Source: a virus
Lineage: Duplodnaviria > Heunggongvirae > Uroviricota > Caudoviricetes
Reading direction: 5' to 3' (one strand)
Length of the DNA stretch: 40,085 nucleotides
Virus record (IMG/VR): IMGVR_UViG_3300015177_000009
Location: 1 to 40,085 of that record
Shown: positions 1 through 40,085 of the stretch, in pieces
Layout of the letters: each line of letters begins with the position of its first letter
Numbering within the stretch: the first letter of the stretch is position 1
Program-made: the position numbers and the translations under genes
The notes under the pieces: model-generated
Told to the model about the DNA's origin: nothing
The model's database searches: none
What the model saw: the letters and a program-made list of their open reading frames with translations, nothing else

Positions 1-1
1 A

Positions 2-709
2 TACGATCTAGCAGCCGGAAAGGCACCATCCAGTCATACACATCCCTGGAATCAGATCACTGGTGTGCCAACAGCTTCATTGACAGCGAAAGGCATCACT
101 CAGCTCAGTAGTGCCACTAACAGCACGTCTGAAGTGCTGGCTGCCACACCGAAAGCTGTCAAGGCTGCATATGACCTGGCTAATGGAAAGCAAGCGGCAG
201 ACGCTACGCTCACTGCTCTAGCGGCACTAGCTACCGCAGCAGATAAACTCCCTTATTTCACAGGGGTTGATCGTGCCGCGTTAACTGCACTGACAAGTGT
301 TGGACGTGCAATTCTTAGTAAGCCCAGTATTCAGAGCGTTCTTAATTACCTTGGCTTGGGAGAAGCGGCGAAAAGGGATGTGGGCACAGGAGATAATCAG
401 ATACCGGATATGGGAGCATTCGCTTCTGGTTCGGGATGGTTCAGGCTACCAGGTGGATATATTGTTCAGTTTGGCACTTTTTCAGGAAACACGACCCGCT
501 TTATCAGTGGACACTTCCCTATACCATTCCCTAATCAGCCGATGGTTTCAGTCAGTGTTATGTCTGATGCCGTTCAGTCAGCCCCGTCGAATCCTGCCTC
601 GCAGGTTTTGTCTGTAAATTTTGAACATATCAGTAATTCAGCGTGGCGTGTGGCAACCAGTGATATCTCACAGCAATACAGATTCAGTTATATTTCGATA
701 GGACGGTAG
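2..709 (+). CDS. S: Tail fibre protein, variable C-terminal part (5' end lies outside the window)
   Basis: Frame is open from position 2 (listed ORF 65..709 starts at an internal GTG). Translation has tail-fibre-like motifs (SHTHPWNQITGVP, AATPKAVKAAYDLANG). A tail-fibre assembly gene follows directly. Confidence 0.7.
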   Translation, partial: YDLAAGKAPSSHTHPWNQITGVPTASLTAKGITQLSSATNSTSEVLAATPKAVKAAYDLANGKQAADATLTALAALATAADKLPYFTGVDRAALTALTSVGRAILSKPSIQSVLNYLGLGEAAKRDVGTGDNQIPDMGAFASGSGWFRLPGGYIVQFGTFSGNTTRFISGHFPIPFPNQPMVSVSVMSDAVQSAPSNPASQVLSVNFEHISNSAWRVATSDISQQYRFSYISIGR

Positions 710-711
710 AA

Positions 712-1152
712 ATGCAGAAATATATTTTCAGTGCCGATAAAAATGCGTTTTTCCCTGTGGAGCTTAAAATCGCTTATCAGGAATCCGGCGAATGGCCCGA
801 TGATGGAATCGAAATTGACGACACTGTTGCCGCCGAATTTATGAAGGAAGCACCAGAAGGAAAATACAGAGGTGTCATCGACGGAATGCCAGCATGGATT
901 GATATTCCACCACCAACACATGAAGAACAGATTGCAGCAGCTGAATTGCAAAAGCAGCAATTGATTAATAAGGCCAACGCATACATAAACAGTAAGCAAT
1001 GGCCTGGTAAAGCAGCTATTGGTCGTCTGAAAGGTGAGGAACTGGCGCAATATAATTTGTGGCTGGATTATCTGGACGCACTGGAACTGGTCGATACTTC
1101 CGGTGCTCCAGATATTGAATGGCCTACGCCTCCGGCAGTTCAGGCCAGATGA
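712..1152 (+). CDS. U: Tail fibre assembly protein
   Basis: 146-aa ORF directly after the tail-fibre gene; C-terminal region resembles Tfa/U-family assembly chaperones; same layout as P1/Mu S-U. Confidence 0.75.
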   Translation: MQKYIFSADKNAFFPVELKIAYQESGEWPDDGIEIDDTVAAEFMKEAPEGKYRGVIDGMPAWIDIPPPTHEEQIAAAELQKQQLINKANAYINSKQWPGKAAIGRLKGEELAQYNLWLDYLDALELVDTSGAPDIEWPTPPAVQAR

Positions 1153-1726
1153 CATCCGGCGCGGTGCTGGTATCTGTTGCCGTCACCGCGTCAATGTAAT
1201 CCAGCACAGCGTTAAGTCTAGTTGTTTCTGCCTGCGTCAGTTTACGTCCGGACTGCAATTTCAGTTGAATCAGACTGATGGAAGCCATTGCAGTATCAAT
1301 CAGCGACTGGCGCTGTGCTTCTGCCGCTTCTACTGCGGCACTGTGTTGTGCCTCAGTATCTGTCACCCATTTCTCACCATCCCATTTATCATATGGCGTT
1401 AACGGGGCGATATTGGTTGTATTATCAGGGTAATCACCCGGAGAGGTGATTTCTTTTGATTCACCTGTTTCGGTGCTAAAGACGATTTCACCGCGATGGT
1501 CTGGCACATATTCCCATGAGTTAAAATCTGCAGATCGGCAGATTGCATAACCAGCTTTGTATGCGCCTGGAGCATCTAAACAGGAACATGCCGGAATGCC
1601 GACACCAACGGCAAGATATTCATTTGAAGTGGAAATATATTCCCGTGTTTCACCATCATAGTTATAAACGGTAACATCCCCTTCCTTTGTTGCAATGAGC
1701 TTACTATTTAATATTGCTTTATGCAT
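1124..1726 (-). CDS. Alternative tail fibre assembly protein (U'-like), inverted orientation
   Basis: 200-aa ORF convergent with U and overlapping its 3' end by 29 nt; C-terminal similarity to U (…APDVIWPELP versus …APDIEWPTPP). Confidence 0.7.
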   Translation of the reverse strand: MHKAILNSKLIATKEGDVTVYNYDGETREYISTSNEYLAVGVGIPACSCLDAPGAYKAGYAICRSADFNSWEYVPDHRGEIVFSTETGESKEITSPGDYPDNTTNIAPLTPYDKWDGEKWVTDTEAQHSAAVEAAEAQRQSLIDTAMASISLIQLKLQSGRKLTQAETTRLNAVLDYIDAVTATDTSTAPDVIWPELPEA

Positions 1727-2268
1727 CAGGCTGCCCTCACGATATAGTTAAATGCAATATTCCGTGGACGGGTTTCATTTATCCCATATGCTGTTGTTCT
1801 CTGATTCCCGACAAAATATCCATTTGGAATAAGAGCTACAGGATAATCATCAAAATCAAGTGGGCTATTAGCACCCGGCGTCAGGCTTGCAAGATAGTTT
1901 CTTCCCATAACTTCTGATGCTGGTATTTCATTTGTACGATAATCACTAACTCTGAAGAGCTGCCCTTGGTGGGTGTGTGATTCCACTCCTCCATTCTGAA
2001 GACTTAGCAAGGCACGTCCAGGATCAATGCCACGCCCATCATCCCAGCCACGAATAAACTCACCACGTAAATCTGGCAATTTATTGTTCGGGTAAGCCTT
2101 TGCCAGTTCCGGATACTCTTCGGCAGAAAAAGCCGCACCGTTGCATTTCAGCCAGCCTGTTGGCGGAGTGGCTGAAGGCCACGGAACAGGCACACCAACG
2201 GGTAACGCTGAGCCTTCTCCCAAACCAACGTTTAAGAAAATGCAGCGATTACGACTAACTGGCATCAT
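1726..2268 (-). CDS. Alternative tail fibre C-terminal segment (Sv'-like), promoterless in this orientation
   Basis: ORF abutting U'; contains an HTH-type tail-fibre box (ESHTHQGQ); a cix-like crossover site lies inside its 5' end, so it can only be expressed after inversion. Confidence 0.65.
   Translation of the reverse strand: MMPVSRNRCIFLNVGLGEGSALPVGVPVPWPSATPPTGWLKCNGAAFSAEEYPELAKAYPNNKLPDLRGEFIRGWDDGRGIDPGRALLSLQNGGVESHTHQGQLFRVSDYRTNEIPASEVMGRNYLASLTPGANSPLDFDDYPVALIPNGYFVGNQRTTAYGINETRPRNIAFNYIVRAA
2215..2240. other. Candidate cix crossover site for the Cin invertase
   Basis: TTCTCCCAAACCAACGTTTAAGAAAA: imperfect 12-bp inverted half-sites around a central dinucleotide, as in hix/gix/cix sites; sits about 55 bp upstream of cin. 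Confidence 0.55.
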
Positions 2269-2295
2269 CCCCGATTTTTATTCAAGGAGATGATC

Positions 2296-2868
2296 ATGCT
2301 TATTGGCTATGTACGCGTGTCAACAAATGACCAGAACACCGATTTGCAACGTAGTGCGCTGAACTGCGCGGGATGTGAGCGGATTTTTGAGGATAAAATC
2401 AGCGGCACTAAGTCCGACAGACCGGGGCTGAAAAAACTGCTCAGGACACTATCGGCAGGAGACACGCTGGTTGTCTGGAAGCTGGACAGGTTGGGGCGCA
2501 GTATGCGGCATCTTGTTACGCTGATAGAAGAGTTACGCCAGCGTGGTGTGAATTTCAGAAGCCTGACAGACAGTATTGACACATCAACACCCATGGGGCG
2601 TTTCTTTTTTCACGTCATGGGGGCTTTAGCAGAAATGGAACGTGAATTAATTGTTGAGAGAACACTGGCCGGACTGGCAGCTGCACGCGAACAGGGACGC
2701 ATTGGCGGACGTCGCCCGAAGTTGACAAAAGAACAACATGAGCAAATAGCGAGGTTGATCGAAAATGGCTACAGCAGGAAACAGTTGGCAATTATTTACG
2801 ATATCGGTGTATCGACGATTTATCGTTATCATCCTGTAGAGAAGCGCCAAACTCAATCTGAGCTGTAA
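2296..2868 (+). CDS. cin: Serine-recombinase DNA invertase (Cin/Gin/Hin family)
   Basis: N-terminal catalytic motif GYVRVSTNDQ, C-terminal HTH; AAGGAG ribosome-binding site 6 nt upstream of the ATG at 2296 (listed ORF starts 6 nt earlier at 2290). Confidence 0.9.
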   Translation: MLIGYVRVSTNDQNTDLQRSALNCAGCERIFEDKISGTKSDRPGLKKLLRTLSAGDTLVVWKLDRLGRSMRHLVTLIEELRQRGVNFRSLTDSIDTSTPMGRFFFHVMGALAEMERELIVERTLAGLAAAREQGRIGGRRPKLTKEQHEQIARLIENGYSRKQLAIIYDIGVSTIYRYHPVEKRQTQSEL

Positions 2869-3303
2869 TTCTAATGCCGCGTCGGTGTAATTTATCTTGA
2901 TAGAATAGGTACATTTATCGCGCGGCACATCAATTCGATGTATCTAGCGCCTGCTGACCGCTAATGAAAACTGTCCTCGAAATGTTGTCCCTAGCCCGAG
3001 ACTAGGGTATCACCTCTGGAAAGCATACGCAGAACCTTTTTTAACCCAGGGTGCCCAGCCTTTTTGCTGCTCGCCTTATTCGCAAAAATTAGCTCACATC
3101 CTGCGCTTTCAAGTGCTTTTCACTGCATAGCTGTGTTTTGTTCATTTGTCTATATGCGTACATAGCCTATTAGCATATTTTCTGCCCACTATCGTTATTT
3201 ATTGCAAGCTACAGGTTTTAATTAACAAAACCAGTGTGTGTGGAAATCACAAAGTGCATACCGTTCTCAGATGTTGTTCAACTTACTGTTGTATAGGTAA
3301 AAA

Positions 3304-3567
3304 ATGACATTTTATGTACATATCGTGATGTTATCCCTTCTTGGTGGGGTGTATTCGTATTTGAGTGGGCTATGTGAAAACCGTTACGAGTCTTCATGCA
3401 AGAAATTGCTGGCCGAATGTATTTCCGCCGTACTTGCTGGCTTTATTGGCATGTATCTCGCGGAATATAAGGATATGAATGAAAGCCTTCAGAGCTGCAT
3501 GGTTCTTATTTTCAGCGCCAATAGCAGGCTTATTATTGAAGGTTCCAAAAGTCGGTTGAATAGGTAA
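3304..3567 (+). CDS. Small membrane protein, two predicted transmembrane helices (LydC position)
   Basis: 87-aa ORF with two hydrophobic stretches; lies between cin and the holin gene as in P1. Confidence 0.45.
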   Translation: MTFYVHIVMLSLLGGVYSYLSGLCENRYESSCKKLLAECISAVLAGFIGMYLAEYKDMNESLQSCMVLIFSANSRLIIEGSKSRLNR

Positions 3568-3641
3568 GTCTCTTATGCAACATAACCGGTTGAGAAGTTA
3601 CTTTGCATACCATTACCTCCTGACAACGTAGGAGGGAACTT

Positions 3642-3971
3642 GTGCTTGACACACAGGAATTAGCTCCAGTTGCTATTGCGCTCCTGCTTTCAGTAATTGG
3701 TGGGATAGGCACGTTCCTGATGGATGTCCGAGACGGTCGCCAGTCTGGCAATTTGTTGGGATTGGTTACGGAGATCTTTGTTGCAGTGACAGCTGGCGCG
3801 GTGGCGTACCTATTGGGGCAACACGAGGGCTGGGAGTTATCCATTACGTACTTAATGGTAACGATAGCCAGCAATAACGGTCATGAGGTGATTTCAGGGA
3901 TGAAACGAGTGAATATCGATAGCATTCTGAATGTTCTTACAAGTTTGGTGAAAAAGGGAGGCGGGAAATGA
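3642..3971 (+). CDS. lydA: Holin (LydA-like)
   Basis: 109-aa protein with three hydrophobic helices; GTG start preceded by GGAGGG; position matches P1 lydA. Confidence 0.65.
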   Translation: MLDTQELAPVAIALLLSVIGGIGTFLMDVRDGRQSGNLLGLVTEIFVAVTAGAVAYLLGQHEGWELSITYLMVTIASNNGHEVISGMKRVNIDSILNVLTSLVKKGGGK

Positions 3972-4411
3972 TTGGCTGGGGTGTATGCGTTCTTGCGTTA
4001 GCCTTAGCCGATCGCTATTTGCTAAAACGCAAGGACATCACGCATTTAGAACTTGGTGATGTGGAAATTAAACCGGGTTTCATCCGGGTGCCGTTCAAAT
4101 ACCGGTCTAAATTCCCGTTTTTGCGCGGCGCAACGGTCAGATATTGGATCCGCGATGTTCAGAAGCCGACGACAGTGATTGAAGGCGAACAACGTTGTTT
4201 GACGTCGGCTGAACAGGGCGAAAACAGTGAATGGTTGTACATACCCACTGAATATATGGGTAAAGGAGAGCGACTGTGGCATTTCAGCGTCATGGTTACG
4301 CATGGCGACTCGTTCATTAACCCGTTGTATCGGATTTTCCCTGTTACTCAGCAAATCCGCAGAAGTTACGTAATAAATCTCGCACAGGATGTGTCAGATG
4401 ACGAAAAATAA
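3968..4411 (+). CDS. lydB: Lysis-timing protein (LydB-like)
   Basis: 147-aa ORF overlapping the lydA stop by 4 nt (translational coupling); position matches P1 lydB. Confidence 0.6.
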   Translation: MIGWGVCVLALALADRYLLKRKDITHLELGDVEIKPGFIRVPFKYRSKFPFLRGATVRYWIRDVQKPTTVIEGEQRCLTSAEQGENSEWLYIPTEYMGKGERLWHFSVMVTHGDSFINPLYRIFPVTQQIRRSYVINLAQDVSDDEK

Positions 4412-5000
4412 GTATGCAACGGTCGATTTTGACCAGGTTAATGAAAAGGGGCTGAAATCCCTTATCGCGGCGATCAATAAAACCGGTGTTACGGTAATTG
4501 AGGTTGACTCCAGCAACCGCGCAACAACGAAAGATGGCGTTAAAGTTAAAACCGCAAAGCTGGTTCTTAACGACGGACAAATTCTTGCCATACAGGTAAA
4601 CGATACTGGCGATATATCGTCTGTGAGGCTGAATGGAAAAGCTATTCCTAACGCTCAGTCGCCGGATATCAAGACGCTTGGTACCGTCATGGGGCAAGCG
4701 GCCCGCAAAAACTCCGCAAAATTCCAGAAATCACTGATCGCCAAAGCGAAACGTGTTGCCAATCCGGTAGACAAGAAACCGGCAGTAAAATCCAACTTTC
4801 AGCGCCTGCAAGAGGCAAAACAGCGGAATGCTCAGGTGGTTGCCGCTTATAAATCAGCGCAGAACTCGGTGTCTTTCAATCAACAGCAGATCACTGATTT
4901 GCGGGCGAAGCTGGATAAGGAGACAGGCCGACTCAATAACGAAAAGGCCCGAAATGGCGAACTCAAACGCCGTCTTAAGCAACTGAAAGCAGGAAATTAA
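4398..5000 (+). CDS. hdf: Hdf (homologue of a DarA fragment), Dar antirestriction/head morphogenesis operon
   Basis: Shares a KNSAKFQ-containing segment with the downstream DarA; likely start at the ATG at 4398 (listed ORF starts at 4389). Confidence 0.65.
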   Translation: MTKNKYATVDFDQVNEKGLKSLIAAINKTGVTVIEVDSSNRATTKDGVKVKTAKLVLNDGQILAIQVNDTGDISSVRLNGKAIPNAQSPDIKTLGTVMGQAARKNSAKFQKSLIAKAKRVANPVDKKPAVKSNFQRLQEAKQRNAQVVAAYKSAQNSVSFNQQQITDLRAKLDKETGRLNNEKARNGELKRRLKQLKAGN

Positions 5001-5001
5001 C

Positions 5002-6921
5002 ATGGAACAGTTCAATATCAATAAAGGGGTGACGATCAAGCCTGGGCTTGACGTGCTTCCCCCGCCAGTGACTGATGATGAATATCGCGCATTAATGGCC
5101 GGTGAGGACCGCTATCTGATGACGGAATCCAACACCCTGGAAGAAATCGAGGCTACGTTCTTCTATGCCACGCCGATCCACTGGTGTGCTACGGATTTAC
5201 TGGAGGCGATTAGTTCTACTCGTTTGCAGCTACACCGGACCATGCAGGCATTTGTCCGGGCATTGAACCAGAAGCTGAATGGTACCGGAATCTCTGCGGG
5301 GAGTGATAAAACGGGGGATGTGGCCCAGAACGGTGCACGCGCGATCGGCGGGGCTGAAATTGGCCGGGCACGTAACGTTAACGGGCTGCCGGTTCTGCCA
5401 GCCATTATTCCGCTCAGTGATGGTCAGACTATCAGCATTCTGTTTCATAGCCCGACAGCGGAAAACCGGATCACCAATAGCGATACGCTGATTGCTTTCC
5501 AGTTCTTACTGAATAAAAAAGACGTTACTCATACCGTTGCTCCGATGAGTGGACGTGATATGACGCTGGCGCAGGTCACCATGAAACTTGCCAACCTTGC
5601 AGAGAAAAACTCGGCAAAATTCCAGCGTGCGCAGAAGAAGAAAAAAGCCCTGGTTGATGAAATAACCCAACTACAGGCTGACAGTGACCAGAAAGAGGAT
5701 GCCATGAGCGACCTCGCGGATCAGGTGGCAGCGGTAGAAGGGCAGAAGGTAGATCTGGAGCAGAAAATTAACGCTGTTGCATCGGAAGCGGATTCTCTTT
5801 ATGAAGAGAATGAGCGTTTGCAGACGGAGATTGATCAGCTCAATCGCACAGGTGGGCGCGATACCATTGATCCAGCGGGGATGACTGGTGGGCACTCGCG
5901 CGCGCTGACGGATCGCCTTGCCAGTATCAAAAATCGTATGCATATGAACGGGGAAGTGACGCTCAGTAATGGAGCATCAATGAAGCAATTCATTGAGGAT
6001 GGCGAAGGGTATATCCAGTTAACCGATCCGGATGGCAGCGTATACATGATCAAGGCTAAATCCATACAGGGTGTGGACATGGCAGATGCGATCGGCAAGC
6101 TGTTTAAAGCCTATAAAGCGGGTAATGTATCGGAATATCTGGTCCAACCAGAAGAACATAAACCGGAAAACGTCGAACCTGAACCAGCGGAGGATACCGG
6201 TAGCTCTTCGCCTGAACCAGAAGTCTCTGTAGGTGCATATCGATATGCCCTGCAAATGCGTCCGGCGGCCCCTGGCGCAATACCTGAAGGTAACAAAGCG
6301 ATTCTGCCGCGCCCTGATGAAGGTGACTCGTATTATGAATATGCACGCTACGGCATTGCTACTTACGATACCCCGCTTTCTGATCAGCAAATGAGTGAGT
6401 ACGACCTGAAGTTATTGCCTCGCGAGGATTCTTTCGACTTCCTGGCGAAGACACTTACTAATGGTCCGTTTGGCAAATATGCACAAAAAGCTCTGGAGCT
6501 GGCCACCAGCTCACCAGACGAGTTCCGCGTAATGCTGAAAACTCAGTTTCAAAAAACTTTCCCCAATATTGTGTTTCCGGGTGGCGCTGGCACCGAGAAA
6601 ATGGTGCAGAGCATGATCAATGCATTGCAGACCGAAGTTGGTGAGATTACTCAGCCAGAACCGGCCCCGGCACAGCCTGATGAAACGGTTAGCGAAGCAG
6701 ATGCAGAGGCTAATAAAGCCATTGAATATCTCAATAACATGATGGATATGCAAAGCACTGACATGGCGGAGATCCGTAACGCCCGGGGCAATGTCCGGGA
6801 AGCGATTGCAGCCCTTCAGGCTGCCGGACGTTTTGAGGAAAACGAAGAGCTGGTTAACGGCGCAGCTCGCCACCTGGCTGATCTGTTGGTAGCAATCCAG
6901 AAAGCGGGGGTAGCGGCATGA
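5002..6921 (+). CDS. darA: DarA antirestriction / internal head protein
   Basis: 639-aa ORF with AGGAAA ribosome-binding site; coiled-coil and acidic regions; size and position match P1 DarA. Confidence 0.8.
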   Translation: MEQFNINKGVTIKPGLDVLPPPVTDDEYRALMAGEDRYLMTESNTLEEIEATFFYATPIHWCATDLLEAISSTRLQLHRTMQAFVRALNQKLNGTGISAGSDKTGDVAQNGARAIGGAEIGRARNVNGLPVLPAIIPLSDGQTISILFHSPTAENRITNSDTLIAFQFLLNKKDVTHTVAPMSGRDMTLAQVTMKLANLAEKNSAKFQRAQKKKKALVDEITQLQADSDQKEDAMSDLADQVAAVEGQKVDLEQKINAVASEADSLYEENERLQTEIDQLNRTGGRDTIDPAGMTGGHSRALTDRLASIKNRMHMNGEVTLSNGASMKQFIEDGEGYIQLTDPDGSVYMIKAKSIQGVDMADAIGKLFKAYKAGNVSEYLVQPEEHKPENVEPEPAEDTGSSSPEPEVSVGAYRYALQMRPAAPGAIPEGNKAILPRPDEGDSYYEYARYGIATYDTPLSDQQMSEYDLKLLPREDSFDFLAKTLTNGPFGKYAQKALELATSSPDEFRVMLKTQFQKTFPNIVFPGGAGTEKMVQSMINALQTEVGEITQPEPAPAQPDETVSEADAEANKAIEYLNNMMDMQSTDMAEIRNARGNVREAIAALQAAGRFEENEELVNGAARHLADLLVAIQKAGVAA

Positions 6922-7283
6922 CACTATCAGCTATTGAGTTAATGGATCTCAGCGATAAGTTGGATGCTCTGATGTCCAAAGCGGCTACCGCGAGTGGCAT
7001 GGAGTTGCTGGATATCAGCGATGAAATTGACCAGATCATGCAACAGATGGGGTACGGTGTGTCCGGCGGCAGTAGTGGCGAGGAAAAACAACCTTCGGTA
7101 CATGATGGTGTGCCAAAACTGGTTGCTGATTTCCTGGCTGATAAATTCGTCGATCAGAGCACCGATGCATTTATCGGTACGTTGCAGGACTTGAGTCAAT
7201 ATGTTGGCACATACATCGATCTGGACCAGGTTAAACAGCACACGGCGGCATGGATAGCCGCCAACTTTAAAGAGGCAGAGTAA
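6918..7283 (+). CDS. ddrA: DdrA (Dar operon)
   Basis: 121-aa ORF; ATGA start/stop overlap with darA; position as in the P1 darA operon. Confidence 0.7.
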   Translation: MTLSAIELMDLSDKLDALMSKAATASGMELLDISDEIDQIMQQMGYGVSGGSSGEEKQPSVHDGVPKLVADFLADKFVDQSTDAFIGTLQDLSQYVGTYIDLDQVKQHTAAWIAANFKEAE

Positions 7284-7295
7284 GGCGTAACAGGG

Positions 7296-10283
7296 ATGAG
7301 CTTAAGCGATCAGGTGGTAATGGCCACCAGCATAGAAACGCTGATCGAGCTGCTAAAAAACCTGCCCAATTACGGGCGGGTTTCGTATGTGGTGACAGCG
7401 AAGGGAGACGAGGTAAAAACAGCGTTTGATATCGTCGATGCCTCAGCTCTTTTGGTATCCAATACTCTGGACGGGAAAATTAACCCTGACTATCCCCAGG
7501 AACTTCAGCCGCGCGACCGGACCCGCGCATCCAGTCTTCTTCAGGTCAACCAGATATCCAAGGATTTGCGTCCTGCCCAGCTTACCGATTCCGGTTTATC
7601 CAGCCATGGCGCGCCGATAATTGGTGAGGACAATGCCGTTGAGTCAGGTAATGGACGGACCATGGGGATCATCAAAGCCTATCAGGACGGCAATGCGGAT
7701 CGGTATCGTGAGTACCTGATTGATCATGCGACCGAATTCGGCATACGACCTGAAAAGGTTGAATCAATGGCGGCTCCGGTACTGGTGCGCCGCCGGTTAA
7801 CTAAGGTTGACCGCGTTCAGTTTGCCAAGGACTCAAATATTTCTGATCTTCAGGAAATGGCAGCCAGTGAAAAGGCTTTTGTTGATGCCGACAGCATAAC
7901 ACTGGCGATGATGGCGCTGTTTAATCCGTCAGAAAGCGGAGATCTGCTTAGCCGCAGTAATGACGCGTTTATTCGCGGATTTATGACGCAAGTTGGTGCC
8001 ACACAGGCTGCTGGCCTTGTAACGGAAGATGGGCGACCAACACGGCAACTTGTAGACCGTATACAAAACGCGATCTTTGCCAAGGCATATAAGGATGCGC
8101 GCCTGGTAAGGATGGTTGCAGAAGAACCTGATCCGGATATGCGTAATGTTCTGACGGCGCTTAATGCGGCAGCCAATGATTTTGTCCAGATGCAGGCTTT
8201 GTCAGGAGAAGCGCATAAGCAGGCTGTGACAACTATTGTTGATGGCATTGAGACAGCGGATAGCCTCGATAAAAAGGCGCTGGCGGCATTGAAAGATGCG
8301 GTAGACCTGGTAAGGCAATCGAAGGAGTCAGGCCAGCATATTACCGATGTTATTGCTCAGGGGGATATGTTCAGCGAAACGGCCCCGGAAGTGAAAGCAC
8401 TCGCGTTGTTCATCGTCGCGAATAACCGTAGCGCGAAGCGTATGGCCACCGCCTTTAAGTTGATGGCTCAACGTATCAATGATGAGTTACAGCACCAGGG
8501 CCAGGCGCTGGGGGATATGTTTGGCGGCGGCGATGTGTCGTTACAGGATATCCTTCGCCAGGTGTCTCAGGAACTGGAAAACGAAGGCATGCAAGGGATA
8601 TCCGGCGGTCTTTTCGAGTCCGTTTCCGGCGGTAGTTACAACGGTGTTGCTCCGTATACCAGTTTGCTATTACATCGGGCATCCGGCATCAAAGACATTA
8701 TTCATCTGATCAGGCTGCTTTCCCGCACAGATCCCCAGGATGAACAGCTTGTACAAGTGCTTGCGTATTTTGTTCGAATGCCTGTTGCCGACGTGAAAAA
8801 ATGGTGCCGATTATTCGGTATCAGCAATTCGTTACTTCGCGGCTTGTTAAATCACGCATCCTCCCTTGGGCGCGATGGCTTTGACGAGATAGCGCAGGCG
8901 ATAAAAAACGGAGATATGCCACCAGCTATTGACTGGTTTTCCATTCGCCCAACCAGGGTGAAAGCATTCCTTAGCGCGGCGCATTCGGCATCACCATTGG
9001 CAGAAATGGTTCAGAGGTTGTCGCTCATATTCACAGACCATACCGCGTTGGGTGATCTGACTCTGGACGAGATGAAAGAAGCCTCCATTCAGTGGGCCGA
9101 TCAACAAAATGAGGTTAACTCAGACTTCTTGCCAGCATTCAGGAAGGCCGTTAGTAAAGCGGATGATGCCCGTGGAATTCTGAAGGCATTTAAGGCATTG
9201 CAAAGTCGTGTTAATAAACATGTCGGTGATATCGATGGGGTAACGGCGGAAGGCCGGGATATCCTTAAAGAGCACGGCATAACGCCAGAGTTTATTGATG
9301 AGATCAGGACTGATATGCAGCGTGAGGTCGTATCGTCCCTGCAAATCGTAGCCAGAGCGTTGGCAGATGCTAATCCGAAGAGTGCGGCCATTGTTAACCG
9401 GGTTATTGGTGATATTGAAGCATCGGAGGGCATGGGGGCGCTGAAACTCTTCCTTTCGCGAGCGTTTAATCCTAACGGCAATATTCTCCCTGGCATTATT
9501 GGTGAGGCTAAAAAGTATGTCAGTGAAGAAGAACTTGAGCAGCTTGACCAACTACTTAAGCGATTCTCATATAACCCGCAGATACGCTGGCAAATGAATC
9601 AGCGAAGTATGGGTTCGGTCCACGAGAAAGTGTTATCTGCCATGAACAGTGCGATCGCAAACTCATCCGTATCTGAAGAAAAAGCTCTTGAGTGGGCCGA
9701 CTCTTTTATCACAGAAGAAGTGGAAGAAGCCCGCGCTGGACAGAATGGTGGGATAGACCTGCGCAAGGAACTTGCTGATATTTATCGCCTGACTGGCGGG
9801 AAAATATCGACCTTATCAAAGGTAGTTCACCACCAGGGAAGGGCATATGCAAATCTAAATGGTGTTGTTGCTGTCAATTTGAACGATGAAAATGCAAGTG
9901 CACTGTGGCACGAGCTGGGTCATCATCTTGAGTACAGTAACCCTGGTTTGTTAGAGAAAGCCCGGTCATTCCTGAAGGCCAATGTTGAAGGGGATAAGCC
10001 ATCTTTCGTCAATATCGGTGGGCGTGGCAAGCCTGAATGGTGCTTCAGATCTCGATTGAGTAATATTTATATGGCGAAGGTATACCCGCCAGCCTCAGTA
10101 AGTAACACCGGGAAAATTCGGCAGAAATCACCGACTATTTCCAAAACGTCAGCAACGGAAGTATTCTCTATGGCTCTTCAGTTGTATCATGACAAAGAGG
10201 CCGCTGCCGCATCACTGATGAATGGTGACGGATTGCTGGAACTGTTATTAGGTGTGGCAAAGGAGCTAAATAATGCAGATTAA
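7296..10283 (+). CDS. ddrB: DdrB (Dar operon large protein)
   Basis: 995-aa ORF directly after ddrA; position and size consistent with P1 DdrB. Confidence 0.75.
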   Translation: MSLSDQVVMATSIETLIELLKNLPNYGRVSYVVTAKGDEVKTAFDIVDASALLVSNTLDGKINPDYPQELQPRDRTRASSLLQVNQISKDLRPAQLTDSGLSSHGAPIIGEDNAVESGNGRTMGIIKAYQDGNADRYREYLIDHATEFGIRPEKVESMAAPVLVRRRLTKVDRVQFAKDSNISDLQEMAASEKAFVDADSITLAMMALFNPSESGDLLSRSNDAFIRGFMTQVGATQAAGLVTEDGRPTRQLVDRIQNAIFAKAYKDARLVRMVAEEPDPDMRNVLTALNAAANDFVQMQALSGEAHKQAVTTIVDGIETADSLDKKALAALKDAVDLVRQSKESGQHITDVIAQGDMFSETAPEVKALALFIVANNRSAKRMATAFKLMAQRINDELQHQGQALGDMFGGGDVSLQDILRQVSQELENEGMQGISGGLFESVSGGSYNGVAPYTSLLLHRASGIKDIIHLIRLLSRTDPQDEQLVQVLAYFVRMPVADVKKWCRLFGISNSLLRGLLNHASSLGRDGFDEIAQAIKNGDMPPAIDWFSIRPTRVKAFLSAAHSASPLAEMVQRLSLIFTDHTALGDLTLDEMKEASIQWADQQNEVNSDFLPAFRKAVSKADDARGILKAFKALQSRVNKHVGDIDGVTAEGRDILKEHGITPEFIDEIRTDMQREVVSSLQIVARALADANPKSAAIVNRVIGDIEASEGMGALKLFLSRAFNPNGNILPGIIGEAKKYVSEEELEQLDQLLKRFSYNPQIRWQMNQRSMGSVHEKVLSAMNSAIANSSVSEEKALEWADSFITEEVEEARAGQNGGIDLRKELADIYRLTGGKISTLSKVVHHQGRAYANLNGVVAVNLNDENASALWHELGHHLEYSNPGLLEKARSFLKANVEGDKPSFVNIGGRGKPEWCFRSRLSNIYMAKVYPPASVSNTGKIRQKSPTISKTSATEVFSMALQLYHDKEAAAASLMNGDGLLELLLGVAKELNNAD

Positions 10284-10584
10284 AATCGCAGCGCCATTAG
10301 GTGGAGATGCCATTATCGAATTTGATGATAATGAAGAAGTTTCCGGGCGTTTAAGCATTATCTCCGGTGACATTACCGAGGACATGATCGCTGAAGCCAT
10401 AGCTGGGGCAAATCCCAATAGCTATATGGGATTCGTTAACACCCTTGATGCTCCCGCAAGTGATGTTCTCCGAACGCTGCATCTTTACGCTGGCTGGTTT
10501 GTTGATTGGCCAGCAGTAGATGGTGGCGATGAGGACGACGACGACGATGATTTTGGTGATCATGTAGACCAGATCGTATATTGA
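10273..10584 (+). CDS. Small protein with acidic tail (hxr position)
   Basis: 103-aa ORF overlapping the ddrB stop; C-terminus DGGDEDDDDDDFGD; followed by a terminator. Confidence 0.5.
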   Translation: MQIKIAAPLGGDAIIEFDDNEEVSGRLSIISGDITEDMIAEAIAGANPNSYMGFVNTLDAPASDVLRTLHLYAGWFVDWPAVDGGDEDDDDDDFGDHVDQIVY

Positions 10585-10587
10585 AGA

Positions 10588-10620
10588 AATCCCGCCAGTC
10601 GGCGGGATTTGTTGTTTATG
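10588..10620 (+). terminator. Intrinsic terminator ending the dar operon; also abuts the convergent kinase gene
   Basis: Perfect 9-bp stem AATCCCGCC / GGCGGGATT with loop AGTC, followed by TTGTTGTTT. Confidence 0.6.
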
Positions 10621-11920
10621 CCAGGCGGGCTATGCGTATCTTACAATCATCTAGGTGGATGCGTAGCGCTTCTAAACATGGAGTAAAGTTAGCTGAGAAT
10701 TTGTCGGACTCACAGGCCAATGCATAAAATTTTTCAGCCAATTCAAGAGATTCATCCCATATTTTTCGACTTACAAAGTCTGGTAGTGCTGTTTTTCTAA
10801 GCTCATTAGATATTGCTCCCCCAGAGCGTGGAGCAAAACCCATAGGTAACATGTCATAGGCTGGAGCAATATGATATGGGCGTCCGTGGCTACTAATAAA
10901 CGATAGGTTACCATTATGCATATCGGTATTGCCTATTAGCAAACCAAAAGACCATAGCCTTGTTGCTATAATAATCGCATCAGGATGGACGCACTTATTT
11001 TTTACCAACTCTTTAACCAGCAAGGGCCATGTTGCTCTTGCATTCCCAACAAATTCTGCATCAAGTGCACGAAGTGAGAATACACCTACCCGACCTAGTT
11101 GACCAACACGATCAAATCGGGGAATTTCCAAGAATCTCTGACCGTTATAATCAAAAACTTCTGTTTCTACCCCCAGAACTTTTAATGCGAGATGTTCAGC
11201 AAACAAGAGATCTCTCCAACGCTCACTTATAGGGGTGTCGTTAGGCGCAGAGAATTTCACTAATACATGTCCACGCTCTGTGAAAGTACAAAATTTGGGT
11301 TGTTCACCTCCAGCAGATGAACCGGGCACATCACCTTCACCAGCAGCTAAAGCTAATACAGGATATTCACTTTCACGATTAACAGGAACAGGAGGCTGCA
11401 TCTCTAAAAAATGCGTGCGTGCTTGCTCTCCAATTAACAAATTACCAACAACATCATGCCCATGCTTAAGTAAGGCTTTGATCACGTCAGTATCTGACCA
11501 TTGCTCTGGATTTGAGGGAAGGTTAAGTTCAAGAGCATATGCTGATGCATATGCTCTTCCAAGGAAGCCTTGTGGACGCATATCAAATAACCACCAAGGT
11601 AACCCATCGCTATGCCTGTTATTTTTCCCTTCCTCAACCATAACATAGCCTTCTGGCCTCACCGGAATGAGAGTACCAAGAACGCAAATACACCCCTCTT
11701 CAGTTATACGATAAATGGGGACTGATTCGAATCCTCTAAAAGAGTCTCGTAAAGCATATTGAATAGATCTTCCATTTCCGATCCTAACGATTTCATCACC
11801 AAGATCTCTTAATGCTCTAGATATCGTTGGTTGGCTAACACCTAGTCTTTCAACCAATTGTCTTGGTGTCATAGGACCTTGATTGAGCAAATTACGGATT
11901 GTTGTTGCATGTATAGCCAT
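10616..11920 (-). CDS. HipA-family Ser/Thr kinase with fused N-terminal HTH (YjjJ/HipH-like)
   Basis: N-terminal HTH (TPRQLVERLGVSQPTISRALRDLG); HipA-like motifs GEQPKF, IGNTDMHNGNLSF and APAYDM; likely start at MAIHATT (11920), listed ORF extends to 11980; GC about 42 percent, below backbone. Confidence 0.8.
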   Translation of the reverse strand: MAIHATTIRNLLNQGPMTPRQLVERLGVSQPTISRALRDLGDEIVRIGNGRSIQYALRDSFRGFESVPIYRITEEGCICVLGTLIPVRPEGYVMVEEGKNNRHSDGLPWWLFDMRPQGFLGRAYASAYALELNLPSNPEQWSDTDVIKALLKHGHDVVGNLLIGEQARTHFLEMQPPVPVNRESEYPVLALAAGEGDVPGSSAGGEQPKFCTFTERGHVLVKFSAPNDTPISERWRDLLFAEHLALKVLGVETEVFDYNGQRFLEIPRFDRVGQLGRVGVFSLRALDAEFVGNARATWPLLVKELVKNKCVHPDAIIIATRLWSFGLLIGNTDMHNGNLSFISSHGRPYHIAPAYDMLPMGFAPRSGGAISNELRKTALPDFVSRKIWDESLELAEKFYALACESDKFSANFTPCLEALRIHLDDCKIRIARLA

Positions 11921-12117
11921 AGTTTTAATTACTATTGTGAATAGATTAATGAATAGATTCATGAATGCGTACAATAGCAAGCAAAACGGGAGGTGTCACT
12001 AATTTAGGTAAGTTAAAAAGACTTCTTTAAAAGATGATGACTAGGCGCTTTAACTGCTAGCTGACATAACAATTGGCCATTTGACGTGGAGTTCCCCGCC
12101 AACTGACGGGGTTTTTA

Positions 12118-12912
12118 TTAGTCACTTTCTGTTTCTTCTGGAATGTTTTCTTGCGGTTCTGTTAATGCAGCACGACACAGGTTCCGGGCATTGGCTATAG
12201 CCACACTTTTGACTTCATCCGTCATCGTGCAGGTAATGTACTGATCGAGTTCTTCAGCACGGATGATGCTTTTGCCAATCAGAAACTGTATTTGCCAGAG
12301 CAGATCAGCATCCATAATCAGAATTTCTGCCGGGCCTTCAGGACCAGCCGGGAAGGAAACATAAGACTGTTTGCCCAGGCCGATAACTCGACAACTTGCT
12401 TCAAGAATTGCGCGATTGAGGTCTGACTTTATAACGGAAACAGGTTGATTTTCACCTGCGATTACGCCGTTGACATGGATGTGGAATGGCATGTAGCTTG
12501 AAATTCGCTCTACTTTCCATACGCCAGCAAGCGATCCTTCATGCAGCACAATGGGGGTAACCGCGAGTTTCATCTCACCATATAACTGCTGGCAGATAGC
12601 TGGATTGCTGAATACATCCAAAGGTTCACACTCAAACAGCGGCGCAATCTGTATGAGGTCCATCATGGTCATACCAGGGGTACGAGCAGTAATGAATCTG
12701 CGCATGCCAGTATCCATTGTGCGCCAGATAGCTACACCATGCTTTTTGCTCACTTCTTCAGTAAAGCCAAGGTGGCACATGATGGTTTTTTCGATAGCCA
12801 GATCAGAGATCGAAACCTTTTCGCCAGGTACACCATCATTATTGATGGTCACTTCTACACTCTGGCCATTACGCAGGCGGTATTGAATGGTTTTAGTATT
12901 TTGTGCTGTCAT
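12118..12912 (-). CDS. Hypothetical protein (isaA position in P1)
   Basis: 264-aa ORF, GC like backbone, upstream of the kinase gene and downstream of ssb; no motif recognised. Confidence 0.55.
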   Translation of the reverse strand: MTAQNTKTIQYRLRNGQSVEVTINNDGVPGEKVSISDLAIEKTIMCHLGFTEEVSKKHGVAIWRTMDTGMRRFITARTPGMTMMDLIQIAPLFECEPLDVFSNPAICQQLYGEMKLAVTPIVLHEGSLAGVWKVERISSYMPFHIHVNGVIAGENQPVSVIKSDLNRAILEASCRVIGLGKQSYVSFPAGPEGPAEILIMDADLLWQIQFLIGKSIIRAEELDQYITCTMTDEVKSVAIANARNLCRAALTEPQENIPEETESD

Positions 12913-13114
12913 AGTCTTTTCTCTGCTTAAAAACTGATGTATTGCGCCTTCAGGTTGGTTAGGAATGTTTTCCCACCAGCGAAAGCAATATCTCGGGGTG
13001 TTCTATTCGTTAAAAGCGCGTGCCATTGCCAACTTTGGCGTTTGTTTGCGAGTTCGTGCTTTTGTCGGCGTCTTGACCACCGCTTTTCTTTCAGTCGTTT
13101 TTTACTCATAAACT

Positions 13115-13603
13115 CTAAAACGGAATATCGTCGTCAAAGTCCATTGGAGGTTCGTTATTGGCGTTGCTCTGAGGTTTACCGCCACCACTGTATTGCTGGT
13201 GGTTTTGAGGTTGGTTCGATTGCCCCCAGCCATTTGAGGACTGTGAATCGTCACGGCGAGCGCCGATCATTTGCATGGTGCCGCCCTGGTTGACGATAAT
13301 TTCCGTCGTGTAACGTTCTACACCGGCGTCATCTGTCCACTTACGGGTTTTAAGTTTCCCTTCGATGTAGACCTGAGAACCTTTTCGTAAATACTCACTC
13401 GCAATTTCAGCAAGTTTCCCGAACAAAACGACTCTATGCCATTCTGTTTGCTCTTTCTGTTGGCCCGTTTGCTTGTCGCGCCATGATTCATTTGTTGCGA
13501 TGCTTAGTCTTCCGACCGCTCCGCCATTTGGTATATACCTGATCTCCGGGTCTTGCCCCAGGGTACCAATCAGGATGACTTTGTTTACACCGCGTTGTGC
13601 CAC
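13115..13603 (-). CDS. ssb: Single-stranded DNA-binding protein
   Basis: OB-fold N-terminus, Gly/Gln-rich linker and acidic C-terminal tip DFDDDIPF. Confidence 0.92.
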
Positions 13604-13622
13604 TTATCTTACCTAATAAAAT

Positions 13623-13639
13623 AAAATGATTAGAGCAAT
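13623..13639 (-). promoter_or_regulatory. C1 repressor operator (ssb/lyz divergent region)
   Basis: AAAATGATTAGAGCAAT, matching the reverse complement of ATTGCTCTAATAAATTT at about 13 of 17 positions. Confidence 0.6.
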
Positions 13640-13771
13640 AATGTATATCTTTGAAACGTAGCTAACAAGTGATTTGCATTATCCTGTGCCTTCTAAAGGG
13701 ATCGAGTCAGTCGGTATTGGCTGTGAATGGGTGTTTGTCCTGGAGCGTAAAAATTCGCTTATGAGGTCTTT

Positions 13772-14329
13772 ATGAAGGGAAAAACAGCCGCAGGAGGCGG
13801 TGCAATTTGCGCTATCGCGGTGATGATTACCATCGTAATGGGTAATGGCAATGTGCGAACCAACCAGGCGGGGCTTGAGCTGATTGGTAACGCTGAAGGT
13901 TGCCGACGTGATCCATACATGTGCCCGGCGGGGGTATGGACTGACGGGATCGGTAATACACACGGGGTAACGCCGGGTGTGCGAAAAACAGACCAGCAAA
14001 TCGCCGCTGATTGGGAAAAGAATATCCTGATCGCTGAACGCTGTATTAATCAGCACTTCCGGGGCAAAGACATGCCCGATAATGCCTTCAGTGCAATGAC
14101 AAGCGCGGCATTCAATATGGGATGCAATAGCTTACGGACCTACTACAGCAAAGCGCGAGGCATGCGAGTAGAAACGTCCATCCACAAGTGGGCGCAGAAA
14201 GGGGAATGGGTGAATATGTGTAACCATCTCCCTGATTTCGTGAACAGTAACGGCGTGCCCCTGCGAGGTTTAAAGATTCGCCGTGAAAAAGAACGCCAGC
14301 TTTGCCTGACGGGACTGGTCAATGAATAA
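13772..14329 (+). CDS. lyz: SAR endolysin (T4-lysozyme family)
   Basis: 185 aa; N-terminal Gly/Ala-rich SAR segment GGGAICAIAVMITIVMG; E-x8-D-x5-T catalytic arrangement (NAEGCRRDPYMCPAGVWTDGIGNT). Confidence 0.9.
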   Translation: MKGKTAAGGGAICAIAVMITIVMGNGNVRTNQAGLELIGNAEGCRRDPYMCPAGVWTDGIGNTHGVTPGVRKTDQQIAADWEKNILIAERCINQHFRGKDMPDNAFSAMTSAAFNMGCNSLRTYYSKARGMRVETSIHKWAQKGEWVNMCNHLPDFVNSNGVPLRGLKIRREKERQLCLTGLVNE

Positions 14330-14587
14330 ACTCCGGCAGCTCCGCCGACTTTCGACAATGAAGTTATCGCTGGCGGCGATAGTTTTTGACTCGATTTTCA
14401 TGGCGGTATATGTGCTCAATGAGACGTGGCCACTGGAACCGCTATTGTATGCCGGGCTTCGGCTGTGCCTGACATTTTTGAGCATGGCTGCAAGATTGAT
14501 GCAGCAGAAAGAAACCGCTTCAGATTGTCCACGCCGCGCGGTGCGCAAATATATGGCACGCAGGCGAAGTCGATAATAGTTAACGAG

Positions 14588-14616
14588 AACCCCGGCACTC
14601 GCCGGGGTTATTTTTG
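14588..14616 (+). terminator. Intrinsic terminator between convergent lyz and pro
   Basis: Stem AACCCCGGC / GCCGGGGTT with loop ACTC, followed by ATTTTTGG. Confidence 0.6.
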
Positions 14617-14620
14617 GTGG

Positions 14621-17351
<2,731 letters not shown>

Positions 17352-17417
17352 TTAATTAGAATAATTTACATCGTGTTTGAACGGAATTTAACACTAGTCA
17401 CTTGTTAAGGATTACCA

Positions 17418-20400
17418 ATGATCAAGCTATCTATGGGGGTGTTTCGCTGTTCAAGTGTCAGCGAAATATTGAAATACATTAGTGCAATAACATCTCACCG
17501 AGCGCCGATTAGATACGGCGTGGAAAAGGTGGAAGGCAAAAGCTATGACCGACTACGCCGGGAGGCGAATCAGAAGGCGATAGATTTGCTTAATTCGCTG
17601 GTGGACGGCGCGACACTGACAGATGAACAGCGCCAGATCCTGGCTGGGTACACCGGTGAAGGCGGCATTGGCGGGTCCGTCTCCGAATATTACACACCAA
17701 AGCCGATCGCTGAAGGTGTCTGGGAGATCATGAAGCTCTACGGCGCGGACGTAGGTAACACTCTGGAACCATCGGCGGGAACCGGCGTTTTTAATGAGAC
17801 AAAACCGGTTGGTACGGTGATGACCGCGACTGAGATCAGCTGTGTTTCCGGTCGTATAAACCAGTTGTTACACCCGGAAGACAGCGTACAGATTTCCCCG
17901 TTCGAACAGCTGGCTATAAGCACGCCTAACGATTCATTCGACCATGTTGTGGGTAACGTTCCGTTCGGCGGTCGTGATAACACACGCAACATCGATAAGC
18001 CTTACGCAGAAGAAACGGACATGGGTTCTTACTTCATGCTCCGCATGCTGGACAAGATAAAGCCTGGCGGATTCATGTGTGTGATTGTGCCGCCGTCCAT
18101 TGTTTCAGGTTCAAACATGAAGCGGTTACGCCTGCGCCTATCACGGAAAGCTGAATTTCTTGGCGCTCACCGCTTGCCTACCGGTACTTTTGACGCAAAC
18201 GGGACCAGTACAGTCGTTGATGTGGTGCTGATGCGCAAACATCCGGCAGAGATGGCTGAGAAAATCCCCCTGGTGGATGAAGGCACTCTTGAATCGGCAA
18301 ATGTGCTTTGGCCAACGTTTATTTCTGGCAAGTGGTTTGAAAAGGATGGCCGCCGGTTTGTTCATGGCACCCAGGAAAAGGGCTTCCAGGGGCGTATTGA
18401 GGTTCGTGCCGACGGTCAGATTGATAACCAGGCTCTTAAAGCGAAGCTGATTCATCGTTTCGAAAGCCGTATCGACTGGTCTTTGCTCGATATGGCTGAA
18501 CCGTCACCGACCGCAGACGTTGTTGGTGAAGGGGAAATGCGCCTGATTAATGGTGTATGGCAAAAATATGCTGGTGGTCGCTGGATTGAAGCTGATGCCG
18601 GGAAGGAACTTAAGATCGATGCTGCCAGTTATGGCGCGGATAGCTGGGAGGCTCTTCAGCGTAACCTGACTACAACAGAAGGCCGTCTCGGCATGACATT
18701 TACCCAGATGGCAAATGTCCGCGATAAGTACACCACATCAATCAGCGACGATATGGTGCAGCTGGTGGACTGGATTAACAGCCAGCCTGAAAAATACCGT
18801 GAACGCTTGTATCGCGGGGCGATGATTGGCCGGATGTTAATTGAATATCAGGACATGAAGGCCGCCGGGCATAGTGCTGAACAAATCGAACAGCAGCGCC
18901 TTTCTCTGGTATCCCGTTTGCAGGCAGAGATTGACCGTTTTGGTAACCCCGGTCGCGGTCCGATAGCGAAATTATCGGGGAGCGGTGCGCGCGCCTGGTT
19001 TGCTTTCCGTGGTGCAATTAAGCTGGATGGCACTATTTCTGACGAGCTGACAGGAAAGCTGGTTACGCATGATTCCAGCGCAAGTTATGACTCCACCAGC
19101 TATCAGGACACCCTGCGTTATCTCTATAGCGATCTTACCCGCGATCCAATCCAGCTCGATGATTTCCGCCTTGCGTTTACCGGCGAACTGCCAGCCAGTG
19201 ATGAAGAGTTGCTTAATTTATTGGCCAGCACCCCTGGTATTGCGGTTTCACCGTATGGCGGGATTGTTCCGTTCGCCCGCGCCACCAGCGGCGACATTAA
19301 CGAGATAGTGGCTCCAAAACAGAAATTCCTTGCCACACTCCCCGACGGTCCAGTAAAGAACAACGTCCTTAATCAGCTGGCAGCGATCGAAGAGAAGCGC
19401 ATCAAGACGCCAGCAGAGAATATCCGCTTTAAGCTCAATAGCCGTTGGTTCGACCGCTCCGTCATTCTGGAGTTTTTGCAGGAAAACGGCTATCCGGATC
19501 TGCGCTATGTGCAGTCAGTGCAGCTGGAAGGCGACGAAATGGTTTCTGACACCTATCACGGTGGTGATGGTCTGTTCGTCGGGCACCGATACGGTGTCGT
19601 CCAGCGCAAGGATAAAGAAACAGGCGAGATCCGCTATGAGTGGGACCGTAAATCAGGTGAAAACGCGACCGGGTTCCCGGCACAGCTGGAAAAGTATCTC
19701 AATGGTGCGCGTATCGGTGGCAAAGATAGCGCGACGGCGAACGGCTACCGCGAGCAGATGGCACTGCTTGAGGACCAGTTCAATAAGTGGATCAAGACGC
19801 ACGATCGCTACGATGAGTTGGTTGCCAAATACAACGATGTGTTCAATAGCAATATCCCGTATGAACACTCTGGCGATCCGCTTGGGTTGAAGGGATTAAG
19901 CGGTAAGCGCCAGCCATTTGATTACCAGAATAGCGAGGTGCGCCGACTGTCCGAAGATGGGCGCGGCATCCTGGGCTTCGGCACCGGGCTGGGTAAAACC
20001 ACGACCGCGCTGGCGCTTGAGGCGTTCAACTATGAGAACGGCCGCTCCACCCGTACTGCGTATGTAGTGCCTAAATCAGTGCTGGAAAACTGGTATTACG
20101 AAGCAAAAGAATTCCTGAGTGAAGAGGCATTCAGTAACTACCTGTTCGTCGGTCTTGATGTGCTGATGGATGGCGATCAGATTCGCCAGGTGCCGGTGCT
20201 CGATGAGAACGGTAAACCTGTTCTTGGTACTGATGGCACTCCAGTTATGCGCGATGCCCTAAAACTGGCAGATGAAGCCACTATCACGGCGCGGATGAAC
20301 GCGATCCCGCACTCAAATTACCGTGCAGTCGTGTTTACCAAAGAACAATACGCCCGCATTCCGCTACGTGATGACACCGTAGATGAGCATGCACAGGATA

Positions 20401-23400
20401 TGCTTTATGACTTCGTTGCCGCCGGGCGCGTAGCCAGCGCAATGGACTCCGACTCCCACCGCAAAGAGGCCGCGCGTCGCCGGGTATTGTCGGAGTATTC
20501 AGATACCGGCACCGAAAAAGCAGAGAAGTATCCGTACTTTGAGGATATGGGCTTCGATAGTGTGATCGCTGACGAAGGCCACAACTACCGCAATAGCTAT
20601 AAAAATGGTCGCGAAGCGTCACAGCTGGCCTATCTGCCCACCAGCGCGGTAGCGCAATCGGCGCGGGATATGGCAATCAAAAACGCGTACCTGATGAAAA
20701 AGAATGGCGGGCGCGGACCGGTTCTCCTGACTGCAACGCCAGTCGTTAACACCCCGATCGATGCATACAACATGCTTTCTCATGTTCTGCCGAAGGAATA
20801 CTGGCAGAAGATGGGGATCTACGGTCCTGATGACTTCGTTAAATTCTTCGGCAAGACCAGGCTGGAAACGGTACAGAAAATCAGCGGTGAAGTTGAAGAA
20901 AAAATGGCGCTGGTGGGCTTTGAAAACCTTGATGCGCTGCGCGGTATATTCCATCGCTGGGTAACGCTTAAAACGGCGGAAGACGTTAAGGATACCGTGG
21001 AGATCCCGGAACTGGACGAGCACCAGCAGGATGCACCACTTACGGAAGAACAACTGGCGGCGTATGAAGAATTACGTCAGCAGGCGGAAGCGGCGGCCAA
21101 AGCCAACAATGGCGTAACGACCTCGGTCAATGAAGACGGCGTGATTGAGCACGAGAAGGCCCGTCCGATCTTCTCAATAATCAGGGATATGGACCGCGTA
21201 TGTACTGACATGGACCTGTACTATCGCCGGATCACCTATCGTTTCCTGCCGGAGTACGCCGATGCGGTGCAGCAGCTGGCGGACAGTTTGCCTAAACAAG
21301 CCACCAGCGAAGACGACGACAGTGATGATTCAATCACGCAGCAATCGCAATACTCCCTGATAGATAAGGGCGAGTTTATTCAGTTGCAGGTTCCGGAAGC
21401 GTTCGAGCAGGAAGTGAATAAGCGCCTGGCCAGGTTTGGCATTGACGAACAGACCGTAACTCACCCCGTTACACCCAAATACGCGAAGCTGATCGCCACG
21501 CTGAAGGAGTTTTTCCCGGAAGGTAAGCAAATCATCTTCACGGACGAAAAAACGCAGCACCAGAAGCTCAAGCGCATTATCTGCAATGCTCTTAACCTTG
21601 AACCTTCAAAGGTGGGGATCCTGAATGCTCAGACGGTTGCCGAGGCAGGTAAAACCGGTAAGAAACTGAAAGCGGTTAAACCGCCGAAAGAGTTACCGGA
21701 TGAACCAACAGATGCACAGATAGCGAAATACAACGAGCAAATGGCTCTGTATGACGCCTATATCGCGCAGCAAAATGAAATGTCGTTGGGCGGTCTGGAA
21801 AAGATTGCAGCAGACTTCCAGGAGGGCCGGACTCCGATCATCATCTGCAACAAAAAGGCAGAGGTGGGTATCAACCTGCATCGAGGAACGACTGACATCC
21901 ATCATCTGACGTTGCCATGGACACCAGCCAGTATCGCACAGCGTAACGGTCGCGGTGCCCGAGTTGGCTCCAACCGTGCAAGCGTTCGCGTTCATTACTA
22001 CTGCGGCAAGGGTTCTTTCGATGAATACCGACTGAAGACGCTGAAGCGTAAAGCAGGCTGGATCTCCGATATCCTCCGTTCAGATAAGTCAGAAATGGAG
22101 AACGCCGACGCCAACGATATGATCGAAATGCAGATGTATACCGCTAAGGATGATGGCGAACGTCTGGCAATGATGCAGGTTCAAATGGATAAGGCGAAAG
22201 CCGCGCAACGCGCTCGCCAGAAAGAACAGGCTACTATCGACCTTCAGAACTACATCAAGGCGCAGCACGCAGCTGGCGAGGATGTGGAGGTACTTACCGC
22301 TGAATTAGAGCGAAACAAAGCGGAACTTGAAAAGACCACCGCCGAGGTAGCTAAATTCAAACAGGCGGTAATGGCCAAAGCAGCTGATAACGCAGACTGG
22401 AAAGCCCGCTGGGGTAGCGTCCATCACACAGACCGTACGTTGTTAGCACAGTATCGCGCGTCGTTGAAAAGCGCCATTCAGCGCAAGGCTAATATCTCTC
22501 AGGCCATCTCCCGCTATGAGAAATTATTGAACCGTACTCAGAAGGCCGCGACGGATATCAAACGCCTGCGCCCGCTGGTGGAGGATGCAATAAATAAAGG
22601 CATTCTGGATGTTGATCCTGATCTGGTTAACCATGCGAATGAGTTCCTTGTTATCGGCGATCGCTCATGGCGTGTAGGCCAATACTACGATTGTGCCGGT
22701 GATATCGTTCGCATTAAGTCGCTGGACTTCGACAGCCAGCGCGCAGACGTGGAGATCATCTTTACCTTCAAAGGCACCAAATCGGGTAACTGGGATGTGA
22801 AGACGCTGGATAAACAGGTTGATGTAACTCCCGATGAAGATGCTGTTATGCAGAAAATCAGTGGCGGCGTCTCCATCGCCGGGATTAACGACATCATTTC
22901 CTGTGACGATTTCTACCGTTTCCAGCAGCGCGGCATGATCAAAATCACTGACTCATACGGCGTTCAGACTACAGAGTCAGGCTATAGCATTGATTTTGTT
23001 GGTACCTATACGGACCCACTGAAGCATGCGGTTTACCCGGATCGCCGTGACGGCGCGCTGAAGTCGTCAATTGCAAAATGGGTGCTTGGTATGATGTCGG
23101 AAGGGAATAACCGCCAGATCCGTTCGGCAGAAACATTCCTGGTTGAATTGTTTGGCTCCAATTATGGCGATGTAATCGCGTCATACGGAGATACGCTATC
23201 CCCTGAAGCAATTCAGGAGAAAATAGCGGATGCGATCGCCAGAATGCCGGAAAAAACAAGCCAGGGGGCTACTCGTAACGGGGATTCTGAACTTGAGGTC
23301 ACCAATGCTATTTTCGGTACCCATGAGTTCCGGGCGTCAGATTATGAGATCACCACAGCACAGTTTGGCACCATTGGCATTTACAGCAATAAAGCCGAGA

Positions 23401-24185
23401 TCAAGCAGGCAATGGACGCAGCAAGCGCGCGCATCGCAGCAGAACGGGAAGCCAATCTGAATCATGCAGTCGCCGCGCTGACTCAATCGTGGGTAACAGC
23501 AATCAGGGAGGCCGCCACCACAGGGAAAATCACACCTGCAATAGCGGATGTCGTAAACGACGGCTCTAAATTTATGGATGCCTATCAAATGGATGCGGTG
23601 AAGTTGCCATCAGCCTATGGTCAACTCAGCTATCGCATGACCTACAACCTGGTATCAATGTTTTCCGACCTTACCATCCTTGGGCTGGTGGATCTTAACG
23701 AGGTTACGCCGGAATTGCTCAGCATGCGCAAGAATCATGTGGAGATATTGCAGAGAATTAACACGGTTCTTGCCGGGCGCACCGATGAAGAGAAACAGGC
23801 CGACGCTGATCGGATAAACCTGGCCCTTGGCAACATCACGGAGGAAGAGATTGCCGCCAGAAACGAGAAACAAGAAGAGTTATCATCAATACAGGGTGAT
23901 GCCACCAGCATAGCTCAGTCTCTTGGTCTGAATTATCGCGTATCCACCGCCGACCTGAAGATGATGTACGCACCAAAATTCGCCGCTGGCGAGGTATTTG
24001 GGCTTCAGGAAGCCTCAGGCATGAAAGGCGTTCTTTTCCGTGCGAAAGACGCAATCAAGGCGAAATTCGGCGCTCGCTGGCTGCCAGCGAAGGCGAAGAA
24101 CAGCGATTTCCCGGGTAACTGGTGGATTATCGAGACAAAACACAACGTGGCGGACGTTCTGGCCGTCATCCAACAATACGCATAA
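17418..24185 (+). CDS. darB: DarB antirestriction protein (methyltransferase plus helicase domains)
   Basis: 2255-aa ORF; Walker A GFGTGLGKTT and DEAH-like VIADEGHNY; AAGGA ribosome-binding site; size matches P1 DarB. Confidence 0.9.
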   Translation: MIKLSMGVFRCSSVSEILKYISAITSHRAPIRYGVEKVEGKSYDRLRREANQKAIDLLNSLVDGATLTDEQRQILAGYTGEGGIGGSVSEYYTPKPIAEGVWEIMKLYGADVGNTLEPSAGTGVFNETKPVGTVMTATEISCVSGRINQLLHPEDSVQISPFEQLAISTPNDSFDHVVGNVPFGGRDNTRNIDKPYAEETDMGSYFMLRMLDKIKPGGFMCVIVPPSIVSGSNMKRLRLRLSRKAEFLGAHRLPTGTFDANGTSTVVDVVLMRKHPAEMAEKIPLVDEGTLESANVLWPTFISGKWFEKDGRRFVHGTQEKGFQGRIEVRADGQIDNQALKAKLIHRFESRIDWSLLDMAEPSPTADVVGEGEMRLINGVWQKYAGGRWIEADAGKELKIDAASYGADSWEALQRNLTTTEGRLGMTFTQMANVRDKYTTSISDDMVQLVDWINSQPEKYRERLYRGAMIGRMLIEYQDMKAAGHSAEQIEQQRLSLVSRLQAEIDRFGNPGRGPIAKLSGSGARAWFAFRGAIKLDGTISDELTGKLVTHDSSASYDSTSYQDTLRYLYSDLTRDPIQLDDFRLAFTGELPASDEELLNLLASTPGIAVSPYGGIVPFARATSGDINEIVAPKQKFLATLPDGPVKNNVLNQLAAIEEKRIKTPAENIRFKLNSRWFDRSVILEFLQENGYPDLRYVQSVQLEGDEMVSDTYHGGDGLFVGHRYGVVQRKDKETGEIRYEWDRKSGENATGFPAQLEKYLNGARIGGKDSATANGYREQMALLEDQFNKWIKTHDRYDELVAKYNDVFNSNIPYEHSGDPLGLKGLSGKRQPFDYQNSEVRRLSEDGRGILGFGTGLGKTTTALALEAFNYENGRSTRTAYVVPKSVLENWYYEAKEFLSEEAFSNYLFVGLDVLMDGDQIRQVPVLDENGKPVLGTDGTPVMRDALKLADEATITARMNAIPHSNYRAVVFTKEQYARIPLRDDTVDEHAQDMLYDFVAAGRVASAMDSDSHRKEAARRRVLSEYSDTGTEKAEKYPYFEDMGFDSVIADEGHNYRNSYKNGREASQLAYLPTSAVAQSARDMAIKNAYLMKKNGGRGPVLLTATPVVNTPIDAYNMLSHVLPKEYWQKMGIYGPDDFVKFFGKTRLETVQKISGEVEEKMALVGFENLDALRGIFHRWVTLKTAEDVKDTVEIPELDEHQQDAPLTEEQLAAYEELRQQAEAAAKANNGVTTSVNEDGVIEHEKARPIFSIIRDMDRVCTDMDLYYRRITYRFLPEYADAVQQLADSLPKQATSEDDDSDDSITQQSQYSLIDKGEFIQLQVPEAFEQEVNKRLARFGIDEQTVTHPVTPKYAKLIATLKEFFPEGKQIIFTDEKTQHQKLKRIICNALNLEPSKVGILNAQTVAEAGKTGKKLKAVKPPKELPDEPTDAQIAKYNEQMALYDAYIAQQNEMSLGGLEKIAADFQEGRTPIIICNKKAEVGINLHRGTTDIHHLTLPWTPASIAQRNGRGARVGSNRASVRVHYYCGKGSFDEYRLKTLKRKAGWISDILRSDKSEMENADANDMIEMQMYTAKDDGERLAMMQVQMDKAKAAQRARQKEQATIDLQNYIKAQHAAGEDVEVLTAELERNKAELEKTTAEVAKFKQAVMAKAADNADWKARWGSVHHTDRTLLAQYRASLKSAIQRKANISQAISRYEKLLNRTQKAATDIKRLRPLVEDAINKGILDVDPDLVNHANEFLVIGDRSWRVGQYYDCAGDIVRIKSLDFDSQRADVEIIFTFKGTKSGNWDVKTLDKQVDVTPDEDAVMQKISGGVSIAGINDIISCDDFYRFQQRGMIKITDSYGVQTTESGYSIDFVGTYTDPLKHAVYPDRRDGALKSSIAKWVLGMMSEGNNRQIRSAETFLVELFGSNYGDVIASYGDTLSPEAIQEKIADAIARMPEKTSQGATRNGDSELEVTNAIFGTHEFRASDYEITTAQFGTIGIYSNKAEIKQAMDAASARIAAEREANLNHAVAALTQSWVTAIREAATTGKITPAIADVVNDGSKFMDAYQMDAVKLPSAYGQLSYRMTYNLVSMFSDLTILGLVDLNEVTPELLSMRKNHVEILQRINTVLAGRTDEEKQADADRINLALGNITEEEIAARNEKQEELSSIQGDATSIAQSLGLNYRVSTADLKMMYAPKFAAGEVFGLQEASGMKGVLFRAKDAIKAKFGARWLPAKAKNSDFPGNWWIIETKHNVADVLAVIQQYA

Positions 24186-24218
24186 CAGGAGCGCCCGGTT
24201 CGCCGGGCGTCGCATAAT

Positions 24219-24659
24219 ATGGCCACACTATCTGATACAATAAAACCGAATAAAACATATCTTGAGGCGGTACTCCGTACAGCGTTGTTAGGAAAGACAG
24301 AAGACGAATACGTTGATTTCTTCCTGTCAGGGCTACGCGGGCGATTACTGAAAAATCCCCGCCTGTACCGCAGCTATGGTCCATACTGGCCGGAAATTAA
24401 AAAATTATTACTGGAGCGCGGTTATGGTAATTTCGGTCGTCTCGTTGACCGTGACGTTCGCAAAATTTACCGTTACGACCGCCCGGCGCTGACGCTCATA
24501 GCTGCGACGCTCTACAGCCAGGAGCGTTTTGATAATGGTCAGATATACTCAGCCTGGCATTTACTGCCAGTGCCTGAAGAGGTTGACGACCAGGACTATG
24601 AGTTTGAGTCTTACGATTTGGAAGTTGAAGCCTTGGCACAGGCTGGAGAGAAAACTTGA
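24219..24659 (+). CDS. ulx: Ulx-like protein (needed for DarB packaging in P1)
   Basis: 146-aa ORF directly after darB; position as in P1. Confidence 0.55.
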   Translation: MATLSDTIKPNKTYLEAVLRTALLGKTEDEYVDFFLSGLRGRLLKNPRLYRSYGPYWPEIKKLLLERGYGNFGRLVDRDVRKIYRYDRPALTLIAATLYSQERFDNGQIYSAWHLLPVPEEVDDQDYEFESYDLEVEALAQAGEKT

Positions 24660-24904
24660 AAAAGCGATACTACACAGTAAAGCATGGGACGCTACGAGCA
24701 TTACAAGAGTTTGCTGATAAGCATAACGTTGAAGTGCGCAGGGAAGGGGGAAGTAAAGCTCTGCGCATGTACCGTCCGGACGGGAAATGGCGTACGGTCG
24801 TCGATTTCAAAACAAACAGTGTTCCCCAGGGCGTCCGCGACCGGGCATTCGAAGAATGGGAGCAGATCATCATAGATAACGCATTGCTCCTGAATGCAGA
24901 TTGA
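24656..24904 (+). CDS. lxc: Lxc-like small regulator
   Basis: 82-aa ORF overlapping the ulx stop by 4 nt; position as in P1. Confidence 0.5.
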   Translation: MKKRYYTVKHGTLRALQEFADKHNVEVRREGGSKALRMYRPDGKWRTVVDFKTNSVPQGVRDRAFEEWEQIIIDNALLLNAD

Positions 24905-24940
24905 CAATTTTGCCCGGAATTACCGGGCAAAATTAAGCAA

Positions 24941-26077
24941 CTATCCTTCGTTACGAAGATGCTTATCTAAGAATTTTGTAAACTGGTTTGTTGAGCCAAA
25001 ATAGTTGGGGTAGGCTTTTTTTAGTGACTTAATGTTATCTGTAGCAACGAGAACAGATATCAATACATTAGGATCAGAATCGTCTTTATTTAAGGCCTCA
25101 AGGGCTTCATCTGCTTCTTTTGTTTTAAATGCGCGAACAGACACTAGGAACATTTTTTTGTTTTTTGTATTGGGCTTGTTTTCTGCATTTCTCATTGTTA
25201 CTAAGTAATGCCCCTTATGATTTTTTGGCAACTTCTTAATCAAATTCGCGTCAGAAGTTAAATTTAAGGCGAGGGTGTATGTGCTTAGTTTCCTCCGTAC
25301 AGATAAAGTCCGTTCCAGCTCTTTAAGCTCGCCTTCATACTGAGATACAACCAGCTCATCAAGAGTGCAGGCTTTTTCGTCGTGCGCTACAAGACATCCG
25401 GCTAGATAGAAAAATCGTCTCCATTCTGGATGCCCTTCACTTGAAGTTTTCAGCTTGATACCTTCAAGGGTATCAATTATTTCAAGGCTAGTAGCCCAAG
25501 CATGCTGCAATTGAGTTCTTAACTGTATCTCAATCTTTGTTTTTCGCCACGGATATTGCTCCTCTTTCTGATCGAAGCAACTGTATGCAAGGTGGATTCC
25601 ACTATAGCCGCTGTCTTTGGGAGTAAGATAATCATACTCTTTAACAATCCTATGAACAGATTTGCTTTTTAAAAGACGTTCCTTTAGCTGTATCAACTGG
25701 TCTAAGTTTCTGACAATGGCCCTACATCCGCCAACGTCCTGCATCCGTGTTAATTTAATTGCATTGCTAGTTCTGCCTCCATCAAGACTAGGACGCTCTA
25801 GTTTATCTATTATGGTAGAAAGTCGCTTAAGTCTTCTTGCAACGAGAATCTTTTTGTCTTTGTCAACCTTAGCAGCTGCTCTTGCTAAATGATTTTTCAT
25901 GAGCATTAATGGATAAAGATGCAGCTCACGGAAATTTTGTATCATTTCAATAGCTTGCTGCCTTTCTTCGTCACTACACCCGTGCCTTATCAATTGAGCA
26001 GCCCTATCAATTTGAGATTTTGAATATTTCAACTTGCATTTTTGACTTTGATAAACTTCATTCCCCATTGCTTTCAT
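24941..26077 (-). CDS. Fused toxin-antitoxin with RelA/SpoT-homologue (toxSAS) domain, CapRel-like
   Basis: Synthetase-fold motifs GGRTSNAIKL…DVGGCRAIV and YSGIHLAYS…EIQLRTQLQHAWA; about 120-aa C-terminal extension; GC about 35 percent; occupies the P1 res/mod locus. Confidence 0.7.
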   Translation of the reverse strand: MKAMGNEVYQSQKCKLKYSKSQIDRAAQLIRHGCSDEERQQAIEMIQNFRELHLYPLMLMKNHLARAAAKVDKDKKILVARRLKRLSTIIDKLERPSLDGGRTSNAIKLTRMQDVGGCRAIVRNLDQLIQLKERLLKSKSVHRIVKEYDYLTPKDSGYSGIHLAYSCFDQKEEQYPWRKTKIEIQLRTQLQHAWATSLEIIDTLEGIKLKTSSEGHPEWRRFFYLAGCLVAHDEKACTLDELVVSQYEGELKELERTLSVRRKLSTYTLALNLTSDANLIKKLPKNHKGHYLVTMRNAENKPNTKNKKMFLVSVRAFKTKEADEALEALNKDDSDPNVLISVLVATDNIKSLKKAYPNYFGSTNQFTKFLDKHLRNEG

Positions 26078-26170
26078 CCATTTTAAATGATTTACATGCT
26101 GTTACATCTAATGATAAAGCGGTTAGAAAATCAATGGAGAATATAACCACAAAATTACTGTATATAATTG

Positions 26171-26812
26171 TTAAAAATAATTATGTTTGCCTGTTAATAC
26201 CCCTTTCGGCACTTTTTTTTGTTCCAGTATCTGGGTGCCCAGAATTATGTTAATCAGTGGACTTAGTAACGATGGTTCTTGGCGGGCCTCAACTTCTCCA
26301 GCCATTGCCCTGATGTAGTCGCCGCTGGCAACGTTGTTGTATTCCGTCGCAAAGCAACATAGTAACGTCAGAACATGCTCTGTCGTTATTTCGCTCCAGT
26401 TGATGTTGAAAAATTCATCGCCTTTTTTATCGTGTTCGGAATCGAAGATGCTTTGGTGGAGAATGTATTTGCCGGATTCCTTGCGCGGTAACTTGATCGC
26501 TTTCTGGCGTTCCAGCTCCTTGTAAATCTGCATTGCTTCAATCAGTACCGGCCTGCCGTTCATGAAGGGATCGCGCAACCTTACACGCTGGCCAACTCGA
26601 CCAGTAATAAAGCTGTTTTCCTCTTCCACCAGCACGATAAAACCCTTTTCCTCTTTTTCTCGCAATTCGCGCAGCAGCTGGAGTTCCATGTCGCGGCGGC
26701 GTTCAGAGTAGCTGGTCCGCTCAGCCATTATCAGCTCGTTGTTGATCCATGCAGCAGTCATTGACGCCGGTTTGCCGACGCTCATCGAAACAACGCATAT
26801 TTTCTTATCCAT
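26171..26812 (-). CDS. Hypothetical protein (possibly the backbone mat-position gene)
   Basis: 213-aa ORF; GC about 48-52 percent, unlike the AT-rich genes on either side; no motif recognised. Confidence 0.5.
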   Translation of the reverse strand: MDKKICVVSMSVGKPASMTAAWINNELIMAERTSYSERRRDMELQLLRELREKEEKGFIVLVEEENSFITGRVGQRVRLRDPFMNGRPVLIEAMQIYKELERQKAIKLPRKESGKYILHQSIFDSEHDKKGDEFFNINWSEITTEHVLTLLCCFATEYNNVASGDYIRAMAGEVEARQEPSLLSPLINIILGTQILEQKKVPKGVLTGKHNYF

Positions 26813-26822
26813 AGCGCCCCCT

Positions 26823-26853
26823 ACAAAAAAAGAAAAGCCACCAGTGGCGGCTT
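26823..26853 (-). terminator. Intrinsic terminator after the zinc-ribbon/DUF4145 gene
   Basis: On the minus strand: GCCGCC-ACT-GGTGGC hairpin (one G-U pair) followed by TTTTCTTTTTTT; the T-tract ends about 10 nt before the next start codon. Confidence 0.5.
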
Positions 26854-26970
26854 AGCAATACAGCTGAAGGTAGCGCCCGGTACTCAGACTGTGCCGTCCA
26901 TGGAATATTTGAAAAGGGATCCATCCGTACCGGGCGTGTGATGATTCTGACTGAAGTCACTTGTCAGTTG

Positions 26971-27720
26971 TCAACATTTTTGTTTTTGAGGATTAAATTT
27001 TTTGTCTAGATTATGAGCTAACTCACTAACCTTTTTGCGATTATCCGAATATAAATCACTTAGAATAAAATTCATTATCTCGTATGAGTTATCCAAGTCA
27101 TCTGCGGTAACTTTTTCATAGCGGTGGCTACCCGCATTTCCAAGAAACTTAATCGCAAATAACAGGCTTTTAAAGCCAGAATGTTCACTAGGGATCATCT
27201 CAATTCTATTATGGAGGTTAATTCTATTCCCATTTTCGCTTGTTTCAGTTACCCCGATAGCAGTAAGTAACCGTTCTACAGATGTTCTTATTAGATTTGC
27301 AGCGGCACCTGGATGAATTGTGCTTAGTGCAAACGAGGTGTTTATAGGCAAGGCTATGTCTTCAGGGCACATGTTCGGGATAAGAAATAGCTTTAACGCA
27401 GGAGTAAAACTTAATGGTTCATACCAGCGATAGTAACTAAGCCCTTTATGTTCGCACCAATCTTGTTCTAGACCACTTCTGCCGATACATGCCACTACCT
27501 CCTTACATTGAGGTCTTACGCACTGTGACATACAACTGAATACCGAGCTTGTATACTCTAAGTCAAACCATTCTTCACCCTCCATTTTGACAGTTTCAGC
27601 TGTATCCTTACAGATGAAAGATTCATCTAAAATTTTTAAAGTTGTTTGCCCACAATTAGGACATGGCCATTCAACCATTTTGTTGTCCCAAAATTTTTTG
27701 GGGATTTTGTGTATTGTCAT
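26971..27720 (-). CDS. Cys-rich zinc-ribbon-like N-terminus fused to DUF4145/HEPN-like C-terminal domain; candidate defence protein
   Basis: N-terminal Cys cluster (CPNCG, then C-x3-C-x4-C-x5-C); C-terminal IRTSVERLL…FLGNAGSHRYEKVTADDLDNSYEIMNFILSDLY resembles the DUF4145 signature (R..GN.aaH) as I recall it; GC about 32 percent; has its own terminator. Confidence 0.6.
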   Translation of the reverse strand: MTIHKIPKKFWDNKMVEWPCPNCGQTTLKILDESFICKDTAETVKMEGEEWFDLEYTSSVFSCMSQCVRPQCKEVVACIGRSGLEQDWCEHKGLSYYRWYEPLSFTPALKLFLIPNMCPEDIALPINTSFALSTIHPGAAANLIRTSVERLLTAIGVTETSENGNRINLHNRIEMIPSEHSGFKSLLFAIKFLGNAGSHRYEKVTADDLDNSYEIMNFILSDLYSDNRKKVSELAHNLDKKFNPQKQKC

Positions 27721-27806
27721 ATTTGGCTTATGCCCCGTATATGAAGAACTAATCTCGATAATAACAGAGAAGTTCTGTTTTAATAAAAACCAAAATAATA
27801 AATATA

Positions 27807-28257
27807 TTAGAATAATAAGTTTGCCATCTCATAGGCGTCAGCCAACAGCTCCATCTCTGACTTGTTCCGCAGGGTGAATTCTTTCTTGCCTCCAACCACA
27901 CCATCGGCATGAACAGGGACCAACCAGGGGTATTTTGCTCTTACTTCAGCCGGTGCTGCATGCTGGTGGTGCCATCTACAAAGTGGCAATTGCTTTTTAT
28001 GACAACCCGGCGCGGTACGACCGGAGATATGGTGCAGAGACACCTCTTCAGATATTACTCCATGCATGTAGCAGGCAATGCAGGGGAGAGCGCCAAGAGC
28101 ATTGGCGATGCTCCGTTCCTCCGCCGTCGGTGTTCGCCCCTTCAAGCCACGAGATTTTATCTTTACCGCACTTTTCCCGTTGCCGAGCGATCGCTCGTTC
28201 TCTGGCTGCCTTCTGCCACTCGCGGCGCTGTTCAAGTTTTTGTTCGATTGTTTTCAT
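27807..28257 (-). CDS. ref: Ref-like HNH endonuclease, N-terminus and HNH domain in different frames
   Basis: The ATG at 28257, downstream of a C1 operator, opens MKTIEQKLEQRREWQKAARERAIARQREK…; the HNH domain (CIACYMHGV…HHISGRTAPGCHKKQLPLCRWHHQ) is in the adjacent frame (listed ORF 27807..28235). Confidence 0.55.
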
Positions 28258-28355
28258 ATGGCAAAAAAAAGGCGGCCTAATGGCCGCCAATGATGTCAAG
28301 GAGTTAAGTAATGGCAACGTCTTCGTAGTTGACAAAAACTGCGGCTTAATTATAT

Positions 28356-28372
28356 CAATCAATTAGAGCAAT
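28356..28372 (-). promoter_or_regulatory. C1 repressor operator upstream of ref
   Basis: CAATCAATTAGAGCAAT; 11-bp core ATTAGAGCAAT intact, about 14 of 17 overall. Confidence 0.65.
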
Positions 28373-28478
28373 GATAGGTATTTTGTTTATCGCGAATCAT
28401 ATTTTTTCACGTCAGTACCTGTGTGCTATACTCCTTCTTGATTGATTGGATGCGGAATACAAACCCGCTCTTTTGTGC

Positions 28479-28508
28479 AGCCTGGCTCCTTGCCAGGCTT
28501 TTTTATTT
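28479..28508 (+). terminator. Intrinsic terminator oriented on the + strand
   Basis: Perfect 8-bp stem AGCCTGGC / GCCAGGCT with loop TCCTT, followed by TTTTTTATTT; overlaps the stop codon of the minus-strand cra-like gene. Confidence 0.5.
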
Positions 28509-28814
28509 CATCATGGAAGCTGTTAACGCTTTGGATCTTGCTGAACTGATTGAAAGGGCATTGTTTACCTTACCCAGGAGTTCGCCAAATTCCGCCATCA
28601 CTCTAGTAAGCCCGCGCCGTGCTTCCTCCTCCGTTGCATTCATCACAAAATGTTCAGCACTCCGCATGCTTTTAACGGGGAACGCAACAGATATCGAGTC
28701 GATATCAGGCATCCTATCGCTCAACTTTACGGTGACAATGACAGATGGTGACTGAATTTGAGAGCTTACAGACAGCACCACATATTTTCCGTCTATTTTG
28801 AAATCCTTCCGCAT
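28503..28814 (-). CDS. Small hypothetical protein (cra position, downstream of cre)
   Basis: 103-aa ORF co-oriented with cre; a C1 operator lies just upstream. Confidence 0.45.
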   Translation of the reverse strand: MRKDFKIDGKYVVLSVSSQIQSPSVIVTVKLSDRMPDIDSISVAFPVKSMRSAEHFVMNATEEEARRGLTRVMAEFGELLGKVNNALSISSARSKALTASMMK

Positions 28815-28830
28815 GTGTCACCATAAATAT

Positions 28831-28847
28831 CAAATAATTAGAGCAAT
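28831..28847 (-). promoter_or_regulatory. C1 repressor operator between cre and the cra-like gene
   Basis: CAAATAATTAGAGCAAT, about 14 of 17. Confidence 0.6.
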
Positions 28848-28864
28848 CAAGTGCAAATGAACGG

Positions 28865-29896
28865 CTAATCGCCATCTTCCAGCAGGCGCACCATTGCCCC
28901 CGTTTCACTATCCAGGTTACGAATGTAGTTCATGACAATATTTACGTTGGTCCAGCCACCAGCTTGCATGATCTCCGGTATAGAAACTCCGGCGCGGGCC
29001 ATATCTCGCGCGGCACCGACACGGGCACTATGTCCAGACCAGGCCAGGTATCGCTGACCAGAGTCATCTTTTGCCCCGTAAATCAATCGGTGAGTTGCTT
29101 CAAAAATCCCTTCCAGGGCGCGAGTTGATAGCTGGCTGGTGGATGATGGAGCGGCAACACCATTTTTTCTGACGCGGCAAAACAGGTAGTTATTCGGATC
29201 ATCAGCTACACCAGAGACAGAAATCCATCGCTCAACCAGTTTAGTTACCCCCAGGCTAAGTGCCTTCTCTACACCAGCGGTGCTAACCAGCGTTTTCGTT
29301 CTGCCAATATGGATTAACATTCTCCCACCGTCAGTACGTGAGATATCTTTAACCCTGATCCTGGCAATTTCGGCTATACGTAACAGGGTGTTATAAGCAA
29401 TCCCCAGAAATGCCAGATTACGTATATCCTGGCAGCGATCGCTATTTTCCATGAGTGAACGAACCTGGTCGAAATCAGTGCGTTCGAACGCTAGAGCCTG
29501 TTTTGCACGTTCACCGGCATCAACGTTTTCTTTTCGGATCCGCCGCATAACCAGTGAAACAGCATTGCTGTCACTTGGTCGTGGCAGCCCGGACCGACGA
29601 TGAAGCATGTTTAGCTGGCCCAAATGTTGCTGGATAGTTTTTACTGCCAGACCGCGCGCCTGAAGATATAGAAGATAATCGCGAACATCTTCAGGTTCTG
29701 CGGGAAACCACTTCCGGTTATTCAACTTGCACCATGCCGCCCACGACCGGCAAACGGACAGAAGCATTTTCCAGGTATGCTCAGAAAACGCCTGGCGATC
29801 CCTGAACATGTCCATCAGGTTCTTGCGAACCTCATCACTCGTTGCATCGACCGGTAATGCAGGCAAATTTTGGTGTACGGTCAGTAAATTGGACAT
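28865..29896 (-). CDS. cre: Cre tyrosine recombinase
   Basis: 343 aa; matches the P1 Cre sequence as I recall it (MSNLLTVHQNLPALPVD…MVRLLEDGD), including the catalytic Tyr context NIVMNYIRN. Confidence 0.97.
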   Translation of the reverse strand: MSNLLTVHQNLPALPVDATSDEVRKNLMDMFRDRQAFSEHTWKMLLSVCRSWAAWCKLNNRKWFPAEPEDVRDYLLYLQARGLAVKTIQQHLGQLNMLHRRSGLPRPSDSNAVSLVMRRIRKENVDAGERAKQALAFERTDFDQVRSLMENSDRCQDIRNLAFLGIAYNTLLRIAEIARIRVKDISRTDGGRMLIHIGRTKTLVSTAGVEKALSLGVTKLVERWISVSGVADDPNNYLFCRVRKNGVAAPSSTSQLSTRALEGIFEATHRLIYGAKDDSGQRYLAWSGHSARVGAARDMARAGVSIPEIMQAGGWTNVNIVMNYIRNLDSETGAMVRLLEDGD

Positions 29897-30220
29897 TTAA
29901 CACTCAGATAATGGTTTTAAGTAAAGTGTACAGGATCGGCTCTGCCTTTACCTGTTTATGGTTCTCGTCATAGAAACGCCAGCGACCGCGCGTGCGTTCT
30001 ATTTTCTCTTCACCGCGAGATAATGACAGTTGGTAACTATCACCTCAAACCCTTTTGCCCGCCAGTAACCACGGTTTTTCTCAAGCTCAAGATGAGTGGA
30101 CACTTTAGCAGCTGAATATCCCATTTTTCACCTCTGATTGATTGGTGGTGCTAAGTGCGCTACGCGAAATCTGGAGCACTAACACTGCCAACATTTCGCA
30201 GATTTTACGTAGCGCAACCT

Positions 30221-30295
30221 TGATCAAATGATCAAGTGATCACTATTTGACCTGATAAGGTATTGAACTGTATGGATTTACAGGTAAATTGATCA
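30221..30295. promoter_or_regulatory. GATC/TGATCA cluster in the cre upstream region (Dam-sensitive promoter region)
   Basis: Four TGATCA hexamers at 30221, 30229, 30237 and 30290, within about 100 bp of loxP. Confidence 0.5.
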
Positions 30296-30313
30296 TGTTC
30301 AATAACCCTTAAT

Positions 30314-30347
30314 ATAACTTCGTATAATGTATGCTATACGAAGTTAT
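30314..30347 (+). other. loxP site
   Basis: Exact ATAACTTCGTATA-ATGTATGC-TATACGAAGTTAT. Confidence 0.97.
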
Positions 30348-30390
30348 TAGGTCTGAAGAGGAGTTTACGTCCAGCTGCGCATAAAAATCA

Positions 30391-30407
30391 AGAATTATTA
30401 GAGCAAT
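30391..30407 (-). promoter_or_regulatory. C1 repressor operator (immC region, upstream of coi/c1)
   Basis: AGAATTATTAGAGCAAT, about 15 of 17. Confidence 0.7.
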
Positions 30408-30473
30408 AAATTTTGAGAAAAAAATCCCACTCCACCAGCCAAAAACTGGATTGTTTTTCATAGTTGTTTGACA

Positions 30474-30490
30474 ATTGCTCTAATAAATTA
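30474..30490 (+). promoter_or_regulatory. C1 repressor operator (immC region, upstream of coi/c1)
   Basis: ATTGCTCTAATAAATTA, 16 of 17. Confidence 0.75.
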
Positions 30491-30728
30491 TAGTTTTGCC
30501 GCCGTTACGTAATACGACTTTGGATTCACTATTTAATGTGTCTTCAGCGTTGTAGAGCGGCTCAGAAGGAAATGAGCAAACAGGGAAACCTTATACAACG
30601 GCATTACAGCTATGCATTGCTCATCTTACACACAGCGCAATGTTGTTAGATTACCCCAGCATGGATCATGGGTGAAACAGTAGGTCAGAGCTTCAGGCTC
30701 TGTGTTGTCAATACAGTGAGGCATAATT

Positions 30729-30938
30729 ATGGCTTTCATTCAACCAACCATCGACGACGTTAGACATTGCTCTAACGCTTTATCTGTAGACCCTGCCGAA
30801 ACCGACGCTGCCCGCGCCATTGCTGAACACTACTCAAAGATATCCAATCAGGAGTACCGCATCACCCAAGACGACCTGGATGACCTCACTGACACAATCG
30901 AATATCTCATGGCAACTAACCAGTTAGACTCACAATAA
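30729..30938 (+). CDS. coi: Coi, C1 inactivator
   Basis: 69-aa ORF directly upstream of c1; size and position match P1 coi. Confidence 0.75.
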   Translation: MAFIQPTIDDVRHCSNALSVDPAETDAARAIAEHYSKISNQEYRITQDDLDDLTDTIEYLMATNQLDSQ

Positions 30939-30954
30939 ATGCACTAATAAATCT
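30938..30954 (+). promoter_or_regulatory. Possible weak C1 operator between coi and c1
   Basis: AATGCACTAATAAATCT, about 14 of 17 with the CTAATAAAT core intact. Confidence 0.35.
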
Positions 30955-31048
30955 ATTATTTTTGTTTGATCCCTCTATAATATAGGTCAGTAATGACCGG
31001 TTTTCTCAGCCGGGCGTTATTGACCATGTCAATTCTGGAGGAGGATCA

Positions 31049-31900
31049 ATGATAAATTATGTCTACGGCGAACAACTGTACCAGGAGTTCGTCAGCTTCA
31101 GGGATCTCTTTCTAAAAAAAGCTGTTGCACGCGCCCAACACGTTGATACAGCCAGCGACGGTCGTCCTGTACGCCCGGTTGTCGTTCTACCGTTCAAAGA
31201 AACTGACAGCATTCAGGCTGAAATTGATAAATGGACTTTAATGGCGCGGGAACTGGAACAGTACCCAGACCTCAATATCCCAAAGACTATTTTATATCCA
31301 GTGCCTAACATCCTTCGCGGTGTGCGTAAGGTTACAACTTATCAGACAGAAGCTGTGAACAGCGTCAACATGACCGCTGGCCGCATTATTCATCTGATTG
31401 ATAAGGACATTCGCATCCAAAAAAGCGCGGGGATCAATGAGCACAGTGCGAAATACATAGAGAACCTGGAAGCAACAAAAGAGCTAATGAAGCAGTACCC
31501 GGAGGATGAAAAATTCCGTATGCGCGTACACGGCTTTAGCGAAACAATGCTGCGCGTCCACTACATTTCCAGTAGCCCTAACTACAATGATGGTAAATCA
31601 GTTAGTTACCATGTGCCACTGTGTGGCGTGTTTATCTGCGATGAAACTCTCCGTGATGGAATCATCATCAACGGTGAATTCGAAAAAGCAAAATTTAGCC
31701 TTTATGACTCCATAGAACCGATCATCTGCGACCGCTGGCCGCAAGCAAAAATATATCGCCTGGCAGATATTGAAAATGTAAAAAAACAAATTGCCATCAC
31801 TCGCGAAGAGAAAAAGGTTAAGTCAGCCGCATCAGTTACGCGCAGCCGTAAAACCAAGAAGGGGCAGCCAGTAAACGACAACCCCGAAAGCGCGCAATAA
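31049..31900 (+). CDS. c1: C1 repressor of lysis
   Basis: 283 aa; N-terminus MINYVYGEQLYQEFVSFRDLFLKK matches P1 C1 as I recall it; GGAGGAGG ribosome-binding site. Confidence 0.93.
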   Translation: MINYVYGEQLYQEFVSFRDLFLKKAVARAQHVDTASDGRPVRPVVVLPFKETDSIQAEIDKWTLMARELEQYPDLNIPKTILYPVPNILRGVRKVTTYQTEAVNSVNMTAGRIIHLIDKDIRIQKSAGINEHSAKYIENLEATKELMKQYPEDEKFRMRVHGFSETMLRVHYISSSPNYNDGKSVSYHVPLCGVFICDETLRDGIIINGEFEKAKFSLYDSIEPIICDRWPQAKIYRLADIENVKKQIAITREEKKVKSAASVTRSRKTKKGQPVNDNPESAQ

Positions 31901-31932
31901 ATTATGCCCGGCATCAACCGGGCATTCTTCCA
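31901..31932. terminator. Bidirectional hairpin terminator between convergent c1 and the antirepressor-like gene
   Basis: 8-bp stem ATGCCCGG / CCGGGCAT with loop CATCAA; T-rich on both sides. Confidence 0.5.
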
Positions 31933-33045
31933 TTATTCAGCCGCCACCGGTTTTAACAAGCCAGCATCGAGCAGTTTACGCGTCAACCACTGCTGGCCTT
32001 TACCCGTTAATTGAGGCGTCAACCGTATCTGGTAGCCATCTTCATCATCCAGCACCACTTCTTTCACCGTGAAATACCCCGCATTGATGTACTGCTGGAA
32101 CGGCACATTTTTACGTCCACCGGACGCTATCAGGATGCCGTTCTCCCGTAACCAGGCAAACAGCGCGTTTTGCTTAAGTCCAACAACCTTTGCAAAATTC
32201 CCAATCAGGATCCCTTTAGCTACTGATACCCGGTCGGCAAAATCGACTTTAGGAGCGGCGGCCACCAGCTGCTGATTTAGCTGGTGGGCTTTCTGTTCCA
32301 GAAGCTGCTTTTGTTCAGCCAGTTCGGCAGCCAGGCGCAGAGCTTCTGGAAGCGTCTGGGGGATTGCAACCGGTTGCTGTTCTTTTTGCCGGAAGTAGCT
32401 GTCTTCCAGTTTTTCAAAGAATGCCCATGCTTCATTTGTGTCCACGATCTTAGACATGCGTGCAGCGCCGCGCTCTGTCCAGAGTGTAAGGCTTCTGGCG
32501 TTCTTACCAACAGAGTAACTTCCGGTTACTCTGTTCTTAAATTCTCTTAATTTTAAACCAGTTAGAAGAAAGTAATGCTTACCTTCTTCAAAGCGGTCAA
32601 GGTTGCGAGACAAATTGTTGCGAATATTGGCTTCATCGACCCCATACCCTCTAGCAAGAGTTTCGGTTGTCACGACACGTACTCCCTGCCATTCCAGAAC
32701 GGGAATTTCATCCGGCTGATTCTGAACAACCACCAGTTCCGATTCCTGAACTGAAGGTGCATAAATTTTTTCTGATTTAACGTTAGTTGCTTTCATTCTG
32801 TGTGCCTCCTTGCGTGCTTCGGCTGCGACGGTTGCGTAATTCAGATGACCCTGTTCGAGCAGGTATTCACGGATATCGGTTAGCAGAATGCGGTGAACCG
32901 CGTGTTTGTCCTTTCTCCGGTAAAGTTGTTTGGTGATCATGAAGTAGTTGGCAATAACGCCCGGTATATCCCTGGTACTGATACAGGCAGTGTGCTGTTC
33001 AATTGCCTCGATCATCTCTTCACGGGTGACTAATGACGTTCTCAT
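31933..33045 (-). CDS. Antirepressor-like protein (ORF6N/Bro-N-like central domain plus KilA-C/ANT-like C-terminus)
   Basis: Central GVRVVTTETLARGYGVDEANIRNNLSRN…HYFLLTG and C-terminal VSVAKGILIGNFAKVVGLKQNALFAWLRENGIL resemble phage antirepressor domains; ATGA overlap with the upstream small ORF. Confidence 0.65.
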   Translation of the reverse strand: MRTSLVTREEMIEAIEQHTACISTRDIPGVIANYFMITKQLYRRKDKHAVHRILLTDIREYLLEQGHLNYATVAAEARKEAHRMKATNVKSEKIYAPSVQESELVVVQNQPDEIPVLEWQGVRVVTTETLARGYGVDEANIRNNLSRNLDRFEEGKHYFLLTGLKLREFKNRVTGSYSVGKNARSLTLWTERGAARMSKIVDTNEAWAFFEKLEDSYFRQKEQQPVAIPQTLPEALRLAAELAEQKQLLEQKAHQLNQQLVAAAPKVDFADRVSVAKGILIGNFAKVVGLKQNALFAWLRENGILIASGGRKNVPFQQYINAGYFTVKEVVLDDEDGYQIRLTPQLTGKGQQWLTRKLLDAGLLKPVAAE

Positions 33046-33263
33046 AGTCCCTCCTGAGCAGAAGCGTTAACAGGGAGGCACCAGTAACTGAGAGAATTGC
33101 GCGAATCGGTAGAAAAGCGGGCAGAGAAAATACAGGGAGCATCCGGAAGCTGAGAACGTGCCTCATCTTCTGTCGGTGCAATAACGAAGTGATAGTGACG
33201 TTTTTGGCAGGAGTAAAAGCGCCAGATAAATTCAGAATGAGCAGGGGTAGGGATAGTAGCCAC
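33042..33263 (-). CDS. Small protein translationally coupled to the antirepressor-like gene
   Basis: 73-aa ORF with AAGGAGG ribosome-binding site about 8 nt before its GTG start; stop overlaps the downstream ATG. Confidence 0.45.
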   Translation of the reverse strand: MATIPTPAHSEFIWRFYSCQKRHYHFVIAPTEDEARSQLPDAPCIFSARFSTDSRNSLSYWCLPVNASAQEGL

Positions 33264-33448
33264 AATGGCAGCCTCCTTTTGCTAATTTAAGGAGCTACCG
33301 CGTGAGGTCTCAATCTCAATGGCGGTAGCACTGACTGGGTTGAGACTACCGGCGCAAAAGGGAACCGGCCTGCCTTTCGGCAGCCCAGCCAGCACTACCA
33401 TTGATCTCTGAGCTAAACGCTACGTATGGCTGTGCGATGGCATGACAC

Positions 33449-33471
33449 AAAAAAAAGACGCTTTTGGCGTC
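33449..33471 (-). terminator. Intrinsic terminator downstream of pacB
   Basis: On the minus strand: GACGC-CAAAA-GCGTC hairpin followed by eight T. Confidence 0.6.
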
Positions 33472-33603
33472 TGTGTCGCCTTTTGCATTATCCGGGGTCT
33501 CAATCCCGGCACCCGTTTTAATGAGGTGCCTGATAAGCATAAACCGAAAATGCCTCAAGGCGCAAGAGGTCAGGTTCAATGTAACATCGGCAGTTAAAAA
33601 ACA

Positions 33604-33620
33604 CAATTTATTAGAGCAAA
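33604..33620 (-). promoter_or_regulatory. C1 repressor operator immediately after the pacB stop codon
   Basis: CAATTTATTAGAGCAAA, about 15 of 17. Confidence 0.65.
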
Positions 33621-33623
33621 TAT

Positions 33624-35108
33624 TCATTCATTAAGCCATGCCAGAGCTTCATCAACCTGCGCTTCGTCTTCGACGCTAAGCACTTCATCCTGGGGAACAT
33701 AATCCGCCAGCATAGCGAAACAATATGTATCCCAATGGTCTGGTGAGTGCAGGTTGAGTTTTTTCTTCATATCCTCCTTACTCATCACCTTCCATTGACC
33801 TGCGGAGTTAATCCCTACAGGGATTTTCGACGCTTCCTCAATAGTTTCATTACCCTTATCCAGTCTCATACGACCAGATTTTACGGCCTCTGCGGCTTGA
33901 ACGTTGGCATAAGCACGTTTATCAAAGTACAGGCTCTTATCTTCACGGCTATGCATCTTTTTACCCCAGCGTATACGCTGTACGGTAATACCATAATACT
34001 CGTACATCAGATCCGCCGTTGCTTTACCCAGGCCATCGCCGTCTATCGCTATGGTGATATTTGGGAATCGCTCAGGATTACATTCTGCGAAAATTTTGGC
34101 GGCAAGCTGCGTTTCTGTAACGTCTGTGTATTCCAGCATTCGATAGTTGATTACACGGCGTTTATTTCGCTGGCCGGACACCATCATGATATTGATAACG
34201 GACTTATCCCGTCCCGTACCACCAGCAACGTCCACACATGCAAGCCAGCCCCATCCTTTGGCAATCTTGACTTTCCGCCGCGTTGCGCGTTCAACCTCAT
34301 CACGTCCAAGAAGGAAGCCATCCTGTGATTTAGGGAATAGGCCGCGTACCTTAATCATGTACATAGGGTTATCACGCCCGCCGTACTCCGCCAGCTTCAT
34401 TTTGATAAATGCTGGCGTTACCAGCGGTGATTCCTCACTGTTAAGCGTGATCGCCGTATAAACGCCATCAGGGTTACCAGGACGCTTGGCCAGTTTATGG
34501 TGTGTATCGTAGAAATAGCCGCTTGGGCGTGTAGGCTGTGACAGTAATAAGATGCGGTTATCCTGTCCGGTAAGAGCACCGGTGATGATACCGAAAGCTC
34601 TATCACTGACACCGGAGGCTTCATCGATAATATACAGAAGATGATCTGCGTGTTCACCGGCGAGAGCTTCTTCACTTCCCAGACGAAAGCCCTTCGGTAC
34701 TACAGTCCATACACCTTTACCAGTAACCTCATAGAAAGCGGTTTCTGTCAGAACAAAATAATCAGCAAGCCATGGGAAACGGCTGGTGGCAGTAGCCCAG
34801 TTTATCTTGATGTACTTGAATATACCGGTCATTACCTGCTGAATTTTGTTCGCAACGATAATAGCGCGGGCACCGGGATACATGATTATGAACAACATGA
34901 TCATGATAGAAGTCATGTCTGATTTCCCGGTACCGTGACCAGACGAAACAGATGTCTTGCTACCCTGTTCCTGCACAGACTCAATAATCAGATCCTGCTG
35001 CCAGGTAGGTGTTTTGCCGAACAAAACATCAGCGGCCGCAATCCAGTCATAACGATATAGCGCCACCAGCTCGCGCCAACGTGGATCCGTTACGCAACTT
35101 CTGGCCAT
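33624..35108 (-). CDS. pacB: Terminase / pacase large subunit PacB
   Basis: 494-aa ORF overlapping the pacA stop; size and position match P1 PacB. Confidence 0.88.
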
Positions 35109-36301
35109 TAATCATCATCCCCGTATAGCTTGCGGGTAACTTCTTCGTCTTCCTCCTCGTCTTCGTCCAGGTCTTGTTCCAGCCATGGGTCGTTTGATAC
35201 ACCTTCAGTATCAACATCTCCATAACCGCCTGTATCAACGATATCGGCGATTTCTTCCCTACGCTGCTCAATCCACAATGCGGCATCGGCGCGGCGGTTG
35301 GCGGCCCGTTCTCGCGCAACTTTGTCCAGATCTTCAAGAGAAGGGCCACCGACGGCTGTTTGCCTTTCCTCATCATCGGTATTGGTCTTAGGAGCACGCA
35401 GATCGGCTTTGATTTGCTCCAGCATCAGGGGGGGAACTTTCCCGCCATGCGCCTCGATGAATTCAGCTGCTTCCAGCACTGACCAGTTATTTTCACGCTT
35501 TCGTTCGTATGCCAGCTTAACAATGCCAGCTTGCCCCATAGACAAAGCGTGCTTTTCCGCCTCCCGGCTTTCTTTTCGATAGTTATTCCGGATGCTGTAA
35601 ATGGTGTTGATCAGGCTGCTTATCTGCGCGGAACAGCTGTTTAGCATGCTCGCGATACGGTATTCAGGCGGAGTACCTTCATCATCGTCTTTTTTCTGAT
35701 CGCGCATTTCCTGCACCAGGCGAATACACGTATCCCTGGCGTTCTCCAGCATAAGGAGATGAGAGAGAGACTTTTCCAGAAGAGTGGTTTCCAGAACATC
35801 AGCCCCGGACCGACGCAACATAGCGCGCGCGGCCTTCCGCGCTTCAACGTTATCTATCAGGTAATCGCCAGCTTCGAATTCAAAGCGTTCACCATCATCA
35901 TCCAGGGTGTCGCGTTCCAGGCGATCACGTAAGGTCCGGTGGGCGCGGGTGATCACGTCATGATCATCAGAACGATCATTTATGCGCTTATTCTGGCGCT
36001 TCGCGTTCTCGACTGCGGCACTGACAACAGCATTAATTCTTTGTTTTTCAGCCATTTCAGCCACAACGTGATCACCTGCACGTTGATCATTAGCGTGATC
36101 AATGATCATGCTTTTTAGTGGCTTCCTGACTGGCTTATTTGGCTTGCGGCTGTCCGCTGTCCTGGTGTCTTCTTTGAAGGCACGGAGATAACGACGTGCG
36201 GTATTAGGGTTAAGATTAAACTCGGCGGCATACTGTGCGATGGTGTAACCACCATCTCGCGCCAGGCGAGCAAAATTCTTCTTGTGATCGTCCCAGGTCA
36301 C
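35108..36301 (-). CDS. pacA: Pacase subunit PacA (contains the pac site)
   Basis: 397-aa ORF with an HTH-like N-terminus; the hexamer-repeat pac site lies inside it. Confidence 0.88.
35949..36108. other. pac packaging site
   Basis: Three hexamers (TGATCA at 35949 and 35960, CGATCA at 35972) and four TGATCA (36069, 36084, 36096, 36103) flanking an AT-rich spacer of about 90 bp; every hexamer carries a GATC Dam site. Confidence 0.8.
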
Positions 36302-36386
36302 TTATGCTTCCTTTCGTAAAAACTCTTTTTGACGCGAGGGTAACGAAAGTCACATGTCAAAAGGCCCGGAACGGGCAAGCAATCAA

Positions 36387-36839
36387 TCAGATACGTGCGG
36401 ATGTGGCATTACCGTAATGACGGTGCTGACGGGCCACCTTATTGAAAAGTTGACGCGCCATTACCCAAGGCTGGTGCTCCCGGCGTTCCTTTTCGTCCTG
36501 CGTCATATAGAGTTCGTTCTGGAGTTTTTCATCAAACCGGCGCGGAGCGCGGCTACGGCGAAAGAATTCAGGATTCAGAGAGTGGATCTGAAATCTACGT
36601 GGGCGTGTACTGTCATCAATCAAAACAGACGAATACTTAGACACAGCGATAGCCTTTAAGCGCAGATAAACATCGCGCTTATCGACATCCAGATGCGGGT
36701 ATTCCTTTTCAAGAATTGCTGCGAGTTCTTTCGCTGATAGAAGAGATTTAGTGCGGATCATGTAATCCGCAATCTCGTACGATGTTATTCGTGAGTGATT
36801 TATTTCCATGAAGTGGCGTCCCTGCCAGTTAAGTAACAT
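36387..36839 (-). CDS. lpa: Late promoter activator (Lpa-like)
   Basis: 150-aa ORF with a C1 operator in its upstream region and pacA downstream, as in P1. Confidence 0.65.
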   Translation of the reverse strand: MLLNWQGRHFMEINHSRITSYEIADYMIRTKSLLSAKELAAILEKEYPHLDVDKRDVYLRLKAIAVSKYSSVLIDDSTRPRRFQIHSLNPEFFRRSRAPRRFDEKLQNELYMTQDEKERREHQPWVMARQLFNKVARQHRHYGNATSARI

Positions 36840-36909
36840 CCTGTCACCTACTGATTAGCCCATGTCAACTAATCAACGTGGAATATAATACCCCAGATTA
36901 AATAAATAG

Positions 36910-36926
36910 CAATACATTAGAGCAAT
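36910..36926 (-). promoter_or_regulatory. C1 repressor operator upstream of lpa
   Basis: CAATACATTAGAGCAAT, about 14 of 17. Confidence 0.65.
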
Positions 36927-36927
36927 T

Positions 36928-37971
36928 TTATCTAACGTTCGACGAGTGACTTGTGATAGCGCCGACTCCAAGCGCGTAATCAAAGAACAATCGTTGATGC
37001 ATCGCCAGCCTACCGTGCGTCTTCTCCCAATTATCGCGGTCACGCTCAATATCACGCTGGCATGACTGGCACAGAGGAATAGCATAAATGTCATGCGCGC
37101 ATAATCGACTATGACGAACGATATAAGGCGTAATGTGAGCGCCAGCTCCCGCAGCTCCACAGCCACAGCATGGACGGGAAGCCACAAAGTCCATGTACTC
37201 AGGCAATTTTAGCGATTGAAGTTTTGGTATTTTGAAATGCGCCATACCTGGGTCGGAGTCAACATCCACAGGGCATACTTTTGCACGCATCGGCGCGGCG
37301 CGTTCTTCCATCATCTGAACATATGCTGTAGCGCGATCGTCATACGGGCGAATATCCGCCTCTTTCAGAGGTCCGCTATCCTGCGTTGCGGCTTTCATCT
37401 TATTTATTGATATACGGCAAACTTCTTCCGGCATCAGGTGCATCATGTTGCGCATGAAAGCCCACCAGCACAGCTCCTGAATACTTAAATCATGCCCATC
37501 TGAAAGGCCCATTTCCTGCCGGGCTACATCCAGTATCCAGTTAACGCGATTATTATGCAGCGTTTCTTTCAGCTCATTAAAACCACGCATCCGGTAATGG
37601 TTATCATGATGCCAGCACAACAACGCCGCGCTATTGTCTCGTTCAGCGTGAACAATATGGCTGTCACACCAGCTACGATCTGCGGCCTGGCATTGCCCCT
37701 CTTTCCTGCGCAACCACGCCACCAGCGCGTCAATTCCACCAAGACGACGAAACACTTCATCGCTGTTAAAAAACGGCTGCAATGCCTCGTTTGTTGCCAT
37801 GGTTTGCTCGGTAACAACGAGGCCGTCTTCCATGTGCTCGATTAACTCACGCGGCACCGGCTCCATAATAAATTTACGGCCAGCCTCCACCAGCTTTCTG
37901 ACCTCCTGATCCACTTTGAACGTGGCGAGGCCAAGCTCTTTCTGTACAAAGGGAGTAATTACGGCTTTCAC
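36928..37971 (-). CDS. PdcB-like protein (post-doc) with Cys/His-rich C-terminus
   Basis: 347-aa ORF downstream of doc/pdcA; C-terminal cluster RPCCGCG…H…CAHD…CQSCQ. Confidence 0.55.
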
Positions 37972-37998
37972 ATCACACCTTTAATCACTGATTGGGCT

Positions 37999-38178
37999 TT
38001 ATCTGCTGCCCGGCATTCTCTGTTTAAGCACAACCATTTCCTGACGGCATAACACAGCAATAGCGGTCCTGACTCCAATTTGCTTACCAACCAGGTATTG
38101 CTTTACCTTGCGGCGACTCACGCCATCAAGAAGCATCTTTAACGCTTCACGGGACAACTTGTTGTATTTACGTGCCAT
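37999..38178 (-). CDS. PdcA-like small protein
   Basis: Small ORF directly after doc; likely start at MARKYNK (listed ORF extends to 38199). Confidence 0.45.
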   Translation of the reverse strand: MARKYNKLSREALKMLLDGVSRRKVKQYLVGKQIGVRTAIAVLCRQEMVVLKQRMPGSR

Positions 38179-38182
38179 TAAT

Positions 38183-38563
38183 CTACTCCGCAGAACCATA
38201 CAATCTACGTAACGTGTCGGCGACAGAAGATACAGATATCTCTCCGGTCGCAGCCCCTACGGTAAGGTCTACCAGTTCAGGTGAATCAAATACCTGCACC
38301 CCGTTACGGCGTAGAAATAGCAGCGCGCTGTTTAGCGCGGTACGCTTATTGGCATCATTGAATATATGCCCTCTCGCTGTAGCCACCAGGTAGGTGGCGG
38401 AGACTTCGAAAAGGTCGGTGATCTCTTCGTAGGCAACTCTGGCCTGAACTCTCCCGATAATGGCCTCTGCCCTACCCGGATCTGACATTCCCGGCAGGCC
38501 GCCGTAGCGGCTTATATTCGCATCATGAAGCGCAATAAGTTCTTCCGGTGATATATGCCTCAT
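38183..38563 (-). CDS. doc: Doc toxin (Fic fold)
   Basis: 126 aa; Fic motif [11 protein letters not shown]; start overlaps the phd stop. Confidence 0.95.
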
Positions 38564-38784
38564 TATCGGTTAACCAGTTCCTTGTTGGTGGAGTCCAGGG
38601 TGTCAAACAGGGATGCAAATTCAGCATCCAGCGCCGCTTTTTTGTAGGCTTCGAAAGTAGCCTTGCTGACAATTACTGCTGGCTCACGGCCTCTGCGGGT
38701 GATTTCAACCTCTTCCCCGGCTTCAACATTGTTGAGCACTTCAGAAAGGTTGCCACGCGCGGTACGGAAGTTAATGGATTGCAT
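38563..38784 (-). CDS. phd: Phd antitoxin
   Basis: 73 aa from [17 protein letters not shown]…; YefM/Phd family. Confidence 0.95.
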
Positions 38785-38830
38785 AAACACCTCGTGTACT
38801 CGTTATGTGTACACAATTATAAACTTCACA
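38785..38830 (-). promoter_or_regulatory. phd-doc promoter with Phd operator palindromes
   Basis: Minus-strand TATAAT (revcomp of 38816-38821) followed by palindromes TGTGTACACA (38806-38815) and GAGTACAC, then GAGG before the phd ATG. Confidence 0.7.
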
Positions 38831-38960
38831 GGCATAAAGCACCAGCACTTTGCAGCTTAACAAACCTCTAGGCAGGTCATTCGTAGCCTAATATCCGAAC
38901 TGCTAAAGCATCCAAGTTGCTGTAGAATCACATCCAATTACATAAGCCTGAAATAAGTGG

Positions 38961-40085
38961 ATGAAAATGACAAGTATTCAACAACGTGCAGAGCTTCATC
39001 GTCAAATCTGGCAAATTGCTAACGATGTCAGGGGTTCGGTCGATGGATGGGATTTTAAGCAATACGTTCTGGGCGCACTTTTCTACCGTTTTATCAGCGA
39101 AAATTTTTCCAGCTATATTGAAGCCGGTGATGACAGTATCTGTTATGCGAAACTGGATGACAGCGTAATTACTGATGATATTAAAGACGATGCCATCAAA
39201 ACTAAAGGCTACTTCATCTACCCCAGTCAGCTTTTCTGCAACGTAGCGGCGAAAGCAAATACCAATGACAGACTGAATGCAGATTTAAACAGCATCTTCG
39301 TTGCTATCGAAAGTTCTGCTTACGGTTATCCTTCAGAAGCAGACATCAAAGGTCTGTTTGCTGATTTCGATACCACCAGTAACCGCCTGGGTAACACCGT
39401 TAAGGATAAAAATGCCCGCCTGGCTGCGGTCCTGAAAGGGGTTGAAGGCTTAAAGCTTGGCGACTTTAACGAACATCAGATTGACCTGTTCGGCGATGCC
39501 TATGAGTTCCTGATTTCTAACTATGCGGCGAATGCTGGTAAGTCAGGCGGCGAGTTCTTTACACCGCAGCACGTCTCTAAGCTGATTGCACAACTGGCAA
39601 TGCACGGCCAGACCCACGTTAACAAAATCTACGACCCGGCAGCAGGTTCCGGTTCGCTGTTGTTGCAGGCTAAAAAACAGTTTGATGACCATATCATCGA
39701 AGAAGGTTTTTTTGGTCAGGAAATCAACCATACGACCTATAACCTGGCGCGTATGAACATGTTTTTGCACAACATCAACTACGACAAGTTTGATATCAAG
39801 TTGGGCAATACGCTGACTGAGCCGCACTTCAGAGATGAAAAACCGTTTGATGCCATCGTTTCTAACCCGCCGTATTCGGTGAAATGGATTGGCAGCGATG
39901 ACCCGACACTGATTAACGATGAGCGTTTTGCCCCGGCTGGCGTTCTGGCCCCCAAATCAAAAGCTGACTTCGCCTTTGTACTACATGCGCTGAACTATCT
40001 TTCTGCCAAAGGTCGTGCTGCGATTGTTTGCTTCCCGGGTATTTTTTACCGTGGCGGCGCGGAGCAGAAAATCCGTCAGTATCTG
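38961..40085 (+). CDS. hsdM: Type I restriction-modification DNA methyltransferase subunit HsdM (3' end lies outside the window)
   Basis: N6-adenine methyltransferase motifs [10 protein letters not shown] (motif I) and NPPYS (motif IV); N-terminus [25 protein letters not shown] is typical of the EcoR124-like (type IC) family as I recall it. Confidence 0.88.

What the first reader, a model, noticed from the sequence alone, without database searches (positions are those of the whole stretch)
10616..12117. HipA-family kinase with fused HTH (YjjJ/HipH-like) at the position where P1 carries IS1
Between the dar operon terminator and the isaA-position gene lies a 434-aa protein with an N-terminal HTH and a HipA-like kinase core (GEQPKF P-loop-like motif, catalytic loop IGNTDMHNGNLSF, Mg-binding APAYDM). 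No separate HipB-like antitoxin gene is seen; the HTH is fused. Its GC content (about 42 percent) is below backbone. Its upstream region carries tandem GAATAGATT repeats, no obvious Shine-Dalgarno sequence, and a small + strand hairpin plus T5 (12094-12116). Single-gene HipA-like kinases on phages are plausible abortive-infection or superinfection-exclusion effectors, but their role here is untested. P1 isaB could be a remnant of such a gene disrupted by IS1, which is speculative.
Basis: partly seen in the sequence, partly recalled or inferred. Interest (0 to 1): 0.65.

Follow-up and report, generated by a model that had tools for sequence, protein, structure and literature searches.

The report
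HipH toxin kinase on P1-like plasmid
A P1-like phage-plasmid carries, in a known variable spot, an intact single-gene HipH/YjjJ-type toxin kinase with its own promoter and a conserved repeat array that probably lets the protein switch off its own gene; the family is known, but what the gene does for the phage has not been tested.

Summary
A 434-aa minus-strand ORF (10616-11920) encodes an N-terminal winged HTH fused to a HipA-type Ser/Thr kinase. No antitoxin gene is adjacent. It is a clear member of the HipH/YjjJ family: the NCBIfam equivalog scores 534 bits against a cutoff of 401, it is 35% identical and colinear with E. coli K-12 HipH, and all kinase motifs are conserved. RefSeq already names it yjjJ on about 30 P1-like plasmids.

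It sits in a 1.48-kb low-GC cargo cassette (10614-12094) in the hxr|isaA junction. Other P1-like elements have this site empty or filled with unrelated cargo. P1 IsaB is unrelated, so the "isaB remnant" idea is refuted.

The same array precedes HipH genes from K-12 to Betaproteobacteria: 58 of 80 genomic loci have the exact triplet, and all 78 triplet hits in 2.2 Mb lie there. The HTH recognition helix is equally conserved. This most likely marks self-repression.

The biological role (anti-phage defence, dormancy, or lytic takeover) is unresolved. Known kind, new member, moderate interest.

The parts
10587..10610 (+). Terminator hairpin of hxr / the dar operon (backbone). It sits 5 nt from the yjjJ stop codon and may also end the convergent yjjJ transcript.
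   Evidence: 10-bp stem followed by a T-rich tail. It is identical to the single hairpin at the empty site in phage SJ46.
10614..12094 (.). The 1,481-bp cargo cassette that is absent from the empty-site relative SJ46. It has low GC (41.6%) and is bounded by two related hairpins (20 nt, 75% identical).
   Evidence: blastn breakpoints against SJ46 fall at 10613 and 12095, with a 23-bp overlap in SJ46. Junction alignment, repeat family D2, GC.
10616..11920 (-). hipH/yjjJ-family gene: 434 aa, a winged HTH fused to a HipA-type Ser/Thr kinase (coordinates include the stop codon).
   Evidence: ORF. NCBIfam NF007297 scores 533.6 bits against a cutoff of 401. Pfam HipA_C plus HTH_5/MarR_2. 35% identity over the full length to K-12 HipH. 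Foldseek top hits are HipA structures, and ArsR/SmtB for the N-terminus. dN/dS is 0.17-0.20 between plasmid alleles.
11792..11911 (-). N-terminal winged HTH (aa 4-43). The recognition helix VSQPTISRA is at aa 28-36.
   Evidence: Pfam HTH_5 and MarR_2. SmtB/CzrA superpose at 1.5 A over about 57 residues. SQPTxSR is at least 90% conserved in 82 homologues.
11291..11323 (-). Gly-rich loop GSSAGGEQPKF (aa 200-210). Its two serines correspond to the autophosphorylated Ser200/Ser201 of K-12 HipH.
   Evidence: Invariant in alignments A3 and A4. K-12 autophosphorylation sites are from PMC9948734.
10898..10936 (-). Catalytic loop IGNTDMHNGNLSF (aa 329-341), containing D333, H335 and N338.
   Evidence: Aligns with GNEDMHLKNFSL of the solved HipT structure. 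Invariant.
10850..10867 (-). Mg-binding motif APAYDM (aa 352-357), containing D356.
   Evidence: Aligns with SPAYDL of HipT. Invariant.
11971..11999 (-). Sigma-70-like promoter of the cassette: -35 GTGACA (11999-11994), 17-nt spacer, TG-extended -10 TATTGT (11976-11971).
   Evidence: This is the only promoter-like site on this strand upstream of the gene. Homologues carry a GTGAC-type -35 and a TAnnnT -10 at the same place. Prediction only.
11938..11966 (-). HipH-box array: three ATTCA boxes at 12-nt spacing (11966-11962, 11954-11950, 11942-11938), between the -10 element and the ATG. Candidate operator for the protein's own HTH.
   Evidence: The exact triplet occurs in 58 of 80 homologue loci, and at least two copies in 71 of 80. 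All 78 triplet hits in 2.2 Mb lie upstream of hipH, against 0.0004 expected, and this is the only hit in the window. The cores are unchanged between plasmid alleles while the spacers vary.
12094..12116 (+). Plus-strand hairpin CCCCG-N8-CGGGG plus T5 at the right edge of the cassette. It matches the single hxr terminator hairpin of the empty site and is not a terminator on the minus strand.
   Evidence: It aligns with the same SJ46 hairpin as the left copy.

Best explanation
The region is a self-contained, single-gene cargo cassette in the hxr|isaA variable junction of a P1-like phage-plasmid. It encodes a HipH (YjjJ)-family protein: an ArsR/MarR-like winged HTH fused to a HipA-type Ser/Thr kinase.

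Shown:
- Family membership.
- Intact catalytic, Mg-binding and Gly-rich motifs, including the Ser-Ser autophosphorylation pair.
- No adjacent antitoxin gene.
- Purifying selection between plasmid alleles.
- An ATTCA x3 array at 12-nt spacing that is found specifically upstream of HipH genes across Proteobacteria.

Inferred mechanism:
- The gene is transcribed from its own weak sigma-70 promoter.
- The protein's HTH binds the ATTCA boxes, which lie at about +1 to +30. This represses its own transcription.
- The leader has no Shine-Dalgarno sequence, which keeps translation low. The lysogen therefore holds a small, self-limited pool of kinase.
- When that control is lost, or when the gene is over-transcribed, the kinase phosphorylates host proteins and arrests growth. 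For K-12 HipH the reported substrates are ribosomal protein L31 and CsrA. Read-through from the C1-controlled ssb promoter after induction is one possible route to over-transcription.

The benefit to the element is most likely protection or competition: aborting infection by other phages, or excluding rival elements. This last step is the least supported.

Confidence by layer: identity as a HipH-family kinase about 0.95; self-repression through the ATTCA boxes about 0.6; a protective or competitive role about 0.3. The overall figure of 0.6 covers identity plus mechanism, not the role.
For: Identity:
- NCBIfam YjjJ equivalog at 533.6 bits against a cutoff of 401, aligned end to end.
- Pfam HipA_C plus an HTH.
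- 35% identical and colinear with experimentally studied K-12 HipH.
- All four kinase motifs and the Ser-Ser pair invariant.
- Foldseek hits to HipA and ArsR/SmtB structures.

Monocistronic.

Functional constraint: dN/dS of 0.17-0.20. The identical protein is listed in 1264 blocks of the collection, and the 10 places shown all have the same P1-like context.

Cassette and hotspot: and PMC9603915.

Operator:
- Invariant ATTCA boxes in the alignment that includes K-12.
- 58 of 80 loci with the exact triplet.
- 78 of 78 hits upstream of hipH, against 0.0004 expected.
- Recognition helix at least 90% conserved.
- The array travels with the gene into prophages and islands.
- Reg-Seq found two repressor sites in the K-12 yjjJ promoter (PMC7567609).
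- c-di-GMP regulation of K-12 hipH maps to its promoter, and c-di-GMP binds HipH (PMC11452175).

Kinase and toxicity of the family: PMC9948734.

Defence leaning:
- The closest non-P1 homologue lies in an integrase island with BrxR and Fic.
- Other homologues sit next to type I R-M and GmrSD genes.
- Nearest neighbours hit PADLOC models in about 15 of 144 cases, against about 4 of 115 for ORFs more than 5 kb away.
- A different HipA-family kinase system has been validated as anti-phage (PMC13092281).
Against: - No experiment exists on this allele. It is only 35% identical to the K-12 protein whose substrates are known.
- Binding of HipH to the ATTCA boxes has not been shown. The boxes lie in the transcribed leader, so an RNA-level role or a host factor is not excluded. 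Reg-Seq attributed one K-12 site to MarA.
- The promoter is a 9/12 consensus match only.
- The neighbour enrichment is weak (p about 0.05-0.13, from truncated lists). Most homologues sit among housekeeping, flagellar, fimbrial or efflux genes.
- PADLOC has no model that matches the protein beyond noise.
- The literature on K-12 HipH points to persistence and biofilm rather than phage defence, and disputes whether kinase or DNase activity is the toxic one.
- The AF2 model is of low confidence (pLDDT 63.5).
Confidence: 0.6

Rival explanations
1. Lysogenic-conversion gene that modulates host dormancy, persistence or biofilm formation, as reported for chromosomal HipH. In that model c-di-GMP induces the gene and also binds the protein as a small-molecule antitoxin, and toxicity comes from HTH-dependent DNA damage rather than from the kinase.
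For: PMC11452175 reports the following for K-12 HipH: DNase activity, c-di-GMP binding with a Kd of 7.6 uM, and regulation at the promoter. The HTH recognition helix and the operator boxes are shared with K-12. Other cargo at the same hotspot includes an OmpC-type porin, a typical conversion gene. One Pantoea homologue lies next to a GGDEF gene.
Against: The allele is only 35% identical to K-12 HipH, and no c-di-GMP site is defined that could be checked. The kinase motifs are under strict conservation, which is hard to explain if the kinase were dispensable. Kinase-dead K-12 YjjJ loses toxicity in PMC9948734, which contradicts the DNase model.
Confidence: 0.25
2. Lytic-cycle host-takeover kinase. 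The gene is transcribed mainly by read-through from the C1-repressed ssb promoter after induction. It then phosphorylates host translation or regulatory proteins to favour phage development.
For: The gene has the same orientation as ssb and isaA. A C1 operator lies at 13623-13639, upstream of ssb. No minus-strand terminator is predicted between ssb and the gene.
Against: The gene has its own promoter and operator array like its chromosomal relatives. Only about 5-6% of P1-like elements carry it, and the site is often empty, so it is not needed for lytic growth. Read-through has not been shown.
Confidence: 0.1
3. Plasmid-addiction (post-segregational killing) module that stabilises the low-copy prophage plasmid.
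For: HipBA modules on plasmids can stabilise them (title and abstract of PMC11487325). The protein is a toxin homologue on a plasmid-borne prophage.
Against: There is no separate labile antitoxin. A single polypeptide cannot easily outlive its own inhibitor. From established knowledge of P1, P1-type elements already carry phd-doc. Most P1-like plasmids lack the gene.
Confidence: 0.08
4. One reading: P1 isaB is the remnant of a HipH-like gene disrupted by IS1, so the window shows the ancestral state.
For: Only positional: isaB has the same orientation and lies between hxr and isaA.
Against: IsaB against the kinase gives BLASTP E=12. tblastn of the kinase finds nothing in any phage record, P1 included. 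There is no DNA homology between the cassette and the P1 interval. The site is empty in SJ46 and holds unrelated cargo elsewhere.
Confidence: 0.02
5. Functionless hitch-hiker: a recently acquired gene that is silent or decaying.
For: It has low GC and GC3 relative to the backbone, no Shine-Dalgarno sequence, and is present in a minority of elements.
Against: The reading frame is intact in all alleles and dN/dS is 0.17-0.20. The operator cores are conserved between alleles. The identical protein is listed in 1264 blocks of the collection. Lack of a Shine-Dalgarno sequence is a family trait, not decay.
Confidence: 0.05

Closest known systems
E. coli K-12 HipH (YjjJ, b4385), HipA-homologous kinase clade X (Gerdes et al. 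2021, PMC8262856; Gratani et al. 2022, PMC9948734)
   Same: Same architecture: an N-terminal HTH, about 100 aa of linker or N-subdomain, and a HipA-type kinase core. Both are monocistronic with no adjacent antitoxin. They share an identical Gly-rich loop GSSAGGEQPKF with the Ser-Ser pair, and the same catalytic (N-[ST]-DMH-x-GNLSF) and Mg (YDMLPM) motifs. Both have three ATTCA boxes at 12-nt spacing upstream and no Shine-Dalgarno sequence.
   Different: Identity is only 35%. The gene belongs to a separate, widespread subclade: 48-72% identity to proteins of Enterobacterales and Betaproteobacteria. It is carried on a phage-plasmid rather than between deoD and lplA. The array sits about 12 nt further from the ATG. 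Substrates are untested.
Canonical type II HipBA (E. coli HipA/HipB)
   Same: HipA-type kinase fold (Foldseek hits to 3dnv, 3fbr and 3tpe). Growth-arrest toxin logic, with an HTH that autoregulates the promoter.
   Different: There is no HipB gene; the HTH is fused in cis and is of the winged ArsR/MarR type rather than Cro-like. No Couple_hipA/HipA_N domain is detected. The operators are direct ATTCA repeats rather than the palindromes to which HipB binds in the hipBA promoter (described in PMC8262856).
HipBST (HipT kinase with HipS antitoxin)
   Same: It is the best sequence match among solved structures: HipT of Legionella, E=7.5e-6, with the catalytic and Mg motifs aligned. Both have two serines at the Gly-rich loop.
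   Different: There are no hipS or hipB genes. HipH carries the extra N-terminal HTH.
HipAD / DS-6 anti-phage system (DefensePredictor, PMC13092281)
   Same: A HipA-family kinase whose catalytic residue is needed for phage defence. This provides a precedent for a defence role.
   Different: It is a two-gene system with a DUF3037/DUF1829 partner. It is not HipH and was not compared at the sequence level here.
P1 isaB-IS1-isaA interval / variable region 2 of P1-like phage-plasmids (PMC9603915)
   Same: Same locus between hxr and isaA. It is described as low-GC and highly variable.
   Different: P1 carries isaB plus IS1 there, and neither is related to the kinase. The paper contains neither 'yjjJ' nor 'HipA'.

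Membership tests
HipH/YjjJ kinases (HipA-homologous clade X) | Curated family HMM above its trusted cutoff over the full length | tested here: met
   NCBIfam NF007297 (equivalog) scores 533.6 bits against a cutoff of 401. Residues 4-434 align with profile positions 3-446 of 446.
HipH/YjjJ kinases (HipA-homologous clade X) | N-terminal HTH domain fused to the kinase | tested here: met
   Pfam HTH_5 (29.5 bits) and MarR_2 (28.7 bits) at aa 4-43. ArsR/SmtB structures superpose on the N-terminus at 1.5 A.
HipH/YjjJ kinases (HipA-homologous clade X) | Canonical Hip kinase motifs (Gly-rich loop, catalytic motif, Mg-binding motif; the activation loop was not delimited separately) | tested here: met
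   HipA_C scores 56.9 bits. The catalytic and Mg motifs align with HipT. G200-F210, H218-F223, N331-F341 and Y355-M360 are invariant against K-12 HipH and eight relatives. The activation loop was not delimited separately.
HipH/YjjJ kinases (HipA-homologous clade X) | Two conserved serines next to the Gly-rich loop (autophosphorylation sites) | tested here: met
   S201 and S202 are invariant. They correspond to the phosphorylated Ser200/Ser201 of K-12 YjjJ.
HipH/YjjJ kinases (HipA-homologous clade X) | Monocistronic, with no adjacent antitoxin gene | tested here: met
   There are convergent and tandem neighbours only. The flanks hold no ORF above 39 aa.
HipH/YjjJ kinases (HipA-homologous clade X) | Ser/Thr kinase activity and growth inhibition on overproduction | not testable with these tools
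   Shown only for K-12 YjjJ (PMC9948734).
HipH/YjjJ kinases (HipA-homologous clade X) | Upstream array of ATTCA boxes at 12-nt spacing (a feature defined here, not in the literature) | tested here: met
   Three boxes at 11966-11938. The same array occurs in K-12 and in 58-71 of 80 homologue loci.
Canonical type II HipBA toxin-antitoxin | Upstream hipB antitoxin gene co-transcribed with hipA | tested here: not met
   There is no such ORF. The PGAP product name 'type II toxin-antitoxin system HipA family toxin' is a family label only.
HipBST | Separate hipS (N-subdomain) and hipB genes | tested here: not met
Known or candidate anti-phage defence systems (PADLOC-DB v2) | Significant match to a defence-system protein model | tested here: not met
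   Only marginal local hits: a WYL HTH at E=2e-4, and PDC-M03A over 30 residues of the catalytic loop at E=1e-3.
Defence-island resident genes | Homologues enriched next to defence genes | tested here: inconclusive
   About 15 of 144 nearest neighbours hit PADLOC models, against about 4 of 115 ORFs more than 5 kb away. Fisher p is 0.05-0.13, and the counts come from truncated lists. There are single cases with type I R-M, GmrSD, and BrxR plus Fic plus integrase.
Remnant or ancestor of P1 isaB | Detectable sequence similarity to IsaB or to the P1 isaB-IS1 interval | tested here: not met

The most novel reading that the evidence does not exclude
HipH on P1-like phage-plasmids is a one-protein immune or competition switch. 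The winged HTH sits on the ATTCA boxes, where it both shuts off its own promoter and keeps the kinase quiet. A cue from an invading phage or plasmid, or a change in c-di-GMP, releases it to phosphorylate host targets and abort the infection. The chromosomal E. coli hipH has the same boxes and nearly the same recognition helix. The plasmid copy would therefore also cross-regulate the host's own hipH, wiring the prophage into a host dormancy circuit.
Probability: 0.15. Interest if true: 0.7.

Novelty: new member of a known kind. Interest (0 to 1): 0.4.

Why it matters
HipH is an orphan toxin kinase. How it is controlled is an open question, and two recent papers disagree on whether its toxicity comes from kinase or DNase activity.

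First, a divergent but intact HipH is stable cargo of about 5% of P1-like phage-plasmids, which are themselves found in about 9% of complete E. coli genomes. This gives a natural mobile context in which to ask what the family is for.

Second, the ATTCA array is a concrete, testable operator candidate. It is conserved from K-12 to Betaproteobacteria and travels with the gene into prophages and islands. Together with the conserved recognition helix, it turns the guess that "the HTH may bind DNA" into a defined experiment. It also offers a simple explanation for the reported c-di-GMP effect at the hipH promoter.

If the gene proves to protect lysogens, it would add a single-gene kinase to the list of phage-borne defence systems.

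Tried and rejected
- isaB as a remnant: BLASTP, tblastn and blastn were all negative. Rejected.
- A hidden antitoxin or small RNA in the 198-nt upstream gap: only 21-39 aa spurious ORFs, and Rfam found nothing better than E=0.27. Rejected.
- Direct control by the P1 C1 repressor: the operator consensus matches 10 sites in the window but none near the gene. The nearest is upstream of ssb.
- DNA-level relation to the host's chromosomal hipH: blastn with 11-nt words found only the plasmid copies. The two are ancient paralogues, not a recent capture from E. coli.
- Structure prediction: the 34-sequence alignment was too shallow (67-72% identity) and the model is poor (pLDDT 63.5; the catalytic region is below 50). 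It served only for coarse fold assignment, not for domain-packing arguments.
- Other cargo proteins at the hotspot (IsaB, 356-aa, 364-aa and 95-aa proteins, and the IsaA homologue): no Pfam or PADLOC hits, and PHROGs labels the two tested (IsaA homologue, 356-aa protein) 'unknown function'. They say nothing about whether the hotspot is a defence locus.
- Defence-island enrichment: this gave a weak, borderline signal. I do not treat it as established.
- The literature searches I ran turned up no discussion of yjjJ on P1-like elements, and the HipH papers I searched do not mention a HipH operator.
Full report
**Observation.**
The window is part of a P1-like phage-plasmid. ddrB (7296-10283, +) and hxr (10273-10584, +) are followed by a minus-strand ORF at 10616-11980. 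Its ATG at 11920 gives a 434-aa product. After that come an isaA homologue (12118-12912, -), ssb (13115-13603, -) and the lysozyme gene (13772-14329, +). The annotated relatives agree with this order.

- The three motifs are present.
- The HTH is there.
- No antitoxin-like ORF lies in the 198-nt upstream gap.
- The CDS is 42.5% GC, against 48.4% for the window.
- The TGAATAGATT repeats are present.
- There is no Shine-Dalgarno sequence.
- The plus-strand hairpin plus T5 lies at 12094-12116.

**What the protein is.**
The NCBIfam equivalog for "HipA family toxin YjjJ" matches end to end at 533.6 bits, against a cutoff of 401. Pfam gives HipA_C at aa 201-363 and HTH_5/MarR_2 at aa 4-43.

The protein is 35% identical and colinear with E. 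coli K-12 HipH (b4385). In an alignment with K-12 HipH and eight closer relatives, three elements are invariant:
- the Gly-rich loop GSSAGGEQPKF;
- the catalytic loop N-[ST]-DMH-x-GNLSF;
- the Mg-binding motif YD-x-LPM.

The two serines correspond to the autophosphorylated Ser200/Ser201 of K-12 YjjJ. Among solved structures, the best sequence match is HipT, with the catalytic and Mg motifs aligned.

An AlphaFold model from a shallow alignment is poor (pLDDT 63.5). Even so, its best Foldseek hits are HipA structures. Its first ~57 residues superpose on ArsR/SmtB winged-helix repressors at 1.5 A.

This is therefore a member of the HipH family defined by Gerdes et al. (PMC8262856): monocistronic, with a fused HTH and no cognate antitoxin gene. 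It is not a HipBA or HipBST module.

**Relatives.**
The identical protein is listed in 1264 blocks of the collection. The ten places shown all have the same ssb-isaA-yjjJ-hxr-ddrB-darA context. The next relatives are only 67-72% identical. They are chromosomal proteins of Pantoea, Serratia, Gibbsiella, Enterobacter and others. The subclade extends at 48-65% identity into many Betaproteobacteria. The host's own hipH is too distant to be found at the DNA level.

**The cassette and its site.**
Phage SJ46 has hxr and isaA separated by 30 bp and one terminator hairpin. Against SJ46, homology stops at 10613 and resumes at 12095. A 23-bp piece of SJ46, the hairpin, matches both edges. The insert is therefore 10614-12094 (1,481 bp, 41.6% GC). 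It is bounded by two related hairpins (20 nt, 75% identical).

It is not a terminator on the minus strand.

The same junction holds other things in other elements:
- isaB plus IS1 in P1;
- an ISSod13 transposase in RCS47;
- unrelated 356-aa, 364-aa and 95-aa ORFs in three other phages.

In a spread sample of 509 PLSDB plasmids, the site is either empty or holds a ~1.06-kb insert, a DUF2829 gene, an OmpC-type porin, yjjJ, or larger inserts.

The interval is a published variable region of P1-like phage-plasmids (PMC9603915). That paper contains neither "yjjJ" nor "HipA".

The backbone marker is present in 478 PLSDB plasmids and 474 of 5426 complete E. coli genomes. yjjJ is present in 29 and 25 of these, about 5-6%. 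RefSeq's pipeline already labels it yjjJ. PHROGs holds it as phrog_30447, "unknown function". It is absent from the 50,697 GenBank phage records.

P1 IsaB is unrelated to it (E=12), so the "isaB remnant" idea is refuted.

**The upstream repeats are a family signature.**
On the coding strand the region reads: GTGACA (-35), 17 nt, TATTGT (-10), ACGC, ATTCATGAATCT, ATTCATTAATCT, ATTCAC, 16 nt, ATG. That is three ATTCA boxes at 12-nt spacing.

I aligned this with the upstream regions of homologues from Gibbsiella, Enterobacter and Pantoea, and of K-12 hipH itself. The three ATTCA boxes are invariant columns, while almost everything else differs.

I then fetched 80 genomic loci that encode homologues of 48-71% identity.
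- The exact pattern ATTCA-N7-ATTCA-N7-ATTCA lies just upstream of the start codon in 58 of them.
- At least two boxes at that spacing occur in 71 of them.
- The last box typically ends about 5 nt before the ATG, and a TAnAAT-like -10 lies just before the first box.
- Across 2.2 Mb (both strands of these loci) the triplet occurs 78 times, always at that place and on that strand. Base composition predicts 0.0004 occurrences.
- In the 40-kb window it occurs once, at 11966-11938.

The unit consensus is TATCT-ATTCA-T..AT.

Several further observations fit this picture:
- None of the leaders I inspected has an obvious Shine-Dalgarno sequence, so its absence here is a family trait.
- Between the two plasmid allele groups the ATTCA cores are unchanged while the spacers differ.
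- The recognition helix of the HTH (SQPTxSR) is at least 90% conserved over 82 homologues, well above the protein average of 69%. It is shared with K-12.
- The array travels with the gene into prophages and an integrase island.
- A distant clade (38-39% identity) shows ATTCG-type variants.

The simplest reading is that the boxes are the operator of HipH's own HTH, placed at about +1 to +30 so that binding blocks transcription. Three published results fit this:
- Reg-Seq found two repressor sites in the K-12 yjjJ promoter (PMC7567609).
- c-di-GMP control of K-12 hipH maps to its promoter (PMC11452175).
- c-di-GMP binds HipH (PMC11452175).

The three HipH papers I searched do not mention an operator or autoregulation for HipH. 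Binding itself is an inference. An RNA-level role of the transcribed repeats, or a host factor, is not excluded.

**Selection and expression.**
The allele groups differ by 22-25 substitutions, with dN/dS of 0.17-0.20, and the frames are intact. The gene is therefore maintained by selection.

No C1 operator lies near it; the nearest is upstream of ssb at 13623-13639. No minus-strand terminator is predicted between ssb and yjjJ. Read-through after prophage induction is therefore possible but not shown.

**What it does for the element.**
For K-12 HipH, overproduction is toxic. The protein phosphorylates L31 and CsrA and itself, and kinase-dead variants lose toxicity (PMC9948734). A later paper instead reports HTH-dependent DNase activity, with c-di-GMP acting as antitoxin (PMC11452175).

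For the plasmid allele nothing has been tested. The contextual evidence for a defence role is suggestive but weak.
- The closest non-P1 homologue lies in an integrase island with BrxR, Fic and AlpA.
- Other homologues sit beside a type I R-M system or a GmrSD-type gene.
- Still others sit among efflux, flagellar, invasin or fimbrial genes.
- Of 144 nearest-neighbour ORFs at the 80 loci, about 15 match PADLOC models at E<=1e-8. The hits are type I REase, bSEFIR/TIR, SoFic, PbeA, type IV REase, BrxA and several PDC candidates.
- The corresponding figure for ORFs more than 5 kb away is about 4 of 115.
- Fisher p is 0.05-0.13, and the counts come from truncated lists.
- PADLOC has no model for the protein itself.
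- A different HipA-family kinase system (HipAD/DS-6) has been validated as anti-phage (PMC13092281).
- HipH relatives are rare in viral contigs. There are 20 loci in IMG/VR, five of them P1-like. At least one other is embedded among lambda-type terminase, portal and tape-measure genes.

I rank the possible roles as follows. A protective or competitive role comes first. Dormancy or biofilm conversion comes second. Lytic takeover, addiction and a neutral passenger follow.

**Verdict.**
The finding is real and correctly identified. However, the family is known and the gene is already named in RefSeq. The added value here has four parts:
- the precise cassette and hotspot anatomy;
- refutation of the isaB idea;
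- evidence of purifying selection;
- the family-wide ATTCA operator-like array, which makes HipH self-regulation directly testable.

Noticed in passing
window 11938-11966 (-); L008 9720-9769; L014-L093 just upstream of each match: Three to four ATTCA boxes at 12-nt spacing lie between the -10 element and the start codon of HipH genes, from E. coli K-12 to Betaproteobacteria. All 78 exact triplets in 2.2 Mb are at that place. The HipH papers I searched do not mention an operator.
   Followed up: yes
L124-L129 (IMG/VR contigs), about 40-90 nt upstream of the match: A distant HipH clade (38-39% identity) has ATTCG-type boxes (for example ATATTCGTAACTTAATTCGT) instead of ATTCA. This may be co-variation of the operator and the HTH.
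   Followed up: no
window 10587-10610 and 12094-12116: The cassette is bracketed by two related terminator-like hairpins (20 nt, 75% identical). SJ46 has a single copy at the empty site. It is unresolved whether this reflects the insertion mechanism or cassette exchange.
   Followed up: partly
hxr|isaA junction in PLSDB plasmids, e.g. CP057283.1 36331-40568 and NZ_MN232192.1 65460-69698: Many P1-like plasmids carry an OmpC-type porin gene at or next to this junction, replacing part of the isaA region. Others carry a DUF2829 gene or a ~1.06-kb unknown ORF. The locus is a rich cargo hotspot.
   Followed up: partly
window 13623-13639 (-), and 12118-13603: A C1 operator (ATTGCTCTAATCATTTT) lies upstream of ssb. 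No minus-strand terminator is predicted between ssb, the isaA homologue and yjjJ. The kinase gene could therefore be co-transcribed after induction.
   Followed up: partly
window 11531-11558: A perfect 12-nt inverted repeat with a 4-nt spacer (AAGAGCATATGC TGAT GCATATGCTCTT) lies inside the coding region. It encodes the conserved RAYASAYAL segment and is probably a by-product of two palindromic GCATATGC codon runs.
   Followed up: no
window 11922-11938 and 11971-11987: A 17-nt inverted repeat (82% complementary) brackets the ATTCA array and overlaps the -10 element. In a read-through transcript it would fold across the leader (z=-2.5).
   Followed up: no
L131 1-11161 (Logan SRR29693975 contig): The closest non-P1 homologue (72% identity) sits in an island with a tyrosine integrase, Fic, AlpA, YagK/YfjJ and BrxR. 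This looks like a mobile defence island.
   Followed up: partly
L006 911-2005 (MH422554.1) and L004 937-2007 (ON470617.2): The 364-aa and 356-aa cargo ORFs at the same junction are unknown proteins. MH422554 annotates its ORF as 'terminase large subunit'. The 356-aa ORF of ON470617 has only a weak PHROG terminase-like hit (E=3e-9) and no Pfam match, and the 364-aa ORF also has no Pfam match, so that annotation is doubtful.
   Followed up: partly
NZ_CM148631.1 4437479-4439019: One complete E. coli genome shows the yjjJ cassette on a record labelled as a chromosome (5.18 Mb). This could be an integrated P1-like element or an assembly join.
   Followed up: no

What the first reader, a model, noticed from the sequence alone, without database searches (positions are those of the whole stretch)
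24905..26170. P1 res/mod locus occupied by a CapRel-like fused toxSAS toxin-antitoxin gene
Where P1 carries its type III restriction-modification genes (between lxc and the mat/ref side), this element has a single AT-rich gene (about 35 percent GC). Its N-terminal two-thirds carry RelA/SpoT synthetase-fold motifs (GGRTSNAIKL, DVGGCRAIV, YSGIHLAYS, EIQLRTQLQHAWA) and it has a roughly 120-aa C-terminal extension. That architecture matches fused toxSAS systems of the CapRel type, which as I recall were described from a Salmonella P1-like prophage and sense phage capsid protein. A perfect 12-bp palindrome (AATTTTGCCCGG / CCGGGCAAAATT, 24906-24934) separates it from the convergent lxc.
Basis: partly seen in the sequence, partly recalled or inferred. 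Interest (0 to 1): 0.6.

Follow-up and report, generated by a model that had tools for sequence, protein, structure and literature searches.

The report
CapRel anti-phage gene in P1-like plasmid
This P1-like phage-plasmid carries, in place of P1's restriction-modification genes, an intact but untested variant of CapRel, a known single-protein toxin-antitoxin that stops translation when it detects an invading phage protein; the kind is well known, so the finding is correct but ordinary.

Summary
Window 24941-26077 (- strand) is an intact ORF of 378 aa, or 375 aa from the second ATG at 26068. It has a RelA/SpoT domain and is 75% identical over its full length to CapRel-SJ46 (PDB 7ZTB, 9ERV), the founding fused toxSAS toxin-antitoxin of Salmonella phage SJ46. 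In SJ46 that gene sits in the same slot: mat, then capRel, then convergent lxc.

All 12 residues shown experimentally to matter in CapRel-SJ46 are conserved: ATP-coordinating R79 and R116, G-loop Y155, the YXXY autoinhibition motif, the interface residues, and L280 and L307. An AlphaFold model superposes on 9ERV (TM 0.95). The cassette (24903-26169) exactly replaces P1 res/mod.

The sensor domain is the most divergent part (62% identity; 45% around the β6-β7 loop), so the phage trigger cannot be inferred. Synonymous sites between the two alleles are saturated while the flanks are 98-100% identical, which indicates cassette exchange of old alleles.

This allele occurs in 83 of 5426 complete E. 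coli genomes, against 14 for the SJ46 allele. It is annotated only as "RelA/SpoT domain-containing protein". CapRel in E. coli P1-like phage-plasmids is already reported. The 12-bp palindrome is real and non-random but is not a canonical terminator.

Verdict: a new member of a known kind, of low interest.

The parts
24941..26077 (-). capRel-type gene encoding a fused toxSAS toxin-antitoxin. It is 378 aa from the ATG at 26077, or 375 aa from the ATG at 26068 (the RefSeq start, WP_032313380.1). The stop codon is 24941-24943.
   Evidence: ORF. 75% identity to CapRel-SJ46. PDB 7ZTB E=5e-186. PADLOC PDC-S33 4e-86. PHROG 4773 1e-147. RefSeq annotation.
25253..26068 (-). Toxin part, residues 1-272 in SJ46 numbering: the toxSYNTH pyrophosphokinase domain plus linker/anchor helices. 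The Pfam RelA_SpoT match covers 25490-25834. R79, R116 and G-loop Y155 are conserved.
   Evidence: The 1-272 boundary is taken from the toxic fragment used in PMC9712102. Identity to SJ46 is 77.6% over this part.
24944..25252 (-). Antitoxin/sensor part, residues 273-375: the end of anchor helix α9, a cysteine-free pseudo-zinc-finger domain (three β-strands and one helix) and the C-terminal anchor helices.
   Evidence: AlphaFold secondary structure is E286-294, E307-315, H316-330, E335-342, H343-352 and H356-371. There are no Cys residues here. Identity to SJ46 is 65% over this part, and 45% for residues 301-320.
25001..25012 (-). YPNY, the YXXY neutralisation motif (SJ46 Y352/Y355). In CapRel-SJ46 it inserts between R79 and R116 to block the ATP site.
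   Evidence: The first Y is invariant and the second nearly invariant in 56 homologues. The role of the motif is from PMC9712102.
24906..24934 (.). Perfect 12-bp inverted repeat with a 5-nt loop, between the stop codons of lxc and capRel. It is a stable hairpin on either transcript and probably acts as a 3'-end or insulator hairpin.
   Evidence: RNA fold -18.4 kcal/mol (+ strand) and -21.8 kcal/mol (- strand), z about -4.2. Chance expectation 0.01 per window. The scan does not call it terminator-like. The empty slot of RCS47 has a hairpin with the same stem core, TTTTGCCCGG/CCGGGCA.
26078..26170 (-). Intergenic region of 93 bp between the mat stop codon and the capRel start codon. It is the presumed capRel promoter and leader.
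   Evidence: About 90 nt next to the start codon align with the SJ46 upstream region. That region drove native expression in PMC9712102. No C1 operator match lies here. No strong sigma-70 consensus was found.
24656..24904 (+). lxc (bof), the conserved left flank. P1 homology ends at 24902.
26171..26812 (-). mat (maturation control), the conserved right flank, co-directional with capRel. P1 homology resumes at 26170.

Best explanation
The gene encodes a CapRel-family fused toxSAS toxin-antitoxin. This is a one-protein abortive-infection defence that the P1-like prophage-plasmid carries in its variable lxc-mat cargo slot. The mechanism is inferred by homology. In uninfected lysogens the C-terminal pseudo-zinc-finger domain folds back on the N-terminal pyrophosphokinase domain, and the YPNY motif plugs the ATP site between R79 and R116. 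When a superinfecting phage makes a particular protein, that protein binds the pseudo-ZFD and anchor helices and holds the enzyme open. The open enzyme then pyrophosphorylates the 3' ends of tRNAs, which blocks translation and phage production. What is shown here: the fold, the domain order, every tested catalytic and autoinhibitory residue, the genomic position, and wide conservation of an intact gene. What is inferred: the enzymatic activity, the defence phenotype and the trigger. I rate a major capsid protein of SECphi27/Bas8-like siphophages as the single most likely trigger, at about 0.35, because both tested relatives of similar divergence (SJ46 and EcHT) sense it. A different trigger is at least as likely overall.
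For: Pfam RelA_SpoT matches above threshold. Identity to CapRel-SJ46 is 75% over 371 aa, with E=5e-186 to PDB 7ZTB. All 12 residues with experimental phenotypes in SJ46 are identical: A77, R79, R116, Y155, L280, L307, V338, L339, A341, A351, Y352 and Y355 (phenotypes in PMC9712102). R79, R116, Y155 and the first Y of YXXY are invariant in 56 homologues, whereas residues about 232-345 are hypervariable. The AlphaFold model (pLDDT 82.6, pTM 0.80) has the β-β-α-β pseudo-ZFD topology and superposes on 9ERV_A (TM 0.95, rmsd 1.9 Å) and on 7ZTB (TM 0.90-0.92). The gene occupies the same slot in SJ46. It is intact and at least 99% identical in 83 complete E. coli genomes. Between alleles pN is 0.17 and pS 0.85, which indicates strong purifying selection on the protein. 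The cassette has no C1 operator, consistent with expression in the lysogen. The SJ46 residues needed for Gp54 and capsid sensing are mostly retained: L270, D273, N275, L276, K278, L280, L307 and K316 are identical, with S279K and R314K the exceptions (PMC11578894).
Against: Nothing here measures activity, toxicity or defence for this allele. The sensor is the most divergent part: 62% identity over residues 273-340, 45% over 301-320, and a 1-residue insertion in the β6-β7 loop that contacts the capsid protein in the SJ46 model. CapRel-Ebc is 70% identical to SJ46 overall yet senses T7 Gp0.4 together with host FtsZ (PMC13423816), so similar divergence can change the trigger completely. No clear sigma-70 promoter was found upstream.
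Confidence: 0.9

Rival explanations
1. It is a toxSAS that kills by making (pp)pApp and depleting ATP, as FaRel and Tas1 do, rather than by pyrophosphorylating tRNA. The fused autoinhibition would still apply.
For: toxSAS enzymes with the same fold use either chemistry (PMC9712102 introduction; PMC11782079 abstract). The sequence alone does not fix the acceptor substrate.
Against: The protein is 75% identical to CapRel-SJ46, for which tRNA pyrophosphorylation and translation arrest were shown (abstract). The toxin domain is the best-conserved part, at 79.5% over residues 1-200.
Confidence: 0.04
2. It is an ordinary small alarmone synthetase (RelP/RelQ/YjbM-like) that makes (p)ppGpp for the host's or prophage's physiology, not a defence toxin.
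For: RefSeq and GenBank name it 'RelA/SpoT domain-containing protein' or 'GTP pyrophosphokinase'. There are weak hits to SAS structures.
Against: The NCBIfam YjbM equivalog scores 35.8 bits against a cut-off of 320. Identity to SAS structures is only about 20-25%, with query-normalised TM about 0.35 and alignments that cover only the catalytic core. The protein has the CapRel-specific C-terminal pseudo-ZFD and YXXY motif.
Confidence: 0.02
3. It is a plasmid-addiction (post-segregational killing) module, or a decaying relic, rather than an active anti-phage sensor.
For: It sits on a low-copy plasmid prophage, and toxin-antitoxin genes often stabilise plasmids. Some copies are disrupted: there are IS insertions in several plasmids, and the phage record vB_EcoM-673R5 has it split into two CDS.
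Against: With toxin and antitoxin in one polypeptide, the differential-stability mechanism of addiction is not available (inference). The ORF is intact and at least 99% identical in 83 genomes. Non-synonymous change is strongly constrained. The closest relatives were shown to defend against phages.
Confidence: 0.03

Closest known systems
CapRel-SJ46 (Salmonella phage SJ46 J46_0058, AMR59976.1; PDB 7ZTB, 9ERV; Zhang et al. Nature 2022 and 2024)
   Same: The architecture is the same: single ORF, toxSYNTH domain, anchors, pseudo-ZFD and YXXY motif. Length is nearly the same (375 vs 373 aa). All experimentally tested residues are the same. It occupies the same lxc-mat slot of a P1-like phage-plasmid, in the same orientation. 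The roughly 90-nt leader is conserved..
   Different: Identity is 75% at the amino-acid level and only 68.7% at the nucleotide level, with saturated synonymous sites. The sensor domain is 62% identical, with a 1-aa insertion and many charge changes in the β6-β7 loop and in β7. The hairpin after lxc is different. This allele is about six times more frequent in complete E. coli genomes, 83 against 14. Its trigger and phage spectrum are untested.
CapRel-EcHT (E. coli HT2012018; Zhang et al. 2022, Extended Data Fig. 6h)
   Same: It is a fused CapRel from E. coli. Its C-terminal 113 aa are 64% identical to this protein, sharing LIKKLPKN, KEADEALEAL and ATDNIKSLKKAYPNY. It defends against Bas8, and the escape mutations lie in the capsid protein.
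   Different: It is not the same allele. Its upstream region is different, and so presumably is its genomic context. The comparison rests on a machine-read primer table that contains errors, so only the C-terminal part is reliable.
CapRel-Ebc (Enterobacter chengduensis)
   Same: Same family and architecture, with a comparable overall distance from SJ46 (70%).
   Different: It senses T7 Gp0.4 in a ternary complex with host FtsZ, not a capsid protein (PMC13423816). This shows that this degree of divergence can mean a different trigger. I did not align it directly.
EcoP1I type III restriction-modification (P1 res/mod)
   Same: It occupies the same lxc-mat slot in phage P1 and also serves to exclude other phages.
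   Different: The proteins and mechanism are unrelated. It is about 5 kb plus an IS5 element, against 1.27 kb here. It is transcribed in the opposite direction, co-directional with lxc. It is absent from this window.

Membership tests
CapRel subfamily of fused toxSAS toxin-antitoxins | N-terminal RelA/SpoT-type pyrophosphokinase (toxSYNTH) domain | tested here: met
   Pfam PF04607 E=2.8e-12, 47.4 bits against a cut-off of 27, aa 82-196. The fold matches 7ZTB and 9ERV.
CapRel subfamily of fused toxSAS toxin-antitoxins | Catalytic and substrate residues: ATP-stacking R79 and R116, and G-loop Y155 | tested here: met
   All three are identical in the pairwise alignment and invariant in 56 homologues.
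CapRel subfamily of fused toxSAS toxin-antitoxins | Toxin and antitoxin in one ORF, with a C-terminal cysteine-free pseudo-zinc-finger domain (three-stranded sheet plus helix) flanked by anchor helices | tested here: met
   Single ORF. AlphaFold gives E286-294, E307-315, H316-330 and E335-342, followed by helices. There are no Cys residues in this region. Full-length superposition on 9ERV gives TM 0.95.
CapRel subfamily of fused toxSAS toxin-antitoxins | YXXY neutralisation motif and autoinhibitory interface residues (A77, V338, L339, A341, A351) | tested here: met
   YPNY is at aa 356-359, and all the interface residues are identical.
CapRel subfamily of fused toxSAS toxin-antitoxins | Close sequence relationship to characterised members | tested here: met
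   75% identity to CapRel-SJ46 over 99% of its length. PADLOC PDC-S33 E=4e-86.
CapRel subfamily of fused toxSAS toxin-antitoxins | The N-terminal fragment is toxic and is neutralised in trans by the C-terminal fragment | not testable with these tools
   Needs expression of residues 1-272 and 273-375 in E. coli.
CapRel subfamily of fused toxSAS toxin-antitoxins | Pyrophosphorylates tRNA 3' ends and blocks translation when activated | not testable with these tools
   Biochemical assay required.
CapRel subfamily of fused toxSAS toxin-antitoxins | Confers phage defence through direct binding of a phage-encoded trigger to the C-terminal domain | not testable with these tools
   Needs plaque assays and escape mutants. 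No multimer structure prediction was available.
Housekeeping small alarmone synthetases (YjbM/RelQ, YwaC/RelP) | Scores above the NCBIfam equivalog cut-off and has a stand-alone synthetase of about 200-230 aa | tested here: not met
   NF053588 scores 35.8 bits against a cut-off of 320. The protein is 375 aa and has an extra sensor domain.
Type III restriction-modification (the P1 cargo at this slot) | res and mod genes between lxc and mat | tested here: not met
   P1 3470-9751 has no counterpart. Window 24903-26169 holds only the capRel cassette.

The most novel reading that the evidence does not exclude
This allele is the commonest CapRel of E. coli P1-like phage-plasmids. It may recognise a trigger, or protect against a set of phages, different from those of CapRel-SJ46. 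For example it could sense another structural protein or a phage-host protein complex, as CapRel-Ebc does. It would then be a natural third or fourth specificity on an otherwise near-identical scaffold, useful for mapping how the pseudo-ZFD is retargeted.
Probability: 0.45. Interest if true: 0.35.

Novelty: new member of a known kind. Interest (0 to 1): 0.2.

Why it matters
It does not change any concept. CapRel, its mechanism and its presence on P1-like phage-plasmids are all published. Its practical value is narrow. This uncharacterised allele is about six times more frequent in complete E. coli genomes than the studied SJ46 allele, and it differs mainly in the sensor domain. It is therefore a ready-made natural variant for asking how trigger specificity evolves. 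It also matters to anyone predicting phage susceptibility of clinical E. coli that carry P1-like plasmids. Finally, the locus illustrates the lxc-mat slot of P1-like elements as an exchangeable cargo position. Across relatives that slot holds type III RM, CapRel alleles, a PIN protein, an AraC plus EAL gene pair, or nothing.

Tried and rejected
1. I tested whether the window protein is the already characterised CapRel-EcHT. It is not. From the primer table of PMC9712102, the C-terminal 113 aa are only 64% identical. I did not reconstruct the Ebc and Kp sequences.

2. I tested whether the palindrome is a canonical intrinsic terminator. The scan does not call it one. The U-run lies 5' of the GC core and an A-run lies 3' of it on both strands. 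I keep it as a stable 3' hairpin of uncertain termination efficiency.

3. I attempted dN/dS by domain to look for diversifying selection in the sensor. Synonymous sites are saturated (pS 0.77-1.0), so no ratio can be given, only pN.

4. I looked for a C1 operator in the cassette that would tie expression to the P1 immunity circuit. There is none within 24905-26170.

5. An Rfam scan of 24000-28500 gave only a sub-threshold suhB/mmgR hit at 28256-28322 (22.4 bits against a threshold of 41), taken as chance.

6. A promoter search upstream of capRel gave only weak sigma-70 matches.

7. A literature search for the RefSeq accession WP_032313380 found nothing.

Full report
**1. What is in the sequence**

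Between lxc (24656-24904, +) and mat (26171-26812, -) lies one ORF on the - strand, 24941..26077, of 378 aa. A second in-frame ATG at 26068 gives 375 aa. That is the start used by RefSeq (WP_032313380.1) and by the database cluster P0001. It also aligns with residue 1 of the crystallised SJ46 protein. SJ46 has the same upstream in-frame ATG, so the start is ambiguous by three codons.

The region 24905-26170 is 38.2% GC, against 48.4% for the whole window, and the composition profile shows the dip. The 12-bp perfect inverted repeat is at 24906-24917 and 24923-24934.

**2. Context**

The window is a P1-like phage-plasmid:
- darB, ulx, lxc, mat, ref, c8 and cre are in P1 order.
- loxP is at 30314-30347.
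- C1 operators match the consensus ten times, against 0.2 expected.

P1 (NC_005856) aligns with window 22000-24902 and again from 26170. So window 24903-26169 replaces P1 3470-9751, which holds res, mod and the IS5 element. Over 24600-26900 the window is 100% identical to E. coli plasmid NZ_CP102949.1.

**3. Identity of the protein**

Family and similarity searches agree:
- Pfam RelA_SpoT matches aa 82-196 (E=2.8e-12, above threshold).
- PADLOC PDC-S33 gives 4e-86 and PHROG 4773 gives 1e-147.
- A tblastn search against phage records finds a 74% identical protein over 99% of the length in Salmonella phage SJ46, annotated 'RelA/SpoT family protein', J46_0058. BLASTP gives 277/371 identities.
- The same sequence is PDB 7ZTB, 'Salmonella tRNA pyrophosphokinase CapRel', and 9ERV, 'CapRel bound to Bas11 Gp54'.

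In SJ46 the gene sits in the same place and orientation: mat, then capRel, then convergent lxc.

**4. Test of the defining features**

Zhang et al. 2022 identified these functional residues:
- R79 and R116 for ATP stacking.
- G-loop Y155; the Y155A mutant abolishes defence.
- The YXXY motif (Y352, Y355) and interface residues A77, V338, L339, A341 and A351; substitutions here make the protein constitutively toxic.
- L280 and L307, which are needed for capsid-protein binding.

All 12 are identical in the window protein. In an alignment of 56 homologues of 52-78% identity, R79, R116, Y155 and the first Y of YXXY are invariant. The stretch of about 232-345 has no consensus, which matches the published statement that the antitoxin domain is the least conserved part.

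An AlphaFold model built on that alignment has pLDDT 82.6 and pTM 0.80. Its C-terminal arrangement is strand, strand, helix, strand, followed by two helices. This is the pseudo-ZFD topology described. The region contains no cysteine. Foldseek places 9ERV_A (TM 0.95, rmsd 1.9 Å) and 7ZTB (TM 0.90-0.92) far ahead of the small alarmone synthetases, which score about 0.35 when normalised by query length. The NCBIfam equivalog for the housekeeping synthetase YjbM scores 35.8 bits against a cut-off of 320.

**5. Where it differs from CapRel-SJ46**

| Region (SJ46 numbering) | Identity to SJ46 |
|---|---|
| 1-200 | 79.5% |
| 201-272 | 72% |
| 273-340 (pseudo-ZFD) | 62% |
| 301-320 | 45% |

There is also a one-residue insertion in the β6-β7 loop. 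In the SJ46 model that loop contacts the capsid A-domain.

Of the α9, β6 and β7 residues implicated in Gp54 and capsid sensing, L270, D273, N275, L276, K278, L280, L307 and K316 are retained, while S279 becomes K and R314 becomes K (PMC11578894).

The C-terminal 113 aa are 64% identical to CapRel-EcHT, an allele that also senses the Bas8 capsid protein. So this is a third allele, roughly equidistant from the two capsid-sensing ones. CapRel-Ebc, at 70% overall identity to SJ46, senses T7 Gp0.4 together with FtsZ instead. The trigger therefore cannot be read from the sequence.

**6. Evolution and distribution**

The two capRel alleles are only 68.7% identical at the nucleotide level. Synonymous differences are saturated (pS 0.85) and non-synonymous differences are constrained (pN 0.17). 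Yet lxc is 98-100% identical, and mat returns to 92-100% from about 26259. These are old alleles exchanged by recombination in the conserved flanks, not divergence in place.

The slot is variable among P1-like phages:

| Phage | Cargo in the lxc-mat slot |
|---|---|
| P1 | EcoP1 res/mod |
| RCS47 | none (39 bp) |
| JL22 | PIN-domain protein (PADLOC candidate PDC-S34) |
| vB_EcoM-Ro157c2YLVW | AraC-type regulator plus an EAL-domain protein |
| SJ46, 673R5 and this window | CapRel |

Among 5426 complete E. coli genomes:
- 699 carry the P1-type ulx-lxc flank.
- 83 carry this cassette at 99% identity or more.
- 14 carry the SJ46 allele.

The 90%-identity protein cluster has 313 member sequences, against 122 for the SJ46 cluster. 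A 2025 preprint already lists CapRel among the commonest defence systems of E. coli P1-like phage-plasmids (10.1101/2025.09.12.675607). I found no paper that names this accession.

**7. The hairpin and expression signals**

The palindrome folds at -18.4 kcal/mol on the + strand and -21.8 kcal/mol on the - strand (z about -4.2), and it is far beyond chance. It is not followed by a U-run on either strand, and the terminator scan does not call it.

The empty slot of RCS47 has a hairpin with the same stem core, TTTTGCCCGG...CCGGGCA, followed there by TCTTT. The window hairpin therefore looks like the resident lxc/mat 3' hairpin of the backbone, kept at the left edge of the cassette. SJ46 has a different perfect 12-bp palindrome at the same place. 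I read it as a 3'-end-stabilising or insulating hairpin between convergent transcripts. Its efficiency as a terminator is untested.

The 93-bp region upstream of capRel shares about 90 nt with the SJ46 leader, which was sufficient for native expression in E. coli. It has no C1 operator. That fits expression in the lysogen, but this is an inference.

**8. Verdict**

The gene is an intact, widespread and individually uncharacterised allele of a well-characterised defence protein, located at the same locus as the founding member. The mechanism is assigned by strong homology, with confidence 0.9. The trigger is unknown. In novelty terms this is a new member of a known kind, of low interest.

Noticed in passing
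window 26980-27791 (ORF 26971..27720, - strand): This is a second AT-rich insert of 812 bp between ref and mat. It is absent from P1, RCS47, JL22 and 673R5. It encodes a 249-aa protein with N-terminal Cys clusters that look like a zinc ribbon, plus DUF4145 (Pfam 1.6e-11). It matches PHROG 1305 'DNA binding protein' at 4.8e-46 and gives a weak PADLOC PD-T7-4 hit (0.0047). It is 50% identical to a Salmonella phage SEN8 protein. It may be a second cargo or defence gene.
   Followed up: partly
window 27800-27816: A C1-operator-like site (3 mismatches) corresponds to P1 Omat. The DUF4145 insert lies between it and the P1 Pmat-equivalent sequence. The operator now sits just upstream of the DUF4145 gene, about 0.8 kb from mat, which may alter C1 control of mat.
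   Followed up: no
L004-L006 (RCS47, Ro157c2YLVW, JL22), lxc-mat interval: The same slot holds unrelated cargo in other P1-like phages. RCS47 has nothing. JL22 has a 316-aa PIN-domain protein that hits PADLOC candidate PDC-S34. Ro157c2YLVW has an AraC-family regulator plus an EAL-domain protein.
   Followed up: partly
L002 6010-7109 (Escherichia phage vB_EcoM-673R5): The same capRel allele (97% identity) is annotated as two CDS and matched in three pieces. darB in that record is also fragmented, which suggests sequencing or assembly frameshifts rather than real decay.
   Followed up: no
plasmids NZ_AP024520.1, CP069704.1, NZ_CP070916.1, NZ_CP050045.1: IS elements (ISKpn26, ISVsa5, IS3, IS1A) are inserted within or next to this capRel cassette in several E. 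coli plasmids.
   Followed up: no
window 11531-11558: Another perfect 12-bp inverted repeat, AAGAGCATATGC with a 4-nt loop. It is one of only three in the window, and I did not examine it.
   Followed up: no
window 27807-28367 (ref): The ORF lister gives Ref as 142 aa (27807..28235), but RefSeq annotates a 186-aa Ref family protein ending at the same stop codon. About 100 bp of P1 (2164-2262) have no counterpart near the 5' part of ref. I did not resolve the discrepancy.
   Followed up: no
window 24219-24904 vs NZ_CP102949.1: The ulx-lxc segment is 99.3% identical to the plasmid, whereas 24600-26900 is 100% identical to it. So the window is a close relative of that record rather than that record itself.
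   Followed up: no

What the first reader, a model, noticed from the sequence alone, without database searches (positions are those of the whole stretch)
26813..26970. Structured leader: 10-bp perfect inverted repeat plus terminator hairpin ending about 10 nt before the next start codon
Between the zinc-ribbon/DUF4145 gene and the 213-aa gene there is a perfect inverted repeat CGCCCGGTAC … GTACCGGGCG (about 26874-26883 and 26929-26938, roughly 45-bp spacer). It is followed on the minus strand by a hairpin plus T-tract terminator whose T-run stops about 10 nt before the 213-aa gene's ATG. That leaves no room for a promoter after the terminator, so the gene must be expressed by read-through or from a promoter upstream of or within the structured region (attenuation-type control). 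The GC content switches from about 32 to about 50 percent exactly here, marking a cargo/backbone junction.
Basis: seen in the sequence. Interest (0 to 1): 0.45.

Follow-up and report, generated by a model that had tools for sequence, protein, structure and literature searches.

The report
Conserved structured leader of P1 mat
The inverted repeat and the hairpin are real: together they form a conserved, unannotated RNA leader (a closed stem-loop element followed by a terminator) between the known promoter and the true start of phage P1's maturation gene mat, so mat can only be made by reading through a terminator, and the P1 reference genome hides this leader inside an over-long mat reading frame.

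Summary
The window is a P1-like phage-plasmid, and the finding lies in the P1 ref-mat interval. A terminator-like hairpin lies at 26835-26853(-), with a U-tract at 26825-26834 that ends 12 nt before the ATG at 26812.

P1's annotated composite promoter (Pmat -35, LPmat -22 box, shared -10) sits directly upstream at 26944-26974. The repeat therefore closes a stem about 1-3 nt from the predicted 5' end of the transcript.

Eight lineages from Escherichia, Salmonella, Citrobacter, Pantoea and Erwinia keep the same layout: promoter, closed stem-loop element, variable linker, terminator, SD, mat. Four of the ten stem pairs show compensatory changes. G·U pairs work only on the mat-sense strand. The loop sequence is conserved while neutral sites are saturated. 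There is no Rfam match.

P1's annotated 250-aa Mat starts inside this leader. That start is an over-extension. All distant homologues begin MDKKIC, which is the window's 213-aa start. The frame is broken in 67 of 118 loci.

Most likely function: a leader terminator that attenuates mat and insulates it from upstream read-through. Whether read-through is regulated is unproven. The GC switch is a true cargo junction, but it lies at 26979/26980, upstream of the promoter.

The parts
26969..26974 (-). Pmat -35 hexamer TTGACA. The TGA stop codon of the upstream DUF4145 cargo gene lies inside it.
   Evidence: Identical to the annotated 'minus_35_signal Pmat' of P1 NC_005856. ORF end.
26954..26962 (-). 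LPmat -22 box AAGTGACTT (element of the P1 late promoters, which depend on the activator Lpa)
   Evidence: Annotated in P1 and P7. Matches the -22 boxes of five other annotated P1 late promoters, with the same 4-nt spacing to the -10. Conserved in all leader lineages.
26944..26949 (-). Shared -10 hexamer CAGAAT of Pmat and LPmat. The transcription start is inferred at about 26936-26938.
   Evidence: P1 annotation. The start site is inferred from the usual 6-8 nt distance and has not been measured.
26927..26936 (-). 5' arm of the closing stem (CGCCCGGUAC), at the predicted 5' end of the transcript
   Evidence: Covariation.
26884..26926 (-). Conserved 43-nt interior with two small hairpins (about 26920-26924/26900-26904 and 26893-26895/26887-26889) and the nearly invariant GGACGGCAC (26891-26899; one lineage, L095, reads GGACGGTAC). 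It contains the invariant AUG at 26922-26924, which P1 annotates as the mat start.
   Evidence: Loop identity is 70-82% to lineages whose 4-fold sites are about 45% identical. Consensus and single-sequence folds agree.
26874..26883 (-). 3' arm of the closing stem (GUACCGGGCG)
26854..26873 (-). Variable linker. It is not conserved and its length differs between lineages.
   Evidence: 10-37% identity to distant lineages. Indels.
26835..26853 (-). Intrinsic-terminator-like hairpin AAGCCGCC-ACU-GGUGGCUU
   Evidence: Kept in all lineages, with G·U to G-C changes.
26825..26834 (-). U-tract UUCUUUUUUU. The T7 run at 26825-26831 has one T more than in P1 and P7.
26817..26822 (-). Shine-Dalgarno AGGGGG of mat
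   Evidence: Read from the sequence. Purine-rich in every lineage.
26171..26812 (-). mat (213 aa). The true start is at 26812.
   Evidence: All homologues down to 39% identity start MDKKIC. Most database entries are 213 aa.
26979..26980 (.). Junction between P1 backbone and cargo (DUF4145 gene 26971-27720). The other end of the insert is near 27790.
   Evidence: P1 homology covers 26601-26979 and resumes at the ref 3' end. GC profile.
27800..27816 (-). C1-operator-like site homologous in position to P1 Omat. The 0.8-kb insert now separates it from Pmat.
   Evidence: P1 annotation of Omat.

Best explanation
The region is the 5' leader of the P1 maturation gene mat. It is transcribed from the composite Pmat/LPmat promoter at 26944-26974. 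The inverted repeat is the closing stem of a conserved RNA element of about 65 nt. This stem starts about 1-3 nt from the transcript's 5' end and encloses two small hairpins and a conserved unpaired sequence. After a variable linker of about 20 nt comes a true intrinsic-terminator hairpin with a U-tract, then the SD, then the mat ATG at 26812. Every transcript that reaches mat must read through this terminator, whether it starts at mat's own promoter or upstream in ref or the cargo gene. The terminator therefore attenuates mat expression and shields mat from upstream read-through. Terminated transcripts should leave a leader RNA of about 110 nt, with the 5' stem expected to stabilise it. Shown here: the sequence features, their conservation and covariation, the strand, that the leader is non-coding, and the promoter by homology to the P1 annotation. 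Inferred: the transcription start, termination in vivo, and the attenuator/insulator role. Whether read-through is conditional is unknown.
For: P1 homology and the annotated promoter elements are identical in the window. The sense-strand fold has z = -3.6. Eight lineages each fold on their own into the same layout, with terminator dG of -10 to -15 kcal/mol and a U-rich tail. In the closing stem, 4 of 10 pairs show changes on both sides (CG/UA/AU/UG, GC/AU/GU, UA/UG/CG, GC/AU/GU). 97-98% of cells are paired, against 33-47% when the partners are slid. No shuffle in 500 reaches the observed covariation score. The L083/L094 lineage keeps pairing only through G·U on the mat-sense strand, which argues for RNA and against a DNA palindrome. 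The stem-loop is 71-78% identical and the terminator 60-79% identical to distant lineages. In the same comparisons, 4-fold sites are about 45% identical and the linker 10-37%. Non-coding status rests on two results: Mat homologues all start MDKKIC, and the upstream ATG is out of frame or stopped in 67 of 118 loci. More remote Mat lineages (29-39% identity) also carry a terminator directly before the SD. The neighbouring gene ref has the same promoter-hairpin-T8-ATG design. The 1988 study of ref by Windle et al. is titled as evidence for 'attenuator-antiterminator control' (reference list in PMC10695390). Mat's predicted fold is nuclease-like, which would make tight insulation sensible.
Against: There are no transcript data: the start site, termination efficiency and the short RNA are all unmeasured. 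Covariation comes from only about eight lineages and about four variable pairs, and the terminator stem shows only one-sided (G·U to G-C) changes. The strongly conserved unpaired loop sequence is not explained by a simple insulator or stabiliser role. One Mat lineage (L128-L130, 40-42% identity) uses the ordinary order terminator-promoter-gene, so placing the terminator after the promoter is not obligatory for mat. The key paper on mat regulation (Lehnherr et al. 2001) could not be read. It may already contain relevant reporter or mapping data.
Confidence: 0.55

Rival explanations
1. Conditional riboregulator. The closing stem acts as an anti-antiterminator. When it is prevented from forming (by a phage or host factor, or by a ribosome on the upstream ORF), GGACGGC in the loop pairs with GCCGCC, the 5' arm of the terminator. 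The terminator then cannot form and mat is switched on.
For: GGACGGC (C to U in L095, still pairing as U·G) and GCCGCC (invariant) are complementary with one bulged A. With the 5' arm blocked, the minimum-energy fold of the nascent RNA makes this pairing in the window, P1 and L088. The conserved unpaired loop sequence suggests a specific ligand or partner. An invariant AUG opens an upstream ORF that always ends 4-6 nt before the terminator arm or runs through it, so a ribosome there would mask the terminator, as in pyrBI.
Against: The alternative pairing is not predicted in L083, L126, L115 or L124. Both segments hardly vary, so there is no covariation to test the pairing. The upstream AUG has no clear SD and sits 3 nt from a stable stem. 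The peptide and its frame are not conserved, and a second frame is equally open, so the open frame may be chance. No candidate factor is known.
Confidence: 0.2
2. The main product is the terminated RNA of about 110 nt, acting in trans as a small regulatory RNA. Its 5' stem-loop would carry a conserved seed, and the Rho-independent terminator with its long U tail would be the Hfq-type module. On this reading mat read-through is secondary.
For: It has its own promoter, a stable 5' structure, a conserved pyrimidine-rich unpaired stretch (CCCUUUUC / CUCUUUUC), and a terminator with 8 or more U. Loop sequence conservation exceeds what the structure alone needs.
Against: The element is always directly in front of mat and never elsewhere: the covariance model finds a single copy in the window (116 bits, next best 18 bits). 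A duplex scan of the loop against the 40-kb window found nothing better than shuffled loops (best -35.2, null -34 to -43). No transcript evidence exists. The host genome and the rest of the phage were not scanned.
Confidence: 0.12
3. The stretch is coding: it is the N-terminal 37 residues of a 250-aa Mat, as annotated in the P1 and P7 reference genomes. On this reading the repeat and hairpin are incidental, and the window's extra T is a frameshift or a sequencing error.
For: P1 and P7 annotate mat from the ATG equivalent to 26924. 51 of 118 loci keep the two ATGs in frame. The window differs from P1 by one T in a homopolymer.
Against: 67 of 118 loci break the frame through lineage-linked T6/T7, G4/G5 and other indels. 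The L088, L089 and L115 lineages have in-frame stops. Nucleotides are conserved but are read in different frames, so the peptides differ. All homologues down to 39% identity begin MDKKIC, and most database entries are 213 aa. The good SD precedes the downstream ATG, not the upstream one.
Confidence: 0.04
4. A DNA-level feature: a protein-binding palindrome (operator) or a scar of the cargo insertion at the GC junction.
For: The DNA palindrome is perfect in the window, and a GC switch and a cargo junction lie nearby.
Against: The arms are 43 bp apart. The repeat lies wholly inside P1 backbone and is present in P1 itself, which has no insert. In L083/L094 the DNA palindrome is broken (GTGC/GTGC) while RNA pairing survives through G·U on one strand only. 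G·U pairs are frequent throughout the structure. The known C1 operator is a different sequence at a different place.
Confidence: 0.03

Closest known systems
Leader of the neighbouring P1 gene ref. [quoted passage not shown]
   Same: Same genome and same strand, about 1.4 kb upstream. A promoter controlled by a C1 operator is followed by a GC-rich hairpin plus T-run that ends a few nt before the start codon (28271-28288, T8, ATG at 28257).
   Different: The ref leader has no closing-stem element. The mat model matches it only over the terminator part (18 bits). The Windle paper could not be read, so only its title is cited.
Classical enterobacterial leader attenuators (trp type, pyrBI type)
   Same: An intrinsic terminator lies between the promoter and the first codon. 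An upstream ORF runs up to or through the terminator, as in pyrBI. A possible three-part alternative pairing exists in some lineages.
   Different: The upstream ORF has no clear SD, its peptide and frame are not conserved, and it has no regulatory codon run. An antiterminator is not predicted in all lineages.
Lambda late promoter PR' with 6S leader RNA, terminator tR' and Q antitermination (established knowledge, not tested here)
   Same: A late-phase promoter makes a short terminated leader RNA, and the downstream gene needs read-through.
   Different: Lpa of P1 is annotated and known as an activator acting at the -22 box, not as an antiterminator. No Q-binding or pause element was looked for. 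A single gene lies downstream rather than the late operon.
Cis-acting processive antitermination RNAs such as HK022 put (from general knowledge)
   Same: A structured RNA with two small hairpins sits right at the 5' end of the transcript, followed closely by a terminator.
   Different: No similarity was established, and no Rfam family matched at any useful score. A put-like element followed at once by its only terminator would serve no obvious purpose.
Hfq-type small RNAs and sRNAs derived from 5' UTRs by premature termination
   Same: Own promoter, 5' stem-loop, conserved unpaired stretch, and a Rho-independent terminator with a long U tail.
   Different: Always fused to mat. No target was found in the window. 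Hfq binding cannot be tested here.

Membership tests
Intrinsic (Rho-independent) terminator | GC-rich stem of at least 5 pairs with a short loop | tested here: met
   8 pairs, 5 of them G-C, 3-nt loop, dG -11 kcal/mol. Between -10 and -15 kcal/mol in the other lineages.
Intrinsic (Rho-independent) terminator | U-tract directly 3' of the stem | tested here: met
   UUCUUUUUUU at 26834-26825. U-rich tails are present in all lineages.
Intrinsic (Rho-independent) terminator | Stem maintained in evolution | tested here: met
   96-98% of cells paired. G·U to G-C and A-U to G·U changes occur, but no pair changes on both sides.
Intrinsic (Rho-independent) terminator | RNA 3' ends form at the U-tract in vivo or in vitro | not testable with these tools
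   Needs Term-seq, 3' RACE or in vitro transcription.
Transcription attenuator (leader terminator) | Promoter upstream of the terminator, with no promoter between terminator and start codon | tested here: met
   Pmat/LPmat at 26944-26974, by identity to the P1 annotation and agreement with other late promoters. Only 12 nt lie between the T-run and the ATG. The promoter itself is a GenBank annotation and was not measured here.
Transcription attenuator (leader terminator) | Mutually exclusive antiterminator structure, or a defined factor that suppresses the terminator | tested here: inconclusive
   The GGACGGC:GCCGCC pairing appears in 3 of 7 lineages when the closing stem is blocked. No covariation is possible. 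No factor is known.
Transcription attenuator (leader terminator) | Translated leader peptide (for the ribosome-mediated type) | tested here: inconclusive
   An invariant AUG opens an ORF that reaches the terminator. It has no clear SD, the frame and peptide are not conserved, and another frame is equally open.
Any curated RNA family (Rfam 15) | Score at or above the family's gathering threshold | tested here: not met
   Best hits score 14-19 bits against thresholds of 45-60, with E of 0.58 or more.
Conserved structured RNA (general criteria) | Compensatory base changes, strand specificity, and conservation above the neutral rate | tested here: met
mat coding sequence as annotated in P1 (250 aa) | Reading frame and peptide conserved among relatives | tested here: not met
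   The frame is broken in 67 of 118 loci. The peptides differ between lineages. All homologues start MDKKIC.
Trans-acting Hfq-type sRNA | Own promoter and a Rho-independent terminator with a U tail | tested here: met
Trans-acting Hfq-type sRNA | Conserved seed with a complementary target | tested here: inconclusive
   The loop is conserved, but no target better than chance was found in the 40-kb window. The host and the rest of the phage were not scanned.
DNA palindromic operator | Symmetry kept at the DNA level in relatives | tested here: not met
   L083/L094 have GTGC in both arms, which pairs only as RNA through G·U.

The most novel reading that the evidence does not exclude
The closed stem-loop element is a new phage-plasmid riboregulator. 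It would sense a phage or host signal, such as Lpa-modified polymerase, Mat itself, a translating ribosome or a small molecule. It would then switch between a terminator form and an antiterminator form (GGACGGC:GCCGCC). This would add a third, RNA-level layer to the C1 and Lpa control of mat. At the same time it would release an abundant leader RNA of about 110 nt that could act in trans.
Probability: 0.22. Interest if true: 0.7.

Novelty: new member of a known kind. Interest (0 to 1): 0.5.

Why it matters
P1 is one of the most used and best annotated phages, yet this conserved RNA element is hidden in its reference annotation, which reads it as the N-terminus of Mat. Recognising it has four consequences. 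It corrects the mat gene model to 213 aa, starting at P1 position about 2827. It shows that mat is controlled at a third level, a leader terminator, besides the C1 operator and the Lpa-dependent late promoter. It gives Rfam-style annotation a new candidate family for P1-like phage-plasmids of Enterobacterales. It explains why cargo genes inserted upstream, such as the DUF4145 gene here, need no terminator of their own and do not turn on mat. Mat is essential according to the amber-mutant literature cited. Its predicted fold resembles a terminase or RuvC nuclease, so leaky expression may be harmful.

Tried and rejected
- Rfam scan of 26600-27200 with permissive thresholds: nothing useful.
- Covariance model search of the window and of distant loci for further copies: one copy per genome. 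Distant Mat lineages match only over the terminator.
- Duplex scan of the conserved loop against both strands of the window for a trans target: the best energy falls within the shuffled-loop null. The energies are inflated by large internal loops, so this is a weak test.
- Test of a cis anti-SD pairing (loop UCCCU/ACUCU with SD AGGGG/AGAG/GGAG): compatible in every lineage. L124 pairs ACUCU with AGGGG only through wobbles, and any pyrimidine stretch would pair with any SD, so this was not pursued (sequences).
- Leader-peptide idea: examined and kept only as a low-probability rival.
- Coding reading (the P1 annotation): rejected.
- DNA operator or insertion scar: rejected.
- Literature: Lobocka 2004, Lehnherr 2001 and Windle 1988 are not held in the library. 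P1 transcriptome papers that are held do not mention mat, sRNAs or terminators in this region. No P1 paper mapping transcription starts or terminators was found.
- The genome-contig scan added only five loci.

Full report
**Context.** The window is a P1-like phage-plasmid. On the minus strand it carries, in order:
- cre (28865-29896);
- a ref homologue (HNH/RecA_dep_nuc domain, 27807-28235);
- a DUF4145 gene (26971-27720);
- the 213-aa ORF (26171-26812);
- a RelA/SpoT-like gene (24941-26077).

darB lies on the plus strand. Megablast of 26600-27100 against phage genomes gives 19 P1/P7-type records at 96.6-98.2% identity. In all of them the homology covers 26601 to about 26975-26979, and the feature under the match is mat, 'maturation control'.

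**Observation.** The perfect 10-bp inverted repeat exists at 26874-26883 and 26927-26936, with 43 nt between the arms. On the minus strand the hairpin AAGCCGCC-ACT-GGTGGCTT (26853-26835) is followed by TTCTTTTTTT (26834-26825). Then come GTAGGGGGCGCT and the ATG at 26812. GC drops from 0.52 to 0.34 across 26900. A single perfect 10-bp repeat is not rare in 40 kb: 2.4 seeds are expected by chance. But the 115-nt sense strand folds far better than shuffles, with z = -3.6 and 1 of 200 shuffles as good. The antisense strand gives z = -2.6.

**What P1's own annotation says.** In NC_005856 this interval carries three annotated elements:
- a 'predicted sigma70 promoter Pmat';
- the 'late promoter LPmat', with a -22 region and a shared -10;
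- further upstream, the C1 operator Omat, overlapping the end of ref.

The window is identical over the promoter. The coordinates are -35 TTGACA at 26969-26974, -22 box AAGTGACTT at 26954-26962, and -10 CAGAAT at 26944-26949. The -22 box and its 4-nt spacing to the -10 agree with five other annotated P1 late promoters. A start 6-8 nt after the -10 (inferred, not measured) puts the transcript's 5' end about 1-3 nt before the 5' arm of the repeat. P1 and P7 also annotate mat as 250 aa, starting at the ATG equivalent to 26924. The window has T7 where P1 and P7 have T6 (26825-26831). This splits the long frame into a 51-aa ORF and the 213-aa ORF.

**Coding or not.** Of 118 related loci that carry this leader, 51 keep the two ATGs fused in frame and 67 do not. 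The differences are lineage-linked indels just after the hairpin: T6/T7, G4/G5, GTGGGG and CTTTC. In more distant lineages the upstream frame stops before the hairpin (L088, L089, L115). The same conserved nucleotides are read in different frames, so the peptides are unrelated beyond the first few residues. Ten Mat homologues down to 39% identity all begin MDKKIC, and most database entries are 213 aa. The good SD (AGGGGG, 4-nt spacer) precedes the downstream ATG. The 213-aa ORF is therefore the real gene, the P1 annotation is over-extended, and the 112 nt between the two ATGs are non-coding.

**Conservation and structure.** Leaders were collected through Mat homologues from viral, genome and metagenome collections, plus a DNA pattern scan. 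Eight lineages from Escherichia, Salmonella, Citrobacter, Pantoea and Erwinia contigs show the same order: late-promoter boxes, closing stem, conserved interior, variable linker, terminator hairpin with U-tract, SD, ATG.

- **Independent folding.** Each lineage folds on its own into the same shape. The closing stem has 10-13 pairs and encloses two small hairpins, with an element dG of about -27 kcal/mol in most lineages (-19 to -29 overall). The terminator dG is -10 to -15 kcal/mol.
- **Covariation.** In the 16-sequence alignment, 4 of the 10 closing-stem pairs change on both sides (CG/UA/AU/UG; GC/AU/GU; UA/UG/CG; GC/AU/GU). 97% of cells pair, against 34-47% when partners are slid by 1-3 columns. 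No shuffle in 500 reaches the observed covariation score (the 26-sequence set gives the same picture).
- **Limits of that evidence.** The terminator stem varies only on one side (G·U to G-C). The lineages are few, so the covariation evidence is good rather than overwhelming.
- **Strand.** In L083/L094 both arms read GTGC. This pairs only as RNA (U·G, G·U) on the mat-sense strand and breaks the DNA palindrome. G·U pairs are common throughout the structure. The element is therefore an RNA on the mat strand.
- **Selection.** The comparison is with lineages whose Mat is 55-73% identical. There, 4-fold sites are about 45% identical and the linker 10-37%. Yet the stem-loop is 71-78% identical, its unpaired interior 70-82% and the terminator 60-79%, similar to first and second codon positions. 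GGACGGCAC in the interior is nearly invariant (one lineage has T for C).
- **Database matches.** Rfam has no match. A covariance model built from the alignment finds one copy in the window (26825-26939, 116 bits). The next-best distinct locus is the ref leader, at 18 bits.

**Wider family.**
- Three remote Mat lineages (29-39% identity; L084, L131, L132) lack the closing-stem element. They still have a GC hairpin plus U-tract that ends 15-25 nt before the ATG.
- One lineage (L128-L130, 40-42%) has the ordinary order instead: terminator, then a TATAAT promoter, then mat.

A terminator between upstream genes and mat is thus the most general feature. Placing it after the promoter is characteristic of the P1 clade and of some remote relatives.

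**Mechanism.** The solid points are that the promoter lies upstream of the structure, that no promoter can fit after the terminator, and that the layout is under selection. The likeliest working model therefore has four parts:
1. Transcripts from Pmat/LPmat begin with a stable 5' stem. Such stems generally protect against 5'-end-dependent decay (general knowledge).
2. Most transcripts stop at the leader terminator, giving an RNA of about 110 nt.
3. A fraction reads through to mat.
4. The same terminator stops transcription arriving from ref or from inserted cargo.

**What remains open.** The strongly conserved unpaired sequence is not explained by this minimal model.
- **A switch is possible.** GGACGGC can pair with GCCGCC, the terminator's 5' arm. 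This pairing appears in the minimum-energy fold of the nascent RNA when the closing stem is blocked, but only in 3 of 7 lineages.
- **A ribosome-mediated version is possible.** The upstream ORF always reaches the terminator. However, it has no clear SD, and the open frame may be chance.
- **A trans-acting sRNA role is possible.** It gets no support from a scan of the window.

**The junction.** P1 homology ends at 26979/26980, just upstream of the -35, and resumes at the ref 3' end near 27790. The DUF4145 gene is therefore a 0.8-kb insert placed between the Omat-like operator (27800-27816) and Pmat. The GC switch marks this junction, not the structured leader. One consequence is that the operator annotated in P1 as controlling mat is no longer next to Pmat here.

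**Verdict.** The feature is a conserved, uncatalogued leader RNA of a well-known phage gene, masked by an over-extended ORF in the reference annotation. It is a new member of a known kind and of moderate interest.

Noticed in passing
[not shown]
   Followed up: partly
window 27807-28257 (-): ref carries a 110-bp internal deletion relative to P1, which breaks the frame after about 29 codons. The HNH/RecA_dep_nuc domain remains as an ORF that opens only with TTG.
   Followed up: partly
window 28257-28288 (-): ref has the same design as mat: the hairpin GGCGGCC-ATTA-GGCCGCC plus T8 ends 5 nt before the ref ATG, downstream of the annotated ref promoters and the Oref operator.
   Followed up: partly
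window 26971-27816: A 0.8-kb cargo insert carries a DUF4145 gene (weak PADLOC hit to PD-T7-4, E 0.005). It sits exactly between the Omat-like C1 operator and the Pmat -35, and its TGA stop lies inside the -35 hexamer. C1 control of Pmat may be lost or weakened in this element. The same insert junction is seen in L025, and a similar one in L007.
   Followed up: partly
window 24941-26077 (-): A RelA/SpoT-domain protein of 378 aa occupies the place of P1's type III res/mod genes. It matches the PADLOC candidate defence family PDC-S33 at E 4e-86.
   Followed up: no
L119-L121 (metagenome contigs), upstream of mat: AT-rich foreign DNA replaces the promoter and the whole stem-loop element right up to the terminator. 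The new 5' arm (AAGCCAC) still pairs with the old 3' arm, so a hybrid hairpin is kept. The mat match there spans only about 450 nt.
   Followed up: no
L128-L130 (Pantoea / Nissabacter-type, Mat 40-42% identical): These relatives use the ordinary order: terminator, then a promoter containing TATAAT and a C1-operator-like AGATACTAATTTTATAAT, then mat. They have no leader terminator.
   Followed up: no
L059/L061, upstream of mat: The promoter region is diverged (AAATTACTT -22 box, CAAAAT -10). Sequence becomes 100% identical to the window across the stem-loop, starting exactly at the first base of the closing stem. This suggests a recombination boundary at the transcript start.
   Followed up: no
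window 26817-26831 (-): Two homopolymers between the hairpin and the ATG vary among relatives: T6/T7 in the U-tract and G4/G5 in the SD. The variants are linked to lineages, so they are real rather than sequencing noise. Their effect on termination or translation is unknown.
   Followed up: partly

What the first reader, a model, noticed from the sequence alone, without database searches (positions are those of the whole stretch)
31933..33300. Two-gene operon (small ORF plus antirepressor-like protein) between c1 and pacB
A 73-aa ORF with a strong AAGGAGG ribosome-binding site is translationally coupled (ATGA overlap) to a 370-aa protein with ORF6N/Bro-N-like and KilA-C/ANT-like regions. The pair is convergent with c1 and shares a bidirectional hairpin with it. 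A sigma70-like promoter candidate (TTGAGA, 17 bp, TTAAAT) lies just upstream of the small ORF. From memory, canonical P1 has no sizeable gene between pacB and c1, so this may be extra cargo placed next to the immunity region, where an antirepressor could modulate C1 or a co-resident prophage repressor.
Basis: partly seen in the sequence, partly recalled or inferred. Interest (0 to 1): 0.55.

Follow-up and report, generated by a model that had tools for sequence, protein, structure and literature searches.

The report
Second antisense-RNA-gated antirepressor cassette in P1-like plasmid
The two genes are the protein-coding end of a complete second copy of phage P1's "immI" switch (C1 operator, decoy leader RNA, C4 antisense RNA, icd, ant) sitting between c1 and pacB; the cassette is common, already annotated in hundreds of P1-like plasmids, and of a well-understood kind.

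Summary
A 73-aa ORF (33263-33042, minus strand) overlaps by ATGA a 370-aa ORF6N+KilAC protein (33045-31933). P1 has only a 24-bp spacer at this position.

The whole 1,723-bp insert (31901-33623) is an immI-type cassette. It has a C1 operator-like site, an IsrK-like leader RNA carrying decoy sites a1/b1 and a terminator, and a C4 antisense RNA (Rfam 75 bits). Target sites a2/b2 follow, with b2 lying over the Shine-Dalgarno sequence. Then come an Icd homologue, an Ant1 homologue with a conserved internal Ant2 start, and a hairpin shared with c1.

C4 loops co-vary with a1/b1 and a2/b2 across 10 phages (about 96% paired, 9-10 of 15 pairs compensatory).

All four sequenced plasmids I checked also keep the canonical immI, with a non-matching C4 specificity.

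The cassette spans c1 to pacB in 301 of 5,426 complete E. coli genomes. RefSeq annotates it, and Venturini 2019 noted the insertion. Verdict: real, functional-looking and already known. Low interest, apart from a modest observation about combinatorial C4 specificities.

The parts
31901..33623 (-). Whole cassette: 1,723 bp that replace the 24-bp pacB-c1 spacer of P1
   Evidence: BLAST of the P1 junction: homology stops at the c1 stop codon (31900) and resumes at the pacB stop codon (33624).
33604..33620 (-). C1 operator-like site TTTGCTCTAATAAATTG (15 of 17 matches to the consensus), the counterpart of P1 Oc4/Op51
   Evidence: Consensus search: 10 sites with up to 3 mismatches in the window against 0.21 expected, and this one has 2 mismatches. 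It sits 39 nt upstream of the predicted downstream -35, the same spacing as Oc4 to P1c4 in P1. C1 binding was not tested.
33578..33606 (-). Inferred upstream promoter (TTGTGT, 17 nt, TACATT) overlapping the operator, the counterpart of P1 P2c4/P51a
   Evidence: Position relative to the operator mirrors P1. The hexamers are weak. Inference only.
33536..33565 (-). Inferred main promoter (TTGCGC, 18 nt, TATGCT) ending 6 nt before the IsrK-like 5' end, the counterpart of P1 P1c4/P51b
   Evidence: TTGCG(C/T) and TATxxT are kept at the same place in cassettes with three different upstream contexts (pacB, canonical immI, D6). Coordinates. Inference only.
33451..33529 (-). IsrK-like leader RNA: two hairpins, a1 TTGAGAC (33503-33497, in the hairpin-2 loop), b1 GCAAAAGG (33486-33479), and an intrinsic terminator (stem 33472-33456 plus a U-run)
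   Evidence: Rfam RF01394: 59 bits against a gathering score of 50. Terminator from the scan. a1/b1 co-vary with the C4 loops: 95.9% paired, 9 of 15 pairs compensatory, 0 of 500 shuffles as high.
33318..33405 (-). C4 antisense RNA; recognition loop b' CCTTTTGC (33361-33354) and single-stranded a' GTCTCAA (33346-33340)
   Evidence: Rfam RF01695: 75 bits against a gathering score of 45. MFE -46.4 kcal/mol, z -5.6, with b' in a hairpin loop and a' unpaired.
33272..33313 (-). icd leader with C4 target sites a2 TTGAGAC (33313-33307) and b2 GCAAAAGG (33282-33275); b2 overlaps the Shine-Dalgarno sequence AAGGAGG (33278-33272)
   Evidence: Perfect complementarity to a'/b'. Covariation over 10 sequences: 96.6% paired, 10 of 15 pairs compensatory, 0 of 500 shuffles as high, and slid controls 23-51%.
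33042..33263 (-). icd-like gene, 73 aa, GTG start (ATG at the same codon in sister cassettes)
   Evidence: Aligns without gaps to P1 Icd (also 73 aa); most residues from position 11 onward are identical. NCBIfam phage_ICD_like 49.9 bits. pN/pS about 0.08-0.10 against sister cassettes.
31933..33045 (-). ant1-like antirepressor gene, 370 aa: Ant1-type N-terminus, ORF6N middle, KilAC C-terminus
   Evidence: Pfam. Alignment to P1 Ant1: N- and C-terminal parts homologous, middle part replaced. pN/pS 0.22.
31933..32796 (-). Predicted ant2-like internal product, 287 aa, starting at ATG 32796
   Evidence: The start context AAGGAGGCACACAGAATG matches the P1 ant2 start context AAGGAGGCACATAGAATG. Expression was not tested.
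31904..31925 (.). GC-rich hairpin between the ant and c1 stop codons; likely a bidirectional terminator; it belongs to the insert, not to P1
   Evidence: Folds on both strands at z -4.4 and -4.7. Terminator-like on the minus strand. Absent from the P1 spacer.

Best explanation
The interval 31901-33623 is a complete, intact immI-type immunity cassette. It is a second copy of the P1 c4-icd-ant switch, of the IsrK/D6 subtype, and it replaces the pacB-c1 spacer.

Proposed mechanism:
1. Transcription starts just downstream of the pacB stop. One promoter overlaps a C1 operator. A second, probably constitutive, promoter lies 39 nt further on.
2. Many transcripts stop at the terminator of the 79-nt IsrK-like leader. 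Read-through transcripts carry the C4 RNA, which is cut out.
3. C4 pairs through its b' loop and a' segment with b2 (covering the icd Shine-Dalgarno sequence) and a2. This blocks icd translation.
4. Because ant is translationally coupled to icd (ATGA overlap), and by analogy with P1 is subject to Rho polarity, no antirepressor is made during lysogeny.
5. The leader RNA carries identical sites a1/b1. It can therefore titrate C4 and set the threshold.
6. When C4 is outcompeted or absent, for example just after entry into a cell that lacks a matching C4, Icd and the Ant1/Ant2-like proteins are made.
7. Ant most likely inactivates the C1 repressor.

What is shown here: the anatomy, the homologies, and the co-varying RNA pairings. 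What is inferred from P1 and Gifsy-1 experiments: C4 processing, polarity, the decoy role of the leader, and C1 as the target.
For: - RNA genes: Rfam C4 (75 bits) and isrK (59 bits) lie in tandem upstream of the ORFs on the same strand. The same tandem is found in RCS47 and JL22.
- P1 parallel: P1 immI has the same order, Oc4, promoters, a1 b1, c4, a2 b2, icd (73 aa), ant1/ant2, with the same 4-nt overlap.
- Protein homology: Icd and Ant homology. The internal ant2 start and its Shine-Dalgarno sequence are conserved.
- Operator: present with P1-like spacing to the promoter.
- Complementarity: C4 a'/b' are perfectly complementary to a1/b1 and a2/b2 in the window.
- Covariation: across 10 cassettes from P1-like plasmids, D6, Stx2 phage F039, APSE-7, phiP27 and a Klebsiella phage, these pairings are kept at about 96% with 9-10 of 15 pairs compensatory.
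- Wider sample: in 69 of 71 IMG/VR loci, a1, a', a2 and b1, b', b2 all match.
- Selection: purifying selection on both ORFs.
- Target: C1 is 281/283 identical to P1 C1, and most residues of the Ant C-terminal domain are identical to P1 Ant.
- Experimental precedent: in Gifsy-1, IsrK over-expression switches on translation of the downstream coupled antirepressor and induces the prophage (PMC4825925).
Against: - No expression data were examined for this cassette.
- The predicted promoters are weak (7 of 12 consensus matches) and were not picked up by the consensus scan.
- The middle domain of Ant differs from P1 Ant1 (ORF6N instead of a region with no Pfam match). Target specificity could therefore differ.
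- The Rfam model for the P1-type a1b1 leader (RF03163) does not hit the window. The leader is a different family, isrK, and its decoy role rests on sequence logic and one Salmonella study.
- D6 drives a quite different (Rha-type) antirepressor from a 95-97% identical regulatory module. The regulatory part therefore does not dictate the target.
Confidence: 0.8

Rival explanations
1. One reading: an autonomous two-gene operon driven by its own sigma-70 promoter (TTGAGA, 17 nt, TTAAAT) immediately upstream of the small ORF.
For: The hexamers exist, and the scan tool lists the site (as TTGAGA-18-TAAATT) with 9 of 12 consensus matches.
Against: - Promoter-like sites in the region are at chance level: 3 found against 1.7 +/- 1.4 expected.
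- The -35 is exactly the a2 site. It mutates together with the C4 a' segment in relatives (TTGGAAC, TTGGTCT, TTAGGAC), and the -10 region is not conserved.
- P1 annotates no promoter at the equivalent place.
Confidence: 0.06
2. Same cassette, different purpose. Its main role is inter-phage conflict rather than self-induction. The extra C4 gives immunity against relatives that use that C4 specificity. The extra Ant, which escapes a resident's non-matching C4, lets the element break the C1 immunity of resident P1-like prophages (or other repressors) on superinfection.
For: - Four of four plasmids checked carry both modules with non-matching recognition sequences.
- All four a x b allele combinations occur at the pacB-c1 locus (15, 6, 7 and 4 of 32 loci). 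This suggests diversifying selection on specificity.
- P1/P7 heteroimmunity is known to rest on c4 differences (PMC6906374 and PMC12197685).
Against: Nothing here separates this from the main explanation; the two are compatible. There are no infection data. Targeting of lambdoid or other repressors has no support beyond the swapped ORF6N domain.
Confidence: 0.3
3. A decaying, non-functional duplicate of immI picked up by recombination.
For: It is dispensable: P1, P7 and phiW39 lack it. One IMG/VR contig looks like a recombinant between the two immI copies (L057).
Against: - Both ORFs are intact in the cassettes examined and are annotated as intact genes in the RefSeq records listed.
- pN/pS is 0.08-0.22.
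- Three-way compensatory changes are maintained in the RNA sites.
- The start-codon position and the internal start are conserved.
Confidence: 0.03

Closest known systems
Phage P1/P7 immI operon (Oc4, P51a/b, a1 b1, c4 RNA, a2 b2, icd, ant1/ant2)
   Same: - Same order and strand logic.
- C1 operator 39 nt before the second promoter.
- C4-family RNA with two recognition segments; the b2 target lies over the icd Shine-Dalgarno sequence.
- Icd of 73 aa with a 4-nt overlap onto ant.
- Internal ant2 start with the same Shine-Dalgarno sequence.
- KilAC C-terminus with most residues identical.
   Different: - Location: between pacB and c1 instead of between sim and kilA.
- The leader belongs to the isrK family, not the c4-a1b1 family.
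- Recognition sequences are TTGAGAC/GCAAAAGG against TTGACAG/GTTAGTG.
- The middle domain of Ant is ORF6N.
- It co-exists with the canonical immI rather than replacing it.
Phage D6 immI-like region (orf83 icd, orf82 antirepressor)
   Same: The stretch from the isrK-like RNA through C4 to the first part of icd is 95-97% identical, with the same recognition sequences as the window.
   Different: D6 has no C1 operator in the aligned upstream region. Its antirepressor is Rha-type without KilAC. Its genomic context also differs (ref upstream).
Gifsy-1 isrK-orf45-anrP-isrJ locus of Salmonella (Hershko-Shalev 2016, PMC4825925)
   Same: - IsrK-family RNA with its own terminator.
- Read-through into a processed roughly 80-nt RNA (STnc1160/orf45') that is complementary to IsrK.
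- A downstream antirepressor coupled by an AUGA overlap.
- The authors liken IsrK to P4 SeqA and STnc1160 to P4 CI RNA.
   Different: - No icd gene in Gifsy-1. The authors read the C4-equivalent region as a 45-codon ORF.
- The output there is AntQ antiterminator expression.
- I could not retrieve the Gifsy-1 sequence, so the equivalence of STnc1160 and C4 is inferred from positions (one search found no Salmonella record).
The same cassette in RCS47, JL22, pTZ20_1P and about 300 other P1-like plasmids
   Same: 99.7% (pGF31-A), 99.2% (JL22) and 95% (RCS47) identical over the c1-to-pacB interval. Venturini 2019 states that two short ORFs and an ant gene are inserted between pacB and c1 in pTZ20_1P and RCS47.
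   Different: None of substance. Public annotations list the proteins but not the two RNAs or the operator. They also add ORFs that overlap these elements: 'ash family protein' overlaps C4, JL22 gp120 overlaps the isrK-like RNA, and JL22 gp121 is in the wrong frame over icd.

Membership tests
P1-type immI operon | C4-family antisense RNA encoded upstream of, and co-oriented with, the genes it represses | tested here: met
   RF01695 at 33405-33318 (-), 75 bits against a gathering score of 45.
P1-type immI operon | Two target sites (a2, b2) complementary to the C4 loops, with b2 over the ribosome-binding site of the first ORF | tested here: met
   7-nt and 8-nt perfect matches; b2 overlaps AAGGAGG. 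Covariation 96.6% paired, 10 of 15 pairs compensatory.
P1-type immI operon | Upstream copies of the targets (a1, b1) in the leader | tested here: met
   TTGAGAC at 33503-33497 and GCAAAAGG at 33486-33479. Covariation 95.9% paired.
P1-type immI operon | icd homologue whose stop codon overlaps the ant start codon | tested here: met
   Gap-free alignment to P1 Icd, NF033153 at 49.9 bits, and an ATGA overlap.
P1-type immI operon | Antirepressor made as two products (Ant1 plus the internally initiated Ant2) | tested here: inconclusive
   The internal ATG and its Shine-Dalgarno sequence are conserved with P1 at nucleotide level. The protein products were not observed.
P1-type immI operon | C1-controlled operator at the operon promoter | tested here: met
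   A 15/17 operator match at 33620-33604 with P1-like geometry. This is sequence evidence only; binding was not tested.
P1-type immI operon | C4 released by RNase P; Rho-dependent polarity on ant; Ant binds and inactivates C1 | not testable with these tools
   These need biochemistry or genetics.
Rfam isrK (RF01394) | Score at or above the gathering threshold for the covariance model | tested here: met
   59 bits against 50, full length 1-77.
Rfam isrK (RF01394) | Hfq binding; trans-activation of downstream antirepressor translation | not testable with these tools
   Known only for Gifsy-1 (PMC4825925).
Rfam c4-a1b1 (RF03163) | Score at or above the gathering threshold | tested here: not met
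   No hit in the window, whereas P1 scores 51 against 46.7. The window leader is functionally analogous but belongs to another RNA family.
Pfam ANT/KilAC (PF03374) and ORF6N (PF10543) | Domain scores above the gathering thresholds | tested here: met
   109.3 bits against 25.3, and 66.6 bits against 27.8.
   Chance-level count. The hexamers vary with the C4 loops.

The most novel reading that the evidence does not exclude
P1-like phage-plasmids routinely carry two mutually orthogonal C4-gated antirepressor switches. Their recognition code is combinatorial (a-allele x b-allele, each held at three co-evolving sites) and under diversifying selection. The pacB-c1 copy would act as a second key and lock in superinfection contests between related plasmid prophages. 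The IsrK-type leader would be the general C4 decoy, linking the P1, P4 and Gifsy-1 paradigms.
Probability: 0.35. Interest if true: 0.45.

Novelty: already known. Interest (0 to 1): 0.22.

Why it matters
For genome annotation, the 1.7-kb interval should be read as one regulatory unit. That unit has two RNA genes and an operator that current records omit, and the three small ORFs that overlap those elements are probably spurious.

For biology, about 300 sequenced E. coli P1-like plasmids, many of them antibiotic-resistance carriers, have two independent antirepressor switches. This should affect when they induce and which relatives they exclude or provoke.

None of this changes the known picture of how immI-type switches work.

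Tried and rejected
- **Whole-molecule RNAduplex energies** between C4 variants and leaders. These were uninformative, because the method ignores intramolecular structure and one slice was mis-set. I replaced them with direct loop/target comparison and covariation counts.
Rejected; see the membership test.
- **Alternative ORFs.** I rejected the 81-aa TTG ORF 33265-33020 (annotated as JL22 gp121), the 93-aa ORF 33627-33346 (JL22 gp120 lies over part of it), and the 39-aa 'ash family protein' ORF 33401-33282. The first is out of frame with the Icd homology. The others lie over the isrK-like RNA and C4, and the 'ash' ORF has no NCBIfam hit.
- **Gifsy-1 sequence.** I looked for it in the phage collection using the Rfam isrK consensus, to map the published compensatory pairs onto a1:a'. 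No Salmonella record was returned, so that equivalence stays an inference.
- **Literature search** for experimental work on this second ant gene. I found only the descriptive note in PMC6906374.
Full report
**What is there**

The window is a P1-like phage-plasmid. It carries cre (28865-29896, -), coi, c1 (31049-31900, +), pacB (33624-35108, -), pacA and lpa.

- A 73-aa GTG ORF lies at 33263-33042 (-), preceded by AAGGAGG.
- It overlaps by ATGA a 370-aa ORF at 33045-31933 (-).
- Pfam finds ORF6N (E 2.5e-18) and ANT/KilAC (E 1.5e-31) in the large protein.
- A GC-rich hairpin at 31904-31925 lies between its stop codon and that of the convergent c1. It folds far better than shuffles on both strands.

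In the P1 reference, pacB ends at 93206 and c1 ends at 93231. Only 24 bp separate them. Alignment shows that homology to P1 stops exactly at the c1 stop codon and resumes exactly at the pacB stop codon. So 1,723 bp (31901-33623) replace the spacer.

**The unit is bigger than the finding**

An Rfam scan of the window gives two hits at gathering threshold. Both lie between the small ORF and pacB, on the same strand as the ORFs.
- A C4 antisense RNA at 33405-33318 (75 bits, threshold 45).
- An isrK-family RNA at 33529-33451 (59 bits, threshold 50).

The annotated P1 immI region has the following order: operator Oc4, promoters P2c4 and P1c4, sites a1 and b1, c4 RNA, sites a2 and b2, icd (73 aa), then ant1 overlapping icd by 4 nt, with ant2 starting internally. 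The window cassette reproduces every element.
- The small ORF aligns without gaps to P1 Icd, which is also 73 aa. It also hits NCBIfam phage_ICD_like at 49.9 bits against a cut-off of 25.
- The large protein aligns with P1 Ant1 over its N-terminal part and over the C-terminal KilAC part, where most residues are identical. The middle part is exchanged for an ORF6N domain.
- The internal ant2 start is conserved down to the Shine-Dalgarno sequence: AAGGAGGCACACAGAATG here against AAGGAGGCACATAGAATG in P1. This predicts a 287-aa second product starting at 32796.
- A C1 operator-like 17-mer (TTTGCTCTAATAAATTG, 2 mismatches) lies at 33620-33604. Operator-like sites are about 50-fold enriched in the window. 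This one sits 39 nt before the predicted main -35, the same spacing as Oc4 to P1c4 in P1.

C4 folds as expected: -46.4 kcal/mol, z -5.6. CCUUUUGC sits in a hairpin loop (b') and GUCUCAA in a single-stranded joint (a'). Perfect complements occur twice.
- In the IsrK-like leader: a1 TTGAGAC in the loop of hairpin 2, and b1 GCAAAAGG. Both lie upstream of an intrinsic terminator.
- In front of icd: a2 TTGAGAC at 33313-33307, and b2 GCAAAAGG at 33282-33275, which overlaps the Shine-Dalgarno sequence.

Promoter-like matches in the region are at chance level: 3 found against 1.7 expected.

I aligned ten cassettes, from P1-like plasmids, D6, Stx2 phage F039, APSE-7, phiP27 and a Klebsiella phage. The recognition sequences differ widely between them:
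- a sites: TTGAGAC, TTGGAAC, TTGGCCT/TTGGTCT, TTAGGAC.
- b sites: GCAAAAGG, GTCAAAGG, GTCTAAGG, AATCAAGG, TAACAAGG, GCTCAAGG, TACAAAGG.

All three copies change together.
- C4 with a2/b2: 96.6% of cells paired, 10 of 15 pairs with compensatory changes, 0 of 500 shuffles as high, and slid controls at 23-51%.
- C4 with a1/b1: 95.9% paired, 9 of 15 pairs compensatory.

This is strong comparative evidence that these pairings are functional. It also shows that the hexamer is an RNA target, not a promoter element.

The more likely promoter, TTGCGC-18-TATGCT, ends 6 nt before the IsrK-like 5' end. It is kept in cassettes with three different upstream contexts, but it remains an inference.

**How it most likely works**

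Three steps are taken from P1 work as summarised in the record annotations and in reviews.
- C4 is processed from the operon transcript.
- C4 masks the icd ribosome-binding site.
- Loss of icd translation prevents ant expression.

A further step is taken from the Gifsy-1 study. There, the short IsrK RNA in trans turns on translation of the downstream, AUGA-coupled antirepressor more than 100-fold and induces the prophage. The authors themselves compare IsrK with P4 SeqA, and the processed downstream RNA STnc1160 with P4 CI RNA (PMC4825925).

Applied here, C4 keeps icd-ant silent. The IsrK-like RNA, which carries the same two target sequences, competes for C4. When C4 is insufficient, Icd and Ant1/Ant2-like proteins are made.

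C1 in the window is 281/283 identical to P1 C1, and the Ant C-terminal domain is close to that of P1. C1 is therefore the most probable target, but this is untested.

Both ORFs are under purifying selection: pN/pS is about 0.08-0.10 for icd and 0.22 for ant.

**Two switches per genome**

The canonical immI lies outside the window. In all four sequenced plasmids I checked that carry this cassette, the canonical c4-icd-ant-kilA locus is also present, with different recognition sequences.

| Plasmid | Identity to window cassette | Canonical immI (a / b) | pacB-c1 cassette (a / b) |
|---|---|---|---|
| JL22 | 99.2% | TTGACAG / GATTGTG | TTGAGAC / GCAAAAGG |
| pGF31-A | 99.7% | TTGACAG / GATTGTG | TTGAGAC / GCAAAAGG |
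| pEC6030_3 | 93.8% | TTAGCAG / ACGAATG | TTGGAAC / GTCAAAGG |
| pMTY1887 | 88.4% | TTAGCAG / GATTGTG | TTGGCCT (a2 TTGGTCT) / GTCTAAGG |

The two C4 RNAs should therefore not cross-react.

A pattern scan of IMG/VR returned 71 loci of the IsrK/D6 subtype. At the pacB-c1 locus all four combinations of two a-alleles and two b-alleles occur (15, 6, 7 and 4 loci). In 69 of the 71 loci the three copies of each site agree.

**Is it known?**

Yes.
- The interval from c1 to pacB is covered at 80% or more in 308 PLSDB records and in 301 of 5,426 complete E. coli genomes.
- RefSeq annotates the pair as 'host cell division inhibitor Icd-like protein' and 'phage antirepressor KilAC domain-containing protein'.
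- RCS47 annotates 'ant'.
- Venturini et al. 2019 state that two short ORFs and an ant gene are inserted between pacB and c1 in pTZ20_1P and RCS47 (PMC6906374).
- A second c4-icd region has been noted in D6-like plasmids (PMC6799933).
- GenBank records for APSE-7 and Stx2 phage F039 annotate isrK and C4 side by side.

What the public records of this cassette lack are the two RNA genes, the operator and the target sites. They also carry small ORFs that overlap the RNAs or lie in the wrong frame over icd.

**Verdict**

It is an extra antirepressor module relative to P1, but it is not a bare two-gene operon, not driven by the proposed promoter, and not rare. It is a complete, intact-looking second immI cassette of a well-characterised kind. 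Interest is low. The combinatorial, three-site co-varying C4 specificities and the regular pairing of two orthogonal switches are the only aspects a specialist might want to follow up.

Noticed in passing
window 33329-33322 with 33301-33294 (minus strand): The 3' strand of the C4 closing stem (GCTACCGC) can also pair with a downstream segment (GCGGTAGC) lying between a2 and b2. Across 10 phages this alternative helix is 95% paired, with 4 of 8 pairs compensatory and slid controls at 29-61%. It may be a precursor conformation that competes with mature C4 or positions the targets in cis.
   Followed up: partly
window 33255-33320 (minus strand): The icd leader can fold so that CUCCUU (33294-33289 region) pairs with the Shine-Dalgarno sequence AAGGAG. 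This would sequester the ribosome-binding site even without C4. The fold is not significant on its own (z -1.5).
   Followed up: no
L057 (IMG/VR contig 2778261639_000014) and L064: Two of 71 loci are hybrids in which a1 does not match a'/a2. L057 has pacB upstream and P1-type kilA downstream, as expected from recombination between the two directly repeated immI copies of one plasmid.
   Followed up: no
L088 12875-13260, L089 10710-11090, L090 15109-15500, L006 43280-43655: The canonical immI loci of P1-like plasmids also show mix-and-match specificities: a is TTGACAG or TTAGCAG, and b is GTTAGTG, GATTGTG or ACGAATG. In each case a1/b1 follow the C4 loops.
   Followed up: partly
window 33282-33401 (-), 33346-33627 (-), 33020-33265 (-): ORFs annotated in public records as 'ash family protein', JL22 gp120 and JL22 gp121 overlap the C4 RNA, the isrK-like RNA, and the icd gene (in the wrong frame). 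They are probably annotation artefacts.
   Followed up: partly
window 10616-11980 (-): A 454-aa protein with an N-terminal winged-helix (MarR/ArsR-like) domain fused to a HipA_C kinase domain. It lies in a segment that does not match JL22. It is a possible toxin or defence cargo.
   Followed up: no
window 24941-26077 (-) and 26971-27720 (-): A RelA/SpoT-domain protein (378 aa) and a DUF4145 protein (249 aa) occupy the variable region near mat and cre, where P1 has res/mod. Neither matches JL22. They are candidate defence cargo.
   Followed up: no
L013 2242-2889, L015 about 2250 onward: In Stx2 phage F039 and phiP27, the gene that follows isrK-C4 starts with the same leader and the same first codons (MATIP / MATVP) as the Icd-like protein here, but then continues as a longer, different protein. 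The 5' end of the first gene seems to travel with the regulatory RNA module.
   Followed up: no

What the first reader, a model, noticed from the sequence alone, without database searches (positions are those of the whole stretch)
38961..40085. Type I R-M methyltransferase gene beside phd-doc, in an element that also carries the full Dar antirestriction system
The hsdM is divergent from phd and runs off the window, so hsdS and hsdR probably follow. In P1 the host-specificity system is the type III res/mod pair at a different locus, which here is replaced by a toxSAS gene. This element therefore seems to have swapped restriction type and location. It also packages DarA/DarB, which in P1 protect the phage's own DNA from type I enzymes, an interesting combination of offence and counter-defence.
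Basis: partly seen in the sequence, partly recalled or inferred. Interest (0 to 1): 0.5.

Follow-up and report, generated by a model that had tools for sequence, protein, structure and literature searches.

The report
Known EcoR124-type hsdM in P1-like plasmid
The window ends in the first 72% of a textbook EcoR124-family (type IC) restriction-modification methyltransferase gene, sitting next to phd-doc in a P1-like phage-plasmid; this arrangement was described in 1997 and occurs in hundreds of sequenced plasmids, so it is real but ordinary.

Summary
Window 38961-40085 (+) is an uninterrupted 375-codon ORF that runs off the window. It is 374/375 identical to EcoR124II HsdM (PDB 7bst, E=1e-256). 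It has the HsdM_N and N6_Mtase domains and the DPAAGSGS and NPPY motifs. It is divergent from phd (170 nt away).

The window is a P1-like phage-plasmid with all six Dar genes at full length. P1 homology stops at window 38860, which corresponds to P1 87970. In relatives the cassette's other border is P1 84482. The P1 GenBank record already marks both borders as homologous to the flanks of the EcoDXXI and R124/3 hsd loci (Tyndall et al. 1997, Mol Microbiol 23:729).

The same junction is in 635 PLSDB plasmids, 210 of 5,426 complete E. coli genomes, and phages phi456 and vB_EcoM-673R5. In relatives hsdS (2-3 TAEL repeats) and a 1,038-aa hsdR follow, and are usually intact.

The res/mod slot holds a CapRel-type fused toxSAS (75% identical to CapRelSJ46). 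The "swap" is not one coordinated event, because all four combinations of the two slots exist.

Verdict: already known, low interest. Whether this element's own hsdS and hsdR are intact cannot be seen, because the sequence ends.

The parts
38961..40085 (+). hsdM, 5' 375 of about 520 codons, type IC (EcoR124 family); cut by the window end. PGAP in relatives starts at the second ATG (38967).
39633..39656 (+). AdoMet-binding motif I, DPAAGSGS (aa 225-232)
39864..39875 (+). catalytic motif IV, NPPY (aa 302-305)
38861..38960 (+). cassette-specific leader upstream of hsdM. P1 homology ends at 38860 (= P1 87970, the last bases of humD). No consensus sigma-70 promoter was found by the simple scan.
38563..38790 (-). 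phd antitoxin (the 73-aa form ends at 38784)
38183..38563 (-). doc toxin (Fic/Doc)
36928..38199 (-). pdcA (37999-38199) and pdcB/DUF968 (36928-37971), the P1 backbone to the left of the cassette
4389..10283 (+). hdf (4389-5000), darA (5002-6921), ddrA (6918-7283), ddrB (7296-10283): the dar operon, with ORF lengths identical to P1
17418..24659 (+). darB (17418-24185, 2255 aa) and ulx (24219-24659, 146 aa)
24941..26077 (-). CapRel-like fused toxSAS toxin-antitoxin (378 aa). It is the only gene in the 1.27-kb segment (24903-26169) that replaces P1 res/mod between lxc and mat.

Best explanation
The ORF is the first 72% of hsdM of a type IC (EcoR124I/II, EcoDXXI, EcoprrI family) restriction-modification cassette. 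The cassette is carried by a P1-like phage-plasmid in the variable slot between phd-doc and pap, where P1 itself has pmgT...humD (P1 84483-87969).

By analogy with EcoR124I/II, two HsdM and one HsdS form the M2S methyltransferase. This N6-methylates one adenine on each strand of a bipartite target chosen by HsdS. Addition of HsdR gives the ATP-driven translocating endonuclease, which cuts unmethylated incoming DNA. In a lysogen the system defends the host-prophage pair against foreign phages and plasmids, and it marks the element's own DNA. Dar proteins, packaged in the virion, separately shield the element's DNA from the type I enzymes of the next host.

Shown: the gene's identity, family, motifs, position and left border; the completeness of Dar; and the presence of hsdS and hsdR in relatives. 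Inferred: that this particular element continues with intact hsdS and hsdR, that they are expressed, and what their target sequence is.
For: 374/375 aa identity to EcoR124II HsdM. Pfam HsdM_N plus N6_Mtase. PADLOC MTase_I, E=1.4e-84. The window is collinear with P1 at 92-98% nt identity, ending exactly at P1 87970. In relatives the cassette runs hsdM-hsdS-hsdR and P1 homology resumes at P1 84482, before pap. The P1 GenBank record annotates these same two borders as homologous to the flanks of the EcoDXXI and R124/3 hsd loci. Tyndall et al. [quoted passage not shown] The junction is held by 635 PLSDB plasmids, 210 of 5,426 complete E. coli genomes and two deposited phages. Among 32 IMG/VR contigs with this hsdM, 20 of 20 with at least 2 kb downstream have hsdR. 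Over those loci plus three annotated relatives (L001, L002, L041), hsdS is 376-422 aa with 2-3 TAEL repeats in 18 of 23, and hsdR is an intact 1,038-aa ORF in 14 of the 16 covered to its end.
Against: The window stops inside hsdM, so hsdS, hsdR and the right border are not seen for this element. The three most similar public contigs (99.86-100% identical) also break inside hsdM. Some relatives have decayed systems. These include an IS5 in the hsdS of phi456, a split or half-size hsdS in L029, L028 and L001, premature stops in hsdR of L008 and L031, and plasmids where the match ends within or just after hsdM (H99-H101). No consensus promoter was detected upstream. Activity is untested.
Confidence: 0.9

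Rival explanations
1. The system in this particular element is decayed or orphan. hsdM would be truncated by an IS or rearrangement shortly after the window end, or hsdS or hsdR would be disrupted. The locus would then only methylate, or do nothing.
For: A minority of relatives show exactly this. Plasmid matches end at query positions 1813-2391 of the doc..hsdR query (H99-H101). phi456 has an IS5 in hsdS. hsdS is split in L029, and only 111 or 208 aa long in L028 and L001. hsdR has premature stops in L008 and L031. All near-identical contigs break inside hsdM.
Against: Most relatives are intact: hsdR in 14 of 16, full-size hsdS in 18 of 23. The 375 codons present carry one conservative difference from the crystallised enzyme, so there is no sign of decay. 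Contig breaks in a conserved multi-copy gene are an expected assembly artefact.
Confidence: 0.25
2. One reading: the element underwent a linked exchange in which the type III res/mod system was given up and replaced functionally by a type I system at a new place. This would be a distinctive design of this element.
For: In this window res/mod is absent and hsdM is present. vB_EcoM-673R5 and pTB222 share the combination.
Against: All four combinations exist, so the slots vary independently: P1 (res/mod plus humD), phi456 (res/mod plus hsd), NZ_CP102949.1 (100% identical toxSAS slot plus humD), and this window. Both slots are listed among eight generic variable regions of P1-like phage-plasmids. 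635 plasmids hold the hsd junction but only 51 hold the toxSAS slot.
Confidence: 0.05
3. Assembly chimera: an hsdM fragment from another replicon was joined to a P1-like contig by misassembly.
For: The window comes from, or closely resembles, metagenome assemblies whose contigs end in hsdM.
Against: The identical junction occurs in hundreds of finished plasmids and genomes and in three independent assemblies. It matches the published breakpoint.
Confidence: 0.01

Closest known systems
EcoR124I/EcoR124II (type IC R-M of plasmid R124; PDB 7bst/7bto)
   Same: HsdM is 374/375 identical over the part present, with the same start (MKMTSIQQ...), domains and motifs. Relatives have the family's hsdM-hsdS-hsdR order, TAEL repeats in HsdS and a 1,038-aa HsdR.
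   Different: Here the carrier is an apparently complete P1-like phage-plasmid backbone rather than a conjugative plasmid. The specificity (hsdS) is unseen.
P1-flanked type IC hsd loci (EcoDXXI, EcoprrI, R124/3; Tyndall et al. 1997) as annotated in P1 NC_005856
   Same: The left border is the same (P1 87969/87970, directly upstream of phd-doc). In relatives the right border is also the same (P1 84482).
   Different: None detectable. This window is a modern sequenced instance of that arrangement.
Escherichia phages vB_EcoM-673R5 (ON470615) and phi456 (OR339795); plasmids pYLPI7b and pTB222
   Same: The doc-phd/hsdM junction is the same at 97-98.8% nt identity. 673R5 and pTB222 also share the CapRel-like gene in the res/mod slot.
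   Different: phi456 keeps res/mod as well. pTB222 is an IS-riddled P1 remnant inside a larger plasmid. The hsdS alleles differ.
Phage P1 EcoP1I (type III res/mod) plus Dar
   Same: It has the same logic: a prophage-borne restriction system combined with virion-packaged antirestriction proteins.
   Different: P1's system is type III, lies between mat and lxc, and is absent here. That slot holds a CapRel-like gene instead.

Membership tests
Type IC restriction-modification (EcoR124/EcoDXXI/EcoprrI) | HsdM closely related in sequence to known family members. Families were defined by complementation, hybridisation and antibody cross-reaction (PMC3874209). | tested here: met
   374/375 identical to EcoR124II M. 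The next PDB HsdM scores E=2.5e-63, and EcoKI (type IA) only 1e-11.
Type IC restriction-modification (EcoR124/EcoDXXI/EcoprrI) | N6-adenine methyltransferase motifs I (AdoMet binding) and IV (NPPY/F), plus the HsdM N-terminal domain | tested here: met
   DPAAGSGS at aa 225-232 and NPPY at aa 302-305. Pfam PF12161 and PF02384 score above their cut-offs.
Type IC restriction-modification (EcoR124/EcoDXXI/EcoprrI) | Gene order hsdM-hsdS-hsdR with all three genes present | not testable with these tools
   The window ends at codon 375 of hsdM, and near-identical contigs end there too. The feature is met in relatives with the same junction.
Type IC restriction-modification (EcoR124/EcoDXXI/EcoprrI) | HsdS central conserved region with 2-3 TAEL repeats that set the spacer length (PMC3874165) | not testable with these tools
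   hsdS is not in the window. In relatives, 18 of 23 loci have hsdS of 376-422 aa with 2 or 3 TAEL repeats.
Type IC restriction-modification (EcoR124/EcoDXXI/EcoprrI) | Locus flanked by P1 DNA: phd-doc upstream and the pap side downstream (Tyndall 1997; P1 GenBank notes) | tested here: met
   The left flank was tested in the window and ends at P1 87970. The right flank (P1 84482) was seen only in relatives. The P1 record's misc_features give the same borders.
Type IC restriction-modification (EcoR124/EcoDXXI/EcoprrI) | Methylation of a bipartite target and ATP-dependent restriction of unmodified DNA | not testable with these tools
   This needs a methylome and plating assays.
P1-like phage-plasmid (Punavirus) | Collinearity with P1 across lysis/dar, head, cre-lox, c1, pac and addiction modules | tested here: met
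   Eight blocks covering about 32.5 kb of the 40 kb are collinear with P1; seven are 92.5-98.1% identical, and the cin block is 71.6%.
Dar antirestriction system of P1 | All six virion proteins encoded: DarA, DarB, DdrA, DdrB, Hdf, Ulx (PMC12707154, PMC12810830) | tested here: met
   The ORFs have exactly the P1 lengths within 96.8-98.1% identical blocks. Function was not tested.
CapRel fused toxSAS toxin-antitoxin (side feature in the res/mod slot) | Single polypeptide with an N-terminal RelA/SpoT toxSAS domain and a C-terminal antitoxin-like sensor domain, homologous over its full length to CapRelSJ46 | tested here: met
   E=5e-186 to 7ztb_A over aa 4-374, with 277/371 identical and the SGYSGIH tyrosine (Y155 of CapRelSJ46) conserved. 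7ZTB is CapRelSJ46. SJ46 carries the gene in the same lxc-mat slot. There is no separate antitoxin ORF in the 1.27-kb insert.

The most novel reading that the evidence does not exclude
The library I could search reports Dar protection only for type IA (EcoB/EcoK), IB (EcoA) and StySA systems (and BREX). I found no statement about type IC. It is therefore not excluded that the type IC cassette, which travels almost exclusively with P1-derived DNA and has highly variable hsdS alleles, is the one type I family that Dar does not neutralise. In that case it would serve mainly as a weapon between competing P1-like phage-plasmids, excluding Dar-armed relatives that carry a different hsdS allele.
Probability: 0.15. 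Interest if true: 0.45.

Novelty: already known. Interest (0 to 1): 0.1.

Why it matters
It matters little as a discovery. The finding re-identifies the classic P1-flanked type IC hsd cassette, which has been known since 1997.

Its practical value is for annotation. The window is a P1-like phage-plasmid whose three known cargo hotspots are all filled with defence or toxin modules. These are a HipA-like kinase, a CapRel-like toxSAS and a type IC R-M system, next to an intact Dar set. This illustrates how such elements stack independent defence cargo.

The only open biological question it touches is whether Dar protects against type IC enzymes.

Tried and rejected
1. Extending the element beyond 40085. 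An exact-protein look-up of PdcB found three contigs: ENA k141_3419 (40,265 nt, 99.86% identical), and two Logan contigs (100% identical). All end inside hsdM, at window positions 40064, 39062 and 39318. An exact-pattern scan of IMG/VR with the last 37 nt gave 32 contigs. None is identical to the window (best 98.8%), so they serve only as relatives.

2. The promoter/terminator scan of 38700-39100 found nothing. I saw only a weak TAGAAT -10-like element by eye and make no claim from it.

3. I tried to estimate precisely how many junction-bearing plasmids keep hsdR. The doc..hsdR query gave 626 records with at least 80% coverage. That count also includes records without phd-doc (for example H90-H93), so it cannot be compared directly with the 635 junction records. 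I used the IMG/VR loci for proportions instead.

4. Literature on Dar versus type IC. Piya 2017 (PMC6011833) and Lobocka 2004 (PMC523184) are not held. The reviews and papers I could read mention only EcoA, StySA, EcoB, EcoK and BREX.

5. The full text of Tyndall 1997 is not in the library. I rely on its title as cited and on the P1 GenBank notes. The abstract details I recall are from memory.

6. I considered and rejected a coordinated type III to type I swap (see rival explanations) and an assembly chimera.

Full report
**What is at the coordinates.** From the ATG at 38961 the + strand reads 375 codons without a stop, up to the last base of the window. The product is 374/375 identical to residues 1-375 of the 520-aa EcoR124II M protein, whose structure is solved (7bst_D, E=1.4e-256). 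The next-best solved HsdM scores E=2.5e-63, and the type IA EcoKI M protein only 1e-11. Pfam finds HsdM_N (aa 12-159) and N6_Mtase (aa 173-375, cut at profile position 201 of 311 by the window end). PADLOC calls it a type I methyltransferase. The AdoMet motif DPAAGSGS (aa 225-232) and the catalytic NPPY (aa 302-305) are present. On the opposite strand, phd (38563-38790) and doc (38183-38563) are confirmed. The two transcription units are therefore divergent, with a 170-nt spacer.

**What the window is.** A BLAST comparison with P1 NC_005856 shows that the window is a P1-like element read in reverse orientation.
- 3000-10582 corresponds to P1 31836-24246 (lydC to hxr, including hdf, darA, ddrA, ddrB).
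- 12117-24902 corresponds to P1 22532-9752 (isaA, ssb, lyz, pro, prt, darB, ulx, lxc).
- 26170-31899 matches mat, ref, c8, cre, lox, coi and c1; within it, 26980-27791 has no P1 match.
- 33626-38860 corresponds to P1 93204-87970 (pacB, pacA, lpa, pdcB, pdcA, doc, phd).

All six Dar ORFs have exactly the P1 lengths. Four segments have no P1 counterpart:
- 10583-12116, a HipA-like kinase with an HTH domain, in the isaA-IS1-isaB slot.
- 24903-26169, in the res/mod slot.
- 31900-33625, an Ant-like gene between c1 and pacB.
- 38861 onward, the hsd cassette.

**The cassette and its borders.** P1 homology ends at window 38860, which corresponds to P1 87970, the end of humD. In plasmid pYLPI7b and phage phi456, which share the junction at 97-98.8% identity, hsdM is followed by hsdS and a 1,038-aa hsdR. 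P1 homology then resumes at P1 84482, just before pap. The cassette therefore replaces P1 84483-87969 (pmgT to humD).

The P1 GenBank record itself carries misc_features stating two things:
- 84263-84482 is 96% identical to the sequence downstream of the EcoDXXI hsd locus, and 84399-84482 is 98% identical to the sequence downstream of hsdR on R124/3.
- 87969-88647 is 98% identical to the sequence upstream of the EcoDXXI hsd locus.

[quoted passage not shown] It is cited as reference 364 of PMC12707154. I could not read its text. What I recall of its abstract is that functional phd and doc lie upstream, with identical downstream breakpoints in all systems. That recollection is from memory, but it agrees with what I measured.

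**How common it is.**
- The 1,986-bp doc-phd-hsdM query is held at 80% coverage or more by 635 of 72,556 PLSDB plasmids.
- The 3,186-bp pdcB-to-hsdM query is held by 210 of 5,426 complete E. coli genomes.
- The junction is also held in full by two deposited phages, vB_EcoM-673R5 and phi456.
- A 2022 survey of P1-like phage-plasmids lists res-mod, isaA-IS1-isaB and pmgT-to-humD among eight generic variable regions (PMC9603915).

The window's three cargo insertions at these three slots therefore sit at known hotspots.

**Do hsdS and hsdR follow?** This cannot be seen for this element. The window stops in hsdM. The three most similar public contigs also stop inside hsdM: ENA k141_3419 at 99.86% identity, and two Logan contigs at 100%. 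This is what assemblers do with a conserved gene present in several contexts.

In relatives the answer is yes.
- Of 32 IMG/VR contigs containing the last 37 nt of the window, all 20 with at least 2 kb downstream have hsdR.
- Over those loci plus three annotated relatives (L001, L002, L041), hsdS is a single 376-422-aa ORF with two or three TAEL repeats in 18 of 23. The TAEL repeats are the type IC hallmark that sets the spacer length (PMC3874165). The N-terminal target-recognition regions vary.
- hsdR is an intact 1,038-aa ORF in 14 of the 16 loci covered to its end.

Decayed versions also exist. phi456 has an IS5 in hsdS. L029, L028 and L001 have a split or half-size hsdS. L008 and L031 have premature stops in hsdR. 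In some plasmids the match stops in or just after hsdM. I put the chance that this element has a complete, intact system at about 0.7-0.75.

**The 'swap' and the toxSAS.** The res/mod slot holds one 378-aa ORF (24941-26077, -) with a RelA_SpoT domain, matching PADLOC candidate PDC-S33. It aligns over its full length to 7ztb_A (E=5e-186, 277/371 identical). The tyrosine corresponding to catalytic Y155 is conserved. 7ZTB is CapRelSJ46, the fused toxSAS toxin-antitoxin of the P1-like Salmonella phage SJ46, which senses a phage capsid protein (PMC9712102). SJ46 carries it in the same lxc-mat slot.

The two slots vary independently, and all four combinations exist:
- P1 has res/mod plus humD.
- phi456 has res/mod plus hsd.
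- NZ_CP102949.1 has a 100% identical CapRel slot plus humD-hot.
- pTB222 and vB_EcoM-673R5 have the CapRel-like gene plus hsdMSR.

Only 51 plasmids hold the CapRel slot, against 635 with the hsd junction. There is no evidence for a coordinated exchange of restriction type.

**Mechanism.** By near-identity with EcoR124II, HsdM with HsdS forms the M2S methyltransferase, and with HsdR the translocating endonuclease. Type IC enzymes establish themselves in naive hosts through an assembly-based restriction alleviation that does not depend on ClpXP (PMC12707154). That property suits a cassette carried on mobile DNA.

[quoted passage not shown] Protection is reported for EcoA and StySA (DarA/Hdf) and for EcoB/EcoK (DarB, Ulx, DdrB). 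Carrying both is not paradoxical and is what P1 itself does with EcoP1I. I found no statement on whether Dar covers type IC. This is the only open point, and it is the basis of the low-probability 'novel case'.

**Verdict.** The feature is real, correctly typed and already known. The interpretation overstates its singularity. Interest is low.

Noticed in passing
window 24941-26077 (-), within the insert 24903-26169: The single gene replacing P1 res/mod is a CapRel-type fused toxSAS toxin-antitoxin. It is 74.7% identical to CapRelSJ46 (PDB 7ZTB) over its full length, with the catalytic-site tyrosine conserved. The divergence lies partly in the C-terminal sensor region, so its trigger specificity may differ. 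51 PLSDB plasmids carry this allele in the same slot.
   Followed up: partly
window 10616-11980 (-), within the insert 10583-12116: A 454-aa ORF with an N-terminal winged-HTH (ArsR/MarR-like, aa 24-63) and a HipA_C kinase domain (aa 221-383) fills the isaA-IS1-isaB hotspot of P1. No separate HipB-like ORF was noted. It may be a fused HipA-type toxin/regulator or a defence gene.
   Followed up: no
window 31900-33625 (ORF 31933-33045, -): There is an extra module between c1 and pacB that P1 lacks. It consists of a 370-aa antirepressor-like protein (ORF6N plus the KilAC/ANT domain) preceded by two small ORFs. At the corresponding place, relatives are annotated with Icd-like and Ash-family proteins (pTB222), an Icd protein (vB_EcoM-673R5), and 'Ant2' (phi456).
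   Followed up: no
window 26971-27720 (-): A DUF4145 protein (235-249 aa) lies between mat and ref, in a segment (26980-27791) with no P1 match. It is also present in pTB222.
   Followed up: no
window 1-3000: The invertible tail-fibre region differs from P1. The cin-like invertase (2290-2868) is only 71.6% identical to P1 cin at the nt level. The tail-fibre, tail-fibre-assembly and collar-domain ORFs (65-2268) have no P1 nucleotide match, which suggests a different host-range cassette.
   Followed up: no
window 39062-40085; loci L005, L006, L007: Three independent public assemblies of near-identical elements, and the window itself, all terminate inside hsdM. This suggests that these samples contain more than one context for this conserved gene, giving a repeat-induced contig break.
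   Followed up: partly
L001 4140-4766 (pYLPI7b) and L028: Some P1-like elements carry a half-size hsdS (208 aa, one TRD). Truncated type IC HsdS subunits of this kind are known to dimerise and recognise palindromic targets (EcoR124I delta50, EcoDXXI deltaC, NgoAV; PMC3874165). These may be natural examples.
   Followed up: no
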